A stretch of DNA of 64,000 nucleotides from Naegleria gruberi (lineage: Eukaryota). The DNA is taken from assembly GCA_000004985.1 (NCBI GenBank), contig GG738853.1. One strand, written 5' to 3'. Below, piece by piece: positions 1 through 64,000 of the stretch. A program made the position numbers and the translations under genes. The number at the start of each line of letters is the position of its first letter. Position 1 is the first letter of the stretch. The notes under the pieces were generated by a model. It had not been told where the DNA came from. It saw only the letters and a list, made by a program, of their open reading frames with translations, and did not search any database.

Positions 1-6
1 CGAGAA

Positions 7-3000
7 ATGTTCATTCCCTTCCTTCTTCAATTCTTTCTGTGTTGGTTTGTTGTGTGGTGTGTTCAGACTTTTCTCCCGCCACCCGACAAGACTCCAAACA
101 ACACTTCCTCTACTGTAAATAATAATTATCAACAACACAAAGAAAACAACACGAAGGAATTACATAGAAATGATGAAGGAAAGTTATTGTTTTTGTGTGA
201 GTTGAGAGAGACGAGGGAGGCTTTGCAAAAGGATTTGGAGGAATTAATTAATACTAATAATAATAATATTCATCATGATGATGATGATGACGATAATTTA
301 GTAATACAAAAAGAAGAGGATAATGTAGAATTAATATCTAAATTATCAAATAGTGATGAGAAGGAAATATTAATGGAATGTAAAGAAGAATTCGGATTGG
401 AGACAATTAGTAATGTAATTCAAGACGATCATCATTCTAGTCTTCAAAATACTACTACTGAAGACGAAGAAAAACTTGCCGAATTTATTCAGGCCATCAT
501 TCATGCTCATGACAGCAATAGACACCTACGAAACCAATATCATTCCATTGAATTGATCGGACAAGTGTGTAGGAATTATTTGGAAAGGAAGGAACACGAT
601 CAAGAAAGAAACAGTCTCACCAATTTACAATCATTGATTAAAAGAAGATTTAATCAACAGGTTATGAAGAGTGATTTGGAAAAACTAAACTTAGTGACGG
701 GTTTTTTGCATTCCAAGCAGATACAGTATCGTATTGCTGAGGAGATTGTCATGTTGAGAATGATTCAATCAGTCATTAGAGGAAATTCACAATATTGTGA
801 TTTCAAGAACCAAGTTAATTGTACTGTTATGGTGCAAAGTCGCTGGAAGTCTGCATATTTGAGAAGGGAGTTTGATGAGATGAAAGAAACTTGTCAAACA
901 GTTCAGAGTTTAACAAGAGGAAGAACTCTAAGAGCTCATTTCACACAATTTGTACAAAATGCTAGTTTTATTCAAGGTATTATCAGAAAATATCAAACTA
1001 ACAAGCTTGTCAAGGATAATTTGGCAATTATTGAAGTAATTCAATCTTGTATGATTGGTAGAAATGCAGTGAATTCTTTTGTAAACTCAAAAACTTGTAT
1101 TGAGGCTATTCAAGCATTTTTAATTGGAAAATTAGAAAGAATCAGAACTAAAGAATTGGAACATGAGAAATGTAAAGTGGATTGCACATCCACATTACAA
1201 GCCACAATGAGAGGAAATTTAGTGAAGAGAGAAAAGGAGTTTCAATTATCAGCTGCTGAATGCATTCAAGCAACTATTGTAGGTGCCTTAGAGAGAAAGT
1301 TACTTCATCAAGCTTTAACAGAGCAATCATTCTTAACCGATGTTACTTTAATGCAAAGTTTAATTAGAGGAAAAATCGAACAAGATGCAATTGAAAAATG
1401 TTGGAATTTAGTAATATCACTGCAGAGTTCTTTAAGAGGTTACAAGGAAATACAACAATTCGCAACCTCCTTGCAGTCTACGGAGATTATACAGTCTCTG
1501 GTTAGAGGGGCTTGTGAGAGGAGAAAATACTCAACTGCTGTTCAAAATATTGACACGTTGCAAACCTTTTTCAAAGCTCAAATAATCAGGAGCGAATTAT
1601 CCCAATACCAGAATTCTTCTCTTTTACTAGGAGCTTTCTTTGAGAAACATTCAGCCAAAAGGAAATTCAGAGAAGAGAAGCAATCATTGACAAATATTCA
1701 AGCGATATTGAAAGGACATCTTTCTAGAGAGAACTATGCAAGCTCGATATGCAGTGTAATAACTCTTCAAGTTAATCTCAGATCAGCCCTTACAGCCAGA
1801 GAGGTCAGCAAAGAAATGGACGAAATAACCACAATTCAGGCATTTCAAAGAGGTAGTATCTGCAGAAGAGAAGCATCCTCTAGTTTGGCATCAGTTTACT
1901 ACTTGGGAGGATCAATTATTGGAAAAATTGAACGTTCTACCTTTTTGAAATGTTTATCCTCGGTTTATGATATTCAAGCTTCAATAATTGGCTCTATTAA
2001 AAGAAAGAGATTGAAACATATATACGCTCTAGTAGAAAATATCTTAGCTCTAAGAGAAAGAAAGATTGAAGAAGAGCTTTTGCAAAGCAGTATTCAAAAA
2101 ATTACTATTCTCCAATCTATTGTTAGAAGAAACAATGTCCTTACACCTAACGTTGCATTAACAATACAATCGAATGTCAAGGGATATCTTATCAGAAGAG
2201 AAAAACATGAGGCAACGGAGAACATTAAGACTCTATCAGGCTTTCTTCAATCATCTCAATCAAGAAAGGTCCATCAAAGCAAATTGACACAAATCATTCA
2301 ATTGCAAGCAATTATTCGTGGAAATTTATCTAAAAAGTATAGAGATCAAAGGAAATCTGATCTATTATGTTTACAGGGCTTAATAAGAGGTTATTTGTGG
2401 AGAAATGAATCCTATTTGTATATTCCTAATACTAGCTTGGCAGTTGCTCCAATTTCTGTCACTGAAACCATCAAGAGAATATTTGAAGATGAAATCACAG
2501 AGGATTCATCAGATAGCAGTCCTACTGAAGTTATTCCTCCAACCAGTAGAAGAGTTCCATCGTTTGATGCAGTAACAGGAGGAAGATCTAAACTTTCCCA
2601 ACTTATTAAGGACAAAGTTACAAAGTCACCAGTTCTTGATCTTTCAAATATGAATATCGAATCTCTTCCACCAATAGGAACAGACTGTTATCACATAACG
2701 GATTTGAATCTCTCCAAAAATATGTTAGTAACCTTACCAGAGTGGTTCTGTGACAAGTTTCCGAACCTTAAAAGGTTAAATTTGAGTGGAAACAGATTTT
2801 TCGATACTAACAAGTTACTTTCAGAAAATTTATCACCAATTTCTCAAACTTTAACCTTCCTTGATTTGAGCAAGAATAGATTAGAGTACTTTGAATTGCA
2901 TTACATTGATGAAAATGATAACGTTATGACCACAAATTTCCCAAACCTAACTAGTTTGAATTTGAGTTATAACCAACTTTTGAATGTTTCCAGTGAAATG

Positions 3001-6000
3001 TTTGAGCTCGTCTCTTTAAACAAACTTGAAAATCTAGATCTCTCACATAACCAATTGCTTACTTTTCCTACTTTGAAATCTTCTGATCTATTAAAGAGAT
3101 GGAAGGATTTCAAGGTTATTAATTTGGAACACAATTCTTTCCTCCAATCTGAAATTGGTAAGATATTTTACATGTTCAAAAAGCGTCCAGACTTGTTGAA
3201 ACAATTGAAAGGTCAGCTCTATAAGCGAGGAGCTGCCAAGGAGAGTGAATCAAAGCAAGTAATGGATGATTTGGAAATTAATGCAGAGATTGGCGCTCTA
3301 ATGGAGGAGGAAACTCAAACGGAAATGACAGAAATGGCTTATCATGATCAATTCAAATCCAACCTCACCTCACTAGGAAGTATAAGAACTATCAACACTA
3401 ATAGTGACTATGATTCAGAAGATGATGAATTGATGACTGATAGATCTTTCTACAGCTCTACATCTAATTTATCTTCTGGAGGAATTAGTCCTAGATTTAG
3501 TTCTCCAGCTCTTCCAAGAAAGAACAGAGCTAATTCAGCATCTCCATTCTTGTTAGGTCAAACTCCAAAACATAGCAATAATACAGAAAGTACAGAAGGT
3601 TCACCAAGAACTGATCTGGAAAAAGATACCCCAGAACTAGATTCTCCAAAGACACCAAGATTAGAACTTTTAGGACAACCAAAGCCAATATCAATCAATG
3701 TTTTGACTCCAATATCAGGTCAGGCCAAATATAGCTTTATTCAAGATATTCCAACAGTGCAATCAACAAACACACCAACTACTTTCACTCCTCCTGATTA
3801 CGAAACTAAAACTGTAAATATTCCAAAGCTCAATTTGAACTCAGCTCCATCACCTAATACTCCAAACAATCAATTAACTTTGAATGCTGACAATTTCCTT
3901 TCCGCTCGTTCTGCGTCTTCTGATAATATGAGTACACCTAATTCTTCATTGGCAAGTCCTGTTGTTGAATCTGAAAATTTGATCTTTATTCTCAATACTG
4001 AAGCTCTCAAAGACTCTTTCAAAGATTTCTGCGAAAAGGAACACTCTGGAGAGTCTATCGAATTTTATGATGCTGTTTCTTCATTCAAGAAACTCTCTAA
4101 CCCAGTCGAAGTTAGAGATCTTGCCTGTAATATTTATGATTTATTCATAAATCCAATAGGAAAACACGCCCTTAATATAAATAAGAAACAAATAGATAAG
4201 GTAAAATTGGATCTATTCAAAGAGGATGGAACACTCACAGAAGTGGTTTCAACTGGAACTTTTGATTCTTTATTATATTATGTAAAAATGAATTTGATGG
4301 ATCCTCTGAAAAGATACAAGGCAACAGAGGAATTTAAAAAGTTGGATGAATTTGTCAAGATGCCACCTGTGGATATTCCACTACCAAGACCAAAGTGGGG
4401 CACAGCAAGACATCCACTTTTGAAGGTTGGAGAATCTAAAAAACAATTCAGAAGAAAGAAAATTCCATACCTTTCAACTCCAAAACCTTCCACAACCAAC
4501 AGTAATAACAGTACTAGTGAGGACAGAACACCTACTATTCAAGGAAGTATTTCTCCAATCCCAGAGAGAAAGAGTATCAATATCAAACAGATGAAGAATA
4601 GAATTAACAACCTTATGGAAATTTTACACTCCGAGAGAAAGTACCTCTCGTTTCTCATAGATTTATGGGAAATGTATTACATGCCTCTCGTGGATAACAA
4701 ATATTTGAAAGGAACTGAACAACCTGTTTCTAAAAAGAGAAAATCCACTTCTGAGCCACCAAGCACAAGCGAAGATTCGACTCTCAAAAGAAAAATCTCG
4801 TTCATTGATAAGATTTTCAACAAGCAAAAGAGTTCTTCCTCATTAAAGGATGAAGATAAGAGATTGGTCGGTAAGAAGGATGCTCTCGAGATGTTCCCAG
4901 CCAATTTATTTACCATTATCACTTTCAACAAGAGCTTTTTAGTTTCATTGGAGGAGAGATTTGCACTATACAGCGAGGAGCAAGAAGGTTCAATTATTCC
5001 AAGAATGTACAACATGATGATTGGAGATATATTCGAAAAGAGTATTCCATACTTTAGAATTTATGAAAATTATTTGGAAACTTATGAAAGTTGTATGAAC
5101 AAAATTAGACAAGTCAGAGCTCAAAACAAGGAATTTGACACCTGGATTAAGAAACGTAAATCTCACCCAAGAAGTAGAAATTTGGAAATTAATTCACTAC
5201 TTGTGGTTCCTGTTCAAAGAGTTGTCAGATACAAACTCTTAATTGAAAATCTTATTGAAACAACTGAGGAAGATCATCCAGACCATATTCACTTACTTAA
5301 AGCTCTGGATATGATTGTGGATGTTGCCAACCAACAAAACAATAATATTCGTCTTACTAATAACCGTGTCAAGGTGAGAATGTTGACACAACTCTTTGAT
5401 TTTTATGAACAATTGGGAGCTTCCTCAATTTCTTCAGGAGGTGTTGTAGAAGATAATTTATTAATTAGAGAAGGAGATGTAGAGATTCAAATAATGAAGG
5501 ATGAAAAATCCAGTCCAAAACGATCCTACAAGGTTCAGAGAGCATACCTCTTTACTAATGTCATTATATTTGTGGAAAAAACCAAACAAGTTGACAAACA
5601 AATTACACAAGAAGAAAATACCAAATCATCAGAAAGCTCACAAGGTGAAACAAATACCAATATGGAGTTGAGAAAATCCTCATCGTTCGTTATGAGAAAA
5701 TTAAAGAAGAGTGGATCTGAAAATAACCTTACCAACTCACCACCTATGCACAAGTCAATCAAGGTAGAGAAGAAGCATTTCCGTTTGGAGGATGCCTTTG
5801 TTTCAGGAGGATCAGCACTTACCATTGAAATTCGTTTCACAACACCATCCATTCACTCCCTCAAGTCATATTCAACCAATGATTTGACATCTGTTGGAAA
5901 TTTTAATATTGGATCAACAATCAACTCGGCACGTAGTGCAAAATCATCAAACAGTACAGAAGATATGCCAGATTCTGCCAGAAAACGATCTTTCAGTCTT

Positions 6001-6195
6001 TTTGGGAAATTGACAGGCAAACACAAGAAACAAACCAATATTTCCAAAGATCAAACAGTTGCAGTATTGAGTTTTGATTCCTCTGAATTGAAGAATGAAT
6101 GGCTTTTTGATTTGGAATCATCTATCAAGGAAGCCAAACAACGAGCAGCCAACAAGGCAAGCAAACTCCAAATTTCCTCATCCTTTACAAATTAA
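7..6195 (+). CDS. Large multidomain signalling protein, 5'-partial. It has about 25 IQ calmodulin-binding motifs (nt ~480-2400), leucine-rich repeats (~2600-3130), an RGS domain (~3981-4345), and a DH (RhoGEF) domain (~4590-5340) followed by a PH-like region (~5400-6120). Architecture is RGS-RhoGEF-like.
   Basis: Uninterrupted 2062-codon ORF open to the window edge, so the 5' end is probably cut off. Repeated IQxxRGxxxR-type motifs. LRR consensus LxxLxLSxNxL. RGS signature FxxFCxKExSxExIxFYxAV. DH signature (LMEILHSERKYLSFL...VVPVQRVVRYKLLIENL). Basic/hydrophobic PH-like C-terminus. The first ~30 codons are hydrophobic and may be UTR or intron rather than true N-terminus. Confidence 0.75.
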   Translation: MFIPFLLQFFLCWFVVWCVQTFLPPPDKTPNNTSSTVNNNYQQHKENNTKELHRNDEGKLLFLCELRETREALQKDLEELINTNNNNIHHDDDDDDNLVIQKEEDNVELISKLSNSDEKEILMECKEEFGLETISNVIQDDHHSSLQNTTTEDEEKLAEFIQAIIHAHDSNRHLRNQYHSIELIGQVCRNYLERKEHDQERNSLTNLQSLIKRRFNQQVMKSDLEKLNLVTGFLHSKQIQYRIAEEIVMLRMIQSVIRGNSQYCDFKNQVNCTVMVQSRWKSAYLRREFDEMKETCQTVQSLTRGRTLRAHFTQFVQNASFIQGIIRKYQTNKLVKDNLAIIEVIQSCMIGRNAVNSFVNSKTCIEAIQAFLIGKLERIRTKELEHEKCKVDCTSTLQATMRGNLVKREKEFQLSAAECIQATIVGALERKLLHQALTEQSFLTDVTLMQSLIRGKIEQDAIEKCWNLVISLQSSLRGYKEIQQFATSLQSTEIIQSLVRGACERRKYSTAVQNIDTLQTFFKAQIIRSELSQYQNSSLLLGAFFEKHSAKRKFREEKQSLTNIQAILKGHLSRENYASSICSVITLQVNLRSALTAREVSKEMDEITTIQAFQRGSICRREASSSLASVYYLGGSIIGKIERSTFLKCLSSVYDIQASIIGSIKRKRLKHIYALVENILALRERKIEEELLQSSIQKITILQSIVRRNNVLTPNVALTIQSNVKGYLIRREKHEATENIKTLSGFLQSSQSRKVHQSKLTQIIQLQAIIRGNLSKKYRDQRKSDLLCLQGLIRGYLWRNESYLYIPNTSLAVAPISVTETIKRIFEDEITEDSSDSSPTEVIPPTSRRVPSFDAVTGGRSKLSQLIKDKVTKSPVLDLSNMNIESLPPIGTDCYHITDLNLSKNMLVTLPEWFCDKFPNLKRLNLSGNRFFDTNKLLSENLSPISQTLTFLDLSKNRLEYFELHYIDENDNVMTTNFPNLTSLNLSYNQLLNVSSEMFELVSLNKLENLDLSHNQLLTFPTLKSSDLLKRWKDFKVINLEHNSFLQSEIGKIFYMFKKRPDLLKQLKGQLYKRGAAKESESKQVMDDLEINAEIGALMEEETQTEMTEMAYHDQFKSNLTSLGSIRTINTNSDYDSEDDELMTDRSFYSSTSNLSSGGISPRFSSPALPRKNRANSASPFLLGQTPKHSNNTESTEGSPRTDLEKDTPELDSPKTPRLELLGQPKPISINVLTPISGQAKYSFIQDIPTVQSTNTPTTFTPPDYETKTVNIPKLNLNSAPSPNTPNNQLTLNADNFLSARSASSDNMSTPNSSLASPVVESENLIFILNTEALKDSFKDFCEKEHSGESIEFYDAVSSFKKLSNPVEVRDLACNIYDLFINPIGKHALNINKKQIDKVKLDLFKEDGTLTEVVSTGTFDSLLYYVKMNLMDPLKRYKATEEFKKLDEFVKMPPVDIPLPRPKWGTARHPLLKVGESKKQFRRKKIPYLSTPKPSTTNSNNSTSEDRTPTIQGSISPIPERKSINIKQMKNRINNLMEILHSERKYLSFLIDLWEMYYMPLVDNKYLKGTEQPVSKKRKSTSEPPSTSEDSTLKRKISFIDKIFNKQKSSSSLKDEDKRLVGKKDALEMFPANLFTIITFNKSFLVSLEERFALYSEEQEGSIIPRMYNMMIGDIFEKSIPYFRIYENYLETYESCMNKIRQVRAQNKEFDTWIKKRKSHPRSRNLEINSLLVVPVQRVVRYKLLIENLIETTEEDHPDHIHLLKALDMIVDVANQQNNNIRLTNNRVKVRMLTQLFDFYEQLGASSISSGGVVEDNLLIREGDVEIQIMKDEKSSPKRSYKVQRAYLFTNVIIFVEKTKQVDKQITQEENTKSSESSQGETNTNMELRKSSSFVMRKLKKSGSENNLTNSPPMHKSIKVEKKHFRLEDAFVSGGSALTIEIRFTTPSIHSLKSYSTNDLTSVGNFNIGSTINSARSAKSSNSTEDMPDSARKRSFSLFGKLTGKHKKQTNISKDQTVAVLSFDSSELKNEWLFDLESSIKEAKQRAANKASKLQISSSFTN

Positions 6196-6620
6196 TAATA
6201 TTATTCAATTTTTCAAAAATTACTATTATTTAATACTATTTACAAAAAAAGAATTTAACAATCATTCTGATGAGTGAAGAGTGCATGATTATGATGTTTT
6301 AAAAAAAGATAGCAAGAACCAAACAATTCCGATTAATAATATGACACCCACTGATATCAAGAAGAGAGTTTGTTGCTCCTTAAATTTGGCATTCTCCACA
6401 TTATTGAAAGCTGTTGAAGAAGCTGAAGACAAAAAGGGAAAACTGTATATTTCCAAGCAGCATCAACAGTAACCTCAACTCCTTATTGCAGCTGAGTTAA
6501 TATATAATACTACAGTAAGCTCAAAAATAGTCAGACGAGCACTAAAAAGCGAAGGCTGAGGCGAGTCTGTAAAAACATCTTATAAAAAAACAACTCAACA
6601 ATAGAGTATAAAATCAAAGT

Positions 6621-7934
6621 ATGATGGGAAGGTTGAGCTATTCTAAGGGCGTACTCTTGATGGCTCTTTTGGTCATTCTCGCTGTGATTGCATGCAGTGA
6701 TAATGTCCATGCTGCTCCAGCTACACCAGCTGATCCAACAAGGAAACAAACAAAGCCAGTTGCAGCTTCCCCAGCCACACCAGCTGCTAAACAAACCAAT
6801 TCATCCATTACGGAAATTTTCACATGTTTTGGAATCAAATCTGATGATAAGAAGGTTTGTAATGGTTTAGGAACTTGTATTGGAAAAGATAAATGTCGTT
6901 GCATGCCTGGAAAAGCTGGTCCAGAATGTAAACACAGTGGCGGTTTACCTCCAAAACCACAACCAAAGATTATCAATTCTCTATCCAAGAATAACTCTAC
7001 AAAGCCAGTAATTAAACCAGCCTCTATTACAGATCCATCCACTAAGAAAAAGGAAATTTTCACATGTTTTGGAATCAAATCTGATGAAAAGAAGGTCTGT
7101 AATGGTAAAGGAACTTGTATTGGAACAGATAAATGTCGCTGCATGCCTGGAAAAGCTGGTCCAGAATGTAAACACAGTGGTGGTTTACCTCCACCAAAAC
7201 CAAAACCCCAACCAAAGATTAAACCAGCCTCTGTTACAGATCCATCCACCAAGAGTAAGGAAATTTTCACATGCTTTGGTATTAAGTCTGACGAAAAGAA
7301 GGTTTGTAATGGTTTAGGAACTTGTATTGGTAAAGATAAATGTCGCTGCATGCCTGGTAAAGCTGGTCCAGAATGTAAGCACAGTGGTGGTTTACCTCCA
7401 AACCCAAAACCACAACCAAAACCACAACCAAAGATTATCAATTCTCCATCCAAGAATAACTCTACAAAGCCAGTAATTAAGCCAGCATCTATTACAGATC
7501 CTTCCACCATTGGTTTACCAATTCCACCAAAACCACAACCAAAACCTTCTCAACAAAAGCGGAAAGAATCTTTAATCAATAACACCATTAAACCTAAAGA
7601 AGTTGAACCAAAGAAGGATATCAAAATAGATGAAAATCCTGAAAAGAAAGAAGACGAAAAGAATAATGAAAAAACAAAAGAGAAGAGTTCACAAAACAAG
7701 AAACTCAAGAGATGTGGAAAGAAAAAGTGCCAGAAGAGAAAGAATAAGAAGGAAACAAATCAAACAACCACCGAAAAGCAAAAGCTTGACACTATTATTA
7801 ATATGATTAGAAAATTGATTGCTTCAAAGAGAAAGCCAAGTCCACAACCAAATCAAACACCTGTTCAATCTGCTAATGGTCAAAAGTCATCTGTAAACAT
7901 TTCCAATATTATTAATGTTGAAAACGAGCATTGA
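6621..7934 (+). CDS. Secreted protein with three tandem 6-Cys EGF-like repeats separated by Pro/Lys-rich linkers, and a lysine-rich C-terminal tail.
   Basis: ATG at 6621. N-terminal signal peptide (MMGRLSYSKGVLLMALLVILAVIACS). Three near-identical units EIFTCFGIKSDxKKVCNGxGTCIGxDKCRCMPGKAGPECKHSGGLPP. The antisense 290-aa ORF (6638-7510) is a repeat artefact. Confidence 0.7.
   Translation: MMGRLSYSKGVLLMALLVILAVIACSDNVHAAPATPADPTRKQTKPVAASPATPAAKQTNSSITEIFTCFGIKSDDKKVCNGLGTCIGKDKCRCMPGKAGPECKHSGGLPPKPQPKIINSLSKNNSTKPVIKPASITDPSTKKKEIFTCFGIKSDEKKVCNGKGTCIGTDKCRCMPGKAGPECKHSGGLPPPKPKPQPKIKPASVTDPSTKSKEIFTCFGIKSDEKKVCNGLGTCIGKDKCRCMPGKAGPECKHSGGLPPNPKPQPKPQPKIINSPSKNNSTKPVIKPASITDPSTIGLPIPPKPQPKPSQQKRKESLINNTIKPKEVEPKKDIKIDENPEKKEDEKNNEKTKEKSSQNKKLKRCGKKKCQKRKNKKETNQTTTEKQKLDTIINMIRKLIASKRKPSPQPNQTPVQSANGQKSSVNISNIINVENEH
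6813..7420. repeat. Three tandem near-identical DNA repeat units (periods about 240 and 207 bp) encoding the EGF-like modules.
   Basis: The string gaaattttcacatg(t/c)tttgg...aaacacagtgg(c/t)ggtttacctcc recurs starting near 6813, 7053 and 7260. Confidence 0.8.
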
Positions 7935-8098
7935 TATTAATAAATATTACTTAACAGGATTGTAAAGTTTGATCCCCATCTTGTAAAATATTAGCAAAAG
8001 AGATGTAGTGGTCTACTGACCGGGGAATTTTCATCATCTCACAAACTTTATTATCACAATTGAGTATATCTTCAATAAACTTTTGTTATTGAAAAAAA

Positions 8099-8908
8099 AT
8101 GCAACACGGCCAAGAGCATCCAGTTTCTCTCTCACTTGTTGATTTTATTTTCTTTCGTGATGAAGATCACTCCACACCATCATTGGAACAATTTCAAACT
8201 CTGATCCGTAATTTCAAGAGGAAAATTAGTGAACCTAGAAGTAGATTTTCCACTAAACAAATCGAAAATTTTGATGATTTACCAATTAAGGAAGAATTAT
8301 TGAGAGGAATTTATGGAAATGGATTGGAAAAAATGTCAGAAATTCAAAAGAAATGCATCTTGCCAATTATTTCATCAGAACCGCCTGTAGATGTACTAGT
8401 TGTGTCTGGAACTGGAACTGGAAAGACATCAAGCTATTGTATTTCAATTATTCAAAGATTGGATACTAGTCGAAAGTTGACTAAACTTTGTCCACAAGCA
8501 ATAGTAATTGTTTCATCGAGGGAATTAGCTTATGGAGTTTCCAGAGTAGTTGAAAATTATGGGAAATATCTGAATGTGAAATCTAAACCTCTAGTTCTCT
8601 CACCAACCAAAGAAATAGATGACAATTGTCATGTGCTTGTAGGAACAGCAGGAATCACGTTGGCTTATCTCAAAAATAGAAAGCTGGATGTTAATCAGTT
8701 GAAAATTCTAATATTTGATGATATAGATGATTCAATATCTGGAAATCAAATTTCATATGACAATATTTGTGACATTTTCAAAAAACTCAAGAAAATTAAT
8801 TTACAAATTTGCATCTATTGTTGTGGAGTGATATCAGAAAAAACACAAGAATTGATTGAAAAAGAGCTTAGAGACCCAGTGATTATTAAACAGGATATTA
8901 GAAAGTGA
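8099..8908 (+). CDS. eIF4A-like DEAD-box protein truncated to the N-terminal RecA domain. Motif II is degenerate (DEAD -> DDID) and motif III SAT is replaced by CCG.
   Basis: Collinear with eIF4A. Q-motif region (GIYGNGLEKMSEIQKKCILPII). Motif I VSGTGTGKT. Motif Ia SSRELAY. The DEAD position reads FDDIDD (nt ~8717-8731). The ORF stops right after the motif-III region; no domain-2 motifs (IV-VI) were found downstream. Confidence 0.6.
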   Translation: MQHGQEHPVSLSLVDFIFFRDEDHSTPSLEQFQTLIRNFKRKISEPRSRFSTKQIENFDDLPIKEELLRGIYGNGLEKMSEIQKKCILPIISSEPPVDVLVVSGTGTGKTSSYCISIIQRLDTSRKLTKLCPQAIVIVSSRELAYGVSRVVENYGKYLNVKSKPLVLSPTKEIDDNCHVLVGTAGITLAYLKNRKLDVNQLKILIFDDIDDSISGNQISYDNICDIFKKLKKINLQICIYCCGVISEKTQELIEKELRDPVIIKQDIRK

Positions 8909-9205
8909 ATATTTATTGGAAAGTGATTATTGGAATCTCGAATGCTTAATGATTCTATTGTAGATCCAATGGAAGCAACAAAAGACATGACTCGGTTATT
9001 TATGGTGTTTCTTTTTTTAGATAAACATAGCAAGACTAGCTGGTGGAGTTGATTTAAAGTGACCATCCCAGCGCTGGGATGGTCGATTGCCGCCAAAAAT
9101 CCCGTTGCCACTGTAGTTCATTGTAGTGTTGAACACTGATCCAGTCCTAATTATAGATTTCTTTCAAATTCTGGAAAGTTTGAGAAAACAGTTGTTAACA
9201 AAATA

Positions 9206-11071
9206 ATGCCACAACTGGCTGTAATAAATGTCACAGATCTGCCACCATTTCATCAAATACCATCATATAAATTCCAAAATACTGACTATTATCGTATAAA
9301 TGATGTTATTAATTCATACTTTGTTAAAAAATCAAATCATTCACCTTCCAAAATATTAGGAACTGTGTTTTGGGGAAGGAGCCATGTAGTTCCCTCCAAG
9401 GAGGCTGGAAAAGAAATCGGAATGGCAATTGATAAAGGACCAGAAACTATAATTGACCTAGCTGCTGTATTTTACTTGATCATGAATGTGACAAGTAGTA
9501 ATAAGGAAACTCAAAGTGTTGTTTTCAATCATATCATCTCCACTCTCAACCCTCCAATTAATAACAATGCTACTCTTCAAGAAATTCCTTCTGAACTTGG
9601 TTCCTGTGATTCGTATTTTGGATTAGAGGAGTATTTTGATGATGAAGAGGATGAAGATGAATCCGATTCCAACTCTTCGAATAAACCTCAATCGACTCAA
9701 AATAACGATTCAATTAATCAAGAAGATATTATGTTAGATGAGGGAAGGGTTAATTCAGATTCCTTACCACCAAATAATCAACGAAATGAAGAATTTCTCC
9801 CCGAATATGTTGTTGTTGAGCAAAGCAATACCCCAATGTCAAATAATTTTATTAACCGTCTGGAATATGATTCGTATTCATCTGCTATTTCTCAAATAAC
9901 AGAAATAATCAATACTCAAAATTTTAGTCACTTCGATCAATTAAGCAATCCATTTTCAAACGTGTGCAGTTACTTTGGAAATAATTTTTCAGTTTCACAA
10001 TTCAATTCAAATAGCCTCTCTCAATTTAGTCAACCAATATTTTCTCAAATACCAACAAATTACACAGAAACATCATCAAGGGTTCCAGTTGACCAAATCA
10101 TCGAAAAAGAGATTGAAAAAGTTATCATCAATGGATTTTCATGTTCACACTGCAATAACCCTGCATCAGTGTACTTTTCAGGGAAGTATTCAGGTATAGA
10201 TAGTCATGATTGTTTTTCAAAATATTCAAGAAACAGATGTAGAATGGATCTAGATTGCTTTGAGAAACTCCTTAAGGCACAAAATCATGATTTGTATCTT
10301 TGGTTTGAATGTTTGTTAAAAACCAGAGAAGGAAGAAAAAAAGTATTTGATATTTTAAATAATGAAGACAGTGAACGAATTAAGGTGCTATTTAAGGAGA
10401 GAAAGCAAACACGTAATGTGGATGATGTGATGTATTGGAAAGATAATAATTTAGTTTCTTTCAAAATTGTGAATAATTTAAGAAAAGAATGTACGCTTAG
10501 TGATGAATTACCACCAACAAAAGATATGAAGACACGAAAGAAAATTATTGATGAAGAAGTGGAAAAAATCTTCAAAATTATTGCTCCCTCAAACGGCATT
10601 GTTGGTTTTATTGCTGATCTACATGTGTCAGTTGAGCAAATCTTGAAATTATATAGATGTCTTGGCGGGAAACAATTACCAAAAACAGTTTATTTCAAAC
10701 TGTGTGTAGATGGACGAGAGATTAATGGCAAGAAACAAATTGCAATTGCCCTTGTTCCTCTTAATCTACGAGATATATTTCCAACTCAAGCAGTCTCATC
10801 TGTTTTCTATATTGGGCTATTTCTTGGATCAGAAACTAAAAGTTCATTACCTGAAACAGTTGGTTCTTTATCGGATAGTCTAAAATTCATCAGCTCAACA
10901 ACATTCGAAAATTCAAACATTAATTTTTTGAAATTCAAATATTTGAAAATGAAGAATTTATTAGATACTATTTATCCAAACAAAACCACAGTCAGAAGTA
11001 GAAGAAGCAATCTTCTTTTGGATCATAGTGGTCATGTATACATGGTAGACATCTGTGTGAGTATTCAATGA
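9206..11071 (+). CDS. Hypothetical protein (621 aa) with an acidic/Ser-rich N-terminal half and a Cys/His-containing C-terminal half.
   Basis: Long ORF with ATG at 9206. Dictyostelid-like composition. No family recognised by eye. The 3' end overlaps the convergent gene at 10961-11641. Confidence 0.5.
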   Translation: MPQLAVINVTDLPPFHQIPSYKFQNTDYYRINDVINSYFVKKSNHSPSKILGTVFWGRSHVVPSKEAGKEIGMAIDKGPETIIDLAAVFYLIMNVTSSNKETQSVVFNHIISTLNPPINNNATLQEIPSELGSCDSYFGLEEYFDDEEDEDESDSNSSNKPQSTQNNDSINQEDIMLDEGRVNSDSLPPNNQRNEEFLPEYVVVEQSNTPMSNNFINRLEYDSYSSAISQITEIINTQNFSHFDQLSNPFSNVCSYFGNNFSVSQFNSNSLSQFSQPIFSQIPTNYTETSSRVPVDQIIEKEIEKVIINGFSCSHCNNPASVYFSGKYSGIDSHDCFSKYSRNRCRMDLDCFEKLLKAQNHDLYLWFECLLKTREGRKKVFDILNNEDSERIKVLFKERKQTRNVDDVMYWKDNNLVSFKIVNNLRKECTLSDELPPTKDMKTRKKIIDEEVEKIFKIIAPSNGIVGFIADLHVSVEQILKLYRCLGGKQLPKTVYFKLCVDGREINGKKQIAIALVPLNLRDIFPTQAVSSVFYIGLFLGSETKSSLPETVGSLSDSLKFISSTTFENSNINFLKFKYLKMKNLLDTIYPNKTTVRSRRSNLLLDHSGHVYMVDICVSIQ

Positions 11072-11641
11072 CACAAAGAGCTTGTCAGCAACACATCGAT
11101 ACTCTGCTTCTCTGAAATATTCTGGAATAATTCCCCCTAACCCTTCGAATTGACTTGCAAGCTCTGACACGTCAACTATGGTGTAATATTTAGTCCAGGA
11201 TGGCTTGGAAAAACTTGGAAAATGAGGATAGTTAAATTCGTACACGATATGAGAAATGTGACCATCTTGTTCTCTAGTTGAGTATGGTGTGTATTCTTCT
11301 TTTCTAATGTACAAATGGGGTGGCATGGTGGCTGACATATAGGTATCGAATACATCTTCAGCACATTCTCCAATAGCAGTTCTTTCAAGTGCCTTTCCAT
11401 GAAGTGGAATGTTGTGGTCATCACAATAGCTTCGGATCTTTCTTTCCATTTTCTGTGCAGCCTCTGTCCTGGATTTGGTGGAGAAGAATGGATGGTTGGT
11501 AGTGAGTGGAGAAACATATGTGGTGACAGGTACCTCATCTGTATACACGAATGGATCAAGTGGATGAGCACGAGGTTTGTAGGTGTTCTTTGCTTTGTTG
11601 GCAGTCTCCTTCTTGGTGCTTCTTGATGTGTGTTTAGGCAT
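10961..11641 (-). CDS. Hypothetical protein (226 aa) with strong C-ending codon bias, suggesting high expression.
   Basis: ORF on the minus strand with ATG at 11641. About 42% GC versus about 33% around it, from preferred codons (TAC, TTC, ATC, AAG). Overlaps the 3' end of the 9206-11071 ORF by about 110 nt. Confidence 0.5.
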   Translation of the reverse strand: MPKHTSRSTKKETANKAKNTYKPRAHPLDPFVYTDEVPVTTYVSPLTTNHPFFSTKSRTEAAQKMERKIRSYCDDHNIPLHGKALERTAIGECAEDVFDTYMSATMPPHLYIRKEEYTPYSTREQDGHISHIVYEFNYPHFPSFSKPSWTKYYTIVDVSELASQFEGLGGIIPEYFREAEYRCVADKLFVSLNTHTDVYHVYMTTMIQKKIASSTSDCGFVWINSI

Positions 11642-12625
11642 GATGATTGTGTGAGTGTGTTGATTGTGTGTTGTTTGATTGACCGGTAAGTGGTCTATGT
11701 GTAATTGGATGTTTTGGTTTTTGTTTTAATGATGATGAACCAACCGACATTGTAGCTTCCACGTTTTATATTTTTTTTTTCACTCCATTAAACTAATTCT
11801 AGGCAGCCATTCATCGAAGCTCCTGTCTTGCTATGTCATTGCCATAACTCTGAATTCGAAACTTATTACAATGTGGTACATACAAAACAATTATTCAAGC
11901 AATCAACAAACCAATTTAGAAATAAAAAATGATGTGTAATGATCCATTTGAGACAATTTCAAAAGTTGTTTGCAGATGCAACAATTACAACTTTGTAGTT
12001 TCGAATAATATAAAAACCTAATTTTACAATTTAGAAGAGATGATTCAACATTTATGTAACATGTGCATTTCACAAATATTCTTGGAAGTTATTACTGTAT
12101 TCACATCAAATTACTATTATTTAGGAATTCAATTCTGACATATTCTTTCATCTCTGAATCCATTGAACTTTGACTAGAGACAGATGGGGAATGATTCCTG
12201 ATAAATTTTTTTAATCCCATCACTTCTTAAATTACAAATCATTTGCCGCTTAAAAATTGTCGAATTACAAAAAGGGTAAAGTTGATTAATTTTAGATAAT
12301 GATGTCTGACAGTATGGCAAATGACGGAACTTGTAACAACTATTTTTTGTGTTGGGTCATCAACATCCAGAATTGTCAGAGTAATCAAGTGGAACAAATC
12401 TCTTCAGGGGCAATCAAAGACTTTGTTTGGATATTCCTTTAATGAATAGCATGTTCTATTCTCGTTGATTGCACAATTGAGTAACAACAACATACTATGG
12501 TGGAACAATAAAACATTTCCCATTAGCATCATCTAGAAAAAAAACAACTCGTTATTACTACCTTGTTGTATACTAAACGAAACTAAACTCTAGTCCTCTA
12601 ATACCACTGCAATCTAGATTTTATA

Positions 12626-13552
12626 ATGACCATGCAATCATCACAATACACTTCACCATTCCTACAATTCAAATTGTCCAAACCGAGCAAAGTTGAGAAA
12701 CCTCAACATCAAATGAAACAACACAATTCACATGTCTTTGTGCACCAAGAACATGTTGCTCCACAACCAAAATCTTCCAATTCATCCAATCCACCAATGA
12801 TGATGCAAAACTATCATTATATACCACCTATTTTTGTGAATAATTCACCTCCTCCATCTCAAATTAGCTCTCAAATCCTTCCTCCACCACAAGAAGCACT
12901 TCAACATCAATTCACAATGTCATCATCTCAGCCACAATATCATCATCAATTCATGACACAACCTGAAAAGAAGGTTAAAAAAGCAAAGAGAACTCAATCA
13001 CCTCCTGTACCTGCTTCACAACAAGCAACTCAACCTGCCTATATTCATTGGAAATTCAATGAAAGTTTCGATAATTCTCCTCAACAATCAACCTCAACAT
13101 CTAGTCTCCCTTCTTCTAACAGCACTGTTGGAAAAAGTACAAACTCTAAAAGATCTAAGAAAGTGAAATATGGTTGTCTGGCATTTTCTCTCTCAGACTG
13201 TACTCTTGTAAATAATATAAATTATCAAAGACCCCATCACAATACTAATAATAATTGGTTACCTTCTTCAAATATCCCAAATTGTAACATTATCCAATCG
13301 AGTCAACCAACATTTCCAATAGAATCCAAAGAATCGAATATACCTTCTAATAATTCCAACAACCAACTTCATGGTATCCTTAATTATTCCAACAACAGCG
13401 AACATTCACTTCACATTGCCAAAAACCAAGAAGCAAACATGGTCAAGAATCAAGAATCGCCATTGACAACCGTTGAAACTTCTCTCTCTCCAAACCAAGT
13501 CTCTCCTAGAGTAATAAGGACAAACATCTCAATAAAAGACATCCTGAATTAA
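12626..13552 (+). CDS. Q/N/S-rich low-complexity protein ending in ...ISIKDILN.
   Basis: ATG at 12626. 308 codons. Poly-Q/N/S composition typical of dictyostelid nuclear proteins. Shares LAFSLSDCTLVNN and a C-terminal KDILN motif with the next gene. Confidence 0.5.
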   Translation: MTMQSSQYTSPFLQFKLSKPSKVEKPQHQMKQHNSHVFVHQEHVAPQPKSSNSSNPPMMMQNYHYIPPIFVNNSPPPSQISSQILPPPQEALQHQFTMSSSQPQYHHQFMTQPEKKVKKAKRTQSPPVPASQQATQPAYIHWKFNESFDNSPQQSTSTSSLPSSNSTVGKSTNSKRSKKVKYGCLAFSLSDCTLVNNINYQRPHHNTNNNWLPSSNIPNCNIIQSSQPTFPIESKESNIPSNNSNNQLHGILNYSNNSEHSLHIAKNQEANMVKNQESPLTTVETSLSPNQVSPRVIRTNISIKDILN

Positions 13553-14147
13553 CGTTTTCAATTGTAAATGGTGTTTGCTTTGGCAATAAGGCTGTCAAAT
13601 ATCGTGCCGATAATATGCCATTAGTGGCCCCAATTTGTTTTTTAAACAACTTTGGGTAGAGAAAGAGGACATGGTGCACAGAATATTCAGTCCTCAATTG
13701 GCAACCAACAGTTGCGTCAATAGCTCACTTCGCTTTGTTTTGTTAAAAACTGCCAAATTATCTAGTCCTCACACACACTTTATAAAAAAACAACTCAACT
13801 AGATCTTACTGGTTTCCACTCATTCATTAGAACAATAAGAGCCTATCAATAATATTATATTATTAGCATTATCATTGAAGGAGGATAAACATCATATATT
13901 AATAACCATTGTACATTCTAAAAATTGCTCCAGACCAAACAAAGATAGGATATTTCGAATTAATACCCTCTTATCTCTCTTGTCTTCCGCAAACCAAAGT
14001 CCTCCCCTACGACAGTCCTACATTAATTTTGAACGTTGGTTAATATATTTAACACGTTATCAACTGATAAAGGCTATTCACACGAAACTTTCCATTATTA
14101 TAACGTGTTGAAAAAACGTGCTAGTTGATTCCAAAAATTCCCCACAA

Positions 14148-15587
14148 ATGCCCAACGAAGAATCTCAGGAAATTTTTCACAACAACTCAACCCACAAAGA
14201 AATGACTTTACATCCAACCATGAGTTGCAGTACATCATCTTCCAGTTCTTCATCGGCAAAGATTCACAATCCTCCTAGTAAGATTGAAAAGAGGAGAGGT
14301 AGACCACCAAAAATCACTTCTCCATTAAGTTATCCTGTCAGATGGCAATTTATGAAAGAAGAGGGAGATGTACATGTTTCAAAAAAACAATCAAATAGAA
14401 ACCGTTATCACAATGATATCAGTATAGTGAATTGTTATGATATGTTTAAAGAAGGAGCTTCTCCAAGAACAGAATCCCCTTCATGCTCTTCTTCCACTTC
14501 ATCACTTGCTCAAACTAACTCTCCTTCATCAATTTCACAACAAACTAGAACGAGTTTTCAACTAACTGAATCATCTAACATGTTGATTGGCTCCCATCCT
14601 CTTCCTCCTCCAACTGCCACAATGTTAAATAATTTCACAAAATCAAATTCTGCTCCATCATCATCACAATATTCTCCAATGAATGATACAACTGCCAATA
14701 CTAATCTACCTAATTACAACAATAATATTAATAATTATAATACTAGTAGTAGCAGAGCATGTCAATATCCAGAACAGCCATCACCTGAATCCTACTTTCT
14801 TAACAATGCTCCTAAGCAACAACCTCCTTTCAATTCATCTCTTCCTCAACAATCATCTCCACTTGTAATACCCTCCTATCCAATGCCAAATACTAATAAT
14901 AATAGTCATTACTTTCCTCCATATTGTACAATACCTCCTCCTCAACAACAACAACAACAGAATATTCAGAATATTAACCAATTTCCAACTCCTATTCAAA
15001 CAAGCCAATTTTCCACTCCAAAGAAACAAGTTTCCCATTCTCCAAAATCAACTCCTTCACCAAGTGCCTCTGTATATCATTCGTGGAAGGTAGATTTGTC
15101 TCCATCAACTTCCCCTTATCAAAAACATGGTGAATTATCCTTCTCTCTGAATGATACTATTCAAGTTAATTCGAACAATTATAAGGTATCAATGACCTCA
15201 AAGAAACCCTCACCTTCCTCATCAGCCACCACCCACTCATGTAATAAGATTTCACCTCCCAAGTTTACAAATCAAATCACAACTACTTCCACAGTAATGA
15301 ATCAGTTCTCAACATCTTCACCACAGAATAATACCATCAGCACCACAATTACTAATACTGCTGAGAAAATACTCTCACCAGCTACAGCAACAGCAGCAAC
15401 ATCGAGTAGTACTTCATTTGTAATACATGATAATTATGTTGAAGAAATTCCATCAGTGGCAGCCACAACAGTAGGAGTGAATAGTTCGACGACCAGTGAT
15501 CAATCAACCACCAACATCTCTTCATCCTCACCTCATCAGAAAACCAGGAGAAGCTCCATGCCTAGCCTTAAAGATATTTTAAATTAA
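14148..15587 (+). CDS. Q/N/S/T-rich low-complexity protein ending in ...PSLKDILN, paralogous to 12626-13552.
   Basis: The ORF track starts at a GTG (14118); first ATG is at 14148. Shared motifs with the upstream gene (LSFSLNDTIQVNS; C-terminal KDILN). Confidence 0.5.
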   Translation: MPNEESQEIFHNNSTHKEMTLHPTMSCSTSSSSSSSAKIHNPPSKIEKRRGRPPKITSPLSYPVRWQFMKEEGDVHVSKKQSNRNRYHNDISIVNCYDMFKEGASPRTESPSCSSSTSSLAQTNSPSSISQQTRTSFQLTESSNMLIGSHPLPPPTATMLNNFTKSNSAPSSSQYSPMNDTTANTNLPNYNNNINNYNTSSSRACQYPEQPSPESYFLNNAPKQQPPFNSSLPQQSSPLVIPSYPMPNTNNNSHYFPPYCTIPPPQQQQQQNIQNINQFPTPIQTSQFSTPKKQVSHSPKSTPSPSASVYHSWKVDLSPSTSPYQKHGELSFSLNDTIQVNSNNYKVSMTSKKPSPSSSATTHSCNKISPPKFTNQITTTSTVMNQFSTSSPQNNTISTTITNTAEKILSPATATAATSSSTSFVIHDNYVEEIPSVAATTVGVNSSTTSDQSTTNISSSSPHQKTRRSSMPSLKDILN

Positions 15588-16587
15588 TAAAAAAAAATAA
15601 GGCAATTTTAAATTTAAATTTTCTTGATGATTAATTTTTATGATTTGGTTTTTGCTCAAGCCTTTGGAAGTTTATTTATTAACTTGGGATTGATGATAAT
15701 TCAAGAGAGATGAATTAAATGGTTGAGGTTTTGAATATAATAAGGCTTTTTCTCAAACCTATTGAAAACTTCACTGTAGATTGGAATTAAAAATCGGAAT
15801 CAAGCTTGCAACTCTATCTCTACGAAATCGTACATATGATCAGCGAACGCAAATTGAAAATGGTGTAGTAGTAGCAGCACGATATTCACAAATTTCTATT
15901 CTGAATCAAATTGGCCCTCCTTGTTCAATTTAGTAGACACCAACACCATACGAAAGTGCTCACAAAAAGAACGGCCTTTTTAATACTTTATAACTGCGTC
16001 TTTGTTACAACAGAAAACCAAGCCATAATTAACAATACAATGTGCCATCTACAACTTTCATGTATTGTCTTTTTGAAAGCAAAGGAGATAGAAAATCATT
16101 CCTGAAAGTATGTTTTGGGATTTTTCAATTTCCAAACTCGAAACACTTTCTCTCATGGAAATCACTCATAATTGATGCTGGTGAATCACCTACTCTTGCC
16201 GGCAGTAAAACAACATCAATTTTAATTGAGGAGATACGGTTACCTAAACAACTCATTCATACAAATTTTCAGCTCCCCTCACTAATATAATTGTAAAGAA
16301 TAACAGTCAACAAATGTCAACATGGTTCAATAATATTAATTAGTGATGATACTCCAGAGTGGCACCTGCGACCTTCACTTGTTGTCAAACTAAATATCGA
16401 CCAAGTGGTATTTATGGTTGGGTAGAGAACAATTTCAATCAAACAAAACAGCATCAAAAATCAAAAAAAAACAATCAGTCCGAAGAACAGTCTCTGATTC
16501 TCATTTTACGGCGTCACTTGTCTTTGTAGCGTATTATTGCACCTTTTAAAACTTGTGGCATCAAAATAACGCAAAAAAAACATCAAG

Positions 16588-18309
16588 ATGCTATCTTTTA
16601 AAGATTTGATCAAGTCCACAACTTCCCATCATGAAGAAGTGAAGGAACAAGAAAGTATTCGAAACCATCACTATAATCAACAAACAATTTTACCATCACA
16701 ATCACATCACCAATCAATAGTTCACCATAATGATAGAATAGAGAACAACAGCACCACTGGTTCACTTTATCAATCCCCGCCACCACCATCACCATTCGAA
16801 AGCTCATCAAATGGCTCCAACAGAAATTTCAATGAAAAGTTCAATCTACCAAGTATTGATACTCTATTGAATTCCAAACCACCAACTTTCTCATCACATT
16901 TGTATAACAACACAGTTTCTAATAACAATTTGGCAACTACCACTTCCACAACTAGATCACCACATCATCATCAACACTATTCAATACCCAACAATAACGG
17001 CACTATCCAACAACAGCAACACTATCAAACAACTGATATCCAAATGCAACGCTCTTATTCATCTTCTTCGGTACAACAACTCGGCACTTCAAACAAGTCT
17101 TATAACCATTATCCACACTCTTCGAATTCTTACAGTGATGCATCTCCTCCTACAAGCAGCAACTTTCTACAACATACCCAATATAATAGTAGCGTAACCC
17201 CAACGATATCTGCCACCACTGAGGGTTACTATCATTCTTCAAAGGGTTTTCCAAATTCATCTAATAATGCCGGTAGAAATTCTGAATTTGGGCAGGGTGT
17301 GTGTCCATCACATTCGAATAATGGTCATAATTATACTGGTTGGCAAAGCACTTCCAAAGAAGTTTCTCCTCCTCCTAGAGTAGTTACATCCTTAACAAAC
17401 ACAGCTTCCTATCCTAATCATCCTCATTACAATACTAATAGAGAAGCAAGACTAAATAGTAGTTTACCCTCACAACAATCCATGTACACTACGGCTACTA
17501 CAGCAACTAGTGAACCAACCCAGCAACACAATACAGCAACACCTTACCACCACTCAACTATTAGAGATTCCATTCCACAATCAAACCAACATGCTGACCA
17601 CCAACAGAAACCAAGATTTGAACATAATCTTTCATTAATACCTTCTTCCTCGCCACATCAATCATTAAGAGGATCATCCACCATACTTTCAACACTCAAT
17701 ACTACAGCTCCCAACAGTACTCAAGCAAATGCTTCCCAACAACAATCATCCCCCATGATGAATGGAAACATGGATGATGAAGAAGGTTTTGATGAAGCTG
17801 GTGGTTCTGGAACCTATCGTTTCAGAAAGGGATGGACAAAGGATGAACACATTCGTTTCCTCATAGGTGTACATCTCTTTGGTCGAGGCAATTGGAAGAA
17901 TATTTCAAAAGTCATTGCAGGTAAATCTCCAAAACAAGTTCAATCACATGCTCAAAAGTATTTCCTCAGACAGGAACAAACTTCCAAGACTAAACGTTCT
18001 ATTCACGATTTCAATCTTGAAGATTTGATAGAATTGTTAAAAGACGCCACTTATAGAAATACCATTCGAGAAGATACCACACAGAAGGGAAGAGATTTGG
18101 AAGATTTAGTCAACCGATTTGAATCTTCTTATTACAAAGACCAGACAAAGAATAATAGTAGTACCAGTAGCTCAGGAGGTGCTTCTGGATCACCATCATC
18201 ACCACATTCACCTGTAACAAATAGTCAATTGGGACGTGTTGATAACTCAACTGGTAAACAACTTGTACCAAATTCCAGAATCAACAAACCAAAAAACAAA
18301 CCTTATTAA
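16588..18309 (+). CDS. Myb/SANT domain protein of the SHAQKYF class, with Q/N/S-rich N-terminal low complexity. Putative transcription factor.
   Basis: ATG at 16588. The Myb repeat is WTKDEHIRFLIGVHLFGRGNWKNISKVIAGKSPKQVQSHAQKYF. The N-terminus MLSFKDLIKS echoes the KDIL motif of the two upstream genes. Confidence 0.7.
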   Translation: MLSFKDLIKSTTSHHEEVKEQESIRNHHYNQQTILPSQSHHQSIVHHNDRIENNSTTGSLYQSPPPPSPFESSSNGSNRNFNEKFNLPSIDTLLNSKPPTFSSHLYNNTVSNNNLATTTSTTRSPHHHQHYSIPNNNGTIQQQQHYQTTDIQMQRSYSSSSVQQLGTSNKSYNHYPHSSNSYSDASPPTSSNFLQHTQYNSSVTPTISATTEGYYHSSKGFPNSSNNAGRNSEFGQGVCPSHSNNGHNYTGWQSTSKEVSPPPRVVTSLTNTASYPNHPHYNTNREARLNSSLPSQQSMYTTATTATSEPTQQHNTATPYHHSTIRDSIPQSNQHADHQQKPRFEHNLSLIPSSSPHQSLRGSSTILSTLNTTAPNSTQANASQQQSSPMMNGNMDDEEGFDEAGGSGTYRFRKGWTKDEHIRFLIGVHLFGRGNWKNISKVIAGKSPKQVQSHAQKYFLRQEQTSKTKRSIHDFNLEDLIELLKDATYRNTIREDTTQKGRDLEDLVNRFESSYYKDQTKNNSSTSSSGGASGSPSSPHSPVTNSQLGRVDNSTGKQLVPNSRINKPKNKPY

Positions 18310-18714
18310 AGTTCTTTAAACATTCACTTCAGAAATTGAACTGTCATTTGACAATCATTTCAGGATAATTTTTTTTCAATATTAGCCGAAAGTGAGTAAG
18401 ACAATACTTGGCAAATATTTTGATAAAACATTAACATTGACTAACAGCCATTATGTTTTGTCATCCAAACAAGCCTTACTCTTCCTTGCTCGGATCAAAA
18501 CTCTGTTTACCTGTCAGCAATTAATGTCAACAGTCCATTTTCATCATAAAAAAAATTCTTGCTACCTCCACTTCATTCTACAAACCGTTAAAAACAGAGT
18601 TTCGAACTTGAGTTACAATTCCTCTTCCAACAACTGTTATCCTATATCATTGACAAGTTTCGAATAAACAATCGAATAACAATCCATCACATTCTAATAA
18701 TATAACACTTCAAC

Positions 18715-20243
18715 ATGGGAGCTTTTGCATCAAAGAAAGATAAAACAGATAACCCTAAAAAACCCCGAAACTCTTCAAATTCTCAACCAACAAATTCCTC
18801 AACAAGTGGTGTCAACAACAATACATCAACTTCATCTTTATCATCTAATTCTTCTACTGGACCTGTGGTAAAGAATTCACTTTCTGTTTTATTGTTGGGA
18901 ACGGGTGAAACTGGTAGGTTTTATATCTCATAGTTTAGTTTGAATAATTAATTGTTTCGTATAAATTTATTCGAAATTAGGTAAATCAACATTATTTAAA
19001 CAACTTGAATTGATTAATGGAGTGGGTATCATTAAAGAAAATGAAAAATCAATGTGGGCTACTCTAATTCATGGCAATGTAATTTCTGACATGAAAACTT
19101 TGATTGGAATTGTTGAGGAAATGGATGTTCAAGAAGTTTCGGATGAAATGCACGAATTAATTCAAGAAATATTAGAATTACCTGATCAAAATGTTACTAT
19201 TAATGAAGAATTATGTGAAAAGTTGAAGAAACTGTGGAATTATGAAGTAGTTAGGGAAGCTTATGATAATAGAGATCAAGCTTTGGATTCTGCTGAATAG
19301 TAAGTTTCTAATAATTTATAGTAATTTAGACGATTTGGGTTTTTAACATTTTCATAACATGAATTTCTCTAATTGTTGTTGACCTTTCGAATAATTATTC
19401 TTTTACAGTCTCTATAATAATATTGATAGAATTGCCAAGCCAGATTACTCACCAACAGTTGATGATGTTCTTCATTGTCGTGTAAAGACACTTGGTGTGC
19501 ATCATGTTGAACTCATGATGGATGGAAACTTTAAATTTAAATTGATTGATGTTGGTAAGTAGTTTCTATAAATGGATTTTGAGAATATTTATTGATTTGT
19601 TTACAATAATTTTTCTATAATTATTATTATAATATTTATAGGTGGTCAACGTTCTGGTAAGTTTTGATGATTTTTCTTGGTAGAATTTAACATTTAAAGA
19701 ACGAAGAAAGTGGCTTGAACGTAAGTTTTTTTATTCGAATTGGATATTTATAGTAATTTAATATTGGAAATGAATAATTGAATGATTGGAATATTGAAAT
19801 AATTTCGAATTGGATGAAAAATAGTCATGTCAGAAGTTGATGCTGTCATTTTCATGACATCTTTAGCTGAATTTGATCAAGAATGTTATGAGGAAAAAGG
19901 ATTTAAACGTGTTGTTGAATCTTTGGAAACATTTGAAAAGGTCATTAACAACAAACTCTTCCAAAAAGTTCCATTCATTCTCATGTTAAATAAGCGTGAC
20001 TTATTCGAGAGGAAGATTGCAAAGAAGAGTTTCAAGAAATATTTCCCAAATTATACAGGTGATGAAAAGAATCCCCAACAATGTATTGATTTCATTTCGA
20101 AAATGTTTTTGGGTAAATGTAAGGAACGATCAACTGATACCATTCTAGTTCAACCTCATTGTGCTATCAGTAAGGAAGAAACAGAACAAATGCTGCAACA
20201 TGCAAAGAACTTTGTAATAGGTCAATACTCAAAGAAGAAGTAG
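18715..20243 (+). CDS. Heterotrimeric G-protein alpha subunit, 6 exons: join(18715..18913, 18981..19299, 19409..19554, 19642..19656, 19700..19720, 19825..20243), about 372 aa.
   Basis: N-myristoylation-type MGAFASK. G1 LLLGTGETGKST is split by intron 1. Switch I is RVKTLGV. G3 DVGGQRSERRKW is encoded across 15-nt and 21-nt micro-exons. G4 NKRD. G5-like region is HCAIS. All introns are GTAAGT/GTAGGT...AG, and frames were checked against the ORF track. Confidence 0.85.
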
Positions 20244-20303
20244 AGCTGATAATAGAATAAATGATTTGTGTTTTATTTAACAATTTAGTGTGAATTAGAT
20301 AGT

Positions 20304-22370
20304 TTATCCACCCTTTGGTTTAACGAGAATTCTCAAAGCAAGGAAACCAATGATTCTGTAAGCGAGTGCCAAAGCAAAACAGAGACCAACATTGATCCAT
20401 ACATTGGACATGACACTAGTCATTTCCAAGTTTTCAATGACAGCTTCACCAGTTGGGAAAGCACATACTCCTGTTGATGGGCAAACAAACTTTTCACCAA
20501 TAAATTCATTCAGAACAAGGGCCTCAAATCCAAAGTGGAATAGAGACGTCCAATAAATCCATACAGTATAGTTTGGTAAATTGTTCACATTTCTGTAGAA
20601 GCCACCGAAAAGCATGAGCACAGTATTTACAAGTGGAATAATAGCCATAGCAACACCCATATTTGGCATCAATGTACCAATCATCAAACCAAGAGATTGA
20701 CCAGTCAAACCAATTACACCCAATAAGAACATGAACATGAAAAATCGTTCAATATTAGGATTAAGGTTCGTCATCCAATACACTATAGCACCAAACAATA
20801 GAGGGAAGAAAAACATGGTTGGCATTTCGGCAACACTTCTGGCAAGGAAATAACTACTGACTTTGTACATTTTTGCACCTCTTTCTCTCAAAAAGATTGG
20901 TTTTTCATCGTACATCATTGAAACTGAGGACATGGCAGAGCCCAAAAATTGATTTGTTAAAATGAAAAATAGCACACCGATTCTGTCTTGAACATTGGAT
21001 TGTTCATACCCCAGTTGTAAAAAGATCAGACCCACAAACAGAGACATGACAATATTCTGCACAAACTTGGCCATTGTCACCTTCTTATCTCTGATAATGT
21101 TAATGAACGCTCTCATAGTAAGCACTGTAAATTGTGCAAACCAACTGGAATTGTACGATGAAAATCTCTTAAGGTTACTATCTAATTGTTGGGTAGGTGG
21201 AATTTCTAATTGTACATTTTTGGAATAATGGTTCAAAACTCCTTCAATTCTTTCATCTTGTCTCTTCTTCTTTTCAAGATTGTCACCTGTGAGGGCAGCA
21301 TTTTCTGTAATAACATCCATCAAAAAGTCGGCAGGATTGTAACCAACTGGGCAAGGGTGTCCAATATCAGAAAAGTATGGCACAGCATCCTTAGCATTTC
21401 CGAAATAAGCAACACGTCCTCTAGAGAGAAGTAAAAGTTTGTCGAAAATTTCATAAATATTAGATGAAGGTTGGTGAATTGTCAAAACGACAGTACGTCC
21501 GTGAGTAGCCAATTTGGAAATTGTTTTCATGACATTGTAACTGGTCTTTGAGTCCAAACCAGTTGTAGGTTCATCCAAAAATAAGACACTAGGTTCAGTC
21601 AAAAGTTCAATACCAATACACAAACGCTTTCTTTCACCTCCTGAGATACCCTTTGTAAAACCAGGAATACCAACCTTAGTATCAGCAGCCTTTGAAAGAC
21701 CTAATTCCTCAATAATTGTATCAACTCTAGTCATTCTTTCTTTAAGTGGAATTTTACTGTCCAAACGCAACATGGCAGCATAACGTAATGATTCTCTTAC
21801 TGTCAAGTTGCCCATCAAGACGTCATCCTGTTGAACGAAAGCAGAAAGTGATCTAAAGGCCTTTCCTGCCTTTTCTCCGTTTGCTCTAATTTCACCTCCA
21901 GAAGCTTTAACTCTTTGTGAGAGAATATTCACTAATTCCGATGATTAATTTCAATCAATTTCATATCAATACTTACACAATGAAGTTTTACCAGCACCTG
22001 ATGGACCCTATATAATAGTTGAATTAGTCATTCCATTCATTATGTGTGTGACAAAACTTACCATAATAGCGAGGACAGAACCAGGGGCAACATAACCAGT
22101 CATTGGATGAAGAATTTGCTTTTCAACCTTCTTAAACATGTTACTCATTGTAAATTTGAATCTTTCCTTAGCAGTTAATAAATTGGAAGGTGCTGGAGCT
22201 TTAACCTTGACTTTATATTCCAAATTGTGCCATTCCAACTGAATAGGAGGCGATCTTCTAATAAACTTTTTATCATCAACAGGGCTGCTATTACTCAAGC
22301 TAACAATAGTCTCCTGCTGCTGAGGAATTGTATCAACAATTACATTATCGGGTAATTCAATATCAGTCAT
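20304..22370 (-). CDS. ABC transporter, G family (white-like half transporter, NBD-TMD), 3 exons: join(22370..22062, 22007..21977, 21931..20304).
   Basis: Walker A GPSGAGKTSLLNIL is reconstructed across two short introns (54 and 45 nt). ABC signature is ISGGERKRLCIGIEL. Walker B is VLFLDEPTTGLDS. Six C-terminal TM helices. First ATG is at 22370 (the track began at an upstream TTG). Confidence 0.85.
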
Positions 22371-23193
22371 GATGATTCCCAAGCAAGTATTATTATTTTG
22401 TATATATTAATCGATTATCTACTACAATTTATGTTTCCTTCTATTAAAAACACGTGATGATGTATTGTTCCTTTTTGCTCAAAAAACTAAAAGGTGTTGA
22501 GGTTTTTTTTTCTGTTTGTTTGTTGATGAATAAGATGAAATGTTGCGCTTCTTCTTAATCTCTTTGATGGAATCAGTGCGCCACCGTTGACGGAGTTTTT
22601 AAACAATGATAAAGTGCAACAGTATATTGTGAGCAGCGTTGTTTTTAAGATATTGCATGACGATGAAAGAATGAGAAGGAATATTTATTAATAAACAATT
22701 ATTGGGTGAAGGAATGATATTAAAGAGTGGAAGATCAACTGGGTGATATGTCCGCTAAGAAGAAGATGGTGGATATTTTGAAAGGTCCGTTATTAAAGAA
22801 ATCTTCAGTAATTGTTGCATTGAGGAAGAGAGGATTATTTATGATAGTTATTTTGATTAGAAGTGGTTGGGAAGAGGAATCGATGGATTGATGGTCCATG
22901 TGAGAGATGAGGCATTTGACTTGGAATGATGTTTACAAGAGTTCACTAAAAAATCAGAAACTGTAGTCAGTAAGGACACAGTTTGTATTTTCAATTGGAG
23001 AAATGCTCATGTCCAATAGTTTAGGTTGGAGATGTGGAGTCAATTTTGAATTTTGGTATTGTTACAGACCTTTGAATGTTCCAATATGTCAGCTCAATTA
23101 AAAATAAATATTTATATTCAACTTGGATTGAGTAATTATTTATTTTGATAATTATCTGCAATATTTGATTATTGTAAACAGGTTTCAATTAAA

Positions 23194-23598
23194 TTATAAA
23201 TCATCTAATTTCAATTTCTTTTGATAATATTTTCCAAAACGAGAGAATTGTCTAAAATCCTTTCTATCCTTCATTTCATAATTCTTCTTATGATCCTTTC
23301 TACAATATCCGACATTTCTAGAAATAAATCCACTGACAAATCTTCGTTCTTCAAAATGTTTCACTTCACTACAAAGAGAAACTTCATGATCCTTCTCAAT
23401 CAAATGACCATGAATTGAAACAGCCAATCTATCCTTTAAATTCTTATTAATATCCTTTCTATATTCCTTATCATTATTATAACGTTCTTTAATATTGATT
23501 TCAGAGGCATGGGCACGACATTTCCAACTGGTGCAAAGAGGGCACTTTTTAATGGTTTGATTAGAGGCTACATTAAATCTGACTCCGTCTCTCTTCAT
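23194..23598 (-). CDS. Small basic Cys/His-containing hypothetical protein (134 aa).
   Basis: ORF only. Cys/His spacing (CPLCTSWKCRAH ... HGHLIEKDHEVSLC) hints at a zinc-binding module. Divergent to the pseudokinase gene with about a 150-bp spacer. Confidence 0.3.
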   Translation of the reverse strand: MKRDGVRFNVASNQTIKKCPLCTSWKCRAHASEINIKERYNNDKEYRKDINKNLKDRLAVSIHGHLIEKDHEVSLCSEVKHFEERRFVSGFISRNVGYCRKDHKKNYEMKDRKDFRQFSRFGKYYQKKLKLDDL

Positions 23599-23748
23599 CT
23601 GTTGTGTGTTCTTTCGAGTTGTTTTTTTTTAGCTTGGAATTTTAGTGAAAGTTCTTCTGCGCAGGAATTTTTAAAGTTTTTTCAAAATCTAAAAATAAAA
23701 CAGTTTACAATATTTTGAAGTGTTACAATTTTTAAAAAAATATCTTGA

Positions 23749-24663
23749 ATGAATATGGAGGAAGTATTGAATTTTTCAGATTCGTTTGAAATTATTAGAA
23801 AAATTGGTTCGGGAAGAAAAAGTCAAATTTTTGAAGGAATTTATGTGAAATCAAATCTTGATGAAAAATGTGTCGTTAAGATTTTTACAAATTACAACAA
23901 TTCAGAAGAGAGCAAGATTAAAAGACAAGTTAAAATACTTGAAAAACTGGGTGATGGACCGAATATTGTAAAATTGAAAGATGTGATTTGGGATTTACCT
24001 AACAAGGCAATTGTTTTGGAATTTTGTGAAAATTGCAGCTTGAATTCATGTGGAAAGTTGACCGATATGGAAATTAGATATTATATGAGGGAATTATTGA
24101 AAGGTGTGGAGTATTGTCATTCTATGAGAGTGATTCATAGAAATATAAAACCAAAAAGTGTACTAATTGACCAAAAGAATAAGAAATTGACATTAATCAG
24201 TTGGGGTTTAGCTGAATTTTATCATGATGGAAGAGAATTGAATACCAGATTGTCAACTAGATATTTCAAAGCTCCAGAATTATTATTGAACGTGAAAAAT
24301 TATGATTATTCGATTGATATGTGGAATTTGGGATGTGTTTTTGCAAAATTGATTTTTGGAAAGGAACCATTCTCTCCTGGAAGAGATAATTTTGATCAAA
24401 TGGTGAAAATGATAAAAGTGCTAGGAAGTGAGCAATTATTTGAATATTTGGAAAGATACTCAATTGAATTGCCTTCCTATTTGGAAGGATTGAAATCATA
24501 TGAAAAACAGGAATGGAGAAATTTTGTAAAAGATGAAGAATTTGTGAATGAGCTAGCTCTTGATTTTTTAGATAAATTACTAAAATATGATCCTAAAGAA
24601 AGAATGACGGCAAAGGAGGCACTGCATCATCCCTATTTTGCATCATTCCCCAATGATGACTAA
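23749..24663 (+). CDS. Casein kinase II alpha-like protein lacking catalytic residues (predicted pseudokinase).
   Basis: Collinear with CK2-alpha over the whole kinase domain (CHSM..H..IKP....ID......L..WGLAEFYH, DYS.DMW.LGC, HPYF). HRD is replaced by HRN (nt ~24136-24144). DWG is replaced by SWG (~24199-24207). The alpha-C Glu is Gln. The Gly-loop reads GSGRKS instead of GRGKYS. The N-terminal about 35-aa CK2 segment is missing. Confidence 0.8.
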   Translation: MNMEEVLNFSDSFEIIRKIGSGRKSQIFEGIYVKSNLDEKCVVKIFTNYNNSEESKIKRQVKILEKLGDGPNIVKLKDVIWDLPNKAIVLEFCENCSLNSCGKLTDMEIRYYMRELLKGVEYCHSMRVIHRNIKPKSVLIDQKNKKLTLISWGLAEFYHDGRELNTRLSTRYFKAPELLLNVKNYDYSIDMWNLGCVFAKLIFGKEPFSPGRDNFDQMVKMIKVLGSEQLFEYLERYSIELPSYLEGLKSYEKQEWRNFVKDEEFVNELALDFLDKLLKYDPKERMTAKEALHHPYFASFPNDD

Positions 24664-24810
24664 TCTATTACAAACTAGTTTAAATTAGAATTTTAACAAA
24701 CTATTGTAAACTAATCATTTGATTCATTTTTGGAATTTTTTTCCTTTTCGAATGATAACTATATCAGAGAAACGAAATCCATTAATTCGTAACAGTTTCA
24801 GTACAATAAA

Positions 24811-25908
24811 TTGACTTGTTGTAAACTCGACCTTCAATTTCAATCTTTAAAAAAAATGCGCAAAAAACGAAGACCAGCCAAACCAACTCGATTTATTGCA
24901 AAAACACTAATATATGCCGATCATGACGACAGTGATGATGATGCTGATGATAATAACATTTTCATTTCTAACCAATTCCTCAACGATGATGTGATTTATG
25001 AAATTTTATCATTCGACAATGATTTTAAATTTATTGTAATGAATTGTGCACTGGTTTCAAAACAGTGGTTTCGAGTCATTTTGGAGAGATTGAAACAACT
25101 TGCAGTTCGAATTGATATTGGGAAAATGTCAAGGGTGCAAGGTCAATTTTTGGAAAATATTGCAAGTGTGAAAGCACTTAATGCGATTAATCATTTAATA
25201 CAGTATCGTGATGCCTTTAAGTTGATGAAAGGATTGACTACATTTGATATTTCTTACACTTATGTTCATGATCGAGAGGCCAAAATTATTAGTGAAATGA
25301 CACAATTGACTTCTCTTAATGTTAGTAATAGTATTAGGATTAAGAAAAGTATTGCATATTTTAGAGAAATGAATAATTTGACTTGTTTGAACATTGGCAA
25401 TAATGGTATTGGAGTTGAATGTGCCAAACACGTTAGTGAAATGAAACAATTGACCATTCTTCATATTTGTGGAAATGGTATTAAGTTTGAAGGGGCTAAA
25501 TTTATTAGTGAACTGCAACAGTTGACCAAACTTGATGTTAGTAGCAATAATATTGGAGAGCAAGGGGCTAAATATATTAGTCAATTAAAACAATTGACTA
25601 ACCTTGATATTTATTCAAATCGAATAGGTGCGCAAGGGGCCAAACATATTAGCGAAATGAAACAGTTGACAAGACTTAACATTTCTTACAATGATATCAA
25701 TGTTGAAGGTGCCAAATATATTAGTGAAATGAAACAATTGATTAATCTTAATATTACCAAAAATAATATTGGTGATGAAGGTGCTAGACACATTAGTGGA
25801 ATGAATCAATTGACTAATCTTTTTATTGGGAACAATAATATTAGCAATGCTGGATTTCAAAACATTTGTGTGTTCTTGGTTGATACATTCGTATTTCTAA
25901 GCGAATAA
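24811..25908 (+). CDS. F-box-like / leucine-rich repeat (RNI-type) protein.
   Basis: N-terminal F-box-like segment (VIYEILSFDNDFKFIVMNCALVSKQWFRVI). About 9 tandem 24-aa LRRs with the form MKQLTxLNIxxNxIGxEGAKxISE. Confidence 0.65.
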   Translation: MTCCKLDLQFQSLKKMRKKRRPAKPTRFIAKTLIYADHDDSDDDADDNNIFISNQFLNDDVIYEILSFDNDFKFIVMNCALVSKQWFRVILERLKQLAVRIDIGKMSRVQGQFLENIASVKALNAINHLIQYRDAFKLMKGLTTFDISYTYVHDREAKIISEMTQLTSLNVSNSIRIKKSIAYFREMNNLTCLNIGNNGIGVECAKHVSEMKQLTILHICGNGIKFEGAKFISELQQLTKLDVSSNNIGEQGAKYISQLKQLTNLDIYSNRIGAQGAKHISEMKQLTRLNISYNDINVEGAKYISEMKQLINLNITKNNIGDEGARHISGMNQLTNLFIGNNNISNAGFQNICVFLVDTFVFLSE

Positions 25909-25971
25909 TGATTTGAAATAATCATTTTTGATCCATTTATGTACATTAAAATATTAAAAAGTTTTAACTTT

Positions 25972-28900
25972 CTAATTCTTTGTTGGTGTGCTCTCAGTAG
26001 GGTTACTTTCAGAATTGGTTGCGCTCTTATTGGATGGATTGTGGTTGACTGCCTTGAGCTGATTCTCAATGAATTGAGTGTGTTTGATAGTGACCTTTCT
26101 CGATTTGCTATCTCCAATAATACTCTTCAGTAAGCTACTCTTCTTTTCGCTGACTTGTGGATTCTTATTTGCTTCAGCATTGGCTTTAACTTTCATCAAT
26201 TGCTCCATCAGCTCACTATTCACTTGACCTGGAGCAAGAGGTGAATTATTGTTCTTCTCAGTGCCATTGTTGCTTGTGGAAGATCCACCGCTGGTCGAAG
26301 TTGATGAAGTTGGTGCCTTGAAAGATAATTCTTCACCATATTCACATCCAAATACATGTTTGAAAGCTTCTTTTTCCTCGTGAAGTAACTTGAGAGCAGT
26401 TTTATCCTTTTGTTGCAAATCTTGCCACAATGTTGTAATCTTGTCACGGACTTGAACCTTTTCTTCCTTAATTACGTCAAGACGTTTTTCTTTATCTTGC
26501 TTTTCCTGTTCGAGGTCCGCAATTTCACGTTGGAGAGCAGCCAACAATTCCTTCTTTTGTTGAATCTCATTGCTCACCTGAACAGTTCTTACTTGCAAAA
26601 GCATTTGTTCCTGTTGGATTTGCTGATGGAACTTGAGATTTTCTTTAGCTTGGGTATGCACTGCAGCTCTTTCCTTTCCCAATTTGTACATTTCTGAAGA
26701 ATTTTGAAGACTAAGTCCTCTGTTGGCGTATATTTTAACATTGCAAATGTCAGAAATACAATTACCAAGTGATTCTTTCCATTCATCTCTGTCTCCAGTG
26801 GTACTTGTTGTGAGAATGTATTCATATTGAGAACCTTTAGTAATGACACGAATTGGAATGTCACACTCATCAATAACATCATAAAATCCTCTTTTTGGTG
26901 GAGGCACAGGTAAATTCCTTCCTCCACTGGTTGTGATGTTTAGATTGTTGCTATTGTTCCCAAAGAAGGTATCAGTATCAATAAAGTGGAAGAAAATAAA
27001 GTGTAAATTCTTTCCGACAGTTAATGTTAGTTGATGATATTTAGATTTGGTTGAATCTGAATTGGTTGGGGTATTTGATTGTTCCTTCTTCTTTCCAAAC
27101 ATGGTTGCCTTTCGAGTAAAGGATTGGAAAAGTGATGAAGAACCTTCATCAGATTCATTCTTTTCCTCAAGTAATACCAACATGTCAGTAAATTGATAAA
27201 TTGTAAATCTTCCCTCATTGTATTGTGGTTTCAGATTCTTTGAACCAGCCATCTGAGCCAATACATTAGAGAATGTATCACCTTGTTTTCCAGGAACAGG
27301 AGGTGGTAAAACTCTCTTACCTGTACTCGATACTGTAGCTGCAGTAGAAGTTGTTTTTGTTGGAACAGATGGTAAACTTCTTGGAGTCACGGATCCTGAG
27401 TTTTTGGAGTCATTACTTGGTGGTGTTGGCAGTGCTACGGAATTTCTTTGTGACTTCACTTGTCTATACTTGACATGGAAGGAGGCCTTTCGCAGGAACT
27501 TTCTGTTTGGTTGGACAAAACCAGGATAAATTGGTTCGATCATTCCATAAATTTCGTACATGTATCTCACATTATCAAAGTTTCTCTTTTGTTCATTAAT
27601 GTAGGAGGCAATCTTTTCAATTTCATTCACAACTTTTTGTAAGTTTTCAAATTCGGTATGTTCTTCAGGAGTATTAGACAAAATTTCAGAGAGCAACATT
27701 TTGTATCTTGGAATTCTTTGAATTGGTAAAATGAGGAAACTACAGAAATCTGATTTGATTCCCTTTTGCATTTGATAGCACTCTGTTAAAAATTCCTTAA
27801 ATTTCTTATTGGATTTTTTCATCTTGTCAAACATTTCAGTTGCTCTATCGTGGTTATTAATATAGGTTGTGTAAACTTTCAAAAATGGAACAAGATGACC
27901 GAATGGTTTACCGATAGAATCATAAATTCTGTATGATGAAGGTTGATTCTTCTTTTTAAGATTTGGGTCATCTTTTCTCTTGATGACAAACCCAACAGTT
28001 CTTGGACTAGTTAATTCACCAGAACCATTTGGAGTGGATGTTGAGTTGTTTGAAACTTGAGAGGATATGCTGGAGGTTGGAGATGGGAGAGATTCTTCTT
28101 CCTTGATTTCAATTTTGACTTCAGGATTTGCCTTTTCCAAATCATTCAATAATGTTTGATTAATGTTTGAAATTTGGTTAATGTTGGCAAACAGGACTTG
28201 AATCTCTGATTGACCTTTAAAAACACCTTTTCCGTGGTCTCTATTTTCAATTAGTGGTTGATAGTACAAATTAAGGAAGGACTTGAGATTTTGAACGTAG
28301 GTCTTTTCTGTCTCGATGGTCTCCTTAATCAACTCTTGACGTTTTCTACCCTTTTTAAGAGATGGATCTCTACGTATAAAATTGAAGAATCTAACACGTG
28401 TGAATAATTGTGGAATACGTTCTCCCAAAATTGAAATAGCCTTATCCTTGTCAAGTGTCGCCTTTGGTGTGGAAACAGTACTAATCTCGTCATCCTCTAC
28501 TACAGAAGATGATTCAGTAGTTTCGTCATCATCAAAATTAATAATTGATGGTGACTGTAATGTTTCCTCAAGATCTAGCTTTGGAATAATAGGTGAATCT
28601 AAACTATTCGAAACTCCAAAACTTCCATTACTGCTTATACTTTCATGAATAGTTGGAGATGAGCTGCTATTATCTGTACTGTCCATATCAGAAGTAGATC
28701 TCTTTCTAAAATGACTATCCGAAACTGAACCTAAAGCTGTCAAATTACTCAAACTAAATTTTGTTTCAAAATTCTCCAAACTATCAGCACTTGTTATTCT
28801 TGAATGAAGATTATTTGGGCTGTCAATCGATAGAATGACCTTTTCTTCATTACCACTTTCTGATTCAGCAAGAACATTCGAATCCAAATTACTTTCTTGG

Positions 28901-29103
28901 ATTTCATCATGATCAATATTATCTGTTGATGTGGATGATGGTGGTGAAGTATCATTATTAGCCTCTATTGTTGGTGGTGATGTTACACTGTTACCTCCTT
29001 TCCCATACATCAAGGAAGACAATTTTGGAGGAGGTTTAGGTGGTTGATTACTATACACCCTTGATGGTTTCATTGGTGGAGGTGTAGGAGGAAGATTAGA
29101 CAT
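25972..29103 (-). CDS. RhoGEF (DH domain) protein with PH-like region and C-terminal coiled coil (1043 aa).
   Basis: DH core QELIKETIETEKTYVQNLKSFLNLYYQPL...ILPIQRIPRYKMLLSEIL. Downstream heptad-rich segment (QQIQQEQMLLQ...LEQEKQDKEKRLD). The N-terminus is Pro-rich. Confidence 0.75.
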   Translation of the reverse strand: MSNLPPTPPPMKPSRVYSNQPPKPPPKLSSLMYGKGGNSVTSPPTIEANNDTSPPSSTSTDNIDHDEIQESNLDSNVLAESESGNEEKVILSIDSPNNLHSRITSADSLENFETKFSLSNLTALGSVSDSHFRKRSTSDMDSTDNSSSSPTIHESISSNGSFGVSNSLDSPIIPKLDLEETLQSPSIINFDDDETTESSSVVEDDEISTVSTPKATLDKDKAISILGERIPQLFTRVRFFNFIRRDPSLKKGRKRQELIKETIETEKTYVQNLKSFLNLYYQPLIENRDHGKGVFKGQSEIQVLFANINQISNINQTLLNDLEKANPEVKIEIKEEESLPSPTSSISSQVSNNSTSTPNGSGELTSPRTVGFVIKRKDDPNLKKKNQPSSYRIYDSIGKPFGHLVPFLKVYTTYINNHDRATEMFDKMKKSNKKFKEFLTECYQMQKGIKSDFCSFLILPIQRIPRYKMLLSEILSNTPEEHTEFENLQKVVNEIEKIASYINEQKRNFDNVRYMYEIYGMIEPIYPGFVQPNRKFLRKASFHVKYRQVKSQRNSVALPTPPSNDSKNSGSVTPRSLPSVPTKTTSTAATVSSTGKRVLPPPVPGKQGDTFSNVLAQMAGSKNLKPQYNEGRFTIYQFTDMLVLLEEKNESDEGSSSLFQSFTRKATMFGKKKEQSNTPTNSDSTKSKYHQLTLTVGKNLHFIFFHFIDTDTFFGNNSNNLNITTSGGRNLPVPPPKRGFYDVIDECDIPIRVITKGSQYEYILTTSTTGDRDEWKESLGNCISDICNVKIYANRGLSLQNSSEMYKLGKERAAVHTQAKENLKFHQQIQQEQMLLQVRTVQVSNEIQQKKELLAALQREIADLEQEKQDKEKRLDVIKEEKVQVRDKITTLWQDLQQKDKTALKLLHEEKEAFKHVFGCEYGEELSFKAPTSSTSTSGGSSTSNNGTEKNNNSPLAPGQVNSELMEQLMKVKANAEANKNPQVSEKKSSLLKSIIGDSKSRKVTIKHTQFIENQLKAVNHNPSNKSATNSESNPTESTPTKN

Positions 29104-29783
29104 TTTATCTATCTATCTGAATATTTGAATATATGAATATTTGGGTGTTTGAATGTATGAAACTCTTTTAAAACTCGTCAAAAATTACAACAACAATTGT
29201 TGACCGTATATTATTTGCGTTGTCGGCACGGACAGAATATGATATGATCAAACACTACTCTGAAATAATTTACGGGATGATATTTTGCTGCAATCTTCAA
29301 ATCGCCGTAGAAATGAGCGGGATGTTGAATGTTTTTTTTTTGGTTTTTTGTTTGCTGAAAGATGATCGCCTGGAAACGCTTCGTTTGTGTGTGGTTTTGA
29401 TGAGTTTTTCAAAGAGATTTGCGATGATTGGTAATTAGTGTTGGATATTTGAGGATACCTTTTAAGGATGGAGTTATTTCCTTCAGGTTTCTGTATAGAT
29501 TAGTTTAGTTTCCTTAACAATAGGATATTGGAAAGGTGGGAAGTGATATCTCTGAAATTATATGGAGGTGTCTGCTTTATTAGAATTTAAAAAAGTGTAA
29601 AATCTTTTAAAGTTGTACAGTTGACTAAAGATTGTGACAAATTCGTATTTTTTTGAATAAATGGTTTCTTTTAAATTTTGTTCGAAATAGTTTCGAATAG
29701 TTCTACCATGTTCACAGAATTTCTCCCTATTTAAAGATTTTGTAATCAACCATAAAAAAAATAAGATATTTAACAAAAAAAAA

Positions 29784-31931
29784 ATGTTAACTGTTCGACT
29801 TCCCAAGGAGCCGACAGTTGACTTTAATCAAATTCGTGATGATTTAATTAAATCTGATGAATATCTTTGCTCTGGAAATTTACAAGATTACGTTCTGACA
29901 AAATATCAAAATTGTGAAGAGTTTGTTCGTGAATGGATTATTGAAGATTTGCAAAACAAGAAGAAAAATGTTTATTCGAAACATGAAGAAATTATCAAGT
30001 TGAAAGAACTCCATGATGATTTAAAATATGAAATTATTCAATTCATTCCGACATGTTCATCCACTTTCAAAGACGAAACTTCTCCCCTATTCGACACTCA
30101 ACTAATCACCCTTCACAAAATGAGACTAATCTCCAAAAAATTCAATTCAATAATGATTCACAGAATTCTCACTCTTTCTCACATGGAAATTGATTTATCT
30201 CACCCATTAACAAAATCACATTTTTACAATTTGTTAAATGCTCAAGCTGAGTACAAATTAGAACAAAATAATTTCAATTCTCAAGAATTACTCTTAATCA
30301 AAAATCAATTGGAACAAGAAACAAATCGAACCATGGGTTTAGGTTTTCAATCTCCATTGAGTTTTGAAAATTATCCTGCATTGCCCTTTACACGTGAAGA
30401 ATTGAAAGAATATAAGAAAGCACTCTGCCAAACATTCAAGAAACCAATTAATAATAATAATAGGGTTGAACGTTACAAAATTAAGAATGTTAATACTACA
30501 ATTGAGAGTCTGGTTGTGGAAATAAGTATGAATCAATTATCATCTATCGAACAACATGGTGATGAATTTTCATCCATTGCTGATAATTGCAAACATTTGA
30601 AAAAGCTCTATGTAGTTTCTGATAGATTTAGCGTACCTGATGATTGGACAGTATTTGAATCTTTGGAGGAAATACATTTTTGCAGTAGCGTTTCAGTACT
30701 TGATTTGAATTCTGAAAATGTAAAGAGTTTTTTGAATTTCCTATTTTCTGAATGCCCAAAACTCCACTCCATTACATTTTCTCCTTTCATCCAAAACTAT
30801 CCAATTTCTAAACTTGAGAAGTATTTAAACCCCCAAAGATGGCATAATCGCAGCTTTAAAAAGATGAATATTTTCATTAAGGAAGAGAATGGTGAGAATA
30901 CTCTAGTCAAATCATTCGACAGCCCTTCAGAATATTTAAAAAAAGAGGTCAGCATCTTTCTATCGTCCAAGTCATCACACTTAAGCAAGAATGTTTTCAG
31001 AGAATTGGAGAAAATCTATGGTAATTCATTTATAAGAAAACAATTTCCAGGAATGCTTTTTTCATCCTTTTTGGATCCATCCTCATTTGAAGAATTGAGA
31101 AAGTTTAGAGATTTGTGTGATTATGCTTTCAAAGAAAGATGTATCCCAATTCAATATTTGGATTTGTTGAATTTTTGCACTACTTGTTTTATACAACCTT
31201 TCATGATTCAGTATATTTGCTATCTATGCAATGAATATCAAGAGTCTCGATTATTTGTCATAGAATTGATGCAAGATACGCATATGAATACCTTTTCACA
31301 TGCTTTGAGATTCATTAATTTTGGATGGGATTTTAGAAAGCCAAAGGCACTTAATAACCTAGTTCAATTATTTACTAATGTTGATACAATCATACCCATT
31401 CTTGATAACTTCCCAATCAATGATGAAACCCTATTGAGATTATTAAGAAAGTTTATCATTGGTTCATTTGGCTCAGTTTATCAACATGAACATCAGGACC
31501 AAATTAATCTTTTCATTTGTCATCTTCTTTCTCATAATCCAAGAAGGCTTTGTGAATATTTGGTTGAAGAAAGAATCCATTTCACATTGCTATCCAAACC
31601 ATGCAGTATTCCATTACTTGCTGCCTTGTTCTATACCCGCACCTCTCACTTCCTTTATGCCATTATTAAGGAAATGGATCAAGACATATTCAACAGATTG
31701 GGTGTGAACGAAAGAGGAGATTCCATTCTTCATCTCCTTTTATATTTGAGAGATGATTCCTTTTCTTTGGATTATAGTCTATTGTGTGAAATTGTAAAAA
31801 AGAATTCAAATTTGTTGAACTTGGAAAATGCCAAATCCCAAACACCTCTCCAAATCATGACGAAAACAGAACAAACAGCAAAATTGGTCTTGAAGGAACT
31901 CAAACGTACTATTAAGGATGTGAAATTTTAA
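29784..31931 (+). CDS. Hypothetical protein (715 aa).
   Basis: Single long ORF with ATG at 29784. No domain recognised by eye. The C-terminus has a possible ankyrin-like segment. Confidence 0.5.
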   Translation: MLTVRLPKEPTVDFNQIRDDLIKSDEYLCSGNLQDYVLTKYQNCEEFVREWIIEDLQNKKKNVYSKHEEIIKLKELHDDLKYEIIQFIPTCSSTFKDETSPLFDTQLITLHKMRLISKKFNSIMIHRILTLSHMEIDLSHPLTKSHFYNLLNAQAEYKLEQNNFNSQELLLIKNQLEQETNRTMGLGFQSPLSFENYPALPFTREELKEYKKALCQTFKKPINNNNRVERYKIKNVNTTIESLVVEISMNQLSSIEQHGDEFSSIADNCKHLKKLYVVSDRFSVPDDWTVFESLEEIHFCSSVSVLDLNSENVKSFLNFLFSECPKLHSITFSPFIQNYPISKLEKYLNPQRWHNRSFKKMNIFIKEENGENTLVKSFDSPSEYLKKEVSIFLSSKSSHLSKNVFRELEKIYGNSFIRKQFPGMLFSSFLDPSSFEELRKFRDLCDYAFKERCIPIQYLDLLNFCTTCFIQPFMIQYICYLCNEYQESRLFVIELMQDTHMNTFSHALRFINFGWDFRKPKALNNLVQLFTNVDTIIPILDNFPINDETLLRLLRKFIIGSFGSVYQHEHQDQINLFICHLLSHNPRRLCEYLVEERIHFTLLSKPCSIPLLAALFYTRTSHFLYAIIKEMDQDIFNRLGVNERGDSILHLLLYLRDDSFSLDYSLLCEIVKKNSNLLNLENAKSQTPLQIMTKTEQTAKLVLKELKRTIKDVKF

Positions 31932-32057
31932 GTCAATTATTTAATTTTGTAAAATGTTTTAGAGATTTTATTCTCACAACAATTCAAATGATGATTCCTA
32001 GTAGAATTCCTAGTATAAAAACTGTCAACATTCGAATATTAAATCCAATATGAATAT

Positions 32058-32678
32058 TTACATGTCTTGAATGAGAGCACAACCATTGGCCATGTACAAT
32101 CCACCAGTCAAGATTAAAATCCAATCCACAAGCTGCCAAATACCACAAGTTGGAACTAAAAGCTTGGCAACTCCAATGCAAGTATATCCCATAATCTTCA
32201 ACGAATTTTATGTGAAATATTTCATCATCGGAATGTTAATTGATTTTTAACATCTTTCAACTTACAAATCTATCAACAGCAAGACCTCCAACAAAGAATG
32301 AAAGTAAGAACATGACCATTTTGGATTTTGTTTGACTAGCATCACAAACATAAGGTCTATTCAGGAAATTTAATAATTATTTAAGAAATTATTATTAAAA
32401 ACATCATCATCATGGTTAACATATGGAATAATTGAATAAGATCATCATGACAATAAAAAAACAACAACTACTTACGGAGTACTATTATCATAAGTTTCCT
32501 TGATAAACATTGGCATTGTTCCCTCATCATCAGTATTAATTTTAATCAGCTTCATCTTCTCAGGTTCAGCAGCAGCATTCAATGGTGAATCCAAAAAGAA
32601 GGTAACCAATGCCATGCTAATCATGAATGTAAAAAGTGAGGCAAGAAGAAATTTACGGAGAGATAATTGTTCCATCAT
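32058..32678 (-). CDS. TM2 domain-containing membrane protein, 3 exons: join(32678..32476, 32356..32266, 32195..32058), about 143 aa.
   Basis: Signal/TM N-terminus. TM2 signature CDASQTKSKMVMFLLSFFVGGLAVDRF | IMGYTCIGVAKLLVPTCGIWQLVDWILIL is assembled across two GTAAGT...AG introns. Not present as a single ORF in the track. Confidence 0.6.
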
Positions 32679-33047
32679 TTTGTAGTAGGTGAGTTAGTGT
32701 GGGGTAGTGGTTGAGAACTTTTTTTGTGTGTTGTGAATATTCAAGTAGAGTGAACAAGTGGACAGAAACAAAAGAACTCACTGCTTTCATAATTATGAAC
32801 TTGGATGGTTCCAACTGGGCCCTGTTGTGGATGTTAGAAAGTTTTCTGAGAGTAAATTAGTTGGAAGGTTTTTCGGGAGAGTTCTGTGATCTTTGTTTGA
32901 GGGAAGAATTATTTAACAAACTGACTGAATTGAAAAAAACAGTAGATTCTTCTTCAAACTGTAGTTGTTGCAATGGAGAATGGTATTATCACTAAATGGA
33001 TTAAATCTTCAATTGATTTTATTGAGAGTATGGCAATGATATATATT

Positions 33048-33977
33048 TTAGAACGCGAAGGAGACAATCATGGCAATCAACATGATAACAACTCCTCTCA
33101 AACTCACAACATTTGCAGAATTTCTATTATTTGCCACTTGAACTAAATCTTTCGTAACAACACCAAAGTAATTCTCAGCCTCAACTGAGATTGAATAGGT
33201 ATCACTTGTAGTTGGAACACCAAATGTGAAAACAATTGATCCCAAATAGGAATTCTTGGCAGTGAATGAATTCGAATATAATGTTCCCTTCACAGTAACC
33301 TTAATATTTGAAGCAGATCGAATCCACAACTTTCCATCATTTCCAATCAAATCAATATTAATTTTCAAATTAGTGGAATCAAAATAACTTGTAGCATTAA
33401 TCCAATTCAATCCAATATAACAAGCGCCATTATGCTTATACTTGGAATTGCAAGTTGTGGCATTTGATATTTGAGAATCACAATAGTAAGCTGTGATAAC
33501 AGATGGAGAATTGTAAACGGTTGTATCCTGACTAGTTAGACAATTGGTATAGAATGAATCGAAATAGTAGAATGGTTGATTGATTAACAAACTCTTATAT
33601 TGTTCATTCTTCAACATGTAAGTTTGATACATTTCTTGAGTATTATCTGAACCAAGATTGAAAGAAATTCCTACAAAGTTTCTGGAATCTTGACATGTGC
33701 TATTGAAACTGTAAATTTTACGATTGATATCAGTATCTGAAAAACAACCAGAACAAGTGCAAGCTTTAACTGATCTTTTAACAGATTGGATATTAGATGA
33801 CGCATGGGATGGAATAGTTGGGATTGAATTAGTTGTGAATTTTGGAGAGGGACTATTTGATTCGAAAGGAGAACCAATGATATGGCCACCTACACCACTA
33901 TGGACAGAGACAGAGTTCATACATGAAATTAATTGGCATAATGCCAAGAGGCAAGCAAGAAGAATGAATGTCTTCAT
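33048..33977 (-). CDS. Secreted Cys-rich protein with hydrophobic C-terminus (possible GPI anchor or TM).
   Basis: Signal peptide MKTFILLACLLALCQLISC. Many Cys and N-glycosylation sequons. Hydrophobic tail VVIMLIAMIVSFAF. Confidence 0.5.
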   Translation of the reverse strand: MKTFILLACLLALCQLISCMNSVSVHSGVGGHIIGSPFESNSPSPKFTTNSIPTIPSHASSNIQSVKRSVKACTCSGCFSDTDINRKIYSFNSTCQDSRNFVGISFNLGSDNTQEMYQTYMLKNEQYKSLLINQPFYYFDSFYTNCLTSQDTTVYNSPSVITAYYCDSQISNATTCNSKYKHNGACYIGLNWINATSYFDSTNLKINIDLIGNDGKLWIRSASNIKVTVKGTLYSNSFTAKNSYLGSIVFTFGVPTTSDTYSISVEAENYFGVVTKDLVQVANNRNSANVVSLRGVVIMLIAMIVSFAF

Positions 33978-34383
33978 ATTTGTTTTTTTTGTTTCGAATA
34001 TTATTGAAAGAAAGAGAATGTGAATTTAAACAATTCGGAGAAATGAATGGTTAAAGTCAACTTTCGCCCTCCAATTTTAATAGATCTTACAATATCAAAC
34101 ATTAGTTTATTCCTAAAAAGTGATGGTATTAAGACAATTAGAAAGTTTACAACAAAACCATTGGGATTGAAGTACACGATTGGTTGAATGAAACATTTTC
34201 TTGGGGCAGCAATATGATTCAGAAAGTTATTCGAAAGTCATTGTAAATTACAAGTTCTTTCACACATTTTCGGATATTTATTGATTCGCTCAACTTTTTA
34301 CAATAATTCACTTTCATGATTTTTAGAGTGTTAATCATTATTTTAACAAATCTACTAATTTACCAAATTTTCATCTTTAAAAA

Positions 34384-36337
34384 ATGCTCAAATTGCTACT
34401 GTCAGTAATTTGTTTCCTCTGCTTGACAAGTGGCGTTCTCATCACCACTTCGACAGCTGCCACAACAGTAACTTTGGATGCAAATAATTTATCAATATGG
34501 CCACAACCACAAATTATTAAAAATTATGAAAACAAACCATCACTTGAATTTACAAGAATTTGCTTTAATGTTTCGTCATTTATTTCCAGCGATTGGAATA
34601 ATTTGGCCGAATGTGAAAGGAATTTCTTGTCCAATGCATTAAATAGACTCTCCACAAGATATCAATTCATAGGTCCAAGCAATTCGTCAAGTTGTGTTAA
34701 ATTCTCATTGAAGAAAGAAACTTCTTCATGCAAAATTTCACTTTTAAATTCAAGTGAAAAATACGAAATGTGGTTGAATGGAAACTATTCTACCATCAAA
34801 GCTGAAAATGTATTTGGAACATTGAGAGCTATTCAAACTCTTGCTCAAATTATTGATCAAGCATATTCTATTGTAAAGAATGCCAAATCTCAAGTTATTA
34901 TTTCATCAATTTACATTCAAGATTATCCATTTTACAATTATAGGTTTGTTTTTGAAATTATTGTACACTGAATTCAAGAATTTATCATTCAGAGGTTTAA
35001 TGTTAGATACTGCTAGACATTTCATTGCAGTTGACTCATTGAAAAGACATATTGATTCAATGGAAGAAGTTAAGATGAATGCATTTCATTTACATATCAC
35101 TGATGATGAAAGTTTCCCAATTAACATGACAAAATATTCACCATCAACTTACAAATTTAATGGTGGACCATTGACATTTGAAATTTTGAGAGATTTGAAT
35201 GAATATTGTGCTGATAGAGGTATTCAATTTATACCTGAGATTGATACACCATCTCATTCACAATCTTGGTCAACCTATTATCCATCCATTATGTATCCAT
35301 CGTGTACTAATCATTTAGATATGGGAAAACAAGAAACATATCAAGTAGTTGCCAATGTCTATCAATTCCTATTCAAATTACTTGGAAGTTGGACTCAAAC
35401 AATTCCAAGAATCAAATTTACCAATCAATTCCTTCATGCTGGCTTTGATGAGATAGATGGTAATTGTTACTCTAATGATGCAACTCTTAAGAAGTACCAA
35501 ACATTTGTTCTCAATAATATTCTTCAAAATGGAAGTCTAATTGCAAGTGGTGATTCAACTGATAAGATTTTACCAATTGTTTGGGCAGACGACTTGATTA
35601 CTGATTATCAACTTGGCAATACTTCAGCACTTCCCAGAGATACTATTCTTCAAATTTGGAGAAATGATGCTACCCTCACTGAAACATTGAAATACTATTA
35701 CAAGACAATTGTTTCAATTTCAGAGCCGTGGTACATTGATGCTCCATGTAGTAGAACATTTGAAAAGATTTACCAATACAAGCCACCTGCTCACCCATCA
35801 GTGATTGGAGGAAGTACCTGTATGTGGACTTCATCTGGTGATACAGATAATGATTTGGAGGAATATGTTTGGCCAAGAGCAGCAGCTGTTGCAGAAAGAT
35901 TGTGGACTAATCCTTGTAATCCAATCACTTTTTGGAATGCTTCATTCCCATATAATACTCAAAAATTGAGTAGAAAGACCATTCTGACTAATAGAATTGT
36001 AAAGACTGGAACAGCAGCTCAAACCTATGCCTGTTCATCTACTACTAATCCAACTTTCTCTTCGAATTGCACATCTGGTGTGACTTTCACAGTACCAGCC
36101 CAACCTTCACTGGATTCAGTTACTCCACAACAATCAACAGTGAATCCATCCACATCAACCCCAACTGCAACCTCTTCCGTATCTCCAAAATCATCTACAA
36201 AAACTCCAGTTGGAAAATCTCAATCAATGAATACTGGTTCATCCACCACTAGACTAAGCCAAGCAAATAGTGTCAAGATTTCCCTTATCTTGTTTGTGGT
36301 TATCCTTGCCATTGCATCATGGTATACAACTCACTAA
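34384..36337 (+). CDS. Beta-hexosaminidase (glycoside hydrolase family 20), 2 exons: join(34384..34943, 34993..36337). Has a Ser/Thr-rich stalk and hydrophobic C-terminal tail.
   Basis: Signal peptide. GH20 catalytic-domain motifs RGLMLDTARHF (spanning the 49-nt intron), HLHITDDESFP, and catalytic D-E in GFDEI. C-terminal S/T-rich region plus hydrophobic end. Confidence 0.85.
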
Positions 36338-36387
36338 ACCAAATAAAAACCGGTTTTGGTTTTGTGAATAGACTAAAAATTGGTGTT

Positions 36388-36393
36388 AAAAAA
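36388..36393 (-). terminator. RNA polymerase III terminator (T6 run) immediately 3' of tRNA-His.
   Basis: Minus-strand sequence after the tRNA reads CACC-TTTTTT, i.e. a T6 run 4 nt downstream of the discriminator base. Confidence 0.5.
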
Positions 36394-36397
36394 GGTG

Positions 36398-36468
36398 TAG
36401 GAAGACAGGGAATCGAACCCTGATCTTAGGAACCACAATCCCATGTTCTACCACTGAACTATCTCCCT
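36398..36468 (-). tRNA. tRNA-His (anticodon GUG).
   Basis: Folded by hand on the minus strand. Acceptor AGGGAGA/TCTTCCT (one G-U pair). D-arm GTTC-AGTGGTA-GAAC. Anticodon stem TGGGA/TCCTA with loop TTGTGGT. T-arm CAGGG-TTCGATT-CCCTG. Discriminator A. No encoded CCA and no intron. Confidence 0.8.
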
Positions 36469-36725
36469 TCTTGGAAGAATAACACAAGTAGCACCTTATG
36501 TCATTTATTCATATAACATGTGAATTAACATTGTCAAGACCGAAACTCTCAAATCACCTTGTATTGGCAACCAAACAAATGACATCCATTTTGTCATCTT
36601 TGTTCACTTTTTCAAAATCAATCTTGAAATGTATTTTTAATTTTCAAGCCAAAATTTGCATTTTTCACGGAAAAGATTACTGCTTTCCATACACTCACAA
36701 GTATTTTGTAATCACACATAAAAAA

Positions 36726-38089
36726 ATGAGTACAACAACAGAACAAGTTTCCGTCCCACAACAACAACAAGAAAACAACAACACCACTTCCCCTCAACAA
36801 GAAGGTGGTGCCGGATTCAAGAGAAGAAACAACGACAACAATAACCGTGGACGTGTTAGAGGAAGAGGTAGAGGAACTAGAAATAATCAAGGAACCAGAC
36901 AACCTCAACAACAACAACAAGGTGAACAACAACAAGCCAAGGTACAAGATCAACAAGCTACTCCATCTAATACAACAACGACTACCGAAGGTGCTGCTCA
37001 ACAAAAACCAAAGAGACAAAGAAAGCCAAGACAACCAAAGCCTCAAGGTGAACAACAAGAAGGTACTACTACCACTCCTACTACAACTTCTCCATCTACT
37101 ACTCCACAACAAGAAGGAGCCTCCACTGAAAAGAAGCCAAAAAGACAAAGAAAACCAAGACAACCTAAGCAAAATGTTGAAGGAACTCCTGAACAACAAA
37201 CAACAACTAGTACTCCAGCCTCTACTACTACTTCTGCCACCACAACAAATGCAACAACTACTCCAGTAGTAGAAGGTTCTGGTAAGCCAAAGAGACAATT
37301 TAAACCAAGAGTTCCAAGAGAACCAAAACAACAACAACCAAAGGAAGCTACTACTACTTCATCTGAAGCTACTACTACAACTCCAGTTGTTGCTTCCACC
37401 GAAGAAGGTGCCAAGCCAAAGAAGCAAAAGAAACCAAGAAAGCCAAGACAACCTAAGGAACAAAATGGAGAAAAGCCAGCCACTACTACTCCAGCTACTA
37501 CTACCACCACTTCAACTGAACAACCATCAACAACCACTCCTCAAGAAAAGAAGGAAAGAGCTCCAAGAAAACCAAGACAGCCAAGACAACCAAGACAACC
37601 AAATGTTGCTTCTTCCGAAGAACAAAAGGATGATGGAAAACTCAGAATTCCAACTTGTAAGTATTGTGTGAAATTTTCACATTTAACATTTTTCTAGTCT
37701 GTAAGGTCAAGGATGTCGAACCAGGTCAATCATTCTATCCTGGACAAGGTGGATTTAATATTGTTTGTAAGATTGTTAGTATAGAAATTGTTTCTCAAAC
37801 CAAGGGACATGCTGTTGCTGAAGTAACAGTTGGTGATGAAACTGGTTGTGTTGTTTTGACTACTCGTACTGAACAATTAGGAGAAGCTAAGGTCGGAAGC
37901 TCAATTATTGTTCGTAATTCCAAGATTAGTTTGTTCAAGAAGAAGTTGCGTTTGAAGATTGATATGTGGGGTAAGATTCAAAGTTTCGAAGAAGGAAAGA
38001 AGGCCATCAGTGTTCCATTGTCTGATGACTTTACTGTCAAGACTGACAAGAATTTGTCAAAGGATGCTACTTATGAACCTCAAATGTAA
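36726..38089 (+). CDS. OB-fold nucleic-acid-binding protein (SOSS-B/NABP/SSB1-like) with long N-terminal basic repeat region, 2 exons: join(36726..37656, 37698..38089).
   Basis: The C-terminal exon encodes an OB fold (VEPGQSFYPGQGGFNIVCKIVSIE...VGDETGCVVLTTRTEQL...GSSIIVRNSKISLFKKKLRLKI). The N-terminal 310 aa carry an RGRVRGRGRG segment and six KPKRQRKPRQPK-type repeats. The intron is GTAAGT...CTAG (41 nt). Confidence 0.6.
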
Positions 38090-38150
38090 AAAAATGTAAA
38101 AAAAAAGACTTGTATCAAGTAAGATTTTGCAAGTTGTAAATAAAAAGTGA

Positions 38151-39284
38151 TTAATTTTTTTGAAATAATTTGGAATTGATAAAATTCAACAATTCAGAGC
38201 TAGGTTCTTGTTCACTGAAATTCACCACCTTGGATTTGGAATTTTCCAAATCGGTATGTACAATTTGGTCAACATTAAGATGACATTTACCCAACTGAGC
38301 TACCAAAATATCCATCATGTGAACATATTGTTCATTCGAAATTTCTTCCAATTTCAATTCATTGGCCAAACTTGTCATTTTAACATGATGAAGTCCACAA
38401 GCTACAATATCACTCCTGAAAGATTGTAAATCTTGACTACTCAAATTCAGATTCATTGCCACGCCATGCATTGATACAAATCTCGATAATTGCAATCCAA
38501 TACTTGCTAACTTTCTCTTCTTTTCTTGTGAATTATTCTCATCAGACTGTTCACAAAGTTTCATACTACTGCTAATATAAATACCCATCTCTGATTCTCC
38601 TCCAACATTCAATTCAATTCTTTCACCCTTTTCAATATTCTCCACTTGGCCCTTCACATCTTTCAGTAAATCATTTGAAAATTGTTGAAGAAATGGAACA
38701 CACAGAGAACGAAGCATAAACTCATCTGAAAACCATTTGATATTCTTTTGGAGAAATGAACTATTCTCCAAATCAAAAAGTGGATACAAAACTAATTGAC
38801 CAGGACAGTGAAAGGTAATTCCACCTCCACGACCAATTTTGTGAATGGCCAATTGTCTTGGATTGTGAAGAATGTGATTTTTGGAAAAGGTTTCGTCAAA
38901 TCTTAACTTTCCAATAGTGAAACAAGATTCTGAATGTTCTGTTGCAATCATGTATTGTCTGTGTTGTAAATTATTGTTTTGATGTTCTTGTTTCAAATTC
39001 CTCAAATAATCGAATAGAAATTGTTGAAATTGTAAACTTTGTTCATATTTCGAATTGGATAAGAGAATTAAACAAAGAGAATCGTATCCTTCCTTTCCTT
39101 TTGTATTTCTAGTTTGTGCAGTATTGAATAATTCATTTTCTTTCTTTTCCATCCACTTTCCAAAACCTTCCGATATTGAATAGTTACATTTCTGATAAAC
39201 ATTCTTCCCAACATTCAATAATCCTCCACATTTATTACCAGAAATCAATCCAATCCTTCTCCTTCCACAACTCAATCGAAGCAT
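38151..39284 (-). CDS. lipB: Lipoyl(octanoyl) transferase (LipB family), probably mitochondrial, with a C-terminal extension.
   Basis: LipB active-site region IGRGGGITFHCPGQLVLYPLFDL. C-terminal KLASIGLQLSRFVSMHGVAMNLN matches the conserved Lys region. The N-terminus is basic, like a presequence. Confidence 0.7.
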   Translation of the reverse strand: MLRLSCGRRRIGLISGNKCGGLLNVGKNVYQKCNYSISEGFGKWMEKKENELFNTAQTRNTKGKEGYDSLCLILLSNSKYEQSLQFQQFLFDYLRNLKQEHQNNNLQHRQYMIATEHSESCFTIGKLRFDETFSKNHILHNPRQLAIHKIGRGGGITFHCPGQLVLYPLFDLENSSFLQKNIKWFSDEFMLRSLCVPFLQQFSNDLLKDVKGQVENIEKGERIELNVGGESEMGIYISSSMKLCEQSDENNSQEKKRKLASIGLQLSRFVSMHGVAMNLNLSSQDLQSFRSDIVACGLHHVKMTSLANELKLEEISNEQYVHMMDILVAQLGKCHLNVDQIVHTDLENSKSKVVNFSEQEPSSELLNFINSKLFQKN

Positions 39285-39787
39285 TTTCTATCAAAATATC
39301 CCACAACTCAACTATTAATAATTCAATTCTCAGTATTTACCCAACAGTTGCTGCTAATCAACCATAATACTGCACACTACACACCAGCAATTGCTGAGAA
39401 TCCAAATAGCCACCACATACCTATTGAATGTTCTCTTTTTGATTGAACAATTGCTTCAATTTATCCAAATTTCCGTATTAAATTAGGTTATTTGTAAACA
39501 ACATCTCCATTTTTTCACCGTAAAACTGAGATTTCTCACCAACAAATCAAAAAACGACAATTTTTTCCCTTACTGTTTCTCTCTTACACTGCGTTTGTGT
39601 TAAAAACAGCACACAAAATGATTGAATTCTCAATATTATCAACAATGCAGAATTTCGTTCCATCACCAAATTGTTGCTTGTTTGCTGAGGTTGATTGTTG
39701 TTATTGTTGAGGATTCGAGTAGTGGATTGTGTGAGGGTTCAATTGTGTGGGCGTGGATAATTAATTAGCAGAGTGGAAAAAAAAGAG
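39285..39787. promoter_or_regulatory. About 500-bp bidirectional intergenic region between divergent lipB and lipA.
   Basis: Head-to-head gene arrangement. No element could be called from sequence alone. Confidence 0.3.
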
Positions 39788-41245
39788 ATGAAGAGGAGCA
39801 GTGGGATAATAGACAAGATTGTGAAGGCAGGTTTGAAGAGGCAATTTTATTCGAAAGGTACTCATTGTGAGCAGTTGATGAAGATGAGTGGACGAAAGGG
39901 AGTGGATTTTCATTTGAGTAATTTGGGAGGAGGAATTTTGCATCAATGTAGTACTGCTGTTGGAGTTTCGAATAATGTTGAAGAAATGAATCAAACTTGG
40001 CAAGAACGAAGAAATATCAAGAGAATGAATCGATTGAAAGAAAAGAAAGTGGAAGAAACTCAACATTCTGAAGCACTTTTACAAGAAAGAGACGAAATGG
40101 TTAAAAAATCATTAGAAATATTACAATCCCGAATGGACGAAATGGAAAACTTTCAGATAATTCGTTCATTTCTTCCAAAATCTATATCAGATGCTGATTT
40201 ACTCACTAAATACTATCCAGCACTCAAAGATTCGGATAATTCTATTCGATATGATGGTAAACTAAAGAATGTAGATACCATTCGTGCAAAACCAAGATGG
40301 TTACTTTCGAATATAATTCCAAAGAATGAAGAATCAAATTCCAATTACAATCGTCTCAGAAACACATTAAGCGGACTCAAACTAAACACTGTCTGTGTAG
40401 AAGCCAAATGTCCAAACATTGGAGAATGTTGGGGAGGAAAATCCCAAACTAAACATCAAGATTCGAATATAAATATTCTAGACGAATCGAACAACCATCA
40501 AATGGCCACAGCAACCATCATGCTAATGGGTGATACTTGCACTCGTGGTTGCAGATTCTGCTCAGTCAAGACAAGCAAATGTCCTCCACCCTTAGATCCT
40601 TCAGAACCTGAAAACACCGCAGATGCCATCCATAAATGGGGTTTAGAATATGTTGTCTTGACATCTGTCGATCGAGATGATTTGACAGATGGAGGAGCTC
40701 AACATTTTTATGAAACTGTTCAAAAGATTAAGGAAAAAAATCCTAAAATTTTGGTGGAATGCTTAACTGGTGATTTTCAAGGAGATTTGGAATGTATTCG
40801 AAAGATGAGTTTATCTGGAATGGATGTTTATGCGCATAATGTTGAAACTGTGGAAGAGTTGACTCCACAAGTGAGAGATTACAGAGCTACCTTTCGTCAA
40901 TCATTGAAAGTTTTGAAACTTGTAAAGGAATTTAATCCGAAACTCATTACAAAAAGTTCAATAATGGTTGGCTTGGGAGAAAGTGATCAACAAATATTCG
41001 AAACCATGTGGGAATTGAAGAATGCAGGTGTAGATTGCATTACCATTGGTCAATACCTTCGTCCAACGAAAATGCACATGAAAGTTTTGGAATATTTCAC
41101 ACCAAAGAGATTCGAATTGTTACAAGAAATTGGAGAGAAAGTTTTTGGATTTAAATATGTGGCAAGTGGACCAATGGTTCGTTCAAGTTATAGAGCTGGA
41201 GAATTGTTTTTGAAGAATCTCATTTTGAAAGAACAAGTTGTTTAA
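39788..41245 (+). CDS. Lipoyl synthase (LipA/LIAS, radical SAM).
   Basis: N-terminal auxiliary-cluster motif [12 protein letters not shown]. Radical-SAM motif CTRGCRFC. Conserved [19 protein letters not shown] and C-terminal SSYRAGE. The track start at 39773 is GTG; first ATG is at 39788. Confidence 0.9.
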
Positions 41246-41407
41246 ATTTGGAATGTTTCGAATAAATAATGTACTAATGTGGTTTAAATCAATATAGTAT
41301 TTTCTTAAATAAACATGTAATATTTGAGTAATATTCTAAAGTAATATCATGAGAGAAGCTTTAAAAACTCACACAACATTCGAACTATTTAAACGAAACA
41401 AAACGAA

Positions 41408-41563
41408 ATGGACAACAATAGATCTAATCAACTCAATCCAAACAATCCATCCTATGAATCTTCTAGATCAGGTGGAACAGCCTCCAATGTAAATCATTCC
41501 AATCAAATGAATCCCAATAGTCAATCCTATCAATCCTCAAGAAGTGGAGGCAAGAATAAATAA
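41408..41563 (+). CDS. Small hydrophilic 51-aa protein made of two 17-aa repeats (N-Q-x-N-P-N-x-x-S-Y-x-S-S-R-S-G-G).
   Basis: ATG-to-TAA ORF below the track's 60-aa cutoff. Internal duplication NQLNPNNPSYESSRSGG / NQMNPNSQSYQSSRSGG. Codons are mostly preferred C/T-ending. Confidence 0.3.
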   Translation: MDNNRSNQLNPNNPSYESSRSGGTASNVNHSNQMNPNSQSYQSSRSGGKNK

Positions 41564-41910
41564 CCGAATCTGAATAAATTGTCATTCTTCAATATTCGTG
41601 AGGTTTCTTCAATTCTTACTTGTTGTGAAAACTCCATTTCATTCTCCTGTTGTATATGATACGATTAGATTGCTTGTATTTAAGTTTGATAATGAAACAT
41701 TGACAGAAATGGTTTATGAATTTAATGTTTGGATTGCTGACATTTGTTTAATTGTTTAACTGTTTTGTTGTGGTTGTTGGAGGATGATATTTTGAGTAAA
41801 TCTTTTCTGATTATTTCAGTGTTTAGTTGTGTTATTCGAAACTTGGTTTTGGACATGAAGCCAATGACTCACAACAAGACTGAATAGAAAATGAATACTG
41901 AAAAATCAAA

Positions 41911-42402
41911 TTAGATGTGAATTAGATTATTTTCCTGGAGACGATACGATTCATATCTGACATAATTTCTTCCAGTTTCTAATTGAATTTCCTCCTTAAA
42001 GAAATAATCATCCCTCCACATCTTTATCCCAACCATAAAAGAAAGCACTGCAAGAAACATTAAAATTATTGCTAACATTATCAGAAACAGATAAAGTTTA
42101 CCTCCCAATCCAACACATCCACCTATTAGAAACAAACTAATCATACATAATAAACTCGTCACCAATTCTATATGAAATGAAAAATTAGCCTTTCTCGCCG
42201 TTACATATCCCTCTCCATTATTCATTTCCATTATTTGTTCACTTTCATTATTCGAAACTTGTTTCTCATTTCTCATTCCACATCCATCTTCTCTTTCCAC
42301 CTCCAAACTCTCCAAACTGCAGCAATCTCTCTTCATGATTAATATTCGAATTAGTGACGATGATTTGAAGTGTTTTTTTAGTTGTGAAATCTTTGCTCGC
42401 AT
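41911..42402 (-). CDS. Hypothetical small membrane protein (163 aa).
   Basis: ORF with two predicted TM helices (LLCMISLFLIGGCVGLGG; LFLIMLAIILMFLAVLSFMVGI). Confidence 0.35.
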   Translation of the reverse strand: MRAKISQLKKHFKSSSLIRILIMKRDCCSLESLEVEREDGCGMRNEKQVSNNESEQIMEMNNGEGYVTARKANFSFHIELVTSLLCMISLFLIGGCVGLGGKLYLFLIMLAIILMFLAVLSFMVGIKMWRDDYFFKEEIQLETGRNYVRYESYRLQENNLIHI

Positions 42403-42934
42403 GCAAAACCCAAAAAAAGAATTTGAAAAGTTGCTAATGTCCCATGAAGGACAAATTTATGGACCCATTCCTCCTCTTGAAGGGAAGGAAAAGTGTGAGA
42501 ATGGACTTTAGACTAGCATTCTCTGTGTGTTTATTTAGTATTGAAAAATGTTTGATAAAAAGATTGGAATGGAAAAAAGGTTAAATTGTATGAAAGTTTA
42601 CAAATTCTTGATTGACTACGTGACAGATGTTACAATAGATTGAAAATCAGCAAAGTTTATGGTGCACAGAATCAATGGTAAAATCAATAATTCGTATAGA
42701 TTTTCAGTGGTTATGAAAAAGACCATATTTCAGCACTTTAAAGATTGGATTAGAAAGAAATGAATCTGATTTTAGTGAATTACCAACTGTTGTTTAGAAT
42801 GCAATCTTATAGAATTGAGAATATTCTTTAATGGAAAAGTTGGCAAGCCATGGAATTGCTTAATACAGATGAATACAATTGTAAACAATTTTCCAACTGT
42901 TTTTAAAGGAGTATCTCTAGAAATTGCCTTAAAA

Positions 42935-43955
42935 TTATTTTTCTTCGAATTGTATTGAATTTAAAATGAAATCAATCAAAACTGAATTCTTGAAATTCTT
43001 CTTCTCATCTGCAGTTAACATCATGGCTGCAATGCAATATGGCAAATCCACTTGATTAAAAACAAGAACTTGACCAAATCTCAATTGTCCATGCAATTCA
43101 TTATGAAATTTGCTTTCTTCCAAATGTTCTATCTTAGAATTCAAGCCAAAATAATTCGAAGGTTTAATACGAATCTCTGTTTCTGCCATTTTGAAATGAG
43201 ATCTGTATTGTTCCACATGGGTAATTGTGGAGAGTGCCTTCTCCTTGCTCATATCAAATGGATAATCATTTCCATTTTCTAGAATGTAAAATTGTAAAGT
43301 TTTTGATTCACATCTAAGTAAAATTCTTTGAGATTCTTGAGATTCGTCTTTATCAAGAATAAAGAAATTTGGACAGTGGAAATGAAGATATCTCTTTCCT
43401 TTGTGTATAGTATATCTAGTGGAAGGTATGGTTGAAAGAAGTTCATTTCTATACTTGTCAATTTCGATATTTTCAATTGACCTTTCAATTGTAATTCCAA
43501 TAGTAATTTCTCCATGTTCAATATTTTCCAATTTTAATGTAATTACTTTCTCCTTATTAGATCCAAAAGAATTGTCAATAATAAACTCTGCATTTCCAAG
43601 AAAATCCTTCATTTCCAACACATTCCAATAACACATTCGAATAAAATTAACTTACATCCTTTGAAATTAAATCATAATCCATCACTATCACCTTCACTTT
43701 AACATGATCGACAGCTTTAACAAGTGCTGGCATTGAAAATGATTCATTCCAAATAGGATTTAAATTCTTCTTCTTGACACTTGTCTTGATTTTCTTTTCA
43801 TTTCCAATCAAGTCAATCGATCCATTCGGAATAAACGAGTCGATGATCACATAACCATCAGAACTGCAATTCGTATCAGCAGCTACAAGATTTTTACATC
43901 CGATAATGTTTATTTTAACATTATCATTAGGAAGAAGTGACAGTTGGCTTGACAT
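42935..43955 (-). CDS. C2 domain-containing protein, 2 exons: join(43955..43656, 43606..42935), about 324 aa.
   Basis: N-terminal C2 ([25 protein letters not shown]...[10 protein letters not shown]...[14 protein letters not shown]). A 49-nt GTAAGT...AG intron joins in frame to the second ORF. Confidence 0.6.
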
Positions 43956-44077
43956 TTTTTTTCTGTCAACAATCTCTTACAAGATCCTTTGATCTATTTT
44001 GTGATTTTAAGATTCTCAACAAGATTGTAATCAAATTCCAATCCAAAAAAACATCTCCACTTCTTGTATCTTGCAAA

Positions 44078-44704
44078 ATGTCAACTGACTCTGATTTTTA
44101 TTCATTTACTGTCAAGGATGCTGATTTAAATGATGTATCTATGGCTGATTATAAAGGAAAAGTAGTAATGATTGTGAATGTTGCCTCTAGATGTGGTTTC
44201 ACCAAACAGTACGGTAGGTATTTGTTATTGGAAAGTGTTGGAAATGCTAACCGAATCAATAGACGAAATTCAAGAAGTTTATAACAAGTATAAGGATCAA
44301 GGTTTTGAAGTATTGGCATTCCCATGCAATCAATTCGGATCTCAAGTAAGTTTCCTCTAAATTTTCAATCATCCAATTTAAACCAAACTATTCCTCATCA
44401 TTAAAAATTAAAATTCCATGCACTCAATCAGGAACCTGGCACCAATGAAGAAATCTGCACATTTGCCAGAACCAAATTCAAAGTCACCTTCAAAATATTT
44501 GACAAGATTAATGTCAATGGATCCGAAACTATTCCACTTTACAATTTCCTAAAGAAGGAAGGTGCTGGTTTTCTCGTTGATGCAGTAAAATGGAATTTTA
44601 CCAAGTTTCTCGTTTCAAAGAGTGGAAAAGTATTGAAACGATATGCTCCGAATACTTCTCCGAAAGATATGGAAGATGATATTCAAAAATTGTTAAAGGA
44701 ATAA
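44078..44704 (+). CDS. Glutathione peroxidase (Cys-type, non-selenocysteine), 3 exons: join(44078..44213, 44263..44345, 44432..44704), about 163 aa.
   Basis: NVASRCGFT active site with Cys (no in-frame TGA). The [20 protein letters not shown]|EPG motif spans intron 2. C-terminal WNFTKFLV. Confidence 0.85.
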
Positions 44705-44994
44705 GCTGCTTTAATTGTAAAATTAAATTATTAAATATTTAATATTAAATAATTGAAAATTCAATCTTCCAATTCAGAGTTTTCTTTCAATGATAAAATC
44801 TTTATCGGAGTTCACTTCCTATTTTTCTTCTTTTTCAAAACTCGCGCTCTTTTTAAAAACATGAACAATCACGAAGAAGAAGAATTGGAGGACTTTCACA
44901 ACAAAAAAACCCAACCTACATAGAGTTTGATATTTTCAGATTTTGTTCATCATCCAGTTATCATCATAAGCAGCATCATCATCGATAGGTAACA

Positions 44995-47900
44995 ATGGAC
45001 GGGTTATTATTATCTTCTTCTGCATCATCTTTGAGTCCTAGGAAGACCTCGTATTATTTATTAATTGTTTTACTTTGTTTGTTGTTGGTAGTTGTACAAT
45101 CGTCATCATCATGGCTAGTGAGTGGCTCTTCTTTCAAGTTTGAAAGTGAATTGTACAGTTTTGAAACTATCGACTCGGAGGCTTCTTCTTCATCTTTGCA
45201 ATGGATTGATACTTCCTTGAGTAATAATGAGAATAACATTATGATGACGATGGAAAGTGAAACTCTATCTTCCAATACTAATAACAACACAAAGGAAGCT
45301 AATGGAGTGGCCCTATTTACCTACTCCCACGAGTCGAGTATTCTCAAGTGGGAAATATTGTCAAAGGCTTCGAATTTTACCTATGAACAGAGTGTTGAGC
45401 AGGATAGATGGTTTGTTTTGGCTCACTCTGATTATGTCAATGAAACTAATGCTATGGAATATTGGGATAGGAATGAAACAACGAGGAGATTTATAGTTTT
45501 AGGGTAAGATTATTATTAATTTAAATATTAATTTATTATTGTAATTATTTGATATTTAATTATTTGAATAATAGTCAATCATGGAAGGGATTAATGAATG
45601 AAACTAGAAAATCTATCAATATTCCGGATCTATTCGAAAATTTGTACAAGGTGATGGTTATCCAAGTGGAAAGAAGTGATATCAAGAAAATAACAGTGAT
45701 TGAAAGTGGAATTATGAAGAATGTCTGTAAATCAAGCTCACCTATCGGAAGTTACAATTTAAGAAATTGGAAAATGTGGATTGTGTTAATATTTGTAGTT
45801 TTCATGTTAATTGCATTGATTATGGATGTGTTTAGACCATACTATGTGGTCATGGTAACTTTGATTTTATTTACCATAACGGAAATTATTTCTGTGAAAG
45901 AAGCACTTGAAGGATTTAGTAATGGTTAGTATCATTATAGATTAGTTTTATTATTTACATATTTGGAATGTTATAATGTGTGAATATATGAAAATGATAA
46001 TAATAACAGAGGGTATGGTAACAATTGGTTTACTATTTGTTGTAGTTCAACCACTTAGTCACAATCCAATTCTACTCAAATTGTCCAAATTGATGTTTGG
46101 TAAACCAAAATTTTTGCCACTCACACTTTTCAGAATTATCTTCCCAATCTCAATACTTTCCATGTTTTTGAATAATACTCCAATTGTAGTAGCATTCACA
46201 CCACTAATTGTAGAGTGGGCTCGTGAAAACAAAGTACCTGCCAGTAAGATTTTGATTCCGCTCTCATATGCCACACTTGCTGGAGGTTGTTGTACAATTA
46301 TTGGAACATCCACCAACTTGGTTGGGTCAGGTTTGATGGAAAGTTATGATTTGGATCCACTTTCATTCTTTGAGTTGATTTACATTGGAGGAATATTGTT
46401 GGTCATCATGTTGTTCTATTTGTGCTTTATTTCAATTTGGATTTTACCATCCAATACTGCAGGAATGATGGATTCCTACTCAAAGGAAAAGGGAGAATCA
46501 TTCATGAGTCATTTTGTTGTTCCAGAAAAGTCACCACTTGCTGGAAAATCAAAGAAATCTGTTTTGGCTCACCTAGGATTGAAATCTTTGGAAATTATCA
46601 AGGTTGTAAGAACCAAAGAAAATGCATCTGAAGATTTGGAAGTTGCCAATAATACTACAGTTACCTCAGTGGAGCAAATTACACCAGTAGAAGATACTTT
46701 CAGAATTCAAAAAGGTGACAGACTTGTATTCAGAGGTCTTCCAGAAGATATCATGCATTTGCACTCTATTACTGGTATTGAAAAGAAGGTAAAGTTTAAT
46801 AATGTAATCTTCAAGGAGAGCAATGAAACTCCAATCATTGAAGAAAAGCCATCCATATTTTCCAAGTTTTCATTTGGAAAGAAGAAGAAGGACAAGAGTG
46901 AATCCATGTCCCTGATGGAATCCAATAAGAATGCCACATATTATGGCGGTGGAGATAGTGATACCATCTCGACAGAAATCAAGGAATTGACTGAAGAACC
47001 AAAGGATGAACAATTGCTAGAAGTTACAGATCAAGCACCACCTTCCACCTCTAGTGATGTCAAAAAATCACTCAAAGGTAAAGAAATTGGTGCTGATTTG
47101 GAATTCTTAGAAGTGGTCATTTCAAATAATAATTCACTTCTTGGATCTGATTATAGAGCTTTTGAAAAACACTTCCAAACAGTCGTTTTTGCTCTCAAGC
47201 ACAGAGAAACACTGATTGAAACAAACACAGAGACTGATGATTTCCACTCAGCAAATGTTTCAACAGGAGATTCTGTTTTAATTATTGCTCCAAAAGATTT
47301 CCATGACAAGTGGATTGAAACTAGAGAATTTTTCTTAATTTCTCGCTCCACAGTAGATCCAAAGAAGGATGTGAGAAAATTCATTGTCAAATTCAGAGGA
47401 AAGGAATTCAATTTGTGGTGGTGGGAATATCTTGTTGTTCCAATTTTCGTCCTCATGGTTGCTGGTGCAACTGCTGGTTATCCAATGATCAAATGTGTCA
47501 TGATTGCATTCGTTTTGATGATTTTGCTCAAATTAATTAATCCAACTAAGGCTGTCCAAGTTGTTGATTGGCAATTGTTATTATTAATTGCTGGAAGTTT
47601 TGGTGTTGGCTTAGCTATTAAGAATAGTGGTTTTGCTGAGGCTCTTGCTGAATTGGTTGTCTATTTGAAAATTCCACCACTCGTGATTCCAGCATTAATT
47701 TTCCTCTTTACACAAATTTGTAGTGCTGTCATTACAAACACAGCTGCTGTGAGCGTTAATCTTCCACTTGCTTTGGCTATTGCTGAAGCCAATGGTTTAA
47801 ATCCAAGAATGATTAGTATTATTGTGATTGTTGCTGCATCCTCTGATTATACATCTCCTATTGGTTCCACGACAAATCTCATTGTCCAAGGACCTGGAGG

Positions 47901-48012
47901 ATACAAATTCTTTGACTTTACCAAAGTTGGTCTTCCTCTTAATGTAATGTTCTTGGCTGCATGTGGTACTTTGATTCCATTAATTTGGGGTTTAAATGCT
48001 CCTAATTTCTAA
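44995..48012 (+). CDS. SLC13/CitT/ArsB-superfamily anion transporter with two internal TrkA-C regulatory domains and an N-terminal signal-anchor extension, 3 exons: join(44995..45503, 45575..45924, 46010..48012).
   Basis: Permease repeats (GTSTNLVGSG ... SPIGSTTNLIV). The central region contains TrkA-C-like segments (RLVFRGLPEDIMHLHSI; DSVLIIAPKDFHDKW). Three track ORFs joined in frame by GTAAGA/GTTAGT...AG introns. Confidence 0.7.
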
Positions 48013-49234
48013 TTCATGTTTGATAAATTATCACACATGTATTTATCAAATTATTTAGCATCATGTTTTTGTTTTCACATGCATCCAATTTCTTTGTTTT
48101 TGCATGTGAGCATCATTGATAGATTCAATCACTACATGCTATCATATGATTGGTGCATATTATGTGATGCATGCATCCAATACCTCCATCCTTAATTAAT
48201 TCTTGTCCTCAATTTCCTCCAACCAAATTATTTATGATCCATTCACACAATATCCAAGCACTTGCCGTAAACCATTTTTTTGAACTTGTTTCCTTACTTG
48301 TGCTGGCCAATGCCACAACATGTCCAAGTCAATGTTGTTGATGAATGAGAATGAAATTACACCATGCAATGTGTATAATATGTATCAATAACTAGCAAGA
48401 TGAAAATTTTTCTTATCTAACCTAAACCAAATATCAACCTCTTAATGTGCTACCTGCCTTGTTACTATTTGCTTAATGGATGCAAATATTCATGTGGATT
48501 TTTCTTTTTTACTTGATGATATTAATAGACTAAGCGAGCACTCCAATGGAGTTGATTGGGATAGTGTTAAGAATTGCTGGTTTTATGGTGAATCACCGTA
48601 AAGAGCTAGCTACTTGAAACTTGAAGGAGTGTAACACTGCTCAGTTTCCAATTTGATCATATCAAAATTCGGTCGTACTGTATTACCATACGGTTTCATT
48701 TCTTATAGAATAAGCAATTCTCCTGTTGGAAAGGTATATCTCTCCCAACTCCCACAATTCCTTTGAGGAGCAGCTACTCATGTGCATCCCTTAATAACTA
48801 CAATTAGAATGTTGTCTAATAATACATTCACAATTGGAAGACAAAAACAGATAGCTTCATTGCTAAGGACCTTAGCCATTAAAGGACCCTTGATATATCC
48901 ATACAAGTCAACAGTTAATAATCACTGTATATATAGATCGGTACGATAGCCGTCGACGAGTGTGGGAACAAAAAGGGTTCAATTCTAAACTGTTGCCAAG
49001 ATGTTTGCGCCTTAATTGTGTAAAGAAGGCCCCTTAAAGCATCATTGATAACATGTGTGATCAACTCTATAAGGAAGAGATAAGGAAGGAAAATTATAGT
49101 AACAGAGTTGGAAATTGGCTCTATTTGACAATGTCCATGTGTGAGGCGCTATGTTTTTTGCTGTCCAACAAACAAACATCAACACCAATACATAATACTA
49201 TTCAAAGGTCAAACAAGTTGTAAAAATTGCTTCC

Positions 49235-50404
49235 ATGTTAACAGCCTGCTATTGCCCTCAAAATATTATGTTATCTAGAACTAGTGCATCTGGTGGTGCT
49301 TCACTTGACCAATTCGTTGACGACTGTGGGAAGCTAATAAGGAAACGATCGACTACTTGTGCAAGCAACTGTAGCAATAGGAGTTTCACTTCTTCATCCA
49401 TTGCCTCATCATGTCCCTCCTCAATTTCCTCTTCTGAATTTAATGATGAAGAGGTGGCATGTTTGAATCATCATCATCATCAGCAGCAGTATCATTTCTA
49501 TCAAGAAACACATCCACTAAATGTTAATCAACATGGCTCAATCAATAATGAATTTAATAGTGGTGAGGAATTTTATGGAATGGGAGTTGGAGTTGGAGGT
49601 GTGTCTCTTTCATCAGAAAACAGCATCATGAGCAGTATGAATCTTAATAATTCAATGTGCAGTCAAGATCCTATTCAGAACTATTACACTTCTTCATCGT
49701 CCAATAGAATCAATATTGTAAGTTGAAATACAATTGAGATCCTCCTTACAACAACTCTTCGCACAAATGTGTATTCTCCCATCACCACCACACTACTTTT
49801 CAAAATCATGAATATAGGATAAAGATGAAATGGTAAGTAGATATCCATCCATCAGAAACAAGCTAATCATGATGCTATTTAGAAAAAGTATTTTAATGCT
49901 CCTCAAGTATTGGCAGCACGAATGCTCAATGTCAGTGTTTCCACTCTCAAAAGAAGATATTATGAAATGTATAAATCAAGATGGCCTTATCAGAGAGTAC
50001 GTATTTACGCATGCATCATTTTACTAATCATGTATTTCAAATCATGTCACATGTGCATTTATGTGGAATAGTTAGCGAATGCGGAGAGGAAAAAGAGTAT
50101 TTGGTACTATGTCAATGAAGAGGATGAATCTGAAAAGTACATTTCATCTGAAAGTATGACAACTCTATTGAAAGCATTCGAAGATCCAACAGTTCAAATG
50201 ACAAAGGTGAAACAGGTAAAGGAGAAACAACCTTCCCAAGTACAAAGACAATTTCTGAGTTATATTCCACCTTCAGAGAAGACTAAACGATATGACGATG
50301 TAAATTTGACACAAATAACATCAAACTCGACTCAAATTAAGGGAGGATCTAGGCAAAAGTACTTTTTGATTGGAGGTAAATCAAGAAGAGGAAACAAGCA
50401 TTGA
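49235..50404 (+). CDS. RWP-RK domain transcription factor, multi-exon: join(49235..49717, [optional 15-nt micro-exon 49818..49832], 49883..49996, 50072..50404).
   Basis: Exon 3, read in the frame offset from the track ORF, gives FNAPQVLAARMLNVSVSTLKRRYYEMYKSRWPYQR, the RWP-RK signature. Flanking GTAAGT/GTACGT donors and TAG acceptors. The last exon was frame-checked against ORF 50156-50404. Confidence 0.65.
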
Positions 50405-51389
50405 ATTTAGATTGGATAATGCAGTGAAAAATCGATCAGCTAGCTGTGTTAGTAGTGTTAACATATCATGTAATCTGCACAACAGACAACCATACGAGAA
50501 TGCAACCAGAAGCATGTCATTACTCTCCTCTCTCGATTCCTCAATTAAGGAGATAAGCATTTCCATATAGATTTGATCAATGAATGCAAACAGCAGTGTG
50601 TCTATTGAGGCTAAACAAGTGTGTGTGTTAAATAAGACCTAAAAATGTAATGAATGAAAATCACAGTAAATAAATGGACCCTTCAATCTCTATATTTGGA
50701 AGTTTAATTCTTTATATGAACTAGTGGTCACCACAAAATCTAGTGCCGATCAGAGATGGCTTATTGTTATATTTACTATTTTAACATTCTATATCTAGTT
50801 AGTCGCATTCCTTAATATGTTGCTTCAACAATTTGCTTAAACTTGCTGAATGCTCACTACATTATACATTAAGGGTTCAGACGTTTTCAAGTTGGTTTTG
50901 TATAAAACAAAAAGAAAATCAGAACTTGCAATTATGGTTCGCCCCCTACAAGAAGATGTGTCCCTTCACATTGCAACAACTTCCATGTGTCCAATTATCT
51001 TCCTTTTAAACGTAACACATGAGATGGAGGAGAAACAATCTATTTAGCATGATTTGCAACAGATTCAATTCACACTACAGTTTCGCATGTGATGCAATGA
51101 TATCGAAATGAAGATACAATATTACCTTACATGTGTTCCATTTGAGTATAATTAGTAGCTTTTATTGATCAACCGAGTCAATCGTGGACTAAATTTAACT
51201 TTATGAGCTATATTTTACAAACAAAGAATTTTAAACTAACATCAGAACATGCATCTTCAATCCATTCAATCCATACGAAGATCGCACTTTAACAATAATG
51301 CTAAACCAATAAGCTGGAAATGGGAAATTTTGGGATTGTGAAAATCCAAATTCATAACTGAGATAATTCATTTCTTTTTATTTACACAA

Positions 51390-51764
51390 TTAAGCAATGA
51401 CTCTTGGATTCCATGTCAAGACAACATACAGTCCAAATGCAACCAATCCAAAAGCAATCACACTGCTCACCCCGAATAATATTATACTAGCAAGTGCCAA
51501 CTTTTTACATGTTGGACTATCCGAATTACGATACTATATCATGTAATCATTAATTGATCATTAATTGAGCAGTTTAATATGTGGACAATAGACCATTCAA
51601 CTTACCTTTACAAAATTCACAATCCAAACAATATTCATCAAAAATCCAAGGAAAAAGAATAAGGTACACATCTCTTCATCATGTTGAATACTTGATGATG
51701 ATGTATGGTGAGCCAGATCATTGGATGGCGAGGTAATTAAACGTTCATCATCTCGTTGTTGCAT
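51390..51764 (-). CDS. Putative 100-aa two-TM membrane protein, 2 exons: join(51764..51606, 51533..51390).
   Basis: ATG...AAG|GTAAGT, 66-nt AT-rich intron ...ATATAG|, in-frame continuation to TAA. Two hydrophobic helices. No homology recognised. Confidence 0.3.
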
Positions 51765-52180
51765 CTTGTGTGTAATTTTTTTTTATATTTGTGGTCGCAT
51801 CTAAAATAGTAGTATAATTAAGAACAGTGTGGCTTCTAATTGGTTTCCACTGAACAATCCAATTGTTTCACCCGAATTTTGGCAATTCATCATGAAGACA
51901 AAAAACAATATTCCGATATTCTTTAATGATGTCAAATTATTGGTAAATCTCCTAAGATTGATCCATCAATAATAATTAACACCCACCTTCATTGCCTACT
52001 AAACAACACAGTCCTCCCTTCATGTCCGATAACAATCATCCTCTTCATCTCTCTTCATATTTTTTTTAAAATTATTAAAAAATTTACAGCAAAATCCTTT
52101 TTTTTTGATCATCACATCACGAATTTATTTAATTAATTTAATTTCATTATAATTTATTGAAAACAATTAACTATTGAAAA

Positions 52181-53173
52181 ATGTCATCATCATCATCTGC
52201 TAATACTAAACCAGAATCACCAACAGCAATGCTATCCGATAATTTGTTCAATGTAAAGGGAAAGATTGTTGTCATTACTGGTGGCACGAGAGGAATTGGC
52301 TTGGCCATTGCACAAGGCTTTCTCATGAATGGAGTTGCTAAAGTTTACGTCTGTTCGAGAAGGAAGGAAGCCTGCCAACAAGTTGAAGATCAAGTGAATC
52401 AATTCGTTAAAAAGTACTATAGTGGAAAAGATCAAATTCCAAAACTTGTTGCTTTACAGGCTGATTTGGCCACAATGGAAGGAATTGAATCATTTTGTAG
52501 TCAAATTGTTGAAGATAAGGTTGATGTCTTGGTCAATAATAGTGGAACTAATTGGGGAGAATCAGTGGATACTTATCCTGAACATGCTTGGGATAAGGTT
52601 ATGGATTTGAATTTAAAGACACCTTTCTATGTGATTCAAAAGTTACTGCCAAAATTGAGAAATGCTGCCTCAATTGATAATCCAGCAAGAATTGTGAATA
52701 TTGGATCAATTAATGGAGTGACTTGTCCTAATATGGATACATTTGCATATTCTGTTTCTAAAGCTGGATTGCATCATTTGACTAAACACTTGGCACTTCG
52801 TTTGGCAAGTGATCATATTGCTGTCAATGCATTGGGTATGTTGTTTGATTTTGAAAATTTTATTGAATTTCAAATACTTTACAAATTATTTCACACTTGA
52901 TTTATTGGAATATTATTTTAAAATTAATTACATTTCTAAATTAATTTCTGCTGATATCATGTTACAGCTTGTGGATTCTTCTTTACCAAAATGACAAAAC
53001 AAACCTTTGAAGACTTTGGAGATCACATTATGGAAAATATTCCTCTTGGAAGAGTTTCCAAAGGATCTGACATTGTTGGAGCTACTCTCTTTCTTTCCAG
53101 TCTTGCATCTGCCTGGATGACTGGTAATATCATTGCCATCGATGGAGGCTCTCTCATCAAATCCAGTTTATAA
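52181..53173 (+). CDS. Short-chain dehydrogenase/reductase (SDR; 3-oxoacyl-ACP reductase / RhlG-like), 2 exons: join(52181..52835, 52968..53173), about 286 aa.
   Basis: Cofactor-binding TGGTRGIGLAIA. NNSG. Catalytic YSVSKAG. The C-terminal exon completes the PGxxxT and IAIDGG motifs. The intron is GTATGT...TTACAG. Confidence 0.8.
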
Positions 53174-53404
53174 AATCATTGAATCATTCTCAATATTACC
53201 TTCACTGCCACACACCACATCTACTTGTATCATACATTAAATATTTCAACAATTTACAATATTACCAAGCAGCTGTCATCTTTTTTAACCTATTTCCCAT
53301 TTGGCATTCCATTACTCCATCAAATTTTCCACATCTTGCTCTAAAGTTTACAAAAATCACCAAATTTGCCTTCGAACCGTACACACAACTCACGGACAAA
53401 AAAA

Positions 53405-55439
53405 ATGAAGAGAAAGATCTTGGGAAGAATCCTCTGCCAACCAACACAAGAGGCCAATAAACAACAACAGCTGATGAACCTGTTGTTGATCAATAATAAG
53501 AATCATCATCAGATGAAGATGAAAAATACATTAACAGAAAAAAGACAATTTTCGACACAACAAATTGTTGAATCTTCCTTTGGTCATCATCATCAATTTC
53601 TTGTTGATAACAAGCCTTTGATTGTTGATCAACAGGTGAGTCATATCAAGGGATCGACAAGGGAACCACTCATTCATGAAACCTTGTTTGAATTGTTTGA
53701 GAAACGTGTCTATGAGATGGATTCTCATCCATTGTTGCAAGTTAGTGGTTCCGAACATAATTTAAATCAGGATCAGACCTTTTCATGGAGAGAGGTTCAT
53801 GAGCAGAGTTTAAAACTTGCTAATGCTCTTCATAGATTGGGATATAAGAAGGAGGATCGTATTGGAATTTGGATGCCTAATTCACATGAATGGTCAATTG
53901 TGTTGATGGCAGCTGCCAAGTTGGGTTTGATTGTTGTAAATGTTAATCCTGCTTATAGAAAGCATGAATTGCAACATGCTTTGAATTTGGTACAATGCAA
54001 GGGTTTGATTATTGTTCCAGAATATAAGGGAACTAATTATGTTCAAATGTTATATGATTTGTGTCCTGGATTGGATAGAAATGTGAATCAAAATGGCGGA
54101 AAACATGCTTATTCAGATGAAATGCAAGTGCCAACTGTTGAATCTGAAGCATTACCTCATTTGAGACATATTTTCTACTGTTCTCCATCTAGAGCTTTCT
54201 TCCCTGGAATGATTGATTTTACAAATGAATTGTTGAACATGTCCATTCCAAAAGGATTGACTCATCAACAATGGATGAAAGCCAAGCATAATTGTAATGA
54301 TACTTTAAAGTAAGTAGTGCAGATCTTAAAGTGTGAAATTTAACATTTCCAAAAATTTAATTAGTATTCAATTTACATCTGGAACAACTGGATTACCAAA
54401 GGGAGCTGCCCTTTCACATTTTAACATTGTAAATAATTCATATTTTGTTGGAAAGGCAATGAATTTGCAGACTGGAGTTGACAAACTGGCCTTGTGTGTT
54501 CCATTTTACCATTGTTTTGGTTCAAATTTGGGATTCTTGGCCTTCTCCCTTCATGGTTGTGGAATTGTCTTGTCAAGCTTTGGATTTGATCCTGAAGCCA
54601 CTCTCAGAGCAGTTCACAAATACAAATGCACAGCTCTTCATGGCGTTCCAACAATGTTTATTGCTGAATTGGAACATCCAAACTTTAAGAAATATGACTT
54701 GTCATCCCTTCGTACAGGTATTGTGGCTGGTGCTTTGTGTCCAATGCCACTCATGAAAAGATGTATCAATGAAATGAATTTGAGAGAATTGATTAATGTT
54801 TATGGTATGACTGAGACATCTCCTTACTCATTCAATACACATATTAATGATAGTTTGGAAGTTCGTACCACCTCAGTTGGTAGAATCCATCCTCATGTTG
54901 AAGCAAGAGTTGTGGATCCAGAAACTGGAAAGGTTGTCCCATTTGGAACTCAAGGTGAATTGCAAGTGAGAGGATATTTGGTTATGAAATATTATTGGGA
55001 TCAACCAGAAGCCACTAAGAAAGTCATTGAAAATGGATGGATGAAGACTGGTGATATTGCCGTATTCAGAACCGATGAAAATGGACCATACTGTAGCATT
55101 GAAGGAAGAATTAAGGATATTATCATTAGAGGAGGTGAAAATATTGTACCACGTGAAATTGAGAATTTCCTCTACATGAATCCAAATATTAAGGATGTTG
55201 CAATTGTTGGAGTTCCTGATGAGAAATACGGAGAACAAATTTGTGCTTGTATTATATTGAAGAGTGGAAAATCATTAACTGAAGAAGAATTGAGAGCTTT
55301 CTGTCAAGGACAAATAGCTCACTACAAGATTCCAAAATATGTCATGTTTATGGATGAATTCCCAATGACTGTTACAGGAAAGATTCAAAAGTTTGTATTG
55401 CGTGATTGGGCAACAGACAAATTAGGATTGAAAAAGTAA
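53405..55439 (+). CDS. Acyl-CoA synthetase / AMP-binding enzyme (medium-chain, ACSF2-like), 2 exons: join(53405..54309, 54365..55439), about 659 aa.
   Basis: The AMP-binding motif (N)IQFTSGTTGLPKGAALSH is reconstructed across a 55-nt intron. Motifs YGMTE, TGD..., GRIKDIIIRGGENI and a C-terminal Lys region. Confidence 0.85.
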
Positions 55440-55501
55440 TTGTTACTTTGTAAACTATTAAAAAATACTTGTAAATTATTATGAAACAGCAAAGATAAAT
55501 T

Positions 55502-58500
55502 TTATAAGAACACAACATCATCTACAGCAACTGCCAATGTCATGGTCTTCTTGAATTGATCTTCCTCAGCAAATTTAAGAGGGAATAAACAAAGATAACC
55601 ATTCACCTTTTTAAGGAGCTTTCGTTTTTCTACTTCTGTCTTTGCTAGAGCAGATGCTGCTGGATCAGTGACAGTTTGAGCTTCATTGGGTGTGGCTGCT
55701 TCACTGTTATTGACCTGGCTCACTACATCAGTGGTGTTAACTGCACTATTGCAAATGTCATGAATTTTCTTTGATAATTTGAGAACTGCTCTCGAAGGGC
55801 TCAAAATCATGTGATGTTCATGATCATCCTCAAAAGATTGCTGTTGTGGTTGTCCTGCAGAAAGTGGAGAAGCAACGTCATCTAAGAATTGACTCTTTGA
55901 AACAACCATTACCTTATCATCCTTTGCAATTTCATTACTTGTAGGAGTTTTATCCAATACTGTATCGAAAATTGCTGTTTTTGATCTAGCTGCTACGTAT
56001 TCTTCAATTGTCTTGTATCTGTCAGTTATTATATCAGTAAATACAGTATCATAAATTTCTGTATTCTTCTTGGCGAGTGTCATTAAAATATTATGTGTTT
56101 CATTATGGATTGGATCTTCAATTTGACTTCTTTTTCTTTCATGTTCTTCCAATTCCAATTCCAACTTGGTCTTTGTTCCTGATAAATTTTGAGAACGATC
56201 AAAGTGGAAAATCTTTGCCATATTGGTTCCCATCAAACGACCAGCTGTAGTTGTTGGAGGAGGAGGAACCAAATGATTAATCTGGTCAGGGGTGGTATCC
56301 ATGGAAGCTCTCAAATCCTCTTCAGATTCCATTGAGCTGATTTCTTGAATGTGTTTCTCTAATAGTTTTTGTTCCTTCTTCTTTGGGAACAGTCCCAAAT
56401 GTTCCTTCCACAATCTGAGTCTGAGAGAGTGAGCAAATTTACCAGCTCTGTATGGTCTTCCATTCATCTTGGAAGTGGTAAATGACTTGTCAGAAATCAC
56501 AACAGCAATTTCACTATCTCTATTTCCTAACATGGATCTGTCATTGATATTTGCACTTCCAATAATTGTATGTCTATCGTCGACAATCATAACCTTACTG
56601 TGAACATAGACATGCTCAGTAACTGCTCTCTTTCCAGTTGGAATCTTATCAACAAATGAGCTTTCAGTCTTTTTACGTTTCTTCTTTTTCTTCTTTTTAT
56701 CTTCATCAGAGGTATATTCATCAGAGGAAATGTCATAGTTTGGCTTTCTCCACTTGTCATCGAATATTTTATCATCACCTGAATCATCATCATCATCTAC
56801 TGAAGTAGCTGCTTGATAATATTTCATGAGGTCATTATTATTCATAAATCCATAATTTCTCAAACAAAAGAAGACAATATACTGTTCAATGAGTTCCTCA
56901 GTTGCCTGTGGATACTCCTGTTTGATGTAATTGAAGAGAGAAGTGGAAGATCTGTTAATGGTCTTGTACTGGAATTTCATTAATTGTTGAACAGATGCAA
57001 TAGCAACATCTCCCTCAGGATGTGAAGGTACAACAATGTAAACTCTGAATACCTCTCCTCTTCTCATCTTTTCAACAACCTTTCTGCCTATGAATAGTGG
57101 AATGGCATTCTTGACAGGACTTCCAGCAGTGCCTCCTATGAAGAATTGATTCTCAATGTAAATGTAGTGTTGAGCTTCCTCAATCAAGTGTAAATAGGAT
57201 AGATAAATCGATTGTTCTGTATCATTTCCTCCACTCCATCTAGAAATGGATCTGACAACTTGGGCGTTACATACGAATCCTTCATCATCAGGACAGGAAA
57301 TTTCCTCGACATATTTACTTTCTTCCTTTGAGCTCTTCTTTTCTTCCCTTTTCTTTTCTTCTCTCTTCTTTTCTTTCATAAATTCCTTCATAATCTTTTC
57401 TTCCTTTTCCTTTTCTCTTTCAACGTCCTTGTGTCGTTCTCTTTCAGCTCCTCTTCTAATGAGTTGATTTGGATTGTGTTTCTCGAACCAACTCTTGGTT
57501 CTTGCTCTTACACCCTCCATTCTGCTTTCGAACTGAGAGGTTCTTGGAGAACCGACCACATTCTTATCCAAGTGAGGAGCATTACTGGAAGATACCTGCA
57601 CACCGTCCTGATTAGTAACATTCTCATCACGAATCATCAGTGGTGAGCTGGTATTGGCATTTCCAGAACTACCTGGTGCCTTGTTCATTAAGGTGGCAGT
57701 ATCTTCTGTCTGAATACTTGGCGGAGTATTGTACTGCTGAGTGAAGAATTGTTTGAGACGTCTAGGAGTATTTTGAATGTTAGAAATATTATTGTACAGA
57801 TTAGTAGGCATGCCTGCAAATCTTCTCTTTTTGATCTTTTCCTTTCTAGCAAGAGATGCATTCTGGAGTTTGTAATACTCAAAGAGAGGATTCTTCTTGA
57901 CAGTTTTCAATTGGAGAGCTGTTGAAGGTGTTGCCTTTGTGTGCTGATTCCATCTTTCAATGAAATTAAGTGCAACATCTCTTGCCAACAATCCACTCAC
58001 CATTGAGTGAACATCATGCCAAGGTTCTCTTGGAATGAACTCTCTATCGAAGGTATCTTTAAAGTGAGCTAGTTTGTCTTCAAATCTAGTCGATGGTACA
58101 AGATTAGGATTCATATAGTCACCTCCAGGGAATTTGAGGGCAGTGTGATTGTCATCAGTTAGTGAATGATGGTGATCGTCCCATCTTCCATAAGCCAAAT
58201 CCAATCCTCCAATGAATGCCACCGATTGATCAACCACAACAATCTTTTGATGATGTGTAAAATTGATAGGGTATCTCTTTGGATGGCTGCAGACGTAAAT
58301 ATTTCGAGGGAAGAGACTTCTCAAATACTTTTTGGTTTGTCTCGTGTCAAGATTCAAACCAGCCACTGAAGTCTCCTTCCACAAAATAATGTAAATCTTT
58401 ACACCTTGAGCTGCCTTATTTTTAATCAGAATATCCAAACGAGATTCAGCAACTCTAGGAGCATCGCCTCTAATGAGATACATGAGAGGACTGAGGAGCC

Positions 58501-61429
58501 AATCAGAGATGAAAATTTCTTCCTTTGCTCTGTCCATGGCAATGGCAATATCTCTGAATGCATCTTTTCCGTCGACGTACCATTTGATTTTGACATTGTC
58601 TCTCTCTGGTGCAAAGGAGTGGAATCTGTTATTGAGCTCAGTTGCCTGAGTAATTTGCATGAAGAGCGTAAAAAGCCATGCAACTTTCTGTTCATTTTCA
58701 TCAGCCATAAACATGAATTTCTTAGCTACGAAATTACTCGAAACTGAAACAAATGCTGTATTGCTTGGAGAGCCTACGTTTGGTTGGGAAGCTGATTGTA
58801 AGGTTAGGAAGGAGAAGTAAGGAGTAGTTGAGAAGGAAAATGTTGGTTTGCCACCATTCAAGTTTGGTGAAGAGCTCTGTTGGGTTGAAGCCGCAGTTGT
58901 GACACTTGTTGGCATGCTCGTGGAGGGAGAGGCAGGGCTTTGTGGATTGAGGGAGTCCTGGAACATTTCATCACCATCGCCTGAATGTCGTGAATTCATA
59001 ATGGATCGTTTCTTTCGTTCATTATTTCCTCCATTCGTGTGAACTGCATAGGACGGAGTGGTGGGAGGTGTGATGAGCTCTGCTTGTTTTTCATTGATTA
59101 CTTTCACACAAGTTCTCAAATCAATAGTTTCTATACATTTGGAATGAATGTCGGAATTTTCTCCTGTCATTGTTGATGGATCAACATCGTAGAGGAACAT
59201 CATGGAGCCCTTAATTTCACAAAAGTAGGTTTGCTGAGAGAACATATTCTTCAACTTGCCACTAATTTCATAGGCATCTTTGGATTTGGAAAGGAATTCA
59301 TGAACAGGTTTCATAATTGGAATGAAGAAGGTTTCGAAAACTCCCAAACCATTCAGAAAGACATCGTCGAATATTTGGCTGTTATCGAAAAATTCTCCCC
59401 TCGTCAATGTTAAACTGGAAGCCGATTTGAGATTCAAGAGACTTGAATTCTTTCTCTGGTTATATGAAAAATCAAAGAATTGATCGACAAGTGTTTCGAA
59501 TAATTTGAATTTCTCTGTTGTGGTCAAACCATCCAATTTGATAATTTCCACATGCTCTGAAGATAGAGCAACTGCTGAGGTGAGCAGTGAACTGCTCAAT
59601 GCTTCATTATTGTCATCTTCCTCTACAGATTTCTTTCCTTTGGTTTTCTCAGAATTCACAGGTGACATTCCTCCATCAGAATATGTATCCAGATCAGATA
59701 TATTGTTTGTACTTCGTGGAGAGAAGAGCATTTTCCTAGCAGAGGCTAACATGCCTTTAGTTCTTTTCAGTGTTAACAAGTTCAACCTGTCCATAGCAAT
59801 CAAAAAGGTCAATAGATCTTCTCGTGACAAACACTCGTCTCCATCCAAATCGAGCATTGTAAAAACAAGTGAGGATCTTTCTCTCAAAAGTGCTTCTCTT
59901 TTCAATTGCTCATGCTCTTCAATATCAGAATCGTTATCTGAAAAGACAGTACTCATTGATAATCTACTCATCTTTTGTGCATAAACTTGGCCATCACGGA
60001 TTGAAATCGATGCAGCAGCAAGTGACAAGATGAATCTCTGGAACGTCAACACGAAAGAATCTGCCGATAGAATGAACTGATGATGATGGTGATAGTGATT
60101 ATGCTCATTTGCCAAATGTCCATCAGTGACTGCTCTATAAACAGCATCAAAGACAAATTTTTCCACCAATTCCAAATCCATATCCTCAATATTAGAAAGA
60201 GTCATTGAGGCAGAATTGTTTGTTAATGAGAGAGGTGGTACAGTTGCAGGAATGAAGGTTGTTTGTGGAGGAGAGGCATAAGAAGCATTATTTGGGGAAG
60301 TTGAAAGGAGTGGTGGAGAAGTCTTCTTATCTAAACTTGATTGGAGGAATGGTACACCTGTTTGTTGTGATGTTGCCTGAACATTACTAGTCGATGGTGT
60401 TGCCTGATAATGGGAATGCAATGAATTTGATTTTGTTCTCGTCTTGTTCACAACCTTTCCATGTTGGAAAAGCAATTGATGGCATTCTCCCTGTGCCAAG
60501 TACAGCTGATGAATATCATAATATGAAACAGAGGAGGCCAACAATGCCTGTCTCAAGATAGTTTTTCCAGGAGTTGCACCATTAATACTGGCCATACTAG
60601 ATGAATTTGACATGGTCGATGAGACGGAATCTCTCTTTTGACCATTCTTCCACTGTTCCTGTGTATTTCCTCTCGGTGTTTGCATTGTTTGATGAGAATG
60701 AGATTGTTGAAAACACAAGTTGCAAAAACTGAGAAAAATTCCCTTAAATAACTTGAATTCGTCCAATGTAAAACAAGATTTGTTCTGTAAATCTCTCTCC
60801 ATTCTAAACTTGGTCCTATTCACAGCTTGCATCACATTACCTCCAGAACCAGATCTTGATTGACCTGGATTTGCTGATGTTGGCAATTTCAATTCCTCCT
60901 TTGAAGATGAAGATGAGGAAAATCCCAAAGTTTTGTTTCTTGGAGTATTCTTTGAATTTGTACGTGGAGTGGTAGCTGAGAGTGATTTCTCATTATTATT
61001 CGTCATGGTCAAGACAATTTCCATTGGAGGAACTGTTTCATGGCCACCTCCATTTCCTGTACTCAAATATGATGGTTCTCTACGATGACCCACTTTACCA
61101 GCACCAGTTGACCGAGGAGTATTCGCCGTATTAGGTGTAGTTGTAGAATTTGGTGTAGTATTAACATTTCCTGTTGTTGATGTTCCATTGTTATTGCTAG
61201 TTCTCGCAGTGAGTGTTCCATTCTTTGCTTGTTGTTTTAATGAATCTAATAAATGTTTGGGAAGATAGACATCTGCCTCCTCATTATGAACGACCTCATG
61301 ATAGAGATGATGATTGGGAGGTAATTGTTGTTGTGAATTATTGGAAAGTGAAAGATCGATTGGTTGGTGTGATTTGATATTGCTATTGCTGATGGAAGGA
61401 TCGGAATGGTGGGAGTGTTTGTTTCCCAT
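55502..61429 (-). CDS. Phospholipase D (PLD1/2-type, two HKD motifs) with long N-terminal low-complexity region, an EF-hand-like loop and PH-like region (1975 aa, single exon).
   Basis: HKD1 is HHQKIVVVDQSVAFIGGLDLAYGRWDD. HKD2 is YVHSKVMIVDDRHTIIGSANINDRSM. Also IYIENQFF, an EF-hand-like DLDGDECLSREDL, and acidic/lysine inserts in the catalytic region. Confidence 0.9.
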   Translation of the reverse strand: MGNKHSHHSDPSISNSNIKSHQPIDLSLSNNSQQQLPPNHHLYHEVVHNEEADVYLPKHLLDSLKQQAKNGTLTARTSNNNGTSTTGNVNTTPNSTTTPNTANTPRSTGAGKVGHRREPSYLSTGNGGGHETVPPMEIVLTMTNNNEKSLSATTPRTNSKNTPRNKTLGFSSSSSSKEELKLPTSANPGQSRSGSGGNVMQAVNRTKFRMERDLQNKSCFTLDEFKLFKGIFLSFCNLCFQQSHSHQTMQTPRGNTQEQWKNGQKRDSVSSTMSNSSSMASINGATPGKTILRQALLASSVSYYDIHQLYLAQGECHQLLFQHGKVVNKTRTKSNSLHSHYQATPSTSNVQATSQQTGVPFLQSSLDKKTSPPLLSTSPNNASYASPPQTTFIPATVPPLSLTNNSASMTLSNIEDMDLELVEKFVFDAVYRAVTDGHLANEHNHYHHHHQFILSADSFVLTFQRFILSLAAASISIRDGQVYAQKMSRLSMSTVFSDNDSDIEEHEQLKREALLRERSSLVFTMLDLDGDECLSREDLLTFLIAMDRLNLLTLKRTKGMLASARKMLFSPRSTNNISDLDTYSDGGMSPVNSEKTKGKKSVEEDDNNEALSSSLLTSAVALSSEHVEIIKLDGLTTTEKFKLFETLVDQFFDFSYNQRKNSSLLNLKSASSLTLTRGEFFDNSQIFDDVFLNGLGVFETFFIPIMKPVHEFLSKSKDAYEISGKLKNMFSQQTYFCEIKGSMMFLYDVDPSTMTGENSDIHSKCIETIDLRTCVKVINEKQAELITPPTTPSYAVHTNGGNNERKKRSIMNSRHSGDGDEMFQDSLNPQSPASPSTSMPTSVTTAASTQQSSSPNLNGGKPTFSFSTTPYFSFLTLQSASQPNVGSPSNTAFVSVSSNFVAKKFMFMADENEQKVAWLFTLFMQITQATELNNRFHSFAPERDNVKIKWYVDGKDAFRDIAIAMDRAKEEIFISDWLLSPLMYLIRGDAPRVAESRLDILIKNKAAQGVKIYIILWKETSVAGLNLDTRQTKKYLRSLFPRNIYVCSHPKRYPINFTHHQKIVVVDQSVAFIGGLDLAYGRWDDHHHSLTDDNHTALKFPGGDYMNPNLVPSTRFEDKLAHFKDTFDREFIPREPWHDVHSMVSGLLARDVALNFIERWNQHTKATPSTALQLKTVKKNPLFEYYKLQNASLARKEKIKKRRFAGMPTNLYNNISNIQNTPRRLKQFFTQQYNTPPSIQTEDTATLMNKAPGSSGNANTSSPLMIRDENVTNQDGVQVSSSNAPHLDKNVVGSPRTSQFESRMEGVRARTKSWFEKHNPNQLIRRGAERERHKDVEREKEKEEKIMKEFMKEKKREEKKREEKKSSKEESKYVEEISCPDDEGFVCNAQVVRSISRWSGGNDTEQSIYLSYLHLIEEAQHYIYIENQFFIGGTAGSPVKNAIPLFIGRKVVEKMRRGEVFRVYIVVPSHPEGDVAIASVQQLMKFQYKTINRSSTSLFNYIKQEYPQATEELIEQYIVFFCLRNYGFMNNNDLMKYYQAATSVDDDDDSGDDKIFDDKWRKPNYDISSDEYTSDEDKKKKKKKRKKTESSFVDKIPTGKRAVTEHVYVHSKVMIVDDRHTIIGSANINDRSMLGNRDSEIAVVISDKSFTTSKMNGRPYRAGKFAHSLRLRLWKEHLGLFPKKKEQKLLEKHIQEISSMESEEDLRASMDTTPDQINHLVPPPPTTTAGRLMGTNMAKIFHFDRSQNLSGTKTKLELELEEHERKRSQIEDPIHNETHNILMTLAKKNTEIYDTVFTDIITDRYKTIEEYVAARSKTAIFDTVLDKTPTSNEIAKDDKVMVVSKSQFLDDVASPLSAGQPQQQSFEDDHEHHMILSPSRAVLKLSKKIHDICNSAVNTTDVVSQVNNSEAATPNEAQTVTDPAASALAKTEVEKRKLLKKVNGYLCLFPLKFAEEDQFKKTMTLAVAVDDVVFL

Positions 61430-62173
61430 TATGATGATGATATTATTATGTTTGTTGTTGTTTGTTTGGTTGTATGTTTAGCTAAATAATTATATTAGAA
61501 ATTAAATTATTAGAAATGATGATGGAAAAGGTATGGTGCTAACTTGATGATATTATTTTGCATCATCAAGTTCTGATGGGAATGGATTATCTTTGTACAC
61601 TCTAAATGTTGTCAAAATTGTTTGAGCCACTTTCTAATACTTTCGAATAATTTCTTTCTCGAGAAATTATTAGGTGGTCAATTATAATGGGAATGTGAAG
61701 AGAGAAATTGCTGCGTTGTTGTAGCTCCCGTCAGCCAGCAATTAATCTCGAGATAGTTTTTTATATTTTGCGTATGAAAAGTTCTTATCAATTCCACCTC
61801 ACGAATGGTAACAGATGATCGGAATGATTCTTACGAAGTCTTTAAATGTGCAAGTTTAGAACAATTTGAGTTGGAGTTTAAACTGAGCCACCAAATTGTT
61901 TGTGCTTTTTCTTTGAGAGAAATTATCGAAACACTCACAGAAGAAGGAAGGAACATCAAGTCGATGAAGACACAACCTCTCTCAACGTGGTAGAGCAAAA
62001 GATCGAGTGTGGAGAAAACAACCAACTATTAATACTCTGAGTAAAATATCAAAAAGGTGTTACATTACAAAATAGAGCGTTGCTCTTGTTTGGTGATAGG
62101 ATTGTGAGTCGTTCAACATAAAAGATGAATTGTCAATTTGAGATTTTGAGGTGAAATGAAAATTTAGTACTCT

Positions 62174-62875
62174 TTACTTTTTCTTGGAGCTTCCTTTCTT
62201 GGATTGTTTCTTCTTTTCGTTTGCATCCTCTTGTTCCAAAAGTAATTTCATCATGACTTCTTGTTCGGAAGGTTTTTTCTTTTTATCATTCTTTGAAGGA
62301 GTATTGGATGATGTTTGTTCATTTGGTTGTTGTTGTTGTTGATTGACCAAAGTAACAATAATATCTTCGAAAGGAAGAGCAGCAACTGTTGATTTAGCAG
62401 CACCAGTACTTCTTCCTCCCAACTCGAGACGTAAACTATATTCTTGTCCAATATTGTATGCCTTAACTGGAATTTGTAAGAATTGTTCCTTTTCGGAAAC
62501 AAAACAATTATCCAAGTGTGAAACAACATCATCCAAAGCAGGTAATAAATTAATAGAATCAACATTCGATACCGATGTATTATCCTTCTTTGATTCAAAA
62601 GTATGAACAATTTGTCCAACCACTCTATTAGGAATACCCATTGTTGAATTATCGGAAATTATAGAAATTGTAAATTTAAGAGGCTCAATAGGAGAGAGAA
62701 CCTTTAAAAACATGTCCAATTCCTTCTTATCATTTTCTGTTAATTTTCTATTAAAAACATTTTCCGATGATGCTGATGATGATGATTTTTTAGAGAGGGG
62801 AATCAGGGCATTATTTTTCAAGAGTTTAATTTGAATGACTGGCTTTTTTGTGGTGGTGGTAGTGGAGGAGCTCAT
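62174..62875 (-). CDS. Hypothetical protein with lysine-rich C-terminus (233 aa).
   Basis: ORF with ATG at 62875. A globular middle region. The C-terminal KKKK-rich tail looks like a nuclear-localisation signal. Confidence 0.45.
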   Translation of the reverse strand: MSSSTTTTTKKPVIQIKLLKNNALIPLSKKSSSSASSENVFNRKLTENDKKELDMFLKVLSPIEPLKFTISIISDNSTMGIPNRVVGQIVHTFESKKDNTSVSNVDSINLLPALDDVVSHLDNCFVSEKEQFLQIPVKAYNIGQEYSLRLELGGRSTGAAKSTVAALPFEDIIVTLVNQQQQQPNEQTSSNTPSKNDKKKKPSEQEVMMKLLLEQEDANEKKKQSKKGSSKKK

Positions 62876-63054
62876 TTTTTTTCAACAATTCTTGTTTAAT
62901 AGTTTGGAGCTACAATGAGTTCAACAATTATTCAAATAACACATAATACACTGTACCATCATATGCATAACAATATGAAAAGACTGGTTGATGAGATTAA
63001 CGTTGTAAAGTATTAAAAAATCTCCTAAAAACTAGAAATAATCAACAGAAAAAA

Positions 63055-64000
63055 ATGCCTCCAAGTAAAAAGACCAAACGTTCTTCATCAGAGAACAAGG
63101 AAGAAGCCAAAAGCCGATCGGCTGATCTATCAACAGACTCTGATGAAAAGTTACAATATTTCTCACTGGCTGAAGGAATTGTTTCCATTCCGAAACTTTT
63201 AAGTAAGGCTGACTGTGAAGAACAGATTAGAAAAAGTTACGATTACACTTTCGAAGAATCAGAAGTTGGAAATTCCTCTCGAAAGAAGAATGTTGGAAAC
63301 AAGAAAGTTAGAAACAGTGAACAGGTTGAATTAAATGATGAAGAGCTATCCAAGAAAGTTTTTGTAAAGTGTGAGGATGCAATTAAGAAAATGGTAGGAT
63401 GCTTGCAAACTCTGTTTCTAAATTTAATCCTGTAAAGATTGATAGCAATTGGAAATTATACAGATACAAGAAGGGACAATTTTTTAATTCTCATATTGAT
63501 TCTGGAAGAAATATAGAGGGACATCCAAGCTTTATTACAGTTTTGATTTATTTGAATGATGACTTTGAGGGTGGAGAAACAGTTTTTGAGGATGAAGACG
63601 TTACCATTGAGCCAGAGTTAGGAAAATGTGTCTTGTTTCTTCATCAAATCAAACACACTGCTGAAGAAATCACTAAAAACACCAAGTTTGTCATCAAGTC
63701 TGCAGTGTTATTCGAAGAGAATGAAAATTATGAAAAACAACTAGCAGAAAAGTTTTTCTCTGGGGAATCCAACAAGACCAAGTTAGAAGGTTCCGTCATT
63801 GTTCAAGTAGGAGATGAAGCTTTTAATATGAGTGTAGAAAATATTGGTAATTTTACTGATTCCATGCTGTACACACTCATAAATACGGAAATGGCAAGTG
63901 ACGTTGAAATCAATAAGGATGGTATTCGTGTGTTTAAATTTCCATCCCAAGACCCCCACATATTCAAGAGATTCATCTTGCCAATTTTCAATCAAGCAGA
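63055..64000 (+). CDS. Prolyl 4-hydroxylase-like 2OG-Fe(II) oxygenase, 3'-partial, at least 2 exons: join(63055..63393, 63438..>64000).
   Basis: Exon 2 encodes a P4Hc-type core YKKGQFFNSHIDSG...SFITVLIYLNDDFEGGETVF...KCVLFLHQIKHTAEEI...KFVIKSAVLF (HxD...H plus basic 2OG-binding residue). A 44-nt intron GTAGGA...TAAAG. The ORF is still open at the window end. Confidence 0.7.

Follow-up and report, generated by a model that had tools for sequence, protein, structure and literature searches.

In mammals, a Gα-binding module of RGS fold lies N-terminal to the DH-PH tandem of p115-RhoGEF/ARHGEF1, PDZ-RhoGEF/ARHGEF11 and LARG/ARHGEF12. This rgRGS or RH domain (the RGS-like family of Pfam) is an innovation of the holozoans (PMC3971589), and its binding to Gα12/13 withstands the RGS-insensitivity mutation (PMC9283941). 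In the amoeba Entamoeba histolytica, EhRGS-RhoGEF (PDB 4GOU) combines a canonical RGS box with DH-PH and acts as a Gα effector and GAP. An RGS-RhoGEF (AmoebaDB NF0047690) was described in Naegleria fowleri by Bosch, Jeck & Siderovski in 2022, with a published architecture restricted to LRR-RGS-DH-PH (PMC9283941). Through a canonical RGS interface, its RGS domain has GAP activity on Gα2 and Gα3; the Kd values in the AlF4- state are 2.4 µM (Gα2) and 3.3 µM (Gα3), and binding is lost when switch I carries the G-to-S RGS-insensitivity mutation. A shared origin of the Naegleria and Entamoeba RGS-RhoGEFs was proposed in the same paper (PMC9283941). IQ units spaced at about 23 residues form long tandem arrays in ASPM and in the necks of unconventional myosins, and Dictyostelium GxcDD and vertebrate obscurin unite an IQ motif and a Dbl-type RhoGEF in one protein. 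In these two proteins the IQ motifs number one or a few and the domain context is another; neither is known to contain an RGS box.

The gene studied here lies at the start of the window, the 64,000-nucleotide stretch of Naegleria gruberi contig GG738853.1 that was analysed. It is a single uninterrupted ORF, stop-free internally and complete in one exon, and its product is identical over its full length (100%) to XP_002680493.1 / EFC47749.1 / UniProt D2V618 of N. gruberi NEG-M, which bears the database name 'rho guanine nucleotide exchange factor'. The gene is already annotated, and it is the orthologue of the known N. fowleri RGS-RhoGEF. From N to C terminus, the protein comprises a hydrophobic segment, 28 IQ-like units, seven LRRs, an RGS box, a DH domain and a PH domain (Table 1). 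An initial annotation had proposed the order IQ array - LRR - RGS - DH - PH, which was borne out by Pfam, profile alignment, AF2 and Foldseek; the RGS and DH assignments were both upheld by the Pfam scan. The dictyostelid gxc and RGS families that it had named as a comparison set are off target, the source being Naegleria gruberi (Heterolobosea).

Table 1. Features of the RGS-RhoGEF ORF and signalling genes in the window.
Feature	Residues	Position (nt)	Strand	Basis
Complete RGS-RhoGEF ORF	2062 aa	7..6195	+	ORF list and database identity
Hydrophobic N-terminal segment MFIPFLLQFFLCWFVVWCVQTFL	1-23	7..75	+	Kyte-Doolittle
N/T/D/E-rich low-complexity spacer	24-157	76..477	+	Sequence; poorly conserved
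IQ-motif array, 28 units, 23-residue period	158-810	478..2436	+	Pfam, periodicity
Leucine-rich repeat block, 7 repeats	~866-1050	2602..3156	+	Pfam LRR_8 + LRR_4, repeat parsing
S/T/P-rich linker with conserved short islands	1051-1320	3157..3966	+	Alignment
Canonical RGS box	1321-1451	3967..4359	+	Pfam PF00615, PDB matches, AF2
Dbl-homology (DH) domain	1526-1797	4582..5397	+	Pfam PF00621, PDB, AF2
Disordered DH insert with conserved KRKISFIDKIFNK helix	1568-1620	4708-4866	+	AF2
PH domain and C-terminal helical tail	1819-~2045	5461..6189	+	Profile, AF2, Foldseek
Gα gene, multi-exon		18715-20243	+	Sequence analysis of window
Second RhoGEF		25972-29103	-	Sequence analysis of window
PLD		55502-61429	-	Sequence analysis of window

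The N. fowleri orthologue is CAG4709038.1 (P0011), a protein of 2079 aa that is collinear with the N. gruberi product over about 2000 residues and is its best match in a one-way search (E=9e-251 for the C-terminal 773 aa). The published NF0047690 primers (fragment 590-719) encode SENLVS and DEQMKT, which map to residues 1335 and 1459 of CAG4709038.1 and span exactly 130 aa on it. In both orthologues, LRRs precede a canonical RGS box, and DH-PH comes after it. The published N. fowleri architecture differs in the absence of the IQ array, because the NF0047690 model starts about 745 residues too late (at about Met744), whereas the long N. fowleri model differs in having neither the hydrophobic N-terminal segment nor the 130-residue spacer. 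We assign a probability of roughly 0.7 to the reading that the ORF, as the orthologue of this protein, encodes a Dbl-family Rho/Rac GEF whose canonical RGS box binds activated Gα.

A canonical RGS box linked to a DH-PH tandem

The RGS box scores 44.7 bits with PF00615 over residues 1328-1430 (E=2.1e-11; cut-off 23.9), and its AF2 model is helical with a pLDDT of 77-90. When the box alone was searched against the PDB, the matches were RGS5, RGS9, RGS4, RGS10 and RGS16; all PDB sequence matches are R4/R7/R12-type RGS proteins, and a family profile matches RGS10, RGS16, RGS2 and RGS18 at about 1e-9. In the HMMER alignment with RGS4, RGS5 and RGS9, 'SGES' stands opposite 'SEEN' and 'LNIN' opposite 'VNLD'; relative to RGS4, the Gα-contact residues equivalent to S85, E87 and N128 are kept, the last as an Asn in 'LNIN'. 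The equivalent of RGS4 N88 is a Ser, as in the GAP-active N. fowleri orthologue, and those of D163 and R167 ('DPLKRY') were read by eye only. The two Naegleria boxes are 46.5% identical.

The Pfam RGS-like (rgRGS/RH) family gave no match at E<=0.1, and none of the RH-domain chains of p115, LARG or PDZ-RhoGEF was among the RGS-only PDB matches at E<=1. A metazoan RH/rgRGS domain was therefore rejected, Pfam matching RGS and no RGS-like family and the PDB matches being canonical throughout; the loss of binding caused by the switch-I G-to-S mutation in the N. fowleri orthologue is likewise the opposite of RH behaviour (PMC9283941). The locus had been likened to metazoan G12/13-regulated RhoGEFs. 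The likeness holds by function, a Gα-binding module being coupled to a Rho exchange factor, but not as RH-domain membership; since the box is canonical, the resemblance amounts to functional convergence. The idea of a Gα-binding module itself is substantiated by the N. fowleri orthologue, whose RGS domain engages Gα2 and Gα3 in their transition state and speeds up their GTPase (PMC9283941). The mammalian RH-RhoGEFs also differ in having no IQ array, LRRs or membrane anchor, and the N. gruberi protein has no PDZ domain; similarity to their DH-PH structures is reflected in TM scores of 0.56-0.62 normalised to the target (Foldseek).

Identity to N. fowleri is 77-84% in the DH domain and 59-79% in the PH core. 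The DH domain matches RhoGEF PF00621 over residues 1537-1778 (E=5.5e-30, 105.3 bits against a cut-off of 27.6), and its PDB matches include intersectin, FARP2, P-Rex1 and PDZ-RhoGEF. The core motifs CR1 (ExxERxY) and CR3 (PxQRxxRYxLL) are present and align with FARP2 and intersectin. In the family alignment (A1) the motif PVQRxxRY is invariant, and the invariant columns comprise E218, S222, E223, R224 and Y226 as well as P415, V416, Q417, R418, R421 and Y422. The PH domain was undetected in the Pfam scan of the ORF, but an alignment of the family profile with FARP2 DH-PH (4gzu, E=5.7e-27) extends through the PH domain, the AF2 model has seven strands and a C-terminal helix, and Foldseek aligned about 540 columns to DH/PH tandem structures. 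Two disordered inserts (residues 1860-1918 and 1947-2014) split the PH domain; both are absent in the relatives P0013, P0014 and P0017.

Based on these assignments, GTP-bound Gα would dock onto the RGS box. Docking would end the Gα signal via GAP activity, as shown for the N. fowleri orthologue, and may also recruit or de-repress the DH-PH tandem, leading to GTP loading of Rho-family GTPases and remodelling of actin; this activation step is proposed by analogy with EhRGS-RhoGEF and with mammalian p115 and LARG. The seven LRRs, which repeat parsing places at residues ~873-1050, would offer an additional protein-binding surface. Alternatively, and with a smaller though real likelihood, the RGS box could be only a GAP, a negative regulator of Gα without any relay to DH-PH, the two activities merely sharing a scaffold. 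In Entamoeba, overexpression of EhRGS-RhoGEF mimics dominant-negative Gα and a Rho substrate has not been found, the Naegleria protein is termed a 'candidate' effector (PMC9283941), and AF2 predicts a 70-residue disordered linker between RGS and DH. However, EhRGS-RhoGEF activates Rac when S2 cells express it together with active Gα and RacC, and the order RGS-linker-DH-PH is common to P0011, P0014, P0017 and P0154; both speak against a GAP-only role.

EhRGS-RhoGEF is a protein of about 500 residues without hydrophobic N-terminus, IQ array or LRRs. Foldseek matched the AF2 model to 4gou (E=1.7e-9), but this structure ranks under many metazoan DH-PH structures; the RGS-only search did not recover it at E<=1, nor was it among the best 60 profile matches, and no special sequence affinity to the N. 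gruberi protein was found. The DH relatives nearest to the N. gruberi protein lack RGS; they are heterolobosean proteins of LRR-DH-PH type, from Willaertia and an N. fowleri paralogue. An independent fusion is thus as plausible as a shared origin, and the gene is relevant to the question of a single or repeated origin of RGS-RhoGEF coupling in eukaryotes, its closest relatives being LRR-RhoGEFs without RGS and not the Entamoeba protein.

The IQ array and the N-terminal hydrophobic segment

Summed over the array, the IQ family PF00612 scores 50.8 bits (E=6.6e-14), well over the cut-off, although no single unit passes the per-domain Pfam threshold. An [ILVM]Q core is found in 22 of the 28 units counted in the 23-residue register, and eight follow the strict pattern [FILVM]QxxxRGxxx[RK]; the earlier estimate of 'about 25' motifs was therefore fair. 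Residue autocorrelation at lags 23 and 46 reaches 0.151 and 0.152, against shuffle maxima of 0.112 and 0.108 in two shuffle runs. The array is the least conserved part between the two species, and yet at 23% identity the 23/46 periodicity persists in the N. fowleri orthologue (0.128, shuffle maximum 0.105), and the paralogue P0013 likewise has a periodic array. Such maintenance of the period across species implies selection on the translated product. The best non-self matches to the N-terminal half are ASPM-type IQ proteins, and the Naegleria ASPM-like protein P0003 has the same lag-23 periodicity. P0003 and a second Naegleria ASPM-like protein, P0004, carry PF15780, whereas the Pfam scan of the N. 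gruberi ORF gave no match to the ASPM ASH/CH domains (PF15780, PF00307) and none to a myosin motor, only 157 low-complexity residues preceding the array. The N. gruberi array also differs from those of ASPM and myosins in its placement, with a hydrophobic N-terminus on one side and the signalling domains on the other. Calmodulin binding is a prediction, given that eight of 28 units are strict and that the array is so divergent between species.

The N-terminal segment MFIPFLLQFFLCWFVVWCVQTFL has a Kyte-Doolittle 19-residue mean of 2.24, the sole such segment in the protein, and is a putative signal-anchor or transmembrane helix whose orientation is not clearly set by the flanking charges. Comparable segments lie within the first ~50 residues of P0013, P0014, P0017, P0035, P0093, P0140 and P0154. 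They are present in seven of 13 LRR-containing relatives but in one of 136 other DH proteins (Fisher p=4.7e-8), and P0154, from an independent assembly, shows the order hydrophobic segment - IQ - LRR - RGS - DH. This recurrence suggests that translation does begin with the ATG at position 7, giving a product tethered to a membrane. The initial annotation had considered the gene truncated at the window start, which is probably not the case: the reading frame is open up to base 1, but the RefSeq model begins at this ATG, relatives share the hydrophobic start, and the N. fowleri orthologue has nothing further N-terminal as a domain. Of the adjoining spacer, 83 residues have no N. fowleri counterpart. 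The hydrophobic helix probably anchors the protein in the membrane with its bulk in the cytosol, and the ~650-residue IQ helix, to judge from motif and periodicity, probably binds many calmodulins or light chains and would serve as a Ca2+-sensitive stalk or scaffold.

It is rather improbable that the IQ repeats are instead a bare helical spacer or docking site that does not bind calmodulin, and that the hydrophobic N-terminus is in-frame 5' UTR or intron. Most units are indeed degenerate, the first 90 nt (30 codons) of the ORF are not coding-like by a crude codon score and close with a pyrimidine tract and cag, resembling a splice acceptor (ttcag), and the long N. fowleri model has no such start. 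Against this stand the summed Pfam score, the resemblance to ASPM arrays, and the distribution of hydrophobic segments among the LRR-containing relatives; the low codon score may stem from the F/L/W/C/V-rich composition of a membrane helix. A spacing of 23 residues is also typical of light-chain-binding necks.

We consider it very unlikely that the long ORF joins two units, with a short LRR-RGS-DH-PH protein like NF0047690 being expressed and the hydrophobic segment and IQ array forming a separate product, untranslated or misannotated: the published model does begin exactly where the poorly conserved IQ array of the long model ends, but the N. gruberi frame runs without a stop through 6189 nt although the DNA has 34% GC, in P0013 and in three environmental relatives (P0014, P0017, P0154) the N-terminal parts belong to the same polypeptide, and the conserved periodicity points to translation. 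The fusion artefact that the initial annotation had envisaged is likewise contradicted by an ORF that is continuous and collinear with independent gene models. A short isoform that starts internally may exist in addition.

Significance and genomic context

We found no paper that describes the IQ array of the Naegleria RGS-RhoGEF, and the ~28 calmodulin-type IQ repeats and probable N-terminal membrane anchor of the full-length protein appear to be unreported. Tentatively, the protein could represent an undescribed, probably heterolobosean family of membrane-anchored RhoGEFs, in which a single signal-anchor helix and a calmodulin/light-chain stalk carry an LRR-(RGS)-DH-PH head that integrates Ca2+ and Gα·GTP. 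If so, the 28 IQ units (about 650 residues) would form a stalk of roughly 100 nm when fully helical, and one molecule would integrate Ca2+ through the stalk and Gα·GTP through the RGS box, setting where, and how far off the membrane, Rho GTPases are activated. Few amoebae outside Amorphea crawl fast by means of actin, and Naegleria is one of them; infection by the pathogenic N. fowleri is lethal in nearly all cases. To our knowledge, the RGS-RhoGEF is the only Gα effector candidate characterised in Naegleria, and its published architecture comes from a gene model that is truncated at the N terminus. If the full-length protein is membrane-anchored and has ~28 calmodulin-type sites, then constructs, localisation work and models of Gα/Ca2+-to-Rho signalling need revising.

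The neighbourhood had also been called signalling-rich. A Gα gene, a second RhoGEF and a PLD are present in the window, but unrelated genes intervene (EGF-like, DEAD helicase, Myb, ABC transporter, GH20 and lipoate enzymes). Because of these genes, and because the Dbl and Gα families are very large in Naegleria (PMC5499878; PMC9283941), linkage is weak evidence of function. Within the ORF, the S/T/P-rich linker, for which the Pfam scan gave no family, is 43.5% identical to its N. fowleri counterpart, and the LRR block, with LRR_8 and LRR_4 matches at residues ~877-1024, is 67% identical.

Identity of the gene and its RGS subtype

Based on database matches, profile searches and alignments, the open frame at the start of the window is identified as encoding the N. 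gruberi orthologue of the RGS-RhoGEF whose biochemistry has been characterised in N. fowleri. Its product is 100% identical, end to end, to XP_002680493.1 / EFC47749.1 / UniProt D2V618 of N. gruberi NEG-M, entered as 'rho guanine nucleotide exchange factor' with RGS, IQ, RhoGEF and LRR Pfam hits already attached. The gene is thus already annotated and is heterolobosean; this exact match rules out a dictyostelid origin. Word-indexed homologue searches gave mainly ASPM and FGD proteins and missed the N. fowleri orthologue, and the family was found only by an exhaustive HMMER scan, which with the C-terminal 773 residues recovered P0011 (CAG4709038.1, N. fowleri, 2079 aa; E=9e-251). The two proteins are collinear in BLASTP from the IQ array through the C-terminus, with identities of 23% in the IQ array, 67% in the LRR, 46.5% in the RGS domain, 77-84% in the DH domain and 59-79% in the PH core.

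For N. fowleri, Bosch, Jeck and Siderovski (J Biol Chem 2022) described 'a single RGS-RhoGEF' in which LRRs are combined with a canonical RGS domain and a DH-PH tandem (PMC9283941). In their Table S1 the gene is NF0047690 and the cloned fragment spans residues 590-719, with primers TCGGAAAATCTTGTGTCTG and TGTTTTCATTTGCTCATC (PMC9283941). These encode SENLVS and, on the reverse strand, DEQMKT, which are found in P0011 at residue 1335 and at 1459-1464, together spanning exactly 130 residues; P0011 is therefore the same gene as NF0047690. The published model starts about 745 residues downstream relative to P0011, whose Met 744 falls in the last IQ units, and this accounts for the lack of an IQ array in that study. 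A literature search on Naegleria IQ motifs and RhoGEFs found no paper describing the array. The N. fowleri RGS domain speeds GTP hydrolysis by Nf Gα2 and Gα3, binds their AlF4- forms (Kd 2.4 and 3.3 µM) and loses its activity on Gα mutants carrying the switch-I G-to-S 'RGS-insensitivity' substitution (PMC9283941). This loss points to a canonical RGS/Gα interface, as in the Entamoeba histolytica EhRGS-RhoGEF and unlike the mammalian RH-RhoGEFs.

The N. gruberi domain, an RGS box at aa 1321-1451, is of the same subtype. At E<=0.1 the Pfam scan reported RGS and no RGS-like family, and phmmer with the RGS region alone matched canonical RGS5, 9, 4, 10, 16, 7, 2, 18, 17, 8 and 14 together with one marginal GRK3 match, and not the RH domains of p115, LARG or PDZ-RhoGEF. 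These results rule out membership of the RH/rgRGS class. Opposite 'SEEN' of RGS4 stands 'SGES', in which S85 and E87 are retained, and opposite 'VNLD' stands 'LNIN', in which the catalytic-interface Asn128 is retained; the N. fowleri protein has the same Gα-contact residues. The RGS-like domain has been reported as a holozoan innovation (PMC3971589). The reading of the protein in terms of metazoan G12/13-regulated RhoGEFs thus holds for the family at the level of function, on the orthologue data, but fails at the level of domain subtype: the likeness to the metazoan system is a functional analogy, a case of convergence and not of membership.

Architecture from the IQ array to the PH domain

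Four of the five domains named in the initial annotation (IQ, LRR, RGS and DH) are borne out by Pfam (see table), and the fifth, PH, by a profile match, an AlphaFold model and Foldseek. The same Pfam scan ruled out membership of the ASPM and myosin families, and the best non-self database matches of the N-terminal half are ASPM-type IQ proteins, some of them from Naegleria. Aligned on [ILVM]Q cores, residues 158-810 resolve into 28 units with a register of 23 residues, so that the earlier figure of about 25 IQ motifs was a fair one. The spacing departs from this register to 29 residues in three places and to 18 in one; a hydrophobic-Gln core is present in 22 of the 28 units, and 8 of them fit the strict pattern [FILVM]QxxxRGxxx[RK]. 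Residue autocorrelation at lags 23 and 46 is 0.151 and 0.152, against shuffle maxima of 0.112 and 0.108 in two runs. Self-built IQ and RGS HMMs are circular for the protein itself and served only for unit counts and domain detection in relatives, against shuffled controls; secondary 'domains' that the custom RGS HMM placed in IQ regions are noise.

The core motifs of the DH domain are undamaged, both in an alignment of five family members over their C-terminal region (A1) and in the PDB profile match, which makes catalytic competence plausible. The short helix in the DH insert is KRKISFIDKIFNK, and its N. fowleri version, KRKLSFVDKLFNK, is nearly identical; the insert might have a regulatory role or be a target of phosphorylation.

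No PH domain was reported by the Pfam scan. Used as a profile against PDB sequences, alignment A1 gave an unbroken match across the DH and PH domains of FARP2 (4gzu, E=5.7e-27), taking in the conserved Trp of the C-terminal helix. In the AlphaFold model derived from A1, the DH helices are followed by seven strands and a C-terminal helix, interrupted by two disordered inserts, and about 540 columns of the model align with DH/PH tandem structures in Foldseek. Taken together, the FARP2 match, the model and the Foldseek alignments identify the predicted PH domain as real. Its two low-complexity inserts, which occur in both Naegleria orthologues and are missing from the N. fowleri paralogue P0013 and from the environmental relatives P0014 and P0017, probably account for the Pfam miss.

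Features of the RGS-RhoGEF and of its neighbours in the window
Feature	Position (nt)	Residues	Strand	Details
RGS-RhoGEF open frame	7-6195		+	2062 codons
IQ				Pfam PF00612, 50.8 bits summed
LRR_8 + LRR_4		~877-1024		Pfam
RGS		1328-1430		Pfam PF00615, E=2.1e-11, 44.7 bits (cut-off 23.9)
RhoGEF/DH		1537-1778		Pfam PF00621, E=5.5e-30
DH insert	4708-4866	1568-1620		after helix 1; disordered in model but for a short helix
PH insert, first	5584-5760	1860-1918		long, S/T/N/K-rich, disordered
PH insert, second	5845-6048	1947-2014		long, S/T/N/K-rich, disordered
Gα gene	18715-20243		+	multi-exon; Pfam G-alpha on two exons, E=3e-11 and 3e-36
Protein kinase	23749-24663			just upstream of the LRR protein / second RhoGEF pair
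Stand-alone LRR protein	24811-25908		+	tail-to-tail with second RhoGEF
Second RhoGEF	25972-29103		-	1043-aa ORF; Pfam gives DH only
Lipoate-protein ligase	38151-39284		-	LplA/B catalytic domain
Lipoyl synthase	39773-41245		+	radical SAM + LIAS_N
AMP-binding (acyl-CoA synthetase-like) enzyme	53366-54313 and 54333-55439		+	two ORFs, consecutive Pfam profile parts
PLD	55502-61429		-	1975 aa

The N-terminus and the integrity of the frame

The frame is open as far as base 1 of the window, and the gene had been taken to be truncated there. This is probably wrong, as relatives begin with the same hydrophobic feature. The paralogue P0013 (IQ-LRR-DH-PH, without RGS) starts MTPSLLYLILTIVIASIGAVWFFLK, and one strongly hydrophobic segment lies within the first ~50 residues of each of P0014 and P0017 (LRR-RGS-DH-PH, with IQ-like N-terminal halves), P0154 (environmental, IQ-LRR-RGS-DH) and P0035, P0093 and P0140 (LRR-DH-PH). 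No further hydrophobic segment was seen in these relatives, save a borderline stretch at residue 243 of P0014. Among the 149 DH-domain representatives returned, such a segment is found in 7 of the 13 LRR-containing proteins versus 1 of the 136 others (Fisher p=4.7e-8). Its recurrence in relatives and its association with LRRs suggest that translation probably begins at the position-7 ATG and that an N-terminal signal-anchor probably tethers the protein to a membrane. P0013, P0014 and P0017 have a basic flank on the C-terminal side of the segment, consistent with the remainder of the protein being cytosolic. The N. fowleri orthologue model has no hydrophobic segment, and no additional N-terminal domain was seen in it; this model may be short of a first exon.

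In addition to the full-length product, a shorter isoform may also be made from an internal start. Alternatively, positions 1-63 could belong to a 5' leader or to an intron acceptor. The DNA corresponding to the first 23 residues, MFIPFLLQFFLCWFVVWCVQTFL, is rich in pyrimidines, with a ttcag at positions 59-63 as its end, and a crude codon test scores the first 90 nt (30 codons) as non-coding. However, the composition of a membrane helix is atypical for such a test, and the hydrophobic segment encoded by this stretch is shared by relatives. A fusion artefact is unlikely, given a 6189-nt open frame in AT-rich DNA (~34-35% G+C), which is not expected by chance; 'linkers' holding islands that are kept in N. 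fowleri; the same arrangement carried by single polypeptides of the orthologue, of the paralogue and of independent environmental assemblies; and a 23-residue periodicity kept even where the sequence diverges.

P0013, with P0160 (CAG4719658.1 / XP_044566820.1), represents a second giant N. fowleri protein, in which a hydrophobic segment, an IQ array, LRRs and a DH-PH tandem follow one another without RGS. The two models differ by 173 N-terminal residues, with the segment beginning at residue 5 of the shorter model and at residue 211 of the longer one, and the IQ array of P0013 has a 23-residue period as well (lag-23 autocorrelation 0.155). This layout indicates that the anchored IQ-LRR-RhoGEF scaffold exists both with and without RGS.

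Family origin, proposed mechanism and genomic neighbourhood

The RGS-RhoGEFs of Naegleria and Entamoeba have been suggested to share an origin (PMC9283941). In our searches by sequence, profile and Foldseek, the Entamoeba protein (PDB 4GOU) has no special affinity to that of N. gruberi: it was not among the RGS-only PDB matches at E<=1 nor among the top 60 profile matches, and by Foldseek it ranked 37th, below many metazoan DH/PH tandems. The DH domain of the N. gruberi protein is closest to those of heterolobosean LRR-DH-PH proteins that lack RGS (Willaertia magna KAL9650016.1, P0013 and Acrasis kona proteins). This pattern is compatible with, and only suggestive of, an RGS domain independently inserted into, or lost from, a lineage-specific family of anchored LRR-RhoGEFs.

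The RGS box would bind transition-state Gα and act as a GAP, activities shown for the N. fowleri orthologue only. By analogy with Entamoeba, whose EhRGS-RhoGEF leads to Rac activation in S2 cells when combined with active Gα and RacC, binding of Gα·GTP may position or de-repress the DH-PH tandem and so activate Rho/Rac. The N-terminal helix would anchor the protein in the membrane, the IQ array would bind multiple calmodulins or light chains and form a long, possibly Ca2+-sensitive stalk, and the LRRs would bind a partner. What is new here is the full-length architecture: we came across no earlier account of the ~28-unit IQ array or the probable membrane anchor, and both appear to mark a broader family of anchored LRR-(RGS)-RhoGEFs.

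The Gα gene, the second RhoGEF and the PLD, cited initially as signs of a signalling-rich neighbourhood, are all real genes of the window. They probably do not form a gene cluster, as unrelated genes are interposed (between and around them, those for an EGF-like protein, DEAD-box helicase, Myb protein, ABCG transporter, protein kinase and LRR protein, and further ones for a GH20 hexosaminidase, lipoate ligase, lipoyl synthase, CitMHS transporter and acyl-CoA-synthetase-like enzyme). The Dbl family is expanded in Naegleria (PMC5499878), and so is the Gα family (13 Gα in N. fowleri). The encoded Gα starts with MG, where myristoylation is possible, and has a ~55-aa S/T/N-rich extension and an unusual P-loop, LLLGTGETG; in its switch I, RVKTLG, Leu replaces the RGS-contacting T182 of Gαi1. 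In AmoebaDB, Nf 'Gα12' (NF0047740) comes five identifiers after Nf RGS-RhoGEF (NF0047690), a gap matched by the 5-6 genes that separate the Gα and RGS-RhoGEF genes in the window, whose Gα is thus a putative orthologue of Nf 'Gα12'. This spacing, the sole hint that the arrangement exceeds chance, suggests possible synteny conserved between N. gruberi and N. fowleri, and not a functional link. The lipoate-protein ligase and lipoyl synthase genes are a head-to-head, divergent and functionally related pair, and the split of the AMP-binding enzyme into two ORFs presumably reflects a short intron or a frameshift.

Follow-up and report, generated by a model that had tools for sequence, protein, structure and literature searches.

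The defining trait of DEAD-box proteins is a pair of RecA domains that closes on ATP and RNA. Hydrolysis of ATP by these proteins requires the arginines of motif VI, their RNA clamp requires motifs IV and V of the second domain (RecA2), and motif III couples the ATPase to unwinding. The first domain (RecA1) of eIF4A-I/TIF1 (PDB 2G9N, 1QDE) resembles the Naegleria gruberi protein described here in its fold, in a collinear domain 1 of about 31–37% identity and in the presence of a Q motif and Walker A, and crystallised constructs of the eIF4A N-terminal domain end exactly where this protein ends. The Naegleria protein differs from eIF4A, however, in having no RecA2, in carrying DDID and CCG as well as degenerate Ia, GG and Ib elements, and in a lineage-specific N-terminal extension. 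Engineered dominant-negative mutants of eIF4A, altered to DQAD or in motif VI, were reportedly obtained by Pause and Sonenberg. Loss of the catalytic glutamate is common to these mutants and to the protein described here, and the D-Q-L-D of the Willaertia half proteins reported below is the same E-to-Q change, but the mutants are full-length and poison eIF4F via the C-terminal domain that binds eIF4G, which is intact in them and missing from the half proteins. A natural pseudohelicase with two domains is known in Utp25 (PMC9539457), which, like the half proteins, is DEAD-box-derived and has lost its catalytic motifs, acting as a structural or binding component; Utp25 retains both RecA-like domains and is universal, whereas the half proteins have one domain and occur in few amoeboflagellates. 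Decayed eIF4A-like RecA1 domains without a matching RecA2 are also predicted in Stomoxys calcitrans (LOC106083760) and Calicophoron daubneyi (CAL8078821), but there they form tandem multi-copy arrays in one predicted polypeptide, in animals, with an independent origin and in unverified gene models. A literature search on Naegleria eIF4A paralogues, single-RecA DEAD-box proteins and pseudohelicases returned no description of the half proteins, and the four accessions concerned are all missing from a eukaryote-wide survey, in which N. gruberi has one eIF4A (PMC5862402, supplement). The RecA1-only family of Naegleria and Willaertia is previously undescribed, small and restricted in its distribution.

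The window, that is, the whole 64,000-nucleotide stretch of N. gruberi DNA analysed here, contains no N; it is compact and intron-poor, with about 34% GC, and its genes include RhoGEF, LRR, kinase and ABC-transporter genes. The open reading frame under study is complete and consists of 269 codons followed by TGA, with no intron, and its start ATG lies in an A-rich context (TTGAAAAAAAATG). An exhaustive profile search recovered an N. gruberi entry, EFC47751.1/XP_002680495.1 (“predicted protein, partial”, 74 aa), that is located on a 695,587-bp scaffold and is identical to residues 53–126, which are all that the public N. gruberi annotation covers of this gene. The features of the locus, motif assignments being based on the alignment with human eIF4A-I, are as follows:

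8099–8908, plus strand: open reading frame of the 269-aa protein, from ATG to TGA.
8201–8266, plus strand: residues 35–56 (LIRNFKRKISEPRSRFSTKQIE) of an N-terminal extension specific to Naegleria, a conserved part that aligns with two paralogues in their 270-aa and 264-aa versions.
8321–8347, plus strand: Q motif GLEKMSEIQ, with the glutamine kept and the proline of GFxxPS replaced by methionine.
8375–8386, plus strand: S-E-P-P, across a three-residue insertion before motif I relative to human eIF4A-I.
8405–8428, plus strand: motif I (Walker A) SGTGTGKT, with GxGKT intact.
8513–8530, plus strand: degenerate motif Ia, SSRELA as against PTRELA.
8588–8608, plus strand: deletion site of the GG doublet (RNA-contact loop), which most paralogues, like eIF4A, still have.
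8645–8656, plus strand: degenerate motif Ib, TAGI as against TPGR.
8717–8728, plus strand: motif II (Walker B), residues 207–210, DDID as against DEAD, with the first aspartate kept and the catalytic glutamate changed to aspartate.
8819–8827, plus strand: motif III, residues 241–243, CCG as against SAT, with the Q-I-C signature just before it.
8873–8908, plus strand: last RecA1 beta-strand DPVII, six-residue tail and TGA, corresponding to the start of the inter-domain linker in eIF4A.

A preliminary description of this DNA had proposed that the frame encodes half of an eIF4A, collinear with its first domain only and bearing DDID for DEAD and CCG for SAT, and the homology searches bear this out in each respect. 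The Pfam DEAD domain (PF00270) is found at residues 81–228 (E=6.2e-20; 72 bits against a cutoff of 26), placing the protein above the gathering threshold of a family with the RecA1 fold, and the same protein yielded no Pfam match to Helicase_C (PF00271). In a phmmer search of PDB sequences, human eIF4A-I ranks first (E=1.4e-27, 99.9 bits), rather than a member of a non-helicase family, and residues 54–263 align with 12–216 of the isolated DEAD-domain construct 5ZBZ, i.e., with the entire RecA1 domain. Lower matches are yeast eIF4A (2e-24), Dbp5 (6e-23, 84.9 bits), eIF4A-III (2e-22) and DDX19B (8e-19, 71 bits), and full-length bacterial NCBIfam models align only over about positions 1–210 of the profile. 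Regarding the motifs of DEAD-box proteins, the Q motif (GLEKMSEIQ) and motif I (AxxGxGKT; here SGTGTGKT) are present, while DDID and CCG align at the places of D-E-A-D and S-A-T, and the two-domain core, in which RecA1 is joined to a RecA2 with motifs IV, V and VI, is missing. Judged by its sequence, the protein is of eIF4A lineage by descent and a member of PF00270, yet lacks the traits by which a DEAD-box helicase is defined.

That no second domain follows downstream had also been claimed, with an exon encoding motifs IV–VI named as one of the observations that would overturn the proposal, and no such coding sequence exists in the 64 kb. In tblastn searches of both strands, three full-length eIF4A/FAL1 proteins matched only positions 8261–8896, everything else having E≥0.5, and a query consisting only of domain 2 from a heterolobosean eIF4A gave nothing at E≤1 in the window. 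The stop codon at 8908 is separated by 297 nt, containing four in-frame stops, from the next open reading frame (9206–11071, 621 aa), which gave no Pfam or PDB match. The latter is in the same frame, and a missed exon or a fusion with it was considered and rejected on account of these intervening stops and of its lack of helicase similarity. One could still suppose that the gene model is an artefact and that a two-domain helicase has had its second half hidden by an overlooked exon, a frameshift or a misassembly, given that introns do occur in N. gruberi (0.7 per gene; PMC5862402) and that a GT overlapping the TGA stop (AAA|GTGAAT) could in principle serve as a splice donor. We regard this as highly improbable: RecA2-like sequence is absent from all frames of both strands, the window is free of N and the downstream frame is unrelated, and the same end point recurs in all paralogues, in Willaertia magna and in the independently assembled contigs L001, L003 and L004. 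A perfect palindrome at 9061–9084, in a GC-richer intergenic block, was examined as a possible RNA gene or terminator and discarded (no tRNA or Rfam match; fold z-score -1.46).

The protein is one of several such half proteins, four of which are encoded by N. gruberi (the frame in the window plus three others) and at least two by W. magna:

N. gruberi, window frame: motif II DDID; motif III CCG.
N. gruberi EFC40029 (NAEGRDRAFT_72190): 233 aa, with a near-identical 270-aa frame on contig L001; PF00270 only; motif II DEFE; motif III SQD.
N. gruberi EFC40005 (NAEGRDRAFT_72139): 214 aa; PF00270 only; motif II DRTG; motif III G--.
N. gruberi EFC40071 (NAEGRDRAFT_72146): 217 aa, with a near-identical 264-aa frame on contig L003; PF00270 only; motif II VEEM; motif III GCA.
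W. magna KAL9649299/KAL9657223: 235 aa, two near-identical entries; PF00270 only; motif II DQLD; motif III SLQ (KAL9649299).
W. magna KAL9656172: 247 aa; PF00270 only; motif II DQLD; motif III SGL/SGN.

The three other N. gruberi genes share a single 333,733-bp scaffold. Since near-identical frames of 270 and 264 aa occur on the environmental contigs L001 and L003, the models EFC40029 and EFC40071 are probably too short at their N-termini, and the longer frames have in common with the window protein an extension of the consensus LIxxFKKQIxxPRxKFxxKQIE. We delimited the family by a domain content of PF00270 only, a C-terminus at most 6 residues beyond the last RecA1 strand, decay of motifs II and III, S-x-P-P, Q-I-C and P79 replaced by Leu or Met, and the window protein shows every one of these characters. 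In all half proteins the C-terminus indeed falls 0–6 residues past that strand (of the DP[IV]xI type); on L001 the frame is closed by TAA and followed by AT-rich DNA, and on L003 the stop is followed by 550 bp and then a peptidase gene on the minus strand, RecA2-like sequence being absent from both contigs. The P-loop lysine is unchanged across the family, the first position of Walker B is Asp or Glu throughout, and the proline position of GFxxPS is Leu or Met in every half protein. The catalytic glutamate of motif II is retained in two Naegleria copies only, the Q-motif glutamine of EFC40029 has become histidine and its P-loop reads GTSKT, and EFC40005 carries GKK; because the nucleotide-binding residues are so unevenly kept, one ligand-binding mechanism cannot fit all members. 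The N. gruberi paralogues are only 37–44% identical to each other, which implies fast divergence. Two scans of metagenome contigs for further members found none, and contig L007 is a bacterial DbpA-like locus.

The closest relatives of the half proteins are eIF4As, with which they share lineage-specific characters. This comparison was built on W. magna and environmental sequences and not on the eIF4A of N. gruberi itself (XP_002676412). A three-residue insertion ahead of motif I containing PP, which in the window protein reads I-I-S-S-E-P-P-V-D-V, together with Q[VI]C, is confined among the sequences compared to the half proteins and the full-length proteins P0275–P0278, P0169 and P0380; its site is a gap in 52 of the 56 other eIF4A sequences of the alignment. 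Ahead of motif III the full-length heterolobosean-type eIF4As have Q-V-C where the window protein has Q-I-C, and the strand there follows the common pattern Q-[VI]-C-[LV]-[FY]. W. magna KAL9649469 (P0275) is full-length and eIF4A-I-like (539 bits, against 510 for eIF4A-III and 295 for DDX19B). Together with P0276, P0277 and P0380 it exemplifies a type that differs from the half proteins in having two domains and canonical DEAD, SAT and HRIGRSGR motifs, and that evolves slowly, at about 75% mutual identity as against 34–50% to the half proteins. This heterolobosean-type eIF4A is the probable parental lineage of the half proteins.

Because an x-P-P insertion ahead of motif I is also found in Dbp5-type proteins (e.g., ANPPQNMIGQSQSGTGKT in P0230), descent from Dbp5/DDX19, and with it a tie to mRNA export through Nup159/Nup214 binding, was suspected at first. 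It was dropped, and is now hardly credible, since Dbp5 is not the best match of the window protein (99.9 bits for eIF4A-I, against 84.9 for Dbp5 and 71 for DDX19B), in domain 1 the half proteins are 25–31% identical to Dbp5 P0230 but 32–39% identical to P0014 and P0047, the eIF4A-group references from insect and yeast, and reach 50% with heterolobosean-type eIF4A, and the same insertion is carried by the eIF4A-type KAL9649469. A giant-virus origin of the insertion-bearing eIF4As was likewise rejected: giant-virus eIF4As from IMG/VR are 43–53% identical to P0380 and P0278, and all seven that were compared are without the insertion.

In a neighbour-joining tree of 207 domain-1 columns (300 bootstraps; fungal Dbp5 as outgroup), all half proteins group together at 98%, with 83% for the Naegleria copies included and 100% for the two Willaertia copies, it being understood that long-branch attraction can inflate such support for the monophyly of fast-evolving proteins. 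The clade falls within the eIF4A group, where its most frequent sister is the divergent P0278, a placement in which long-branch effects are likely. Derived residues are found in every half protein (P79 to L/M, A103 to S, P132, and A138 to V/T), and these shared residues, along with the identical end point, favour a single truncation before the split of Naegleria and Willaertia, followed by duplication.

Are these genes maintained, or are they decaying relics, i.e., leftovers of partial eIF4A duplications that are non-functional and open by chance or weakly constrained? Several observations suit relics: every catalytic and RNA-binding motif has eroded, and differently in each copy; divergence is fast; public annotation is poor or partial; no orthologue was seen among the predicted proteins of N. 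fowleri and N. lovaniensis, so the family could be dispensable; and exact look-ups in assembled public runs with the window protein, the 74-aa fragment, the N. gruberi model P0001 and two neighbouring frames found none of them, nor any evidence of a transcript. Against this stand six or seven copies from two genera, with open frames of 214–270 codons that match in their start region and in their end. Stop codons make up 5.7% of plus-strand triplets in the window, so that a single open frame of 269 codons would arise by chance with a probability of about 1e-7, and six or seven of them with matching ends are, by this reckoning, no accident. Moreover, the three Naegleria genes for which DNA is available are under purifying selection: dN/dS (Nei-Gojobori, NG86) is 0.42–0.46 in all three pairs and not about 1, as relics would have it, with dN about 0.5–0.6 and dS about 1.2–1.4, the ratios being approximate because such dS values are near saturation. 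Values so well under 1 indicate that the half genes are maintained. Core fold residues, the P-loop lysine and the family-specific residues are conserved too, and structure prediction returns a confident RecA1 fold. We consider decaying relics unlikely. The best reason to regard the truncation as functional rather than accidental is that it characterises a conserved multi-copy family in both Naegleria and Willaertia.

The AlphaFold2 model of the window protein has a mean pLDDT of 75, with most of the core (residues 54–266) above 80, and its strands and helices alternate in RecA1 order. Its best Foldseek match is the DEAD domain of human eIF4A (2G9N; E=1.6e-13, target-normalised TM 0.78). In the N-terminal extension a helix is modelled at low confidence at residues 29–44, residues 1–23 and 41–53 being disordered.

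What such a protein may do follows in part from what it lacks. As RecA2 is absent and motifs II, III, Ia, GG and Ib are decayed, no ATP hydrolysis, RNA clamping or unwinding is predicted, and loss of ATPase and helicase activity would hold for the half protein as a whole; by these predicted properties, the half proteins are a domain-truncated pseudoenzyme family. It might be argued that a helicase has merely been split, the RecA1 protein being complemented in trans by a RecA2 from another gene, so as to rebuild an eIF4A-like enzyme. The Q motif and Walker A kept in the window copy speak for this, as does the confinement of our search for RecA2 coding sequence to the 64-kb window and the flanks of two paralogues. 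Yet none was found in either place, and the RecA1 side itself has lost the catalytic glutamate, motif III, Ia, GG and Ib, defects that a RecA2 supplied in trans could not make good in terms of helicase chemistry; a split enzyme is very improbable.

The reading we favour, and hold to be moderately probable, is that of a lineage-specific, stand-alone, hydrolysis-dead RecA1 pseudo-helicase, maintained by selection and acting by binding to other proteins and possibly to nucleotide. In an ancestor of Naegleria and Willaertia the eIF4A gene would have been duplicated, and the duplicate would have lost all sequence past the last strand of domain 1, before the truncated copy multiplied to the numbers seen today in N. 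gruberi and W. magna. Selection would then have kept the RecA1 fold, the P-loop lysine, the first acidic residue of Walker B, the LLRGIY helix and the family-specific residues and, additionally in Naegleria, the N-terminal extension. The half protein, if expressed as we suppose, may serve as a non-catalytic binding module that occupies or bridges a partner of the eIF4A N-terminal domain, such as a HEAT domain of the MIF4G/MA3 type or similar, and binding could be nucleotide-dependent in the copies with a Q motif and Walker A, the window protein included.

Regarding partners, the MIF4G domain of eIF4G has three sites of contact with eIF4A, defined at the level of domains, of which two are on the C-terminal and one on the N-terminal domain (PMC9177959). 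The preliminary description had suggested a dominant-negative or scaffolding role, and this is plausible. Its classical form, the poisoning of eIF4F, is disfavoured because most of the MIF4G contact is made by the C-terminal domain that the half protein does not have; with two of three sites on the absent domain, it does not qualify as an eIF4F subunit, and a decoy or adaptor role is likelier. Candidate partners would be proteins recognising the eIF4A N-terminal domain, eIF4G MIF4G among them.

We would tentatively go one step further and propose, as a possibility clearly less probable than the favoured reading but more so than any of the alternatives above, that the vahlkampfiids possess a family of natural dead eIF4A N-terminal domains that regulate translation initiation or mRNP remodelling in trans, for instance as decoys for eIF4A partners of the MIF4G/MA3 type or as nucleotide-sensing adaptors. 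If true, this would be a natural counterpart of the engineered dominant-negative eIF4A, possibly used in the rapid switch from amoeba to flagellate. A conserved multi-copy family of dead RecA1-only proteins would show that this half alone can have a selectable function, and its members would be a natural means of identifying the binding partners of the eIF4A N-terminal domain. We also would like to suggest the annotation “eIF4A-like RecA1-only protein, predicted inactive” for the four N. gruberi genes, which at present have either the automatic name “ATP-dependent RNA helicase” or an entry for the 74-aa fragment only.

Some public gene models look too short in the half-helicase family, the eIF4A-like proteins of Naegleria and Willaertia that consist of RecA1 (domain 1) only. 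At the half-helicase locus itself (8099-8908), the public N. gruberi annotation holds a 74-aa 'partial' protein, EFC47751.1, which covers only residues 53-126 out of the 269 encoded there. Two N. gruberi paralogues, 72190 (233 aa) and 72146 (217 aa), likewise have models that look N-terminally truncated when judged against the corresponding 270-aa and 264-aa ORFs on the environmental contigs L001 and L003, respectively.

Full-length eIF4A-like genes sharing the S-x-P-P insertion of the half proteins, located ahead of motif I, are found on two metagenome contigs, both dense in orphan and ankyrin genes, whose source may be a protist or a giant virus:

L002, 4250-5545: P0278, full-length eIF4A-like, with S-x-P-P
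L005, 8001-9374: P0380, full-length eIF4A-like, with S-x-P-P

P0278, in which motifs V and VI are decayed (HRIGRSGHYGYR), groups as sister to the half clade more often than any other sequence across the bootstrap replicates.

Degenerate eIF4A-like domain-1 units also occur in tandem in predicted animal proteins, with up to eight of them, and no domain 2, in P0123 of Stomoxys calcitrans (LOC106083760), and four, followed by one domain 2, in P0121 of Calicophoron daubneyi (CAL8078821). As predicted from sequence, these arrays would represent independent cases of RecA1 multiplication. Six further short predicted proteins (P0151, P0179, P0197, P0208, P0239 and P0268; 211-249 aa) have their C-terminal end at the RecA1 boundary, and in some of them motifs are changed (VETD/SDT, ELAD/SAN, DEAS/TGT). 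Each may be a fragment, a pseudogene or an additional independent half-helicase.

The half-helicase gene is flanked by the following features:

6621-7934, +: gene for a 437-aa protein
9020-9140: GC-richer intergenic block, downstream of the half-helicase gene
9061-9084: perfect 24-nt palindrome, GACCATCCCAGCGCTGGGATGGTC, inside this block
9206-11071, +: 621-aa ORF, directly downstream and sharing the frame of the half-helicase ORF

The upstream 437-aa protein has a signal-peptide-like start, a Lys/Pro-rich tail and three repeats of about 90 aa, each with one EGF-like domain (Teneurin-like EGF, E=4e-11). A long ORF (6638-7510) runs antisense to its gene and is probably an artefact of these repeats. 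On the other side, the palindrome occurs once in the window, and the GC-richer block around it gave no tRNA or Rfam matches and a fold z-score of only -1.46 for each strand. The 621-aa ORF, with no match in Pfam or PDB sequences, is an orphan gene.

Elsewhere in the window, the following genes were recognized:

36397-36468, -: tRNA-His (GTG), between a GH20 hexosaminidase ORF and its neighbour
38151-39284, -: LplA/B-type lipoyl ligase-like gene
39773-41245, +: lipoyl synthase (radical SAM + LIAS_N)
53366-54313 and 54333-55439, +: AMP-binding enzyme, in two adjoining ORFs

The AMP-binding ORFs, which match positions 17-100 and 163-384 of the Pfam profile, respectively, probably belong to one gene that contains either a short intron or a frame change. 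The tRNA-His is the sole RNA-family match across the window, and the lipoyl ligase-like and lipoyl synthase genes form a lipoylation gene pair arranged head to head.

Follow-up and report, generated by a model that had tools for sequence, protein, structure and literature searches.

Within the 64-kb stretch of Naegleria gruberi DNA analyzed here (the window), three consecutive same-strand genes encode low-complexity proteins that carry nearly the same short peptide at one end of the chain. This raises the question of whether the genes form a local family, as the first-pass annotation had proposed, or whether it is the peptide itself that has been maintained, and with what function.

Three genes with a common terminal peptide

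The three open reading frames were all recovered, and each matches an annotated N. gruberi protein exactly: g1 (NAEGRDRAFT_64283 / XP_002680497; 12626-13552, + strand, 308 aa), g2 (NAEGRDRAFT_46962 / XP_002680498; 14148-15587 from its ATG, + strand, 479 aa), and g3 (NAEGRDRAFT_57252 / XP_002680499; 16588-18309, + strand, 573 aa). All three are listed as “predicted proteins”; for g2, a mechanical GTG start lies at 14118, upstream of the ATG at 14148. The initial label of Q/N-rich proteins is only roughly right, as Q+N makes up 16–21% of residues against 32–41% for S+T+P, and each protein contains more serine than any other residue (g1 is S/N/P/Q-rich, and g2 S/P/T/N-rich). g1 is predicted to be disordered, with a mean pLDDT of 40 in its AF2 model. 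Relative to a second strain, the g1 ORF has a single indel and the g2 ORF has three, all of them 3 nt long, with pN/pS ratios of 0.66 and 0.82, respectively. No relatives of either gene were found by phmmer among 5.8e9 clustered sequences, nor of g1 among 1.84e9 representatives, i.e., both are orphans by sequence search. Overall, g1, g2, and g3 are real, fast-evolving, and mostly disordered Naegleria protein genes.

The shared peptide is located exactly as first noted: g1 ends in RTNISIKDILN and g2 in SSMPSLKDILN, each directly followed by the stop codon, while g3 begins with MLSFKDLIKS. The corresponding motifs are ISIKDILN in g1 (13526-13549, + strand; stop codon 13550-13552), PSLKDILN in g2 (15561-15584, + strand; stop codon 15585-15587), and MLSFKDLI in g3 (16588-16611, + strand), and the consensus across genes spans 7–8 residues, [I/L/P]-S-[I/L/F]-[K/R]-D-[I/L]-[L/I]-(N). 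We searched every six-frame segment of the window that was ≥60 aa long for the strict pattern S[ILFVM][KR]D[ILVM][ILVM], and obtained exactly three occurrences, one per gene and always terminal, where 0.28 would be expected (P(≥3) ~0.0015 from shuffles). Across 58 kb of related loci, this pattern was found only in the orthologs of the same three genes. For two given proteins with these compositions, the probability of sharing the last five residues is ~4e-6. The terminal peptide is therefore clearly beyond chance; the internal motifs shared by g1 and g2 are not clearly so (see below). A degenerate 9-codon version of the pattern yields >120 chance matches in metagenomes, so that the peptide alone is not diagnostic.

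Purifying selection on the terminal peptide

In N. lovaniensis, the orthologs of these two genes, g1 and g2, were identified solely through synteny, and share only 35% and 32% overall identity with their N. gruberi counterparts, yet both end in IS[IL]KDILN. The g1 motif is identical between the two species, and that of g2 (ISLKDILN in N. lovaniensis) differs only at position 1, with Ile instead of Pro. For each gene, 4/7 motif codons display synonymous changes and none a non-synonymous change, which indicates selection acting on the peptide and not on the DNA. The g3 motif is conserved as MLSIRDLL in both N. lovaniensis and N. fowleri, and as MPSIRDLL(N) in Willaertia. The suggestion of a conserved short terminal peptide thus holds in N. 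lovaniensis for g1 and g2, and out to Willaertia for the g3 version. Taken together, the 7–8-residue peptide at the chain end of each gene is under strong purifying selection. It very likely represents a functional signal, given that it is unchanged in orthologs that have otherwise diverged beyond detection while its codons changed synonymously.

Alternatively, the peptide could have no dedicated function, and reflect either chance in low-complexity proteins or a recent event at the gene ends, i.e., duplication or gene conversion. The overall g1–g2 similarity is indeed not significant, the proteins are of low complexity, and pN/pS between strains is high (0.66–0.82). However, exact cross-species retention of 7–8 residues in two genes that are otherwise ~33% identical to their orthologs would occur by chance at ~0.35^7 per gene, the g3 motif is kept to Willaertia, and the window contains 3 instances against the 0.28 expected. 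Gene conversion is excluded by the synonymous codon differences, the distinct Ser codon families (TCA in g1, AGC/AGT in g2), and the unrelated 3′UTRs of g1 and g2. We thus consider a functionless peptide highly improbable, as it is effectively refuted by ortholog conservation and codon evidence.

Relationships among the three genes

g3 encodes the SHAQKYF-class Myb domain recognized in the first-pass annotation. This domain (aa 413-459; 17824-17964, + strand) matches PF00249 above the gathering score (45.1 bits vs. a cutoff of 24.4, E=1e-11), and its SHAQKYF signature (aa 453-459) is invariant in 14 relatives. AF2 predicts three Myb helices (418-431, 436-442, and 448-462; pLDDT >90) within a folded core that reaches ~aa 525 (pLDDT 86–98 over aa 410-520), and the top Foldseek matches are Myb/SANT chains, all with E>0.1. 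The protein has a single Myb and ~400 disordered N-terminal residues. Orthologs were found in Willaertia, Acrasis, and Andalucia, with orthologs or relatives throughout Heterolobosea, and more distant matches are plant proteins. When the four species are aligned, conservation outside of the Myb core is confined to two blocks, the N-terminal motif and LPSID.L. The latter belongs to a second, internal motif, LPSIDTLLN (aa 87-95; 16846-16872, + strand), which reads LPSIDSLM in N. lovaniensis, LPSIDCLM in N. fowleri, and a degenerate IPGIDSF(A) in Willaertia; a relative, P0009, carries a similar FHLPHISSLLND. A C-terminal KPY tripeptide (18298-18306, + strand) is invariant in the four Vahlkampfiid orthologs, whose chains end in KPY or KPYN. 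SHAQKYF-class single-repeat Myb proteins include the plant CCA1/RVE/DIV-type and the Dictyostelium “Myb-like protein J” type. g3 resembles these in its Pfam Myb domain, SHAQKYF signature, and conserved helical extension, but the Vahlkampfiid proteins add the N-terminal eh1-like peptide, the internal LPSID.LL, and the C-terminal KPY, none of which is known to us from plant or amoebozoan members of the class.

Besides the terminal motif, g1 includes three conserved blocks: TSPFLQFKL near the N-terminus (12650-12676, + strand; TSPFFEFKV in N. lovaniensis), AYIHWKF (13037-13057, + strand; AYIHWRL in N. lovaniensis, to be compared with PVRWQF and YHSWKV in g2), and KYGCLAFSLSDCTLVNNINYQRP (13166-13234, + strand), which is preceded by the basic cluster KRSKKVK and resembles KHGELSFSLNDTIQVNSNNYK of g2. 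In g2, conservation is limited to three blocks, one of which, the basic KIEKRRGRPPK (14280-14312, + strand; RIEKRKRGRPRK in N. lovaniensis), displays the R-G-R-P core with basic flanks of an AT-hook (KRRGRPPK). No Pfam family matched this block at E≤1, a weak negative for so short a motif. It is followed by a conserved PVRWQF (14334-14351, + strand; PVQWEF in N. lovaniensis) and by KHGELSFSLNDTIQVNSNNYK (15123-15185, + strand), which is similar to the FSL block of g1 and loosely kept in N. lovaniensis (SPISMTISNTTLFSTSTWN). Overall, the nuclear or transcription-regulatory character first ascribed to these proteins appears likely from the Myb domain of g3, the conserved AT-hook-like KRRGRPPK of g2, and conserved basic clusters in g1.

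The proposal of a locally duplicated family fared less well. The internal motif pairs reported for g1 and g2 are present (AYIHWKF vs. YHSWKV; KYGCLAFSLSDCTLVNNINY vs. KHGELSFSLNDTIQVNSNNY), but, given such compositions, do not resemble each other clearly more than chance would allow (ungapped HSP shuffle P=0.1). Specifically, hhalign aligned g1 and g2 with E=0.01 and a probability of 4%, and BLASTP returned nothing at the shared motifs, its best match (E=0.02) being on another segment. Pairwise alignments thus yielded only weak, short colinear motifs between g1 and g2, and nothing between g3 and either of them beyond the 6–7-residue peptide. Paralogy of g1 and g2 is plausible from these colinear motifs, albeit statistically weak. 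A tandem family of three is not supported: g3, unrelated to its neighbors, is a SHAQKYF-Myb gene of old origin and wide conservation. As g1 and g2 show, sequence-search orphans can be matched across species through synteny, and nearly all the constraint in such orphan-like proteins is concentrated in a few short linear motifs.

A candidate corepressor-docking peptide

Groucho/TLE and Tup1 are central corepressors in animals and fungi. Of the two roles initially suggested for the terminal peptide, interaction appears more specific and likelier than degradation, based on its sequence match to the corepressor-docking peptides of MATalpha2 and TN/eh1. Residues 1-13 of MATalpha2 of budding yeasts are MNKIPIKDLLNPQ (N-terminus MNKIPIKDLLN; PMC10163088 Table 2; PMC2817886). 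In a Tup1 screen, mutated positions Ile4, Leu9, and Leu10 were required for Tup1 WD40 binding (PMC4901127), and the motif (IxIxxLL) has been read as a modified eh1 with Ile instead of F/Y/H (PMC4901127; PMC4943189 section 6). Meanwhile, the NK2 TN motif (TPFSVKDILNL), which binds Groucho, is TPFSVKDILNLE (PMC2570084). We tentatively favor, at somewhat short of an even chance, the reading of the Naegleria peptide as a Phe-less eh1-type motif that docks a Tup/Groucho-like WD40 corepressor. The peptide would form a short amphipathic helix plugging the WD40 propeller at its central pore, so that g3 (via Myb) and probably g2 (via its AT-hook) would recruit the corepressor to DNA for transcriptional repression, while g1 might act as a cofactor, an adaptor, or a competitor for the same pocket.

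Several features are consistent with corepressor docking. The hydrophobic 1/3/6/7 spacing of eh1 (FxIxxIL) is found in g1 (I-S-I-K-D-I-L), in the N. lovaniensis g2 (I-S-L-K-D-I-L), and in g3 (L-S-F-K-D-L-I, with L-S-I-R-D-L-L in orthologs). In the AF2 model of g1, the only DSSP helix (aa 303-307) is IKDIL within the terminal motif, and in g3 a helix is predicted at aa 4-9, with a mean pLDDT of 68 over aa 1-10 and below 50 in the surrounding region. Both match the short amphipathic helix adopted by eh1 when bound to TLE1 (PMC4901127). In g3, the motif is conserved amid diverged, disordered flanks (pLDDT <50) in a protein with a Myb domain; g1 and g2 show the same conservation, with a transcription factor domain only suggested by the AT-hook-like block of g2. 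Such retention of a motif while its flanks diverge is the criterion used by Copley (2016) for ichthyosporean candidates (PMC4943189). As potential partners, N. gruberi is reported to encode a Tup_N-containing Tup and a basal Groucho-like protein (Copley 2016, PMC4943189), the latter with Leu at one of two pocket-defining positions (PMC4943189). The aromatic residue of canonical eh1 at position 1 (F, rarely Y/H) is absent from every instance, being I, L, or P, so we do not file the peptide as canonical eh1; where position 1 is Pro (N. gruberi g2 and the internal g3 copy), Met or Leu lies one residue upstream. An aliphatic or Pro residue agrees with the expectation, argued from structure, that eh1-like peptides without the starting Phe should fit pockets of the Tup type (Copley 2016, PMC4943189).

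Other observations weigh against docking. When the N. gruberi proteome was scanned with an eh1 HMM, no significant transcription factor-associated matches emerged (Copley 2016, PMC4943189), a negative that counts even though the model was Phe-centred. The motif is short, and its likeness to MATalpha2 and TN is subject to a look-elsewhere effect; position 1 lacks an aromatic, the peptide alone is not diagnostic, g1 has no recognizable DNA-binding domain, and the internal g3 copy is degenerate in Willaertia. Moreover, Phi-x-x-Phi-Phi helices serve many unrelated interaction systems. The Naegleria peptide may be a functional amphipathic helix for another partner, either a co-activator or Mediator-type domain (as for LxxLL or TAD motifs) or a Naegleria-specific hub protein, with its likeness to eh1 and MATalpha2 due to convergence within a very small sequence space. 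Cross-species conservation and a short predicted helix fit this possibility equally, the F/Y/H that canonical eh1 requires at position 1 is missing, and LxxLL-like patterns arise readily by chance (Copley 2016, PMC4943189). However, the resemblance to TN (FSVKDILN) and MATalpha2 (IPIKDLLN) extends from hydrophobic spacing to Ser 2, K/R-D at 4-5, and the final N, the terminal position and association with DNA-binding proteins parallel known cases, and cognate corepressors are reported in the N. gruberi genome (PMC4943189). We regard a different partner as somewhat less likely than corepressor docking.

A role mainly in trafficking or stability, i.e., an atypical NLS or a terminal degron of short-lived regulators, seems more improbable still. 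MATalpha2 offers a precedent, as its residues 1-13 have been catalogued among atypical NLSs (PMC2817886), and its Tup1-binding N-terminal domain also holds the degradation element Deg1: corepressor-binding sites and degradation elements fall together, and Tup1 binding protects against turnover (PMC4591686). The motifs of g1 and g2 and the N-terminal one of g3 also lie at a chain end, a usual site of degron action. However, an end-dependent degron would leave the internal g3 copy (aa 87-95) unexplained, the basic clusters of g1/g2 or the AT-hook could already serve import, and an N-end-rule signal is at odds with the variable residue 2 of g3 (L in Naegleria, P in Willaertia). A C-degron class with -ILN as its ending is not known to us.

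A corepressor-docking-like peptide is new for this distant branch of eukaryotes, from which none was previously reported. At issue is whether peptide-in-pore recruitment by Groucho/TLE and Tup1 is ancient or evolved separately. From the Tup and Groucho-like proteins of N. gruberi, Copley (2016) argued that the origin lies with the ancestor of eukaryotes, and found no transcription factor interaction motif (PMC4943189), which left this inference without a functional counterpart. If the docking reading is correct, the partner motifs sought there and missed would be supplied, and the C-terminal peptides of the lineage-restricted, disordered g1 and g2 might act as adaptors or corepressor-titrating decoys. 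By extension, eh1-type docking on Tup/Groucho WD40 domains would not be an opisthokont invention, but would be used in Discoba by a Naegleria Myb and two disordered proteins, and might plausibly date back to the last eukaryotic common ancestor, a scenario we consider speculative and more doubtful than not. With conserved 7–8-residue candidates in three identified genes, including that of a Myb transcription factor, this ancestry question is now directly testable.

Among known systems, the WRPW of Hairy/HES and Runt repressors is a C-terminal corepressor-docking peptide, extended when bound. The g1/g2 peptide shares its position at the very C-terminus, but its sequence is entirely unlike, and no WRPW occurs in g1, g2, or g3. 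The eh1 (Engrailed homology 1)/octapeptide/TN peptides of holozoan transcription factors are closer: the hydrophobic spacing is the same, Ser occupies position 2, and TN has exactly the same KDILN tail, in a disordered setting beside a DNA-binding domain, with diverging flanks and a short predicted helix. They differ in the defining Phe (or Tyr/His), replaced here by Ile/Leu/Pro, and in lineage, Naegleria being far outside Holozoa. MATalpha2 differs in its host, a fungal homeodomain protein as opposed to a Myb factor, an AT-hook-like protein, and an orphan from a heterolobosean (Discoba). In addition, the g1/g2 motif is C-terminal, unlike also most eh1 sites, Ser replaces Pro at position 2, and Tup binding by the Naegleria peptides is putative. 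Nevertheless, IPIKDLLN of MATalpha2 is near-identical to ISIKDILN of g1, ISLKDILN of the N. lovaniensis g2, and MPSIRDLLN of the Willaertia g3. The Naegleria peptides are likewise aliphatic at the equivalents of Ile4, Leu9, and Leu10, without an aromatic first residue, and in g3 the motif similarly occupies the very N-terminus of a protein that binds specific DNA sequences (residues 2-8, immediately after Met1, in four species).

Three plus-strand genes with a common terminal peptide

The three genes, carried by a 695,587-bp Naegleria gruberi scaffold, are each annotated “predicted protein”: g1 (12626–13552, +; XP_002680497/NAEGRDRAFT_64283, 308 aa), g2 (14148–15587 from its ATG, +; XP_002680498/NAEGRDRAFT_46962, 479 aa), and g3 (16588–18309, +; XP_002680499/NAEGRDRAFT_57252, 573 aa). 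A literature search for these gene and protein identifiers returned no paper naming any of them. The first-pass annotation had called them Q/N-rich, and Q/N do contribute 16–21% of residues, although the S/T/P share is larger (32–41%). A stretch of negative GC skew at 12–18 kb (−0.28 to −0.32 over 12000–18000, the most extreme of the whole window) coincides exactly with these S/P/T/N/Q-rich genes and reflects how C-rich the sense strand of their low-complexity coding sequence is.

As that annotation had noticed, all three proteins carry a short related peptide: g1 ends in RTNISIKDILN-stop and g2 in SSMPSLKDILN-stop, while g3 starts with MLSFKDLIKS. Across six-frame segments ≥60 aa of the 64-kb window, the strict pattern S[ILFVM][KR]D[ILVM][ILVM] has exactly three matches, one per gene and always at the chain end, compared to 0.28 expected (shuffles, P(≥3) ~0.0015). 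A looser internal copy, LPSIDTLLN, is found in g3 (aa 87–95). In JGI metagenomes, a degenerate DNA pattern for IS[ILFM]KDI[LF]N-stop yielded >120 matches (84 loci listed); among the matches listed, all were chance occurrences in short or unrelated ORFs.

No Pfam family was found in g1 or g2. Another N. gruberi strain (ENA contig L001) encodes both, at 98% (g1) and 97% (g2) protein identity: indels within the two ORFs are all exactly 3 nt, whereas the intergenic ones are mostly of lengths that three does not divide (1, 2, 4, 5, and 10 nt). Given these 3-nt-only ORF indels and between-strain pN/pS ratios of 0.66 (g1) and 0.82 (g2), both frames are maintained, with most of each protein weakly constrained. 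The AlphaFold2 (AF2) model of g1 is disordered (mean pLDDT 40), its sole secondary-structure element being a helix over IKDIL. g2 contains an AT-hook-like block, recognized by its conserved RGRP core and not by any profile.

For g3, Pfam confirmed the SHAQKYF-class Myb domain that had been read from the sequence (PF00249, E = 1e-11, aa 413–459, SHAQKYF inside); g3 is a genuine member of the SHAQKYF Myb class. Its AF2 model, built from a 14-sequence alignment, has a confident Myb core (pLDDT 86–98) and is otherwise disordered, except for a helix at residues 4–9 (aa 1–10, mean pLDDT 68). Since most of the query is disordered, a Foldseek search of the PDB with this model gave weak Myb/SANT matches alone (E > 0.1).

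Conservation of the peptide and relationship of the genes

Homolog searches with g1 and g2, exhaustive for g1 (phmmer, 1.84e9 representatives), returned nothing outside N. gruberi, just the 97–98% identical other-strain copies, nor did the g1 ortholog alignment, scanned against JGI metagenomes, turn up a relative. Orthologs of both were obtained through synteny alone, around the ortholog of g3 (orthologs: N. lovaniensis, N. fowleri, Willaertia magna; relatives: Acrasis, Andalucia). In N. lovaniensis, two plus-strand genes of unannotated function lie upstream of the g3 ortholog and match g1 and g2 in order. The g1 ortholog (35% overall identity) contains TSPFFEFKV, AYIHWRL, and KYGSLAFSLGDLTLVNNMNYQKP and terminates in RTGISIKDILN-stop; the g2 ortholog (32%) contains RIEKRKRGRPRK and PVQWEF and terminates in RTHISLKDILN-stop. 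Only four conserved blocks are found in g1 and three in g2, the C-terminal peptide among them in both. Blocks TSPF.+FK (12650–12676, +), AYIHW(K/R) (13037–13057, +), and KYG.LAFSL.D.TLVNN.NYQ.P (13166–13234, +) of g1, and PV.W.F (14334–14351, +) of g2, are unfolded in AF2.

The four-species alignment of g3 contains three conserved blocks only: the N-terminus (MLSFKDLI, MLSIRDLL, MLSIRDLL, and MPSIRDLLN), LPSID.L, and the Myb core with a helical extension. The strict pattern, scanned for in six frames across the related loci, is confined to g1, g2, and g3 orthologs. Because the 10.1-kb N. fowleri contig breaks off within the upstream G-alpha gene, g3 alone of the three genes is compared in that species; at the Willaertia locus, no gene resembling g1 or g2 lies within 10 kb.

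Between species, 4 of the 7 codons in each of SIKDILN and SLKDILN changed synonymously and none non-synonymously; the Ser codon is TCA in g1 and AGC/AGT in g2, and the g1 and g2 3′UTRs are unrelated. These observations therefore indicate selection on the peptide and exclude gene conversion: a recent duplication or conversion of the 3′ ends is ruled out by the codon and UTR evidence, and the chance or gene-conversion explanation as a whole is effectively refuted. The terminal peptide, previously suggested as a conserved signal, thus stands as a conserved functional element on the strength of ortholog conservation and synonymous codon change, and is very probably a functional short linear motif.

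The proposal of a locally duplicated three-member family is not supported. The internal motifs reported for g1 and g2 are present, but the similarity is not clearly over background for such compositions (hhalign E = 0.01, probability 4%; shuffle P = 0.1; BLASTP nothing clearly above background), and pairwise comparison of g3 with g1 or g2 revealed no likeness besides the peptide. By these tests, g3 is ruled out as a global paralog of the other two genes, and paralogy between g1 and g2 is unproven.

Other short motifs were observed in g3 and its Myb relatives. KPY-stop or KPYN-stop ends 4/4 Vahlkampfiid g3 orthologs after divergent low-complexity tails (18298–18306 in the window), a second terminal micro-motif. 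The SHAQKYF Myb relative P0009 (Logan assembly, 615 aa) has its Myb domain near the N-terminus and, downstream, FHLPHISSLLND, strikingly like the internal FNLPSIDTLLNS of g3; judging from this likeness, the LP.I..LLN peptide may be older than the Naegleria/Willaertia clade. Relatives P0010, P0016, P0017, and P0018, the Acrasis kona protein included, have in common, ahead of the Myb domain, the Cys/His-rich block YND(R/K)G(Y/H).ICG.MNQH.(K/R)PC(Q/K)RIG.CPFH, which looks like a zinc-binding module and is absent from g3.

Genomic surroundings

Upstream of the g1 region lies a 2062-aa LRR/IQ/RGS/RhoGEF gene, syntenic in N. lovaniensis. Between this giant gene and g1, N. gruberi has four ORFs (6621–11641) that are absent from the equivalent 1.5-kb interval of the N. 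lovaniensis locus (L002 1921–3471), suggesting that an insertion or deletion took place in one lineage. One (6621–7934, +; 437 aa; Pfam EGF_2, EGF_Teneurin) has a signal-peptide-like N-terminus, a K/E/N-rich tail, and three tandem EGF-like repeats of ~75 aa, EIFTCFGIKSD.KKVCNG.GTCIG.DKCRCMPGKAGPECKHSGGLPP. Another (8099–8908, +; 269 aa) comprises an N-terminal DEAD-box helicase domain only (PF00270, E = 6e-20); it may represent either a truncated gene or the opening exon of a split one. The remaining two, of 621 aa (9206–11071, +) and, overlapping it, 226 aa (10961–11641, −), have no Pfam match.

Downstream of g3, the position of an intron-containing G-alpha gene (18965–20228, +) is conserved. 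N. lovaniensis has an extra G-alpha gene on the minus strand in the g2–g3 interval (L002 6601–8234), with an N. fowleri counterpart upstream of g3 (L003 148–715, −). tblastn of this extra gene found no trace in the 1-kb N. gruberi g2–g3 spacer (15588–16587), its sole match in the window being the downstream plus-strand G-alpha gene. Given these syntenic surroundings, the gene order g1–g2–g3 is conserved within the genus; functional adjacency is not implied by these data.

Candidate partner and likeness to known motifs

Several motif classes were set aside for the peptide. The C-terminal residues are wrong for PTS1, KDEL, or a PDZ ligand, the spacing is wrong for EAR motifs (LxLxL, DLNxxP), and the fourth hydrophobic position of a Crm1 nuclear export signal would be missing. 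SIMs require three or four aliphatic residues in succession, and that reading was discarded on this requirement; LIR requires an aromatic residue, found solely in N. gruberi g3; and the Mad1-type Sin3-interaction domain requires an Ala-Ala core, absent from the peptide.

By analogy with known systems, the partner is possibly, if tentatively, a Tup/Groucho-type propeller, whose presence is taken from the literature: Copley (PMC4943189) described in N. gruberi a Tup protein with Tup_N and a WD40 protein that branches basally in the Groucho clade, this Groucho-like protein having Leu at one of two pocket-defining positions. Each peptide, with RTNISIKDILN (g1), SSMPSLKDILN (g2), MLSFKDLIKST (g3), and KFNLPSIDTLLNSK as candidates, would dock as a helix into the WD40 pore of the Naegleria Tup and/or Groucho-like corepressor. 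In that case g3 would be a DNA-bound repressor, as probably would g2, and g1 an adaptor or competitor. The searched literature contained no report of such a motif in a discobid protist, and we know of no Phe-less eh1/MATalpha2-type motif reported from one. The candidate docking motif addresses a gap that Copley (2016) states explicitly.

The hydrophobic spacing of the Naegleria peptide (consensus [I/L/P]-S-[I/L/F]-[K/R]-D-[I/L]-[L/I]-(N)) equals that of eh1, FxIxxIL (PMC2570084), and the peptide is almost identical both to the NK2 “TN” motif TPFSVKDILNLE (PMC2570084) and to the yeast MATalpha2 N-terminus MNKIPIKDLLNPQ (PMC10163088 Table 2; PMC2817886). As summarized by Bürglin and Affolter (PMC4901127), eh1 engages the WD40 pore of TLE1 in the form of a short amphipathic helix; MATalpha2 positions 4, 9, and 10, struck in a Tup1-interaction screen (Komachi et al. 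1994), are spaced as in eh1, with Ile replacing F/Y/H, and these authors term it a modified, Tup1-binding eh1. The same yeast protein lends something to a localisation or stability signal, its residues 1–13 being described as an atypical NLS (PMC2817886) and its degradation elements coinciding with corepressor sites (PMC4591686), yet we regard this role as improbable for the Naegleria peptide. A generic Phi-x-x-Phi-Phi helix serving another partner is a less remote explanation, albeit still an unlikely one. Corepressor docking through a Phe-less eh1/MATalpha2-type motif is the most specific and testable reading of the sequences, which we advance with some reserve. Compared to canonical eh1, the Naegleria peptide is missing the aromatic residue at position 1, a defining feature, and is therefore not to be filed as eh1; its sequence is that by which the MATalpha2-type variant is defined, and the lack of Phe would account for the failure of a Phe-centred eh1 model to pick these peptides up.

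Follow-up and report, generated by a model that had tools for sequence, protein, structure and literature searches.

In silico analysis of a 64,000-nt stretch of Naegleria gruberi DNA (contig GG738853.1; hereafter the window) supports a Gα gene whose G3/switch II region is encoded by two micro-exons of 15 and 21 nt. The best explanation, to which we assign a probability of about 0.88, is that this is a functional N. gruberi Gα gene with five short spliceosomal introns, three of which generate constitutive micro-exons, and with the intron-definition splicing and intron history proposed below. The gene occupies positions 18715-20243 on the plus strand, to which all coordinates refer unless stated otherwise. 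When its six exons were joined in silico, they gave a coding sequence of 1119 nt for a 372-aa protein. An in-frame TAA lies four codons 5′ of the ATG start codon.

Exon 1 (18715..18913, 199 nt) contains the start codon, the N-terminal MGAFAS, a low-complexity stretch rich in Ser, Asn, and Thr, and the beginning of the P-loop, GTGET(G). Intron 1 (18914..18980, 67 nt, GTAGGT..TTAG) interrupts the Gly codon in phase 1 (GET|G|KST), and exon 2 (18981..19299, 319 nt) encodes the remainder of the P-loop and the helical domain. Intron 2 (19300..19408, 109 nt, GTAAGT..ACAG, phase 2, SAE|Y|LY) carries the motif TTTAACATTT and is followed by exon 3 (19409..19554, 146 nt), which extends from switch I (HCRVKTLG) to β3 and ends with LIDV(G). 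After intron 3 (19555..19641, 87 nt, GTAAGT..TATAG, DV|G|GQ), micro-exon 4 (19642..19656, 15 nt, GTGGTCAACGTTCTG) encodes (G)GQRS(E) including the catalytic Gln224; it is preceded by TTTATAG and followed by GTAAGT. Intron 4 (19657..19699, 43 nt, GTAAGT..AAAG, QRS|E|RR) has a copy of TTTAACATTT a few nucleotides 5′ of its 3′ AG. Micro-exon 5 (19700..19720, 21 nt, AACGAAGAAAGTGGCTTGAAC), which lies between TTTAAAG and GTAAGT, encodes (E)RRKWLE(L), with which the switch II helix begins, including its conserved Trp. Intron 5 (19721..19824, 104 nt, GTAAGT..AATAG, LE|L|MS) has the direct repeat TTCGAATTGGAT close to both ends. Exon 6 (19825..20243, 419 nt including the stop codon) encodes the rest of switch II, switch III, NKRD (G4), HCAIS (G5), and α5, and the protein ends with GQYSKKK.

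All five introns are of the GT-AG type, with a GC content of 15-24%. Introns 3, 4, and 5 are all in phase 1, all begin with GTAAGT, have a GC content of 15-23%, and sit within only 36 coding nt, so that they cut G3/switch II. Retention of any one of these three introns leads at once to in-frame stop codons. Both tiny exons are in frame, have canonical AG...GT flanks, and fall within the size class of micro-exons (≤27-30 nt). The initial annotation had proposed the same two exons with GTAAGT donors and TATAG/AAAG acceptors, and its coordinates and joins (DVG|GQRS|ERRKWLE|L) proved to be exact.

The joined exons encode a contiguous Gα reading frame, as had also been proposed. The protein scored 321.3 bits in the Pfam Gα family (PF00503; curated cut-off 48.8 bits, E = 9.1e-96), covering profile positions 15-331 of 333, and the Gq, Gi, and G13 chains in PDB were matched at ~1e-54. 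The G1 P-loop GxxxxGK[ST] is present as G62-TGETGKST-70, in which an alignment of 48 sequences shows G62, G64, G67, K68, S69, and T70 to be invariant. The helical domain is inserted between G1 and switch I; residues ~75-190 align with Gq over the whole length. The RxxT motif of switch I, with the arginine finger and the Mg-binding Thr, is present as R197-VK-T200, in which R197 is invariant and T200 is conserved in at least 90% of the sequences. The DxxGQ motif of G3/switch II reads D220-VGG-Q224-RSERRKW231 with residues that are invariant in the alignment, and this motif with its catalytic Gln becomes readable only once the 15- and 21-nt exons are joined. The G4 motif NKxD is present as N289-K-R-D292. 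In G5, which contacts the guanine, HCAIS retains Cys346 and Ala347 (Ala is conserved in at least 90%), with His and Ile replacing the Thr residues of TCA[T/V]. The set of catalytic residues is complete (G62/G64/G67/K68/S69, R197, T200, D220, G223, Q224, and NKRD).

The P-loop and G5 had been regarded as non-canonical and divergent, respectively. These features are real, but they are not peculiar to one sequence, since they are kept in the orthologs from N. fowleri and N. lovaniensis. The Ser-to-Thr variant GTGETGKST was found in four of the 240 homologs collected, three of which (P0001, P0002, and P0121) belong to the same orthogroup. HCAI(S/D) is confined to the gene's own orthogroup among these 240 homologs, 11 others of which have TCAI. 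The N-terminal MGAFAS fits the myristoylation consensus.

The N. gruberi protein is predicted to adopt a canonical Gα fold. Its sequence has the same architecture of Ras-like and helical domains as mammalian Gα of the q/11, i, and 12/13 classes (PDB 4gnk, 7sq2, 1gp2, and 3ab3; best match ~6e-54), and the DVGGQRSERRKW motif is identical in Gq. The identity to mammalian Gα proteins is ~30-35%; they differ from the N. gruberi protein in the P-loop, where it has GETGKS (Ser to Thr), and in G5, where it has HCAIS versus TCATD. For the structure, an AlphaFold2 model of the N. fowleri ortholog stood in for the N. gruberi protein. This model (mean pLDDT 86.6, pTM 0.82) superposed on Gq and G13 at ~1.9 Å with a target-normalised TM of ~0.9, and the helices of the helical domain span residues 76-183. 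Residues 1-36 are disordered (pLDDT <50), a helix of ~10 residues (34-43) precedes β1, and α5 (339-358) is present. Mammalian Gα proteins have a long αN, whereas only the ~10-residue helix precedes β1 in the ortholog model, and the long Gβγ-binding αN helix is therefore not predicted. At its C-terminus, the N. gruberi protein has a tail without relation to those used for receptor coupling, such as the one ending in DCGLF. According to the alignments and the model, the features specific to the orthogroup are GTGETGKST, HCAI(S/D), a predicted disordered low-complexity N-terminus in place of the long αN, and a divergent C-terminal tail.

To evaluate the micro-exon joins against chance, all GT-AG exon chains across 19480-19900 with at most four introns, each of at least 25 nt, were enumerated and scored against the N. 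fowleri ortholog. Among 17,118 paths, 11,570 of which were open, the chain with the 15- and 21-nt micro-exons scored highest (402 versus 381 for the second), and among the eight highest-scoring chains listed, it alone aligned with the ortholog without a gap. The 12 micro-exon residues contributed 53 bits to the Pfam Gα score (321.3 with and 268.4 without them; the skip constructs used for this scoring were approximate at the junction codon). The resulting DVGGQRSERRKW is the most frequent switch II variant, present in 102 of the 240 homologs. In addition, GTAAGT occurs in only 12 copies on the plus strand of the window, and four of the 12 begin introns of the Gα gene. The micro-exon chain is not due to chance.

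It had also been stated that such tiny exons are routinely missed. In agreement with this, a tblastn search with the spliced protein found exons 1, 2, 3, and 6 and skipped residues 223-233. The annotators of the genome, on the other hand, had already joined the micro-exons. The top protein match, EFC47756.1/XP_002680500.1 (P0001), is a 277-aa N. gruberi entry described as 'predicted protein, partial', which is 100% identical to the protein over residues 53-329. It contains DVGGQRSERRKWLELMSEV and reads KLIDVGGQRSERRKWLELMSEVDAV in this region, so that both micro-exon joins are present and the junctions are not new. The entry starts with KNSLSV and ends with SKMFL. It lacks the first 52 residues (the start codon, MGAFAS, and the low-complexity N-terminus) as well as the last 43 (G5 HCAIS, α5, and the C-terminus). 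The truncation suggests a homology-guided model bounded by the region of similarity, so that the entry may not count as independent support for the splicing. The exact full-length 372-aa sequence was absent from a collection of ~15 billion proteins, indicating that this collection has no transcript-derived copy, and for the N. gruberi protein neither a genomic nor a transcript copy is on record.

The closest proteins are those of N. gruberi (100%), N. fowleri (69%), and N. lovaniensis, synteny is conserved within Naegleria, and the host belongs to Heterolobosea. A dictyostelid origin is rejected on these grounds; a comparison with the dictyostelid gpa family had been advised. The orthologs are CAG4718785.1 of N. 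fowleri (P0002, 359 aa) and XP_044548522.1 of N. lovaniensis (P0121, 368 aa), with identities of ~69-71%; the N. lovaniensis protein falls in the same 90% cluster as the N. fowleri match. A gene for a Myb-domain protein, with 77-81% amino-acid identity in its conserved part, is the upstream neighbour in all three species, which supports the orthology. The orthologs share with the N. gruberi protein GTGETGKST, HCRVKTLG, the low-complexity N-terminus, and a start of the MG..S type (MGGIFSS in the orthologs). They differ in having HCAI(D) instead of HCAIS in G5 and QRA instead of QRS in switch II. The dN/dS ratio was 0.10 in the comparison with N. lovaniensis and 0.13 in that with N. fowleri, with dS saturated, indicating that the gene is functional and that purifying selection acts on the whole coding sequence.

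Bosch et al. 2022 listed 13 Gα subunits of N. fowleri, six of which were characterised (PMC9283941). None of the primer pairs given there for Nf Gα 1-8 matched the locus of the N. fowleri ortholog, which is thus either one of the uncloned Gα 9-13 or an unlisted subunit. The orthogroup is biochemically uncharacterised.

The ortholog proteins were mapped onto their genomic loci with an exact spliced mapper. Both orthologs share introns 1 (GET|G|KST, phase 1) and 2 (SAE|Y|LY, phase 2) with the N. gruberi gene at the same position and phase. Introns 3-5 are absent from both, and the whole 3′ part is a single exon of 592 nt. The switch II DNA of the orthologs is contiguous (GAT GTT GGT GGT CAA CGT GCT GAG AGA AGA AAA TGG CTT GAA TTA ATG) and encodes DVGGQRAERRKWLELMSEV without interruption, which points to lineage specificity of the three introns that give rise to the micro-exons.

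Intron positions were also mapped in seven more heterolobosean paralogs (P0005 of N. lovaniensis; P0009, P0143, P0152, and P0199 of Willaertia magna; P0154 of N. fowleri; and P0174 of Acrasis kona), which are 31-38% identical to the N. gruberi protein and have 1-3 introns each. Several of them have very short introns of 39-75 nt, but none has a pair of introns close enough to form a micro-exon. The site of intron 1 is common to the two orthologs only, and that of intron 2 is common to the two orthologs and the W. magna paralogs P0152 and P0199. The site of intron 3 was found in neither ortholog and in none of the seven paralogs. In contrast to its absence from the orthologs, intron 4 is present at the same site and in the same phase in N. 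lovaniensis P0005 and W. magna P0009 (GQRN|E|RKKW). Intron 5 has no counterpart at its exact site in the orthologs or the seven paralogs. The Acrasis kona paralog P0174 has a genuine 39-nt GTAAGT...TATAG intron located 1 nt off this site and in phase 0.

Since its site is common to P0005 and P0009, intron 4 is probably old and was lost in the branch leading to N. fowleri and N. lovaniensis. On the basis of these shared positions, we infer that introns 2 and 4 are older than the split of the heterolobosean paralogs, in which case the fowleri/lovaniensis lineage would have lost intron 4 precisely. An intron site shared with paralogs can occasionally result from parallel insertion instead of ancestry. 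The precise loss of the 3′ intron or introns in this lineage would be most simply explained by recombination with a reverse-transcribed mRNA, with the two 5′ introns being kept. Retention of 5′ introns together with the disappearance of adjacent 3′ introns is what recombination with a partial cDNA is expected to leave behind, and introns 3 and 5, if they were already present, would have been deleted along with intron 4.

The strongest competitor of this history is that introns 3 and 5, or in a stronger version intron 4 as well, were inserted in a cluster on the N. gruberi branch after the split from N. fowleri and N. lovaniensis, so that the micro-exons are a young by-product. We give this possibility somewhat less than even odds. 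It is consistent with the absence of introns 3 and 5, at their exact position and phase, from both orthologs and all seven paralogs. It is also in line with the intron number, because the N. gruberi mean given in PMC5862402 is 0.7 introns per gene and five introns in a coding sequence of 1.1 kb are unusual by that measure. Furthermore, introns 2 and 5 have a 15-nt stretch in common that is identical, and intron 5 contains its internal direct repeat.

Several observations argue against such a clustered gain. The exact site of intron 4 in paralogs of two genera makes at least this intron more simply ancestral, and the introns that are kept lie 5′ of the adjacent ones that are missing, the established signature of cDNA-mediated loss. 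The Acrasis intron lies only 1 nt from the site of intron 5. The junctions of introns 4 and 5 (CTG|AA and AAC|TC) are unlike the proto-splice site AG|GT. No introner-like copies of the introns were found within the 64-kb window: blastn of the five introns gave only short AT-rich matches, which is a weak test because of the 64 kb covered. Two metagenome scans for further relatives that could polarise the introns gave no match, including a scan with a degenerate pattern for MSEVDAVIFMT; the automatically derived peptide patterns were poor. The number of events required is equal whether introns 3 and 5 were gained by N. gruberi or lost by the fowleri/lovaniensis lineage. It is only tentatively, and with the balance tilting toward the negative, that we consider introns 3 and 5 as recent insertions of the N. 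gruberi lineage that flank an ancient intron within the 36 coding nt that are most conserved in Gα.

With regard to the splicing of such small exons, signals were searched for within the introns. The motif TTTAACATTT occurs in four copies in the window, and all four are inside putative introns that start with GTAAGT, including intron 2 and intron 4 (19686-19695). The combination GTAAGT-N20-50-TTAACAT was found five times compared with 0.1 expected. Introns 2 and 4 use as acceptor the first AG that lies 3′ of the TTAACAT motif. The acceptor of intron 4, AAG, is atypical; the other eight putative introns inspected all end in YAG. RNA folding gave z values of ~0 for introns 3 and 4 and a marginal value of -2.1 for an end-to-end fold of intron 5, and no Rfam match was obtained in the Gα gene.

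These signals suggest that splicing may proceed by intron definition: recognition across each short intron would involve a GTAAGT donor perfectly complementary to U1, a branch-site-like TTAACAT in the case of intron 4, and the first downstream AG. Under intron definition, the length of the exon would not be limiting, unlike what has been described for micro-exons of animals (PMC8378409, PMC2397502). Short introns are normal locally: the neighbouring minus-strand gene for an ABC transporter has a 31-nt exon (22007-21977), which encodes the Walker A sequence GPSGAGKTSL, between introns of 54 and 45 nt, and the 39-nt Acrasis intron is a similar case. Micro-exons of animals and plants (≤27-30 nt) are of the same size class and have canonical splice sites, and they too are commonly overlooked, both in similarity searches and by ab initio gene finders. 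In animals, micro-exons are typically alternative and neuron-enriched, with long flanking introns and dedicated factors (PMC8378409). The N. gruberi micro-exons differ from them in that their flanking introns measure 43-104 nt and that they are presumably included constitutively.

It is very unlikely that the micro-exons are instead subject to regulated alternative splicing, in which skipping of one or both would yield an in-frame Gα devoid of switch II and its catalytic Gln; such an isoform might be dominant-negative or nucleotide-locked. The support for this comes from the phases and lengths of the two exons, which are both symmetric (phase 1-1, lengths divisible by 3). Constructs without the micro-exon residues still scored as Gα (268-294 bits), and exons of ≤27 nt are hard for the animal splicing machinery (PMC8378409). 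However, the three perfect GTAAGT donors argue for efficient constitutive use, and the residues that would be skipped include the invariant G223, Q224, R225, E227, R228, K230, and W231. The orthologs encode the same residues without introns, indicating that the function needs no option of skipping. Moreover, the usual alternative event in protists with short introns is intron retention and not exon skipping (PMC2397502).

A disrupted pseudogene, in which three AT-rich insertions broke switch II and the splice sites are coincidental, can practically be dismissed: the intervening segments do hold stop codons and are as AT-rich as intergenic DNA, but each starts exactly with GTAAGT, a hexamer with 12 plus-strand copies per 64 kb, and ends with AG, their removal restores gapless colinearity with the orthologs, and the dN/dS of 0.10-0.13 and the intact catalytic residues, together with the chain enumeration, count against it.

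Constitutive splicing of a functional Gα gene thus remains the preferred reading, and the finding of a split switch II is correct but ordinary. What is new is the complete gene model, the absence of the switch II introns from both orthologs, and the location of one of these introns at a site that is probably old in Heterolobosea. In practical terms, little is gained beyond a 372-aa full-length model, start and stop included, for a Gα that is public only as a 277-aa fragment. The gene is of modest use for the study of intron evolution in Heterolobosea, as it offers three adjacent introns of N. gruberi whose absence from N. fowleri and N. lovaniensis is precise. If introns 3 and 5 were indeed recent, they would represent a datable clustered gain of spliceosomal introns and the birth of micro-exons in an intron-poor excavate.

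The Myb-domain gene upstream of the G-alpha gene (window 16588-18309, plus strand) was compared with L001 (1311-3464) and L002 (1513-3627) and is syntenic between N. gruberi and both N. lovaniensis and N. fowleri. On the downstream side the neighbouring genes were unlike, being an ABC transporter in N. gruberi and adh_short and HMGL-like genes in N. lovaniensis. The region of the ABCG-type transporter gene that adjoins the G-alpha gene (window 21932-22061, minus strand) contained a 31-nt exon (22007..21977, minus strand) encoding the Walker A motif GPSGAGKTSL. On either side of this exon lies a short intron of the form GTAAGT...AG, one 54 nt and the other 45 nt long, and the window thus has a second example of a nucleotide-binding motif set apart on a very small exon. 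A tRNA-His (GTG) gene was detected on the minus strand at window 36397-36468 (69 bits with the Rfam tRNA model) and is flanked by two plus-strand ORFs.

The palindrome TTCGAA occurred 61 times in the whole window, where a first-order Markov model predicts 16.8, and was denser in the 35% of the sequence outside long ORFs, which holds 29 of the copies. Within the G-alpha gene, introns 1, 2, and 5 as well as the 5' leader carry it repeatedly; examples are at window 18601, 18659, 18970, 19386, 19734, and 19804.

In the G-alpha gene, intron 5 (window 19721-19824) has an identical stretch of 15 nt, ATTTATAGTAATTTA, in common with intron 2, and a direct repeat, TTCGAATTGGAT, is present close to both of its ends. 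The end-to-end fold of intron 5 was only marginally better than that of shuffled sequences (z = -2.1). The Acrasis kona G-alpha paralog P0174 has a genuine 39-nt intron (L009, 1237-1275; GTAAGT...TATAG), which contains an in-frame stop and sits between KWVH and CFEG. Its position differs by one nucleotide from that of N. gruberi intron 5, an offset that could reflect either intron sliding or independent insertion.

All four copies of TTTAACATTT in the window (19342, 19686, 37682, and 54339, plus strand) lie within short sequences starting with GTAAGT, which are putative introns; a site at 32233-32265 on the minus strand was noted as well. The pattern GTAAGT-N20-50-TTAACAT was observed 5 times against 0.1 expected. 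The TTAACAT element is a candidate branch-site motif of N. gruberi.

The first ~50 residues of the G-alpha orthogroup are of low complexity and rich in S, N, and T (window 18715-18870). In the AlphaFold2 model of the N. fowleri ortholog (P0002), disorder was predicted for residues 1-36, where the long alphaN helix would stand. Since a disordered low-complexity N-terminus replaces the long alphaN in the model, the predicted structure raises the question of whether this subunit would bind G-beta-gamma in the usual mode.

What the first reader, a model, noticed from the sequence alone, without database searches (positions are those of the whole stretch)
23749..24663. CK2-alpha paralogue missing three catalytic residues: predicted pseudokinase
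The protein aligns with casein kinase II alpha along the whole kinase fold, including the CK2-specific DWG in place of DFG and the HPYF C-terminus. The catalytic-loop Asp is Asn (HRD to HRN). The Mg-binding Asp is Ser (DWG to SWG). The alpha-C Glu is Gln. The Gly-rich loop is altered (GSGRKS). The N-terminal segment that holds CK2-alpha constitutively active is missing. It could be a decoy subunit that binds CK2-beta or CK2 substrates.
Basis: partly seen in the sequence, partly recalled or inferred. Interest (0 to 1): 0.75.

Follow-up and report, generated by a model that had tools for sequence, protein, structure and literature searches.

The report
Catalytically dead CK2-alpha paralogue in Naegleria
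This Naegleria gruberi gene encodes a well-folded copy of the kinase CK2-alpha that has lost four residues needed for catalysis yet is still kept intact by natural selection, so it is most likely a non-enzymatic "pseudokinase" of unknown role, which is interesting but not revolutionary.

Summary
ORF 23749..24663 (+) is NAEGRDRAFT_64289 of Naegleria gruberi, not a dictyostelid gene, and it is annotated only as "predicted protein". It matches CK2-alpha over the whole kinase domain (E 1.5e-93; 49.7% identity to human CSNK2A1). The AF2 model has pLDDT 91.6 and TM 0.90 to CK2-alpha crystal structures.

Four catalytic residues are replaced, not three: E81Q, D156N, N161S and D175S. Lys68 and Trp176 are kept. 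The N-terminal clamp is 26 residues shorter, with no upstream exon, and K74-K76 has become EES.

A second N. gruberi strain on an ENA metagenome contig (99.3% identical) carries the same substitutions, so they are not sequencing errors. Between the strains dN/dS is 0.20 (P 0.001-0.03 against neutrality). Neutral simulation never keeps the ORF open at this divergence. It is therefore a selected gene, not a pseudogene.

No orthologue appeared among 1.84 billion representatives or in the metagenomes. Fungi have independently degraded CK2-alpha-like proteins.

The function is inferred: non-catalytic binding, either of acidic clients (P+1/P+3 basic sites kept) or of CK2-beta (hot spots I15/F28 kept, beta4-beta5 loop altered). 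The decoy idea is untested.

Verdict: a new variant of a known kind, of moderate interest.

The parts
23749..24663 (+). Complete intronless CDS of the CK2-alpha-like pseudokinase (304 codons plus TAA). This is NAEGRDRAFT_64289 / XP_002680501.1 / UniProt D2V628. The NCBI model starts at Met3 (23755) and gives 302 aa.
23599..23748 (.). 150-bp AT-rich (GC 0.247) intergenic spacer shared with the divergently transcribed neighbour (23194..23598, minus strand). It holds in-frame stops 2 and 12 codons before the ATG and no exon for the CK2 N-terminal segment.
23806..23823 (+). Altered Gly-rich loop GSGRKS (canonical GRGKYS). Both glycines and the Ser are kept; Tyr50 is Lys.
23878..23880 (+). Retained beta3 (VAIK-type) lysine, K44 = human Lys68.
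23887..23925 (+). Former polybasic stretch, TNYNNSEESKIKR. K74-K76 have become E-E-S with a 3-residue insertion. K77, K79 and R80 are kept.
23926..23928 (+). Q60 in place of the alpha-C glutamate (human Glu81), the salt-bridge partner of Lys68.
   Evidence: identical in strain 2
23992..24009 (+). Shortened and altered beta4-beta5 loop, DLPNKA (canonical DPVSRTPA, two residues deleted). This loop is part of the CK2-beta contact region 103-108.
24136..24159 (+). Catalytic loop HRNIKPKS (canonical HRDVKPHN). The catalytic base Asp156 is Asn and the metal-binding Asn161 is Ser. H154, R155 and K158 are kept.
   Evidence: identical at N132 and S137 in strain 2
24199..24207 (+). SWG in place of DWG. 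The Mg-binding Asp175 is Ser; the CK2-specific Trp176 and Gly177 are kept.
   Evidence: identical in strain 2
24208..24279 (+). Well-conserved activation loop and P+1 loop (LAEFYHDGRELNTRLSTRYFKAPE). The acidic-substrate-recognition residues R191, R195 and K198 and the APE Glu are kept.
24628..24639 (+). HPYF motif at the end of the kinase domain, as in canonical CK2-alpha.

Best explanation
The locus is a functional protein-coding gene of Naegleria gruberi. It encodes a CK2-alpha-derived pseudokinase.

SHOWN: The protein keeps the complete CK2-alpha fold, including the regulatory spine, the CK2-specific Trp of the DWG motif, the activation loop and the P+1 loop. It has replaced the catalytic base (D156N), both metal ligands (N161S, D175S) and the alpha-C Glu (E81Q). 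It lacks the N-terminal clamp that holds CK2-alpha in its active state. Selection still removes amino-acid changes from it.

INFERRED: It cannot carry out canonical Mg-ATP-dependent phosphotransfer, so it acts by binding. The mode I favour is competition with, or re-targeting of, CK2. It would occupy acidic S/T-x-x-D/E-type clients through the retained anion-binding residues (R80 and R155 for P+3; R191, R195 and K198 for P+1) without phosphorylating them. It might also occupy CK2-beta through the retained hot-spot surface (L41->I, F54, V67, I69). The retained Lys68 and the largely hydrophobic ATP pocket leave metal-independent nucleotide binding possible. Which partner it binds is not established.
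For: Identity and fold:
- Pkinase 1.7e-55; CK2-alpha 1.5e-93.
- AF2 pLDDT 91.6, pTM 0.90.
- Foldseek TM 0.90, rmsd about 1.6 A to Arabidopsis, human and maize CK2-alpha.
- Inside the CK2-alpha clade relative to CDK outgroups.

Loss of catalytic residues:
-. The combination is unique among 39 and among 248 relatives.
- It meets the sequence definition of a pseudokinase.
- Deleting the first 30 residues of CK2-alpha abolishes activity (Sarno 2002, as cited in PMC9608649).

Not an error and not a pseudogene:
- A second strain (L031, 99.27% identical over 4629 bp) has the same Q60, N132, S137 and S151 and an open frame over 247 codons.
- dN/dS is 0.20, from 7 non-synonymous and 8 synonymous differences; binomial p = 0.003. 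P(<=7 of 15) is 0.001-0.03 under six mutation models.
- 0 of 600 neutrally evolved copies keep an open frame at >=20% amino-acid divergence.
- The GC1>GC2>=GC3 pattern is like the neighbouring genes.
- 41 of 56 positions that are >=95% conserved in canonical CK2-alpha are retained. Five of the 15 changes sit in the active site or Gly-rich loop.

Retained binding surfaces:
- R-spine 4/4; activation loop 0.69 identity to human against a canonical mean of 0.77.
- R80, R155, R191, R195 and K198 kept; L41I, F54F, V67V and I69I (roles from PMC9608649).
Against: - No biochemical or expression evidence exists.
- I could not confirm that N. gruberi has a canonical CK2-alpha or a CK2-beta, and the competition model requires them.
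- The CK2-beta contact region is more diverged than in a typical canonical member: 0.39 identity to human against a canonical mean of 0.59 and minimum of 0.36. The beta4-beta5 loop has a 2-residue deletion and P104L. K74-K76, part of the basic substrate/CK2-beta-acidic-loop surface, is now acidic.
- Retention of the six key basic residues is not statistically remarkable, because the protein keeps 73% of all highly conserved positions.
- Each strain carries a radical change at a site that is nearly invariant in canonical CK2-alpha: G151R in NEG-M and Y209S in strain 2. Constraint is therefore looser than in the enzyme.
- No orthologue was seen outside N. gruberi, so the gene may be young or dispensable.
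- The dN/dS estimate rests on only 15 differences from one metagenome contig.
Confidence: 0.7

Rival explanations
1. The protein is an atypical but active kinase or phosphotransferase. It would use a non-canonical mechanism, such as metal-independent catalysis like CASK, compensating residues like WNK, or a new substrate class like SelO or POMK.
For: Lys68, both Gly-loop glycines, the hydrophobic ATP-pocket residues V66 and I174 and the hinge E114 are kept. The R-spine and activation loop are in active-like form. New basic residues appear near the active site (Y50K, H160K). HER3 and JAK2-JH2 also have HRN, lack the alpha-C Glu, and show trace activity (PMC13519141).
Against: HER3 and JAK2-JH2 keep their metal ligands. 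Here the base (D156) and both metal ligands (N161, D175) are all gone, together with E81. No known active kinase lacks all four. CASK keeps the catalytic Asp (my own knowledge). The N-terminal clamp needed for activity of free CK2-alpha is absent.
Confidence: 0.07
2. The gene is a young, lineage-restricted duplicate drifting towards loss. It would be translated, or at least still open, but have no important function. The remaining constraint would be residual, for example selection against misfolding of an expressed protein.
For: No orthologue was found beyond N. gruberi. Between-strain differences are denser here, at 2.0% against 0.46% for the rest of the contig. Radical changes sit at canonically invariant sites in each strain (G151R, Y209S). 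The branch is long, 0.86 against a canonical median of 0.59.
Against: The protein is about 50% diverged from every CK2-alpha yet has no stop or frameshift, while 0 of 600 neutral simulations survive even 20% divergence. dN/dS of 0.20 is clearly below 1. The excess divergence is mostly synonymous: dS is 0.059 against 0.015, whereas dN is 0.012. The structural core and the spines are intact, and the model is confident.
Confidence: 0.15
3. The apparent substitutions are a sequencing, assembly or annotation artefact, or the locus is a dead pseudogene.
For: The public record rests on a single reference genome, the product is named only 'predicted protein', and there is no literature.
Against: An independent environmental strain, assembled separately, carries identical residues at all four positions it covers and an open frame. 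The ORF is collinear with CK2-alpha with only small indels. The selection tests reject neutrality.
Confidence: 0.02

Closest known systems
Canonical CK2-alpha (human CSNK2A1; maize, Arabidopsis and Cryptococcus CK2-alpha crystal structures)
   Same: - Same fold: TM 0.90, about 1.6 A rmsd, 47-50% identity.
- The Trp of the DWG motif, the R-spine, the activation loop, the P+1-loop residues R191/R195/K198, the R80/R155 anion site and HPYF are all kept.
- The CK2-beta hot spots are L41 (as Ile) and F54.
   Different: - Lacks E81, D156, N161 and D175.
- Tyr50 is Lys.
- The N-terminal clamp is 26 residues shorter.
- K74-K76 is acidic and carries a 3-residue insertion.
- The beta4-beta5 loop is 2 residues shorter.
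- The branch is about 1.5 times longer.
HER3/ErbB3 and the JAK2 JH2 pseudokinase domain (HRN-type pseudokinases)
   Same: They have HRD->HRN together with loss of the alpha-C Glu. The kinase fold is retained, and they act allosterically or as scaffolds for an active relative (PMC13519141).
   Different: Those domains keep their metal-binding residues and bind Mg-ATP; here both metal ligands are lost. They belong to a different kinase group (TK, not CMGC). This protein is free-standing and is not a receptor or a tandem domain.
Dead-paralogue regulators of an active paralogue (FAM20A-FAM20C; trypanosomatid deoxyhypusine synthase 'prozyme')
   Same: An inactive duplicate of an enzyme is kept by selection and is thought to work through the active paralogue's complex (PMC3663545 abstract).
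   Different: Those complexes are demonstrated biochemically. Here no partner is known, and the presence of the active paralogue in the genome was not verified.
Ascomycete CK2-alpha-like degraded proteins (Fusarium poae OBS24581.1, Escovopsis weberi KOS17055.1, Cladobotryum mycophilum KAK5993866.1, Geoglossum umbratile KAI9782834.1)
   Same: They are CK2-alpha-derived and mostly short (about 304-311 aa; the Geoglossum protein is 353 aa). The Asp of the DWG motif is lost and the Trp is usually kept. They are labelled 'casein kinase II subunit alpha' or 'hypothetical protein'.
   Different: - Their signature is different: K158R plus D175G. E81 and N161 are kept, and D156 is kept except in Geoglossum.
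- They are only 37-42% identical to the Naegleria protein, less than canonical CK2-alpha is.
- The overlap of derived sites is at chance level, so the origin is independent.

Membership tests
CK2-alpha (CMGC/CK2 family) | Kinase domain whose closest relatives by sequence and by structure are CK2-alpha | tested here: met
   All 60 best PDB sequence hits and all 50 best Foldseek hits are CK2-alpha or alpha'. It lies inside the CK2 clade relative to CDK outgroups.
CK2-alpha (CMGC/CK2 family) | DWG motif (Trp in place of the Phe of DFG) | tested here: inconclusive
   Trp176 and Gly177 are kept but the Asp is Ser, giving SWG.
CK2-alpha (CMGC/CK2 family) | Complete catalytic residue set (K68, E81, D156, N161, D175) | tested here: not met
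   Only K68 is kept. The others are E81Q, D156N, N161S and D175S.
CK2-alpha (CMGC/CK2 family) | [quoted passage not shown] | tested here: not met
   The protein is 26 residues shorter. There are in-frame stops upstream and no exon. The role of the segment is given in PMC9608649.
CK2-alpha (CMGC/CK2 family) | Polybasic stretch K74-R80 (KKKKIKR) | tested here: not met
   K74-K76 have become E-E-S with an insertion. K77, K79 and R80 are kept.
CK2-alpha (CMGC/CK2 family) | Basic residues R191, R195 and K198 of the P+1 loop and the R80/R155 anion site, which confer acidophilic substrate recognition | tested here: met
   All five are retained. Their roles are given in PMC9608649.
CK2-alpha (CMGC/CK2 family) | Binds the CK2-beta dimer to form the alpha2-beta2 holoenzyme | not testable with these tools
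   The hot spots are kept (L41 as Ile, F54), but the beta4-beta5 loop is altered. No complex prediction or binding assay was available, and Naegleria CK2-beta was not retrieved.
Pseudokinase (sequence-defined) | Lacks at least one of the VAIK Lys, the HRD Asp and the DFG Asp | tested here: met
   The HRD Asp and the DFG-equivalent Asp are both lost. The definition is in PMC13519141.
Pseudokinase (sequence-defined) | Intact protein-kinase fold | tested here: met
   AF2 pLDDT 91.6 and TM 0.90 to CK2-alpha. The Pkinase match is full length.
Pseudokinase (sequence-defined) | No phosphotransfer activity | not testable with these tools
   This needs an in vitro kinase assay. It is inferred from the loss of the base and both metal ligands.
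Pseudokinase (sequence-defined) | Gene maintained by selection (a functional pseudoenzyme and not a pseudogene) | tested here: met
   dN/dS is 0.20 between two strains, P 0.001-0.03. 0 of 600 neutral simulations keep the ORF.
Non-functional pseudogene | Frameshifts or stops, or dN/dS near 1 | tested here: not met
   The frame is open in both strains and dN/dS is significantly below 1.

The most novel reading that the evidence does not exclude
The protein is a naturally evolved 'dominant-negative' CK2 catalytic subunit. It would be a dedicated, selected pseudokinase that titrates CK2-beta and/or shields acidic CK2 clients. That would give a supposedly unregulated, constitutively active kinase an endogenous protein-level brake. 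It would also be the first functional pseudokinase described from the CK2 family, and the independently degraded ascomycete CK2-alpha-like proteins would point to a recurrent solution.
Probability: 0.22. Interest if true: 0.65.

Novelty: new variant of a known kind. Interest (0 to 1): 0.42.

Why it matters
CK2 is regarded as constitutively active, and how cells restrain or direct it is a long-standing question. A CK2-alpha copy that keeps the substrate groove and part of the beta-subunit surface, has shed all catalytic chemistry and is still under selection would be a natural experiment in non-catalytic CK2 function. To my knowledge, pseudokinases are rare in the CMGC group.

In practical terms, public databases label the protein 'predicted protein', and UniProt labels it 'non-specific serine/threonine protein kinase'. 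The enzyme label is probably wrong.

The significance is limited. The gene has so far been seen only in N. gruberi, its partners are unknown, and pseudokinases as a class are well established.

Tried and rejected
1. Upstream exon for the N-terminal segment: rejected. There are in-frame stops, the spacer is 150 bp, and tblastn of human residues 1-45 finds nothing near the gene.

2. Close orthologues: none found. The word-index search shows nothing between 51% and 100% identity. The exhaustive phmmer search of 1.84e9 representatives shows only the protein itself. The metagenome scan reaches at most 42% identity over the full length.

3. Shared ancestry with the fungal degraded CK2-alpha-like proteins: NJ suggested it, but I rejected it as long-branch attraction. 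Overlap of derived sites is at chance level, the signatures differ, and identity is lower than to canonical CK2-alpha.

4. Finding Naegleria's canonical CK2-alpha or CK2-beta: not achieved.
   - The best ENA hit, P0015, comes from an unrelated sample.
   - Analysis of the word-index retrieval showed it returns the query's own nearest relatives, so a further 13-CPU-hour search was not justified.
   - The afdb50 fold library was unavailable.

5. Literature: no paper describes a Naegleria CK2 pseudokinase or any CK2-family pseudokinase. The Stentor kinome preprint lists 17 CK2s but says nothing about dead ones. Kwon et al. 2019 (PMC6997932) is not held. The project PRJEB11402 appears in no held paper.

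6. Expression proxy from run-level assemblies: uninformative. The protein has no Logan member, and neither do its neighbours. The second-strain contig spans intergenic DNA and both strands, so it is genomic.

7. The 5' end in the second strain: not covered. L030 ends at window 23671 and L031 starts at 23918.

Full report
**What is there.** Window 23749..24663 (+) is a single uninterrupted ORF of 304 codons ending in TAA. It is 100% identical to the Naegleria gruberi protein XP_002680501.1 / EFC47757.1 / UniProt D2V628, locus NAEGRDRAFT_64289, which lies on a 695,587-bp scaffold. The public model starts at Met3 and gives 302 aa. The surroundings are ordinary gene-dense chromosome. They hold a Myb protein, a G-alpha fragment, an ABC transporter, a 134-aa protein with no Pfam match transcribed divergently 150 bp upstream, an LRR protein, a RhoGEF and one tRNA-His.

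**Checking the observation.** Pfam Pkinase matches residues 13-297 at 1.7e-55. All 60 best solved-structure matches by sequence are CK2-alpha, the best at 1.5e-93. Against it the protein is 49.7% identical over 288 columns, human residues 37-330.

- E81->Q60.
- D156->N132 (HRD->HRN).
- D175->S151 (DWG->SWG, with the CK2-specific Trp kept).
- Gly-rich loop GRGKYS->GSGRKS.
- HPYF at residues 294-297.

- The second metal ligand, Asn161, is also lost. HRDVKPHN has become HRNIKPKS, with S137 at that position.
- K74-K76 of the polybasic stretch is now Glu-Glu-Ser within a 3-residue insertion.

Lys68 is retained as K44. Residue 11 aligns with human Asp37, so the protein is 26 residues shorter at the N-terminus. 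In-frame stops lie 2 and 12 codons upstream, only 150 bp separate the ATG from the neighbour's start codon, and tblastn with human residues 1-45 finds nothing nearby. The N-terminal clamp is therefore truly absent.

In an alignment of 39 CK2-alpha relatives this is the only sequence with Q, S and S at E81, N161 and D175. The same holds across all 248 relatives retrieved.

**Fold.** AlphaFold2, run on a 40-sequence alignment, gives mean pLDDT 91.6 and pTM 0.90. Foldseek places the model on Arabidopsis, human, maize and Cryptococcus CK2-alpha structures at TM 0.90 and rmsd 1.5-1.9 A over about 296 columns. A distance tree puts the protein inside the CK2-alpha clade relative to CDK outgroups, on a branch of 0.86 against a canonical median of 0.59.

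**Is it a real, selected gene?** Three lines of evidence say yes.

1. Neutral decay is excluded. I evolved the coding sequence under an AT-biased substitution model. Only 2.5% of copies kept an open frame at 10% amino-acid divergence, and 0 of 600 did at 20% or more, even with indels ignored. The real protein is about 50% diverged from every CK2-alpha, and about 15 points more than typical canonical members are from human.

2. The pattern of change is not random. Of the 56 positions that are >=95% conserved among canonical CK2-alpha, 41 are retained. [quoted passage not shown] 3. I found a second strain. Three neighbouring genes have >=90%-identical copies in ENA metagenome assembly ERZ929261. 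Contig k127_218197 (L031, 4628 bp) is syntenic and 99.27% identical to window 23918..28546. It carries codons 58-304 of the gene with an open frame and the same Q60, N132, S137 and S151.

The two alleles differ at 15 sites, 7 non-synonymous and 8 synonymous. With N = 601 and S = 140 this gives dN 0.0117, dS 0.059 and dN/dS 0.20, with binomial p = 0.003 against omega = 1. Placing 15 random substitutions under six mutation models gives P(<=7 non-synonymous) between 0.001 and 0.03. It also gives a 49-77% chance of at least one stop, and none is observed. The estimate rests on few differences from one contig, but every test points the same way.

Constraint is nevertheless looser than in the enzyme. 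Each strain has a radical change at a site almost invariant in canonical CK2-alpha: G151R in NEG-M and Y209S in strain 2.

**Distribution.** Three searches found no orthologue:
- A word-index search of 5.8 billion clusters found nothing between 51% and 100% identity.
- An exhaustive phmmer search of 1.84 billion representatives found only the protein itself above about 52% full-length identity.
- A metagenome scan found at most 42% identity.

As far as these collections show, the gene is confined to N. gruberi. Orthologues that have diverged to about 50% identity with restored or different motifs cannot be excluded.

The screen also turned up ascomycete CK2-alpha-like proteins from Fusarium, Escovopsis, Cladobotryum and Geoglossum. 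They carry K158R and DWG->GWG/GWD/GWS and are mostly about 305 aa long. NJ pairs them loosely with the Naegleria protein. I reject that pairing for three reasons. Overlap of derived sites is at chance level (6 against 4.9, 7 against 6.6, 8 against 5.5, and 4 against 3.6 expected). Identity is 37-42%, lower than to canonical CK2-alpha. The signature substitutions differ. CK2-alpha has therefore lost catalysis at least twice, independently.

**How it most likely works.**

Shown:
- The catalytic base, both metal ligands and the Lys-Glu salt bridge partner are gone.
- The N-terminal clamp is gone. Its deletion inactivates free CK2-alpha (Sarno 2002, cited in PMC9608649).

Inferred: canonical Mg-ATP phosphotransfer is not possible, so the protein acts by binding.

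The parts that remain conserved are the parts that bind things:
- The activation loop has 0.69 identity to human, against a canonical mean of 0.77.
- The P+1-loop residues R191, R195 and K198 are kept.
- The R80/R155 anion site that reads the P+3 acidic residue is kept.
- K77, K79 and K83 are kept.
- The CK2-beta hot spots are kept: Leu41 as Ile, and Phe54, together with V67 and I69 (roles from PMC9608649).

Other features count against a simple CK2-beta decoy:
- The beta4-beta5 loop is 2 residues shorter and has P104L.
- K74-K76 is now acidic.
- The CK2-beta contact region is at the low end of the canonical range (0.39 identity to human, against a mean of 0.59 and a minimum of 0.36).

My committed reading is a non-catalytic competitor or adaptor in the CK2 system. 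I slightly favour client (acidic-motif) binding over CK2-beta sequestration. Metal-independent nucleotide binding remains possible, because Lys68 and the hydrophobic pocket (V66, I174, E114) remain. None of this is demonstrated. I also could not confirm with these tools that N. gruberi has a canonical CK2-alpha and a CK2-beta. CK2 is part of even Giardia's minimal kinome (PMC3218828), so their presence is a reasonable inference.

**Comparison with what is known.** By the sequence definition, which is loss of at least one of the VAIK Lys, the HRD Asp and the DFG Asp (PMC13519141), this is a pseudokinase: it has lost two of the three. It resembles HER3 and JAK2-JH2 in having HRN and no alpha-C Glu, but those domains keep their metal ligands and bind Mg-ATP. 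Conceptually it resembles dead paralogues that regulate an active paralogue, such as FAM20A and the trypanosomatid prozymes.

As for family membership, it is a CK2-alpha homologue by descent. It fails three defining features of the working enzyme: the catalytic residue set, the N-terminal clamp and the full polybasic stretch.

I found no paper describing a CK2-family pseudokinase or this gene.

**Verdict.** The pseudokinase interpretation is supported, and the decoy mechanism remains open. The finding is a new variant of a known kind. It is a good, clean example, but it is single-species, uncharacterised and of a well-established class, so interest is moderate at about 0.4.

Noticed in passing
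proteins P0211, P0205, P0042, P0039, P0185 (not in the window): Ascomycete fungi (Fusarium poae, F. sambucinum, F. venenatum, Escovopsis weberi, Cladobotryum mycophilum, Geoglossum umbratile) encode CK2-alpha-like proteins, mostly about 305 aa long, with K158R and DWG->GWG/GWD/GWS. This is an independent, apparently undescribed CK2-derived pseudokinase lineage. One of them is auto-named 'BUD32' in UniRef.
   Followed up: partly
proteins P0103 (Clydaea vesicula KAJ3227978.1, 1918 aa) and P0257 (Lobulomyces angularis, 2069 aa): Chytrid proteins annotated as 'casein kinase II subunit alpha' contain about 7 tandem CK2-like kinase-domain stretches. They are either giant multi-kinase proteins or fused gene models of a tandem array.
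   Followed up: no
window 23918..24663 compared with 24664..28546 (locus L031): Differences between the two strains are concentrated in the pseudokinase gene: 15 in 746 bp against 18 in 3883 bp (Fisher p = 6.6e-5). dS is 0.059 against 0.015 in both neighbours, and 10 of the 15 differences fall in codons 105-187. The upstream contig L030 is only 96.7% identical, so divergence varies regionally. The cause is unresolved; it could be old haplotypes, gene conversion, a chimeric assembly or chance.
   Followed up: partly
window 27728 (RhoGEF gene 25972..29103, minus strand); L031: The second strain's contig has a 1-bp deletion inside the RhoGEF coding sequence, which splits the called gene into 305-aa and 569-aa products. 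This is either a real frameshift allele or a metagenome assembly error.
   Followed up: no
window 23749..24663 (database annotation): UniProt D2V628 carries the automatic name 'non-specific serine/threonine protein kinase'. With D156N, N161S, D175S and E81Q, that enzyme label is probably wrong.
   Followed up: yes
window 23194..23598 (minus strand): The divergent neighbour 150 bp upstream (NAEGRDRAFT_78730, 134 aa, Cys/His- and Lys-rich) has no Pfam match. It is conserved in the second strain as a 136-aa product on L030.
   Followed up: no
window 24856..25908 (+): The LRR protein immediately downstream (Pfam LRR_6/LRR_8 repeats with the motif 'GAKxISEMKQLT') shows 6 non-synonymous and 3 synonymous differences between the strains (dN/dS about 0.49). 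It is the least constrained of the three genes compared.
   Followed up: partly
window 36397..36468 (minus strand): A single tRNA-His(GTG) gene is the only Rfam or ARAGORN hit in the 64-kb window.
   Followed up: no
window 19827..20243 (+): A 138-aa ORF matches only the C-terminal part (profile positions 205-331 of 333) of the G-protein alpha-subunit domain. It is presumably one exon of a multi-exon G-alpha gene.
   Followed up: no
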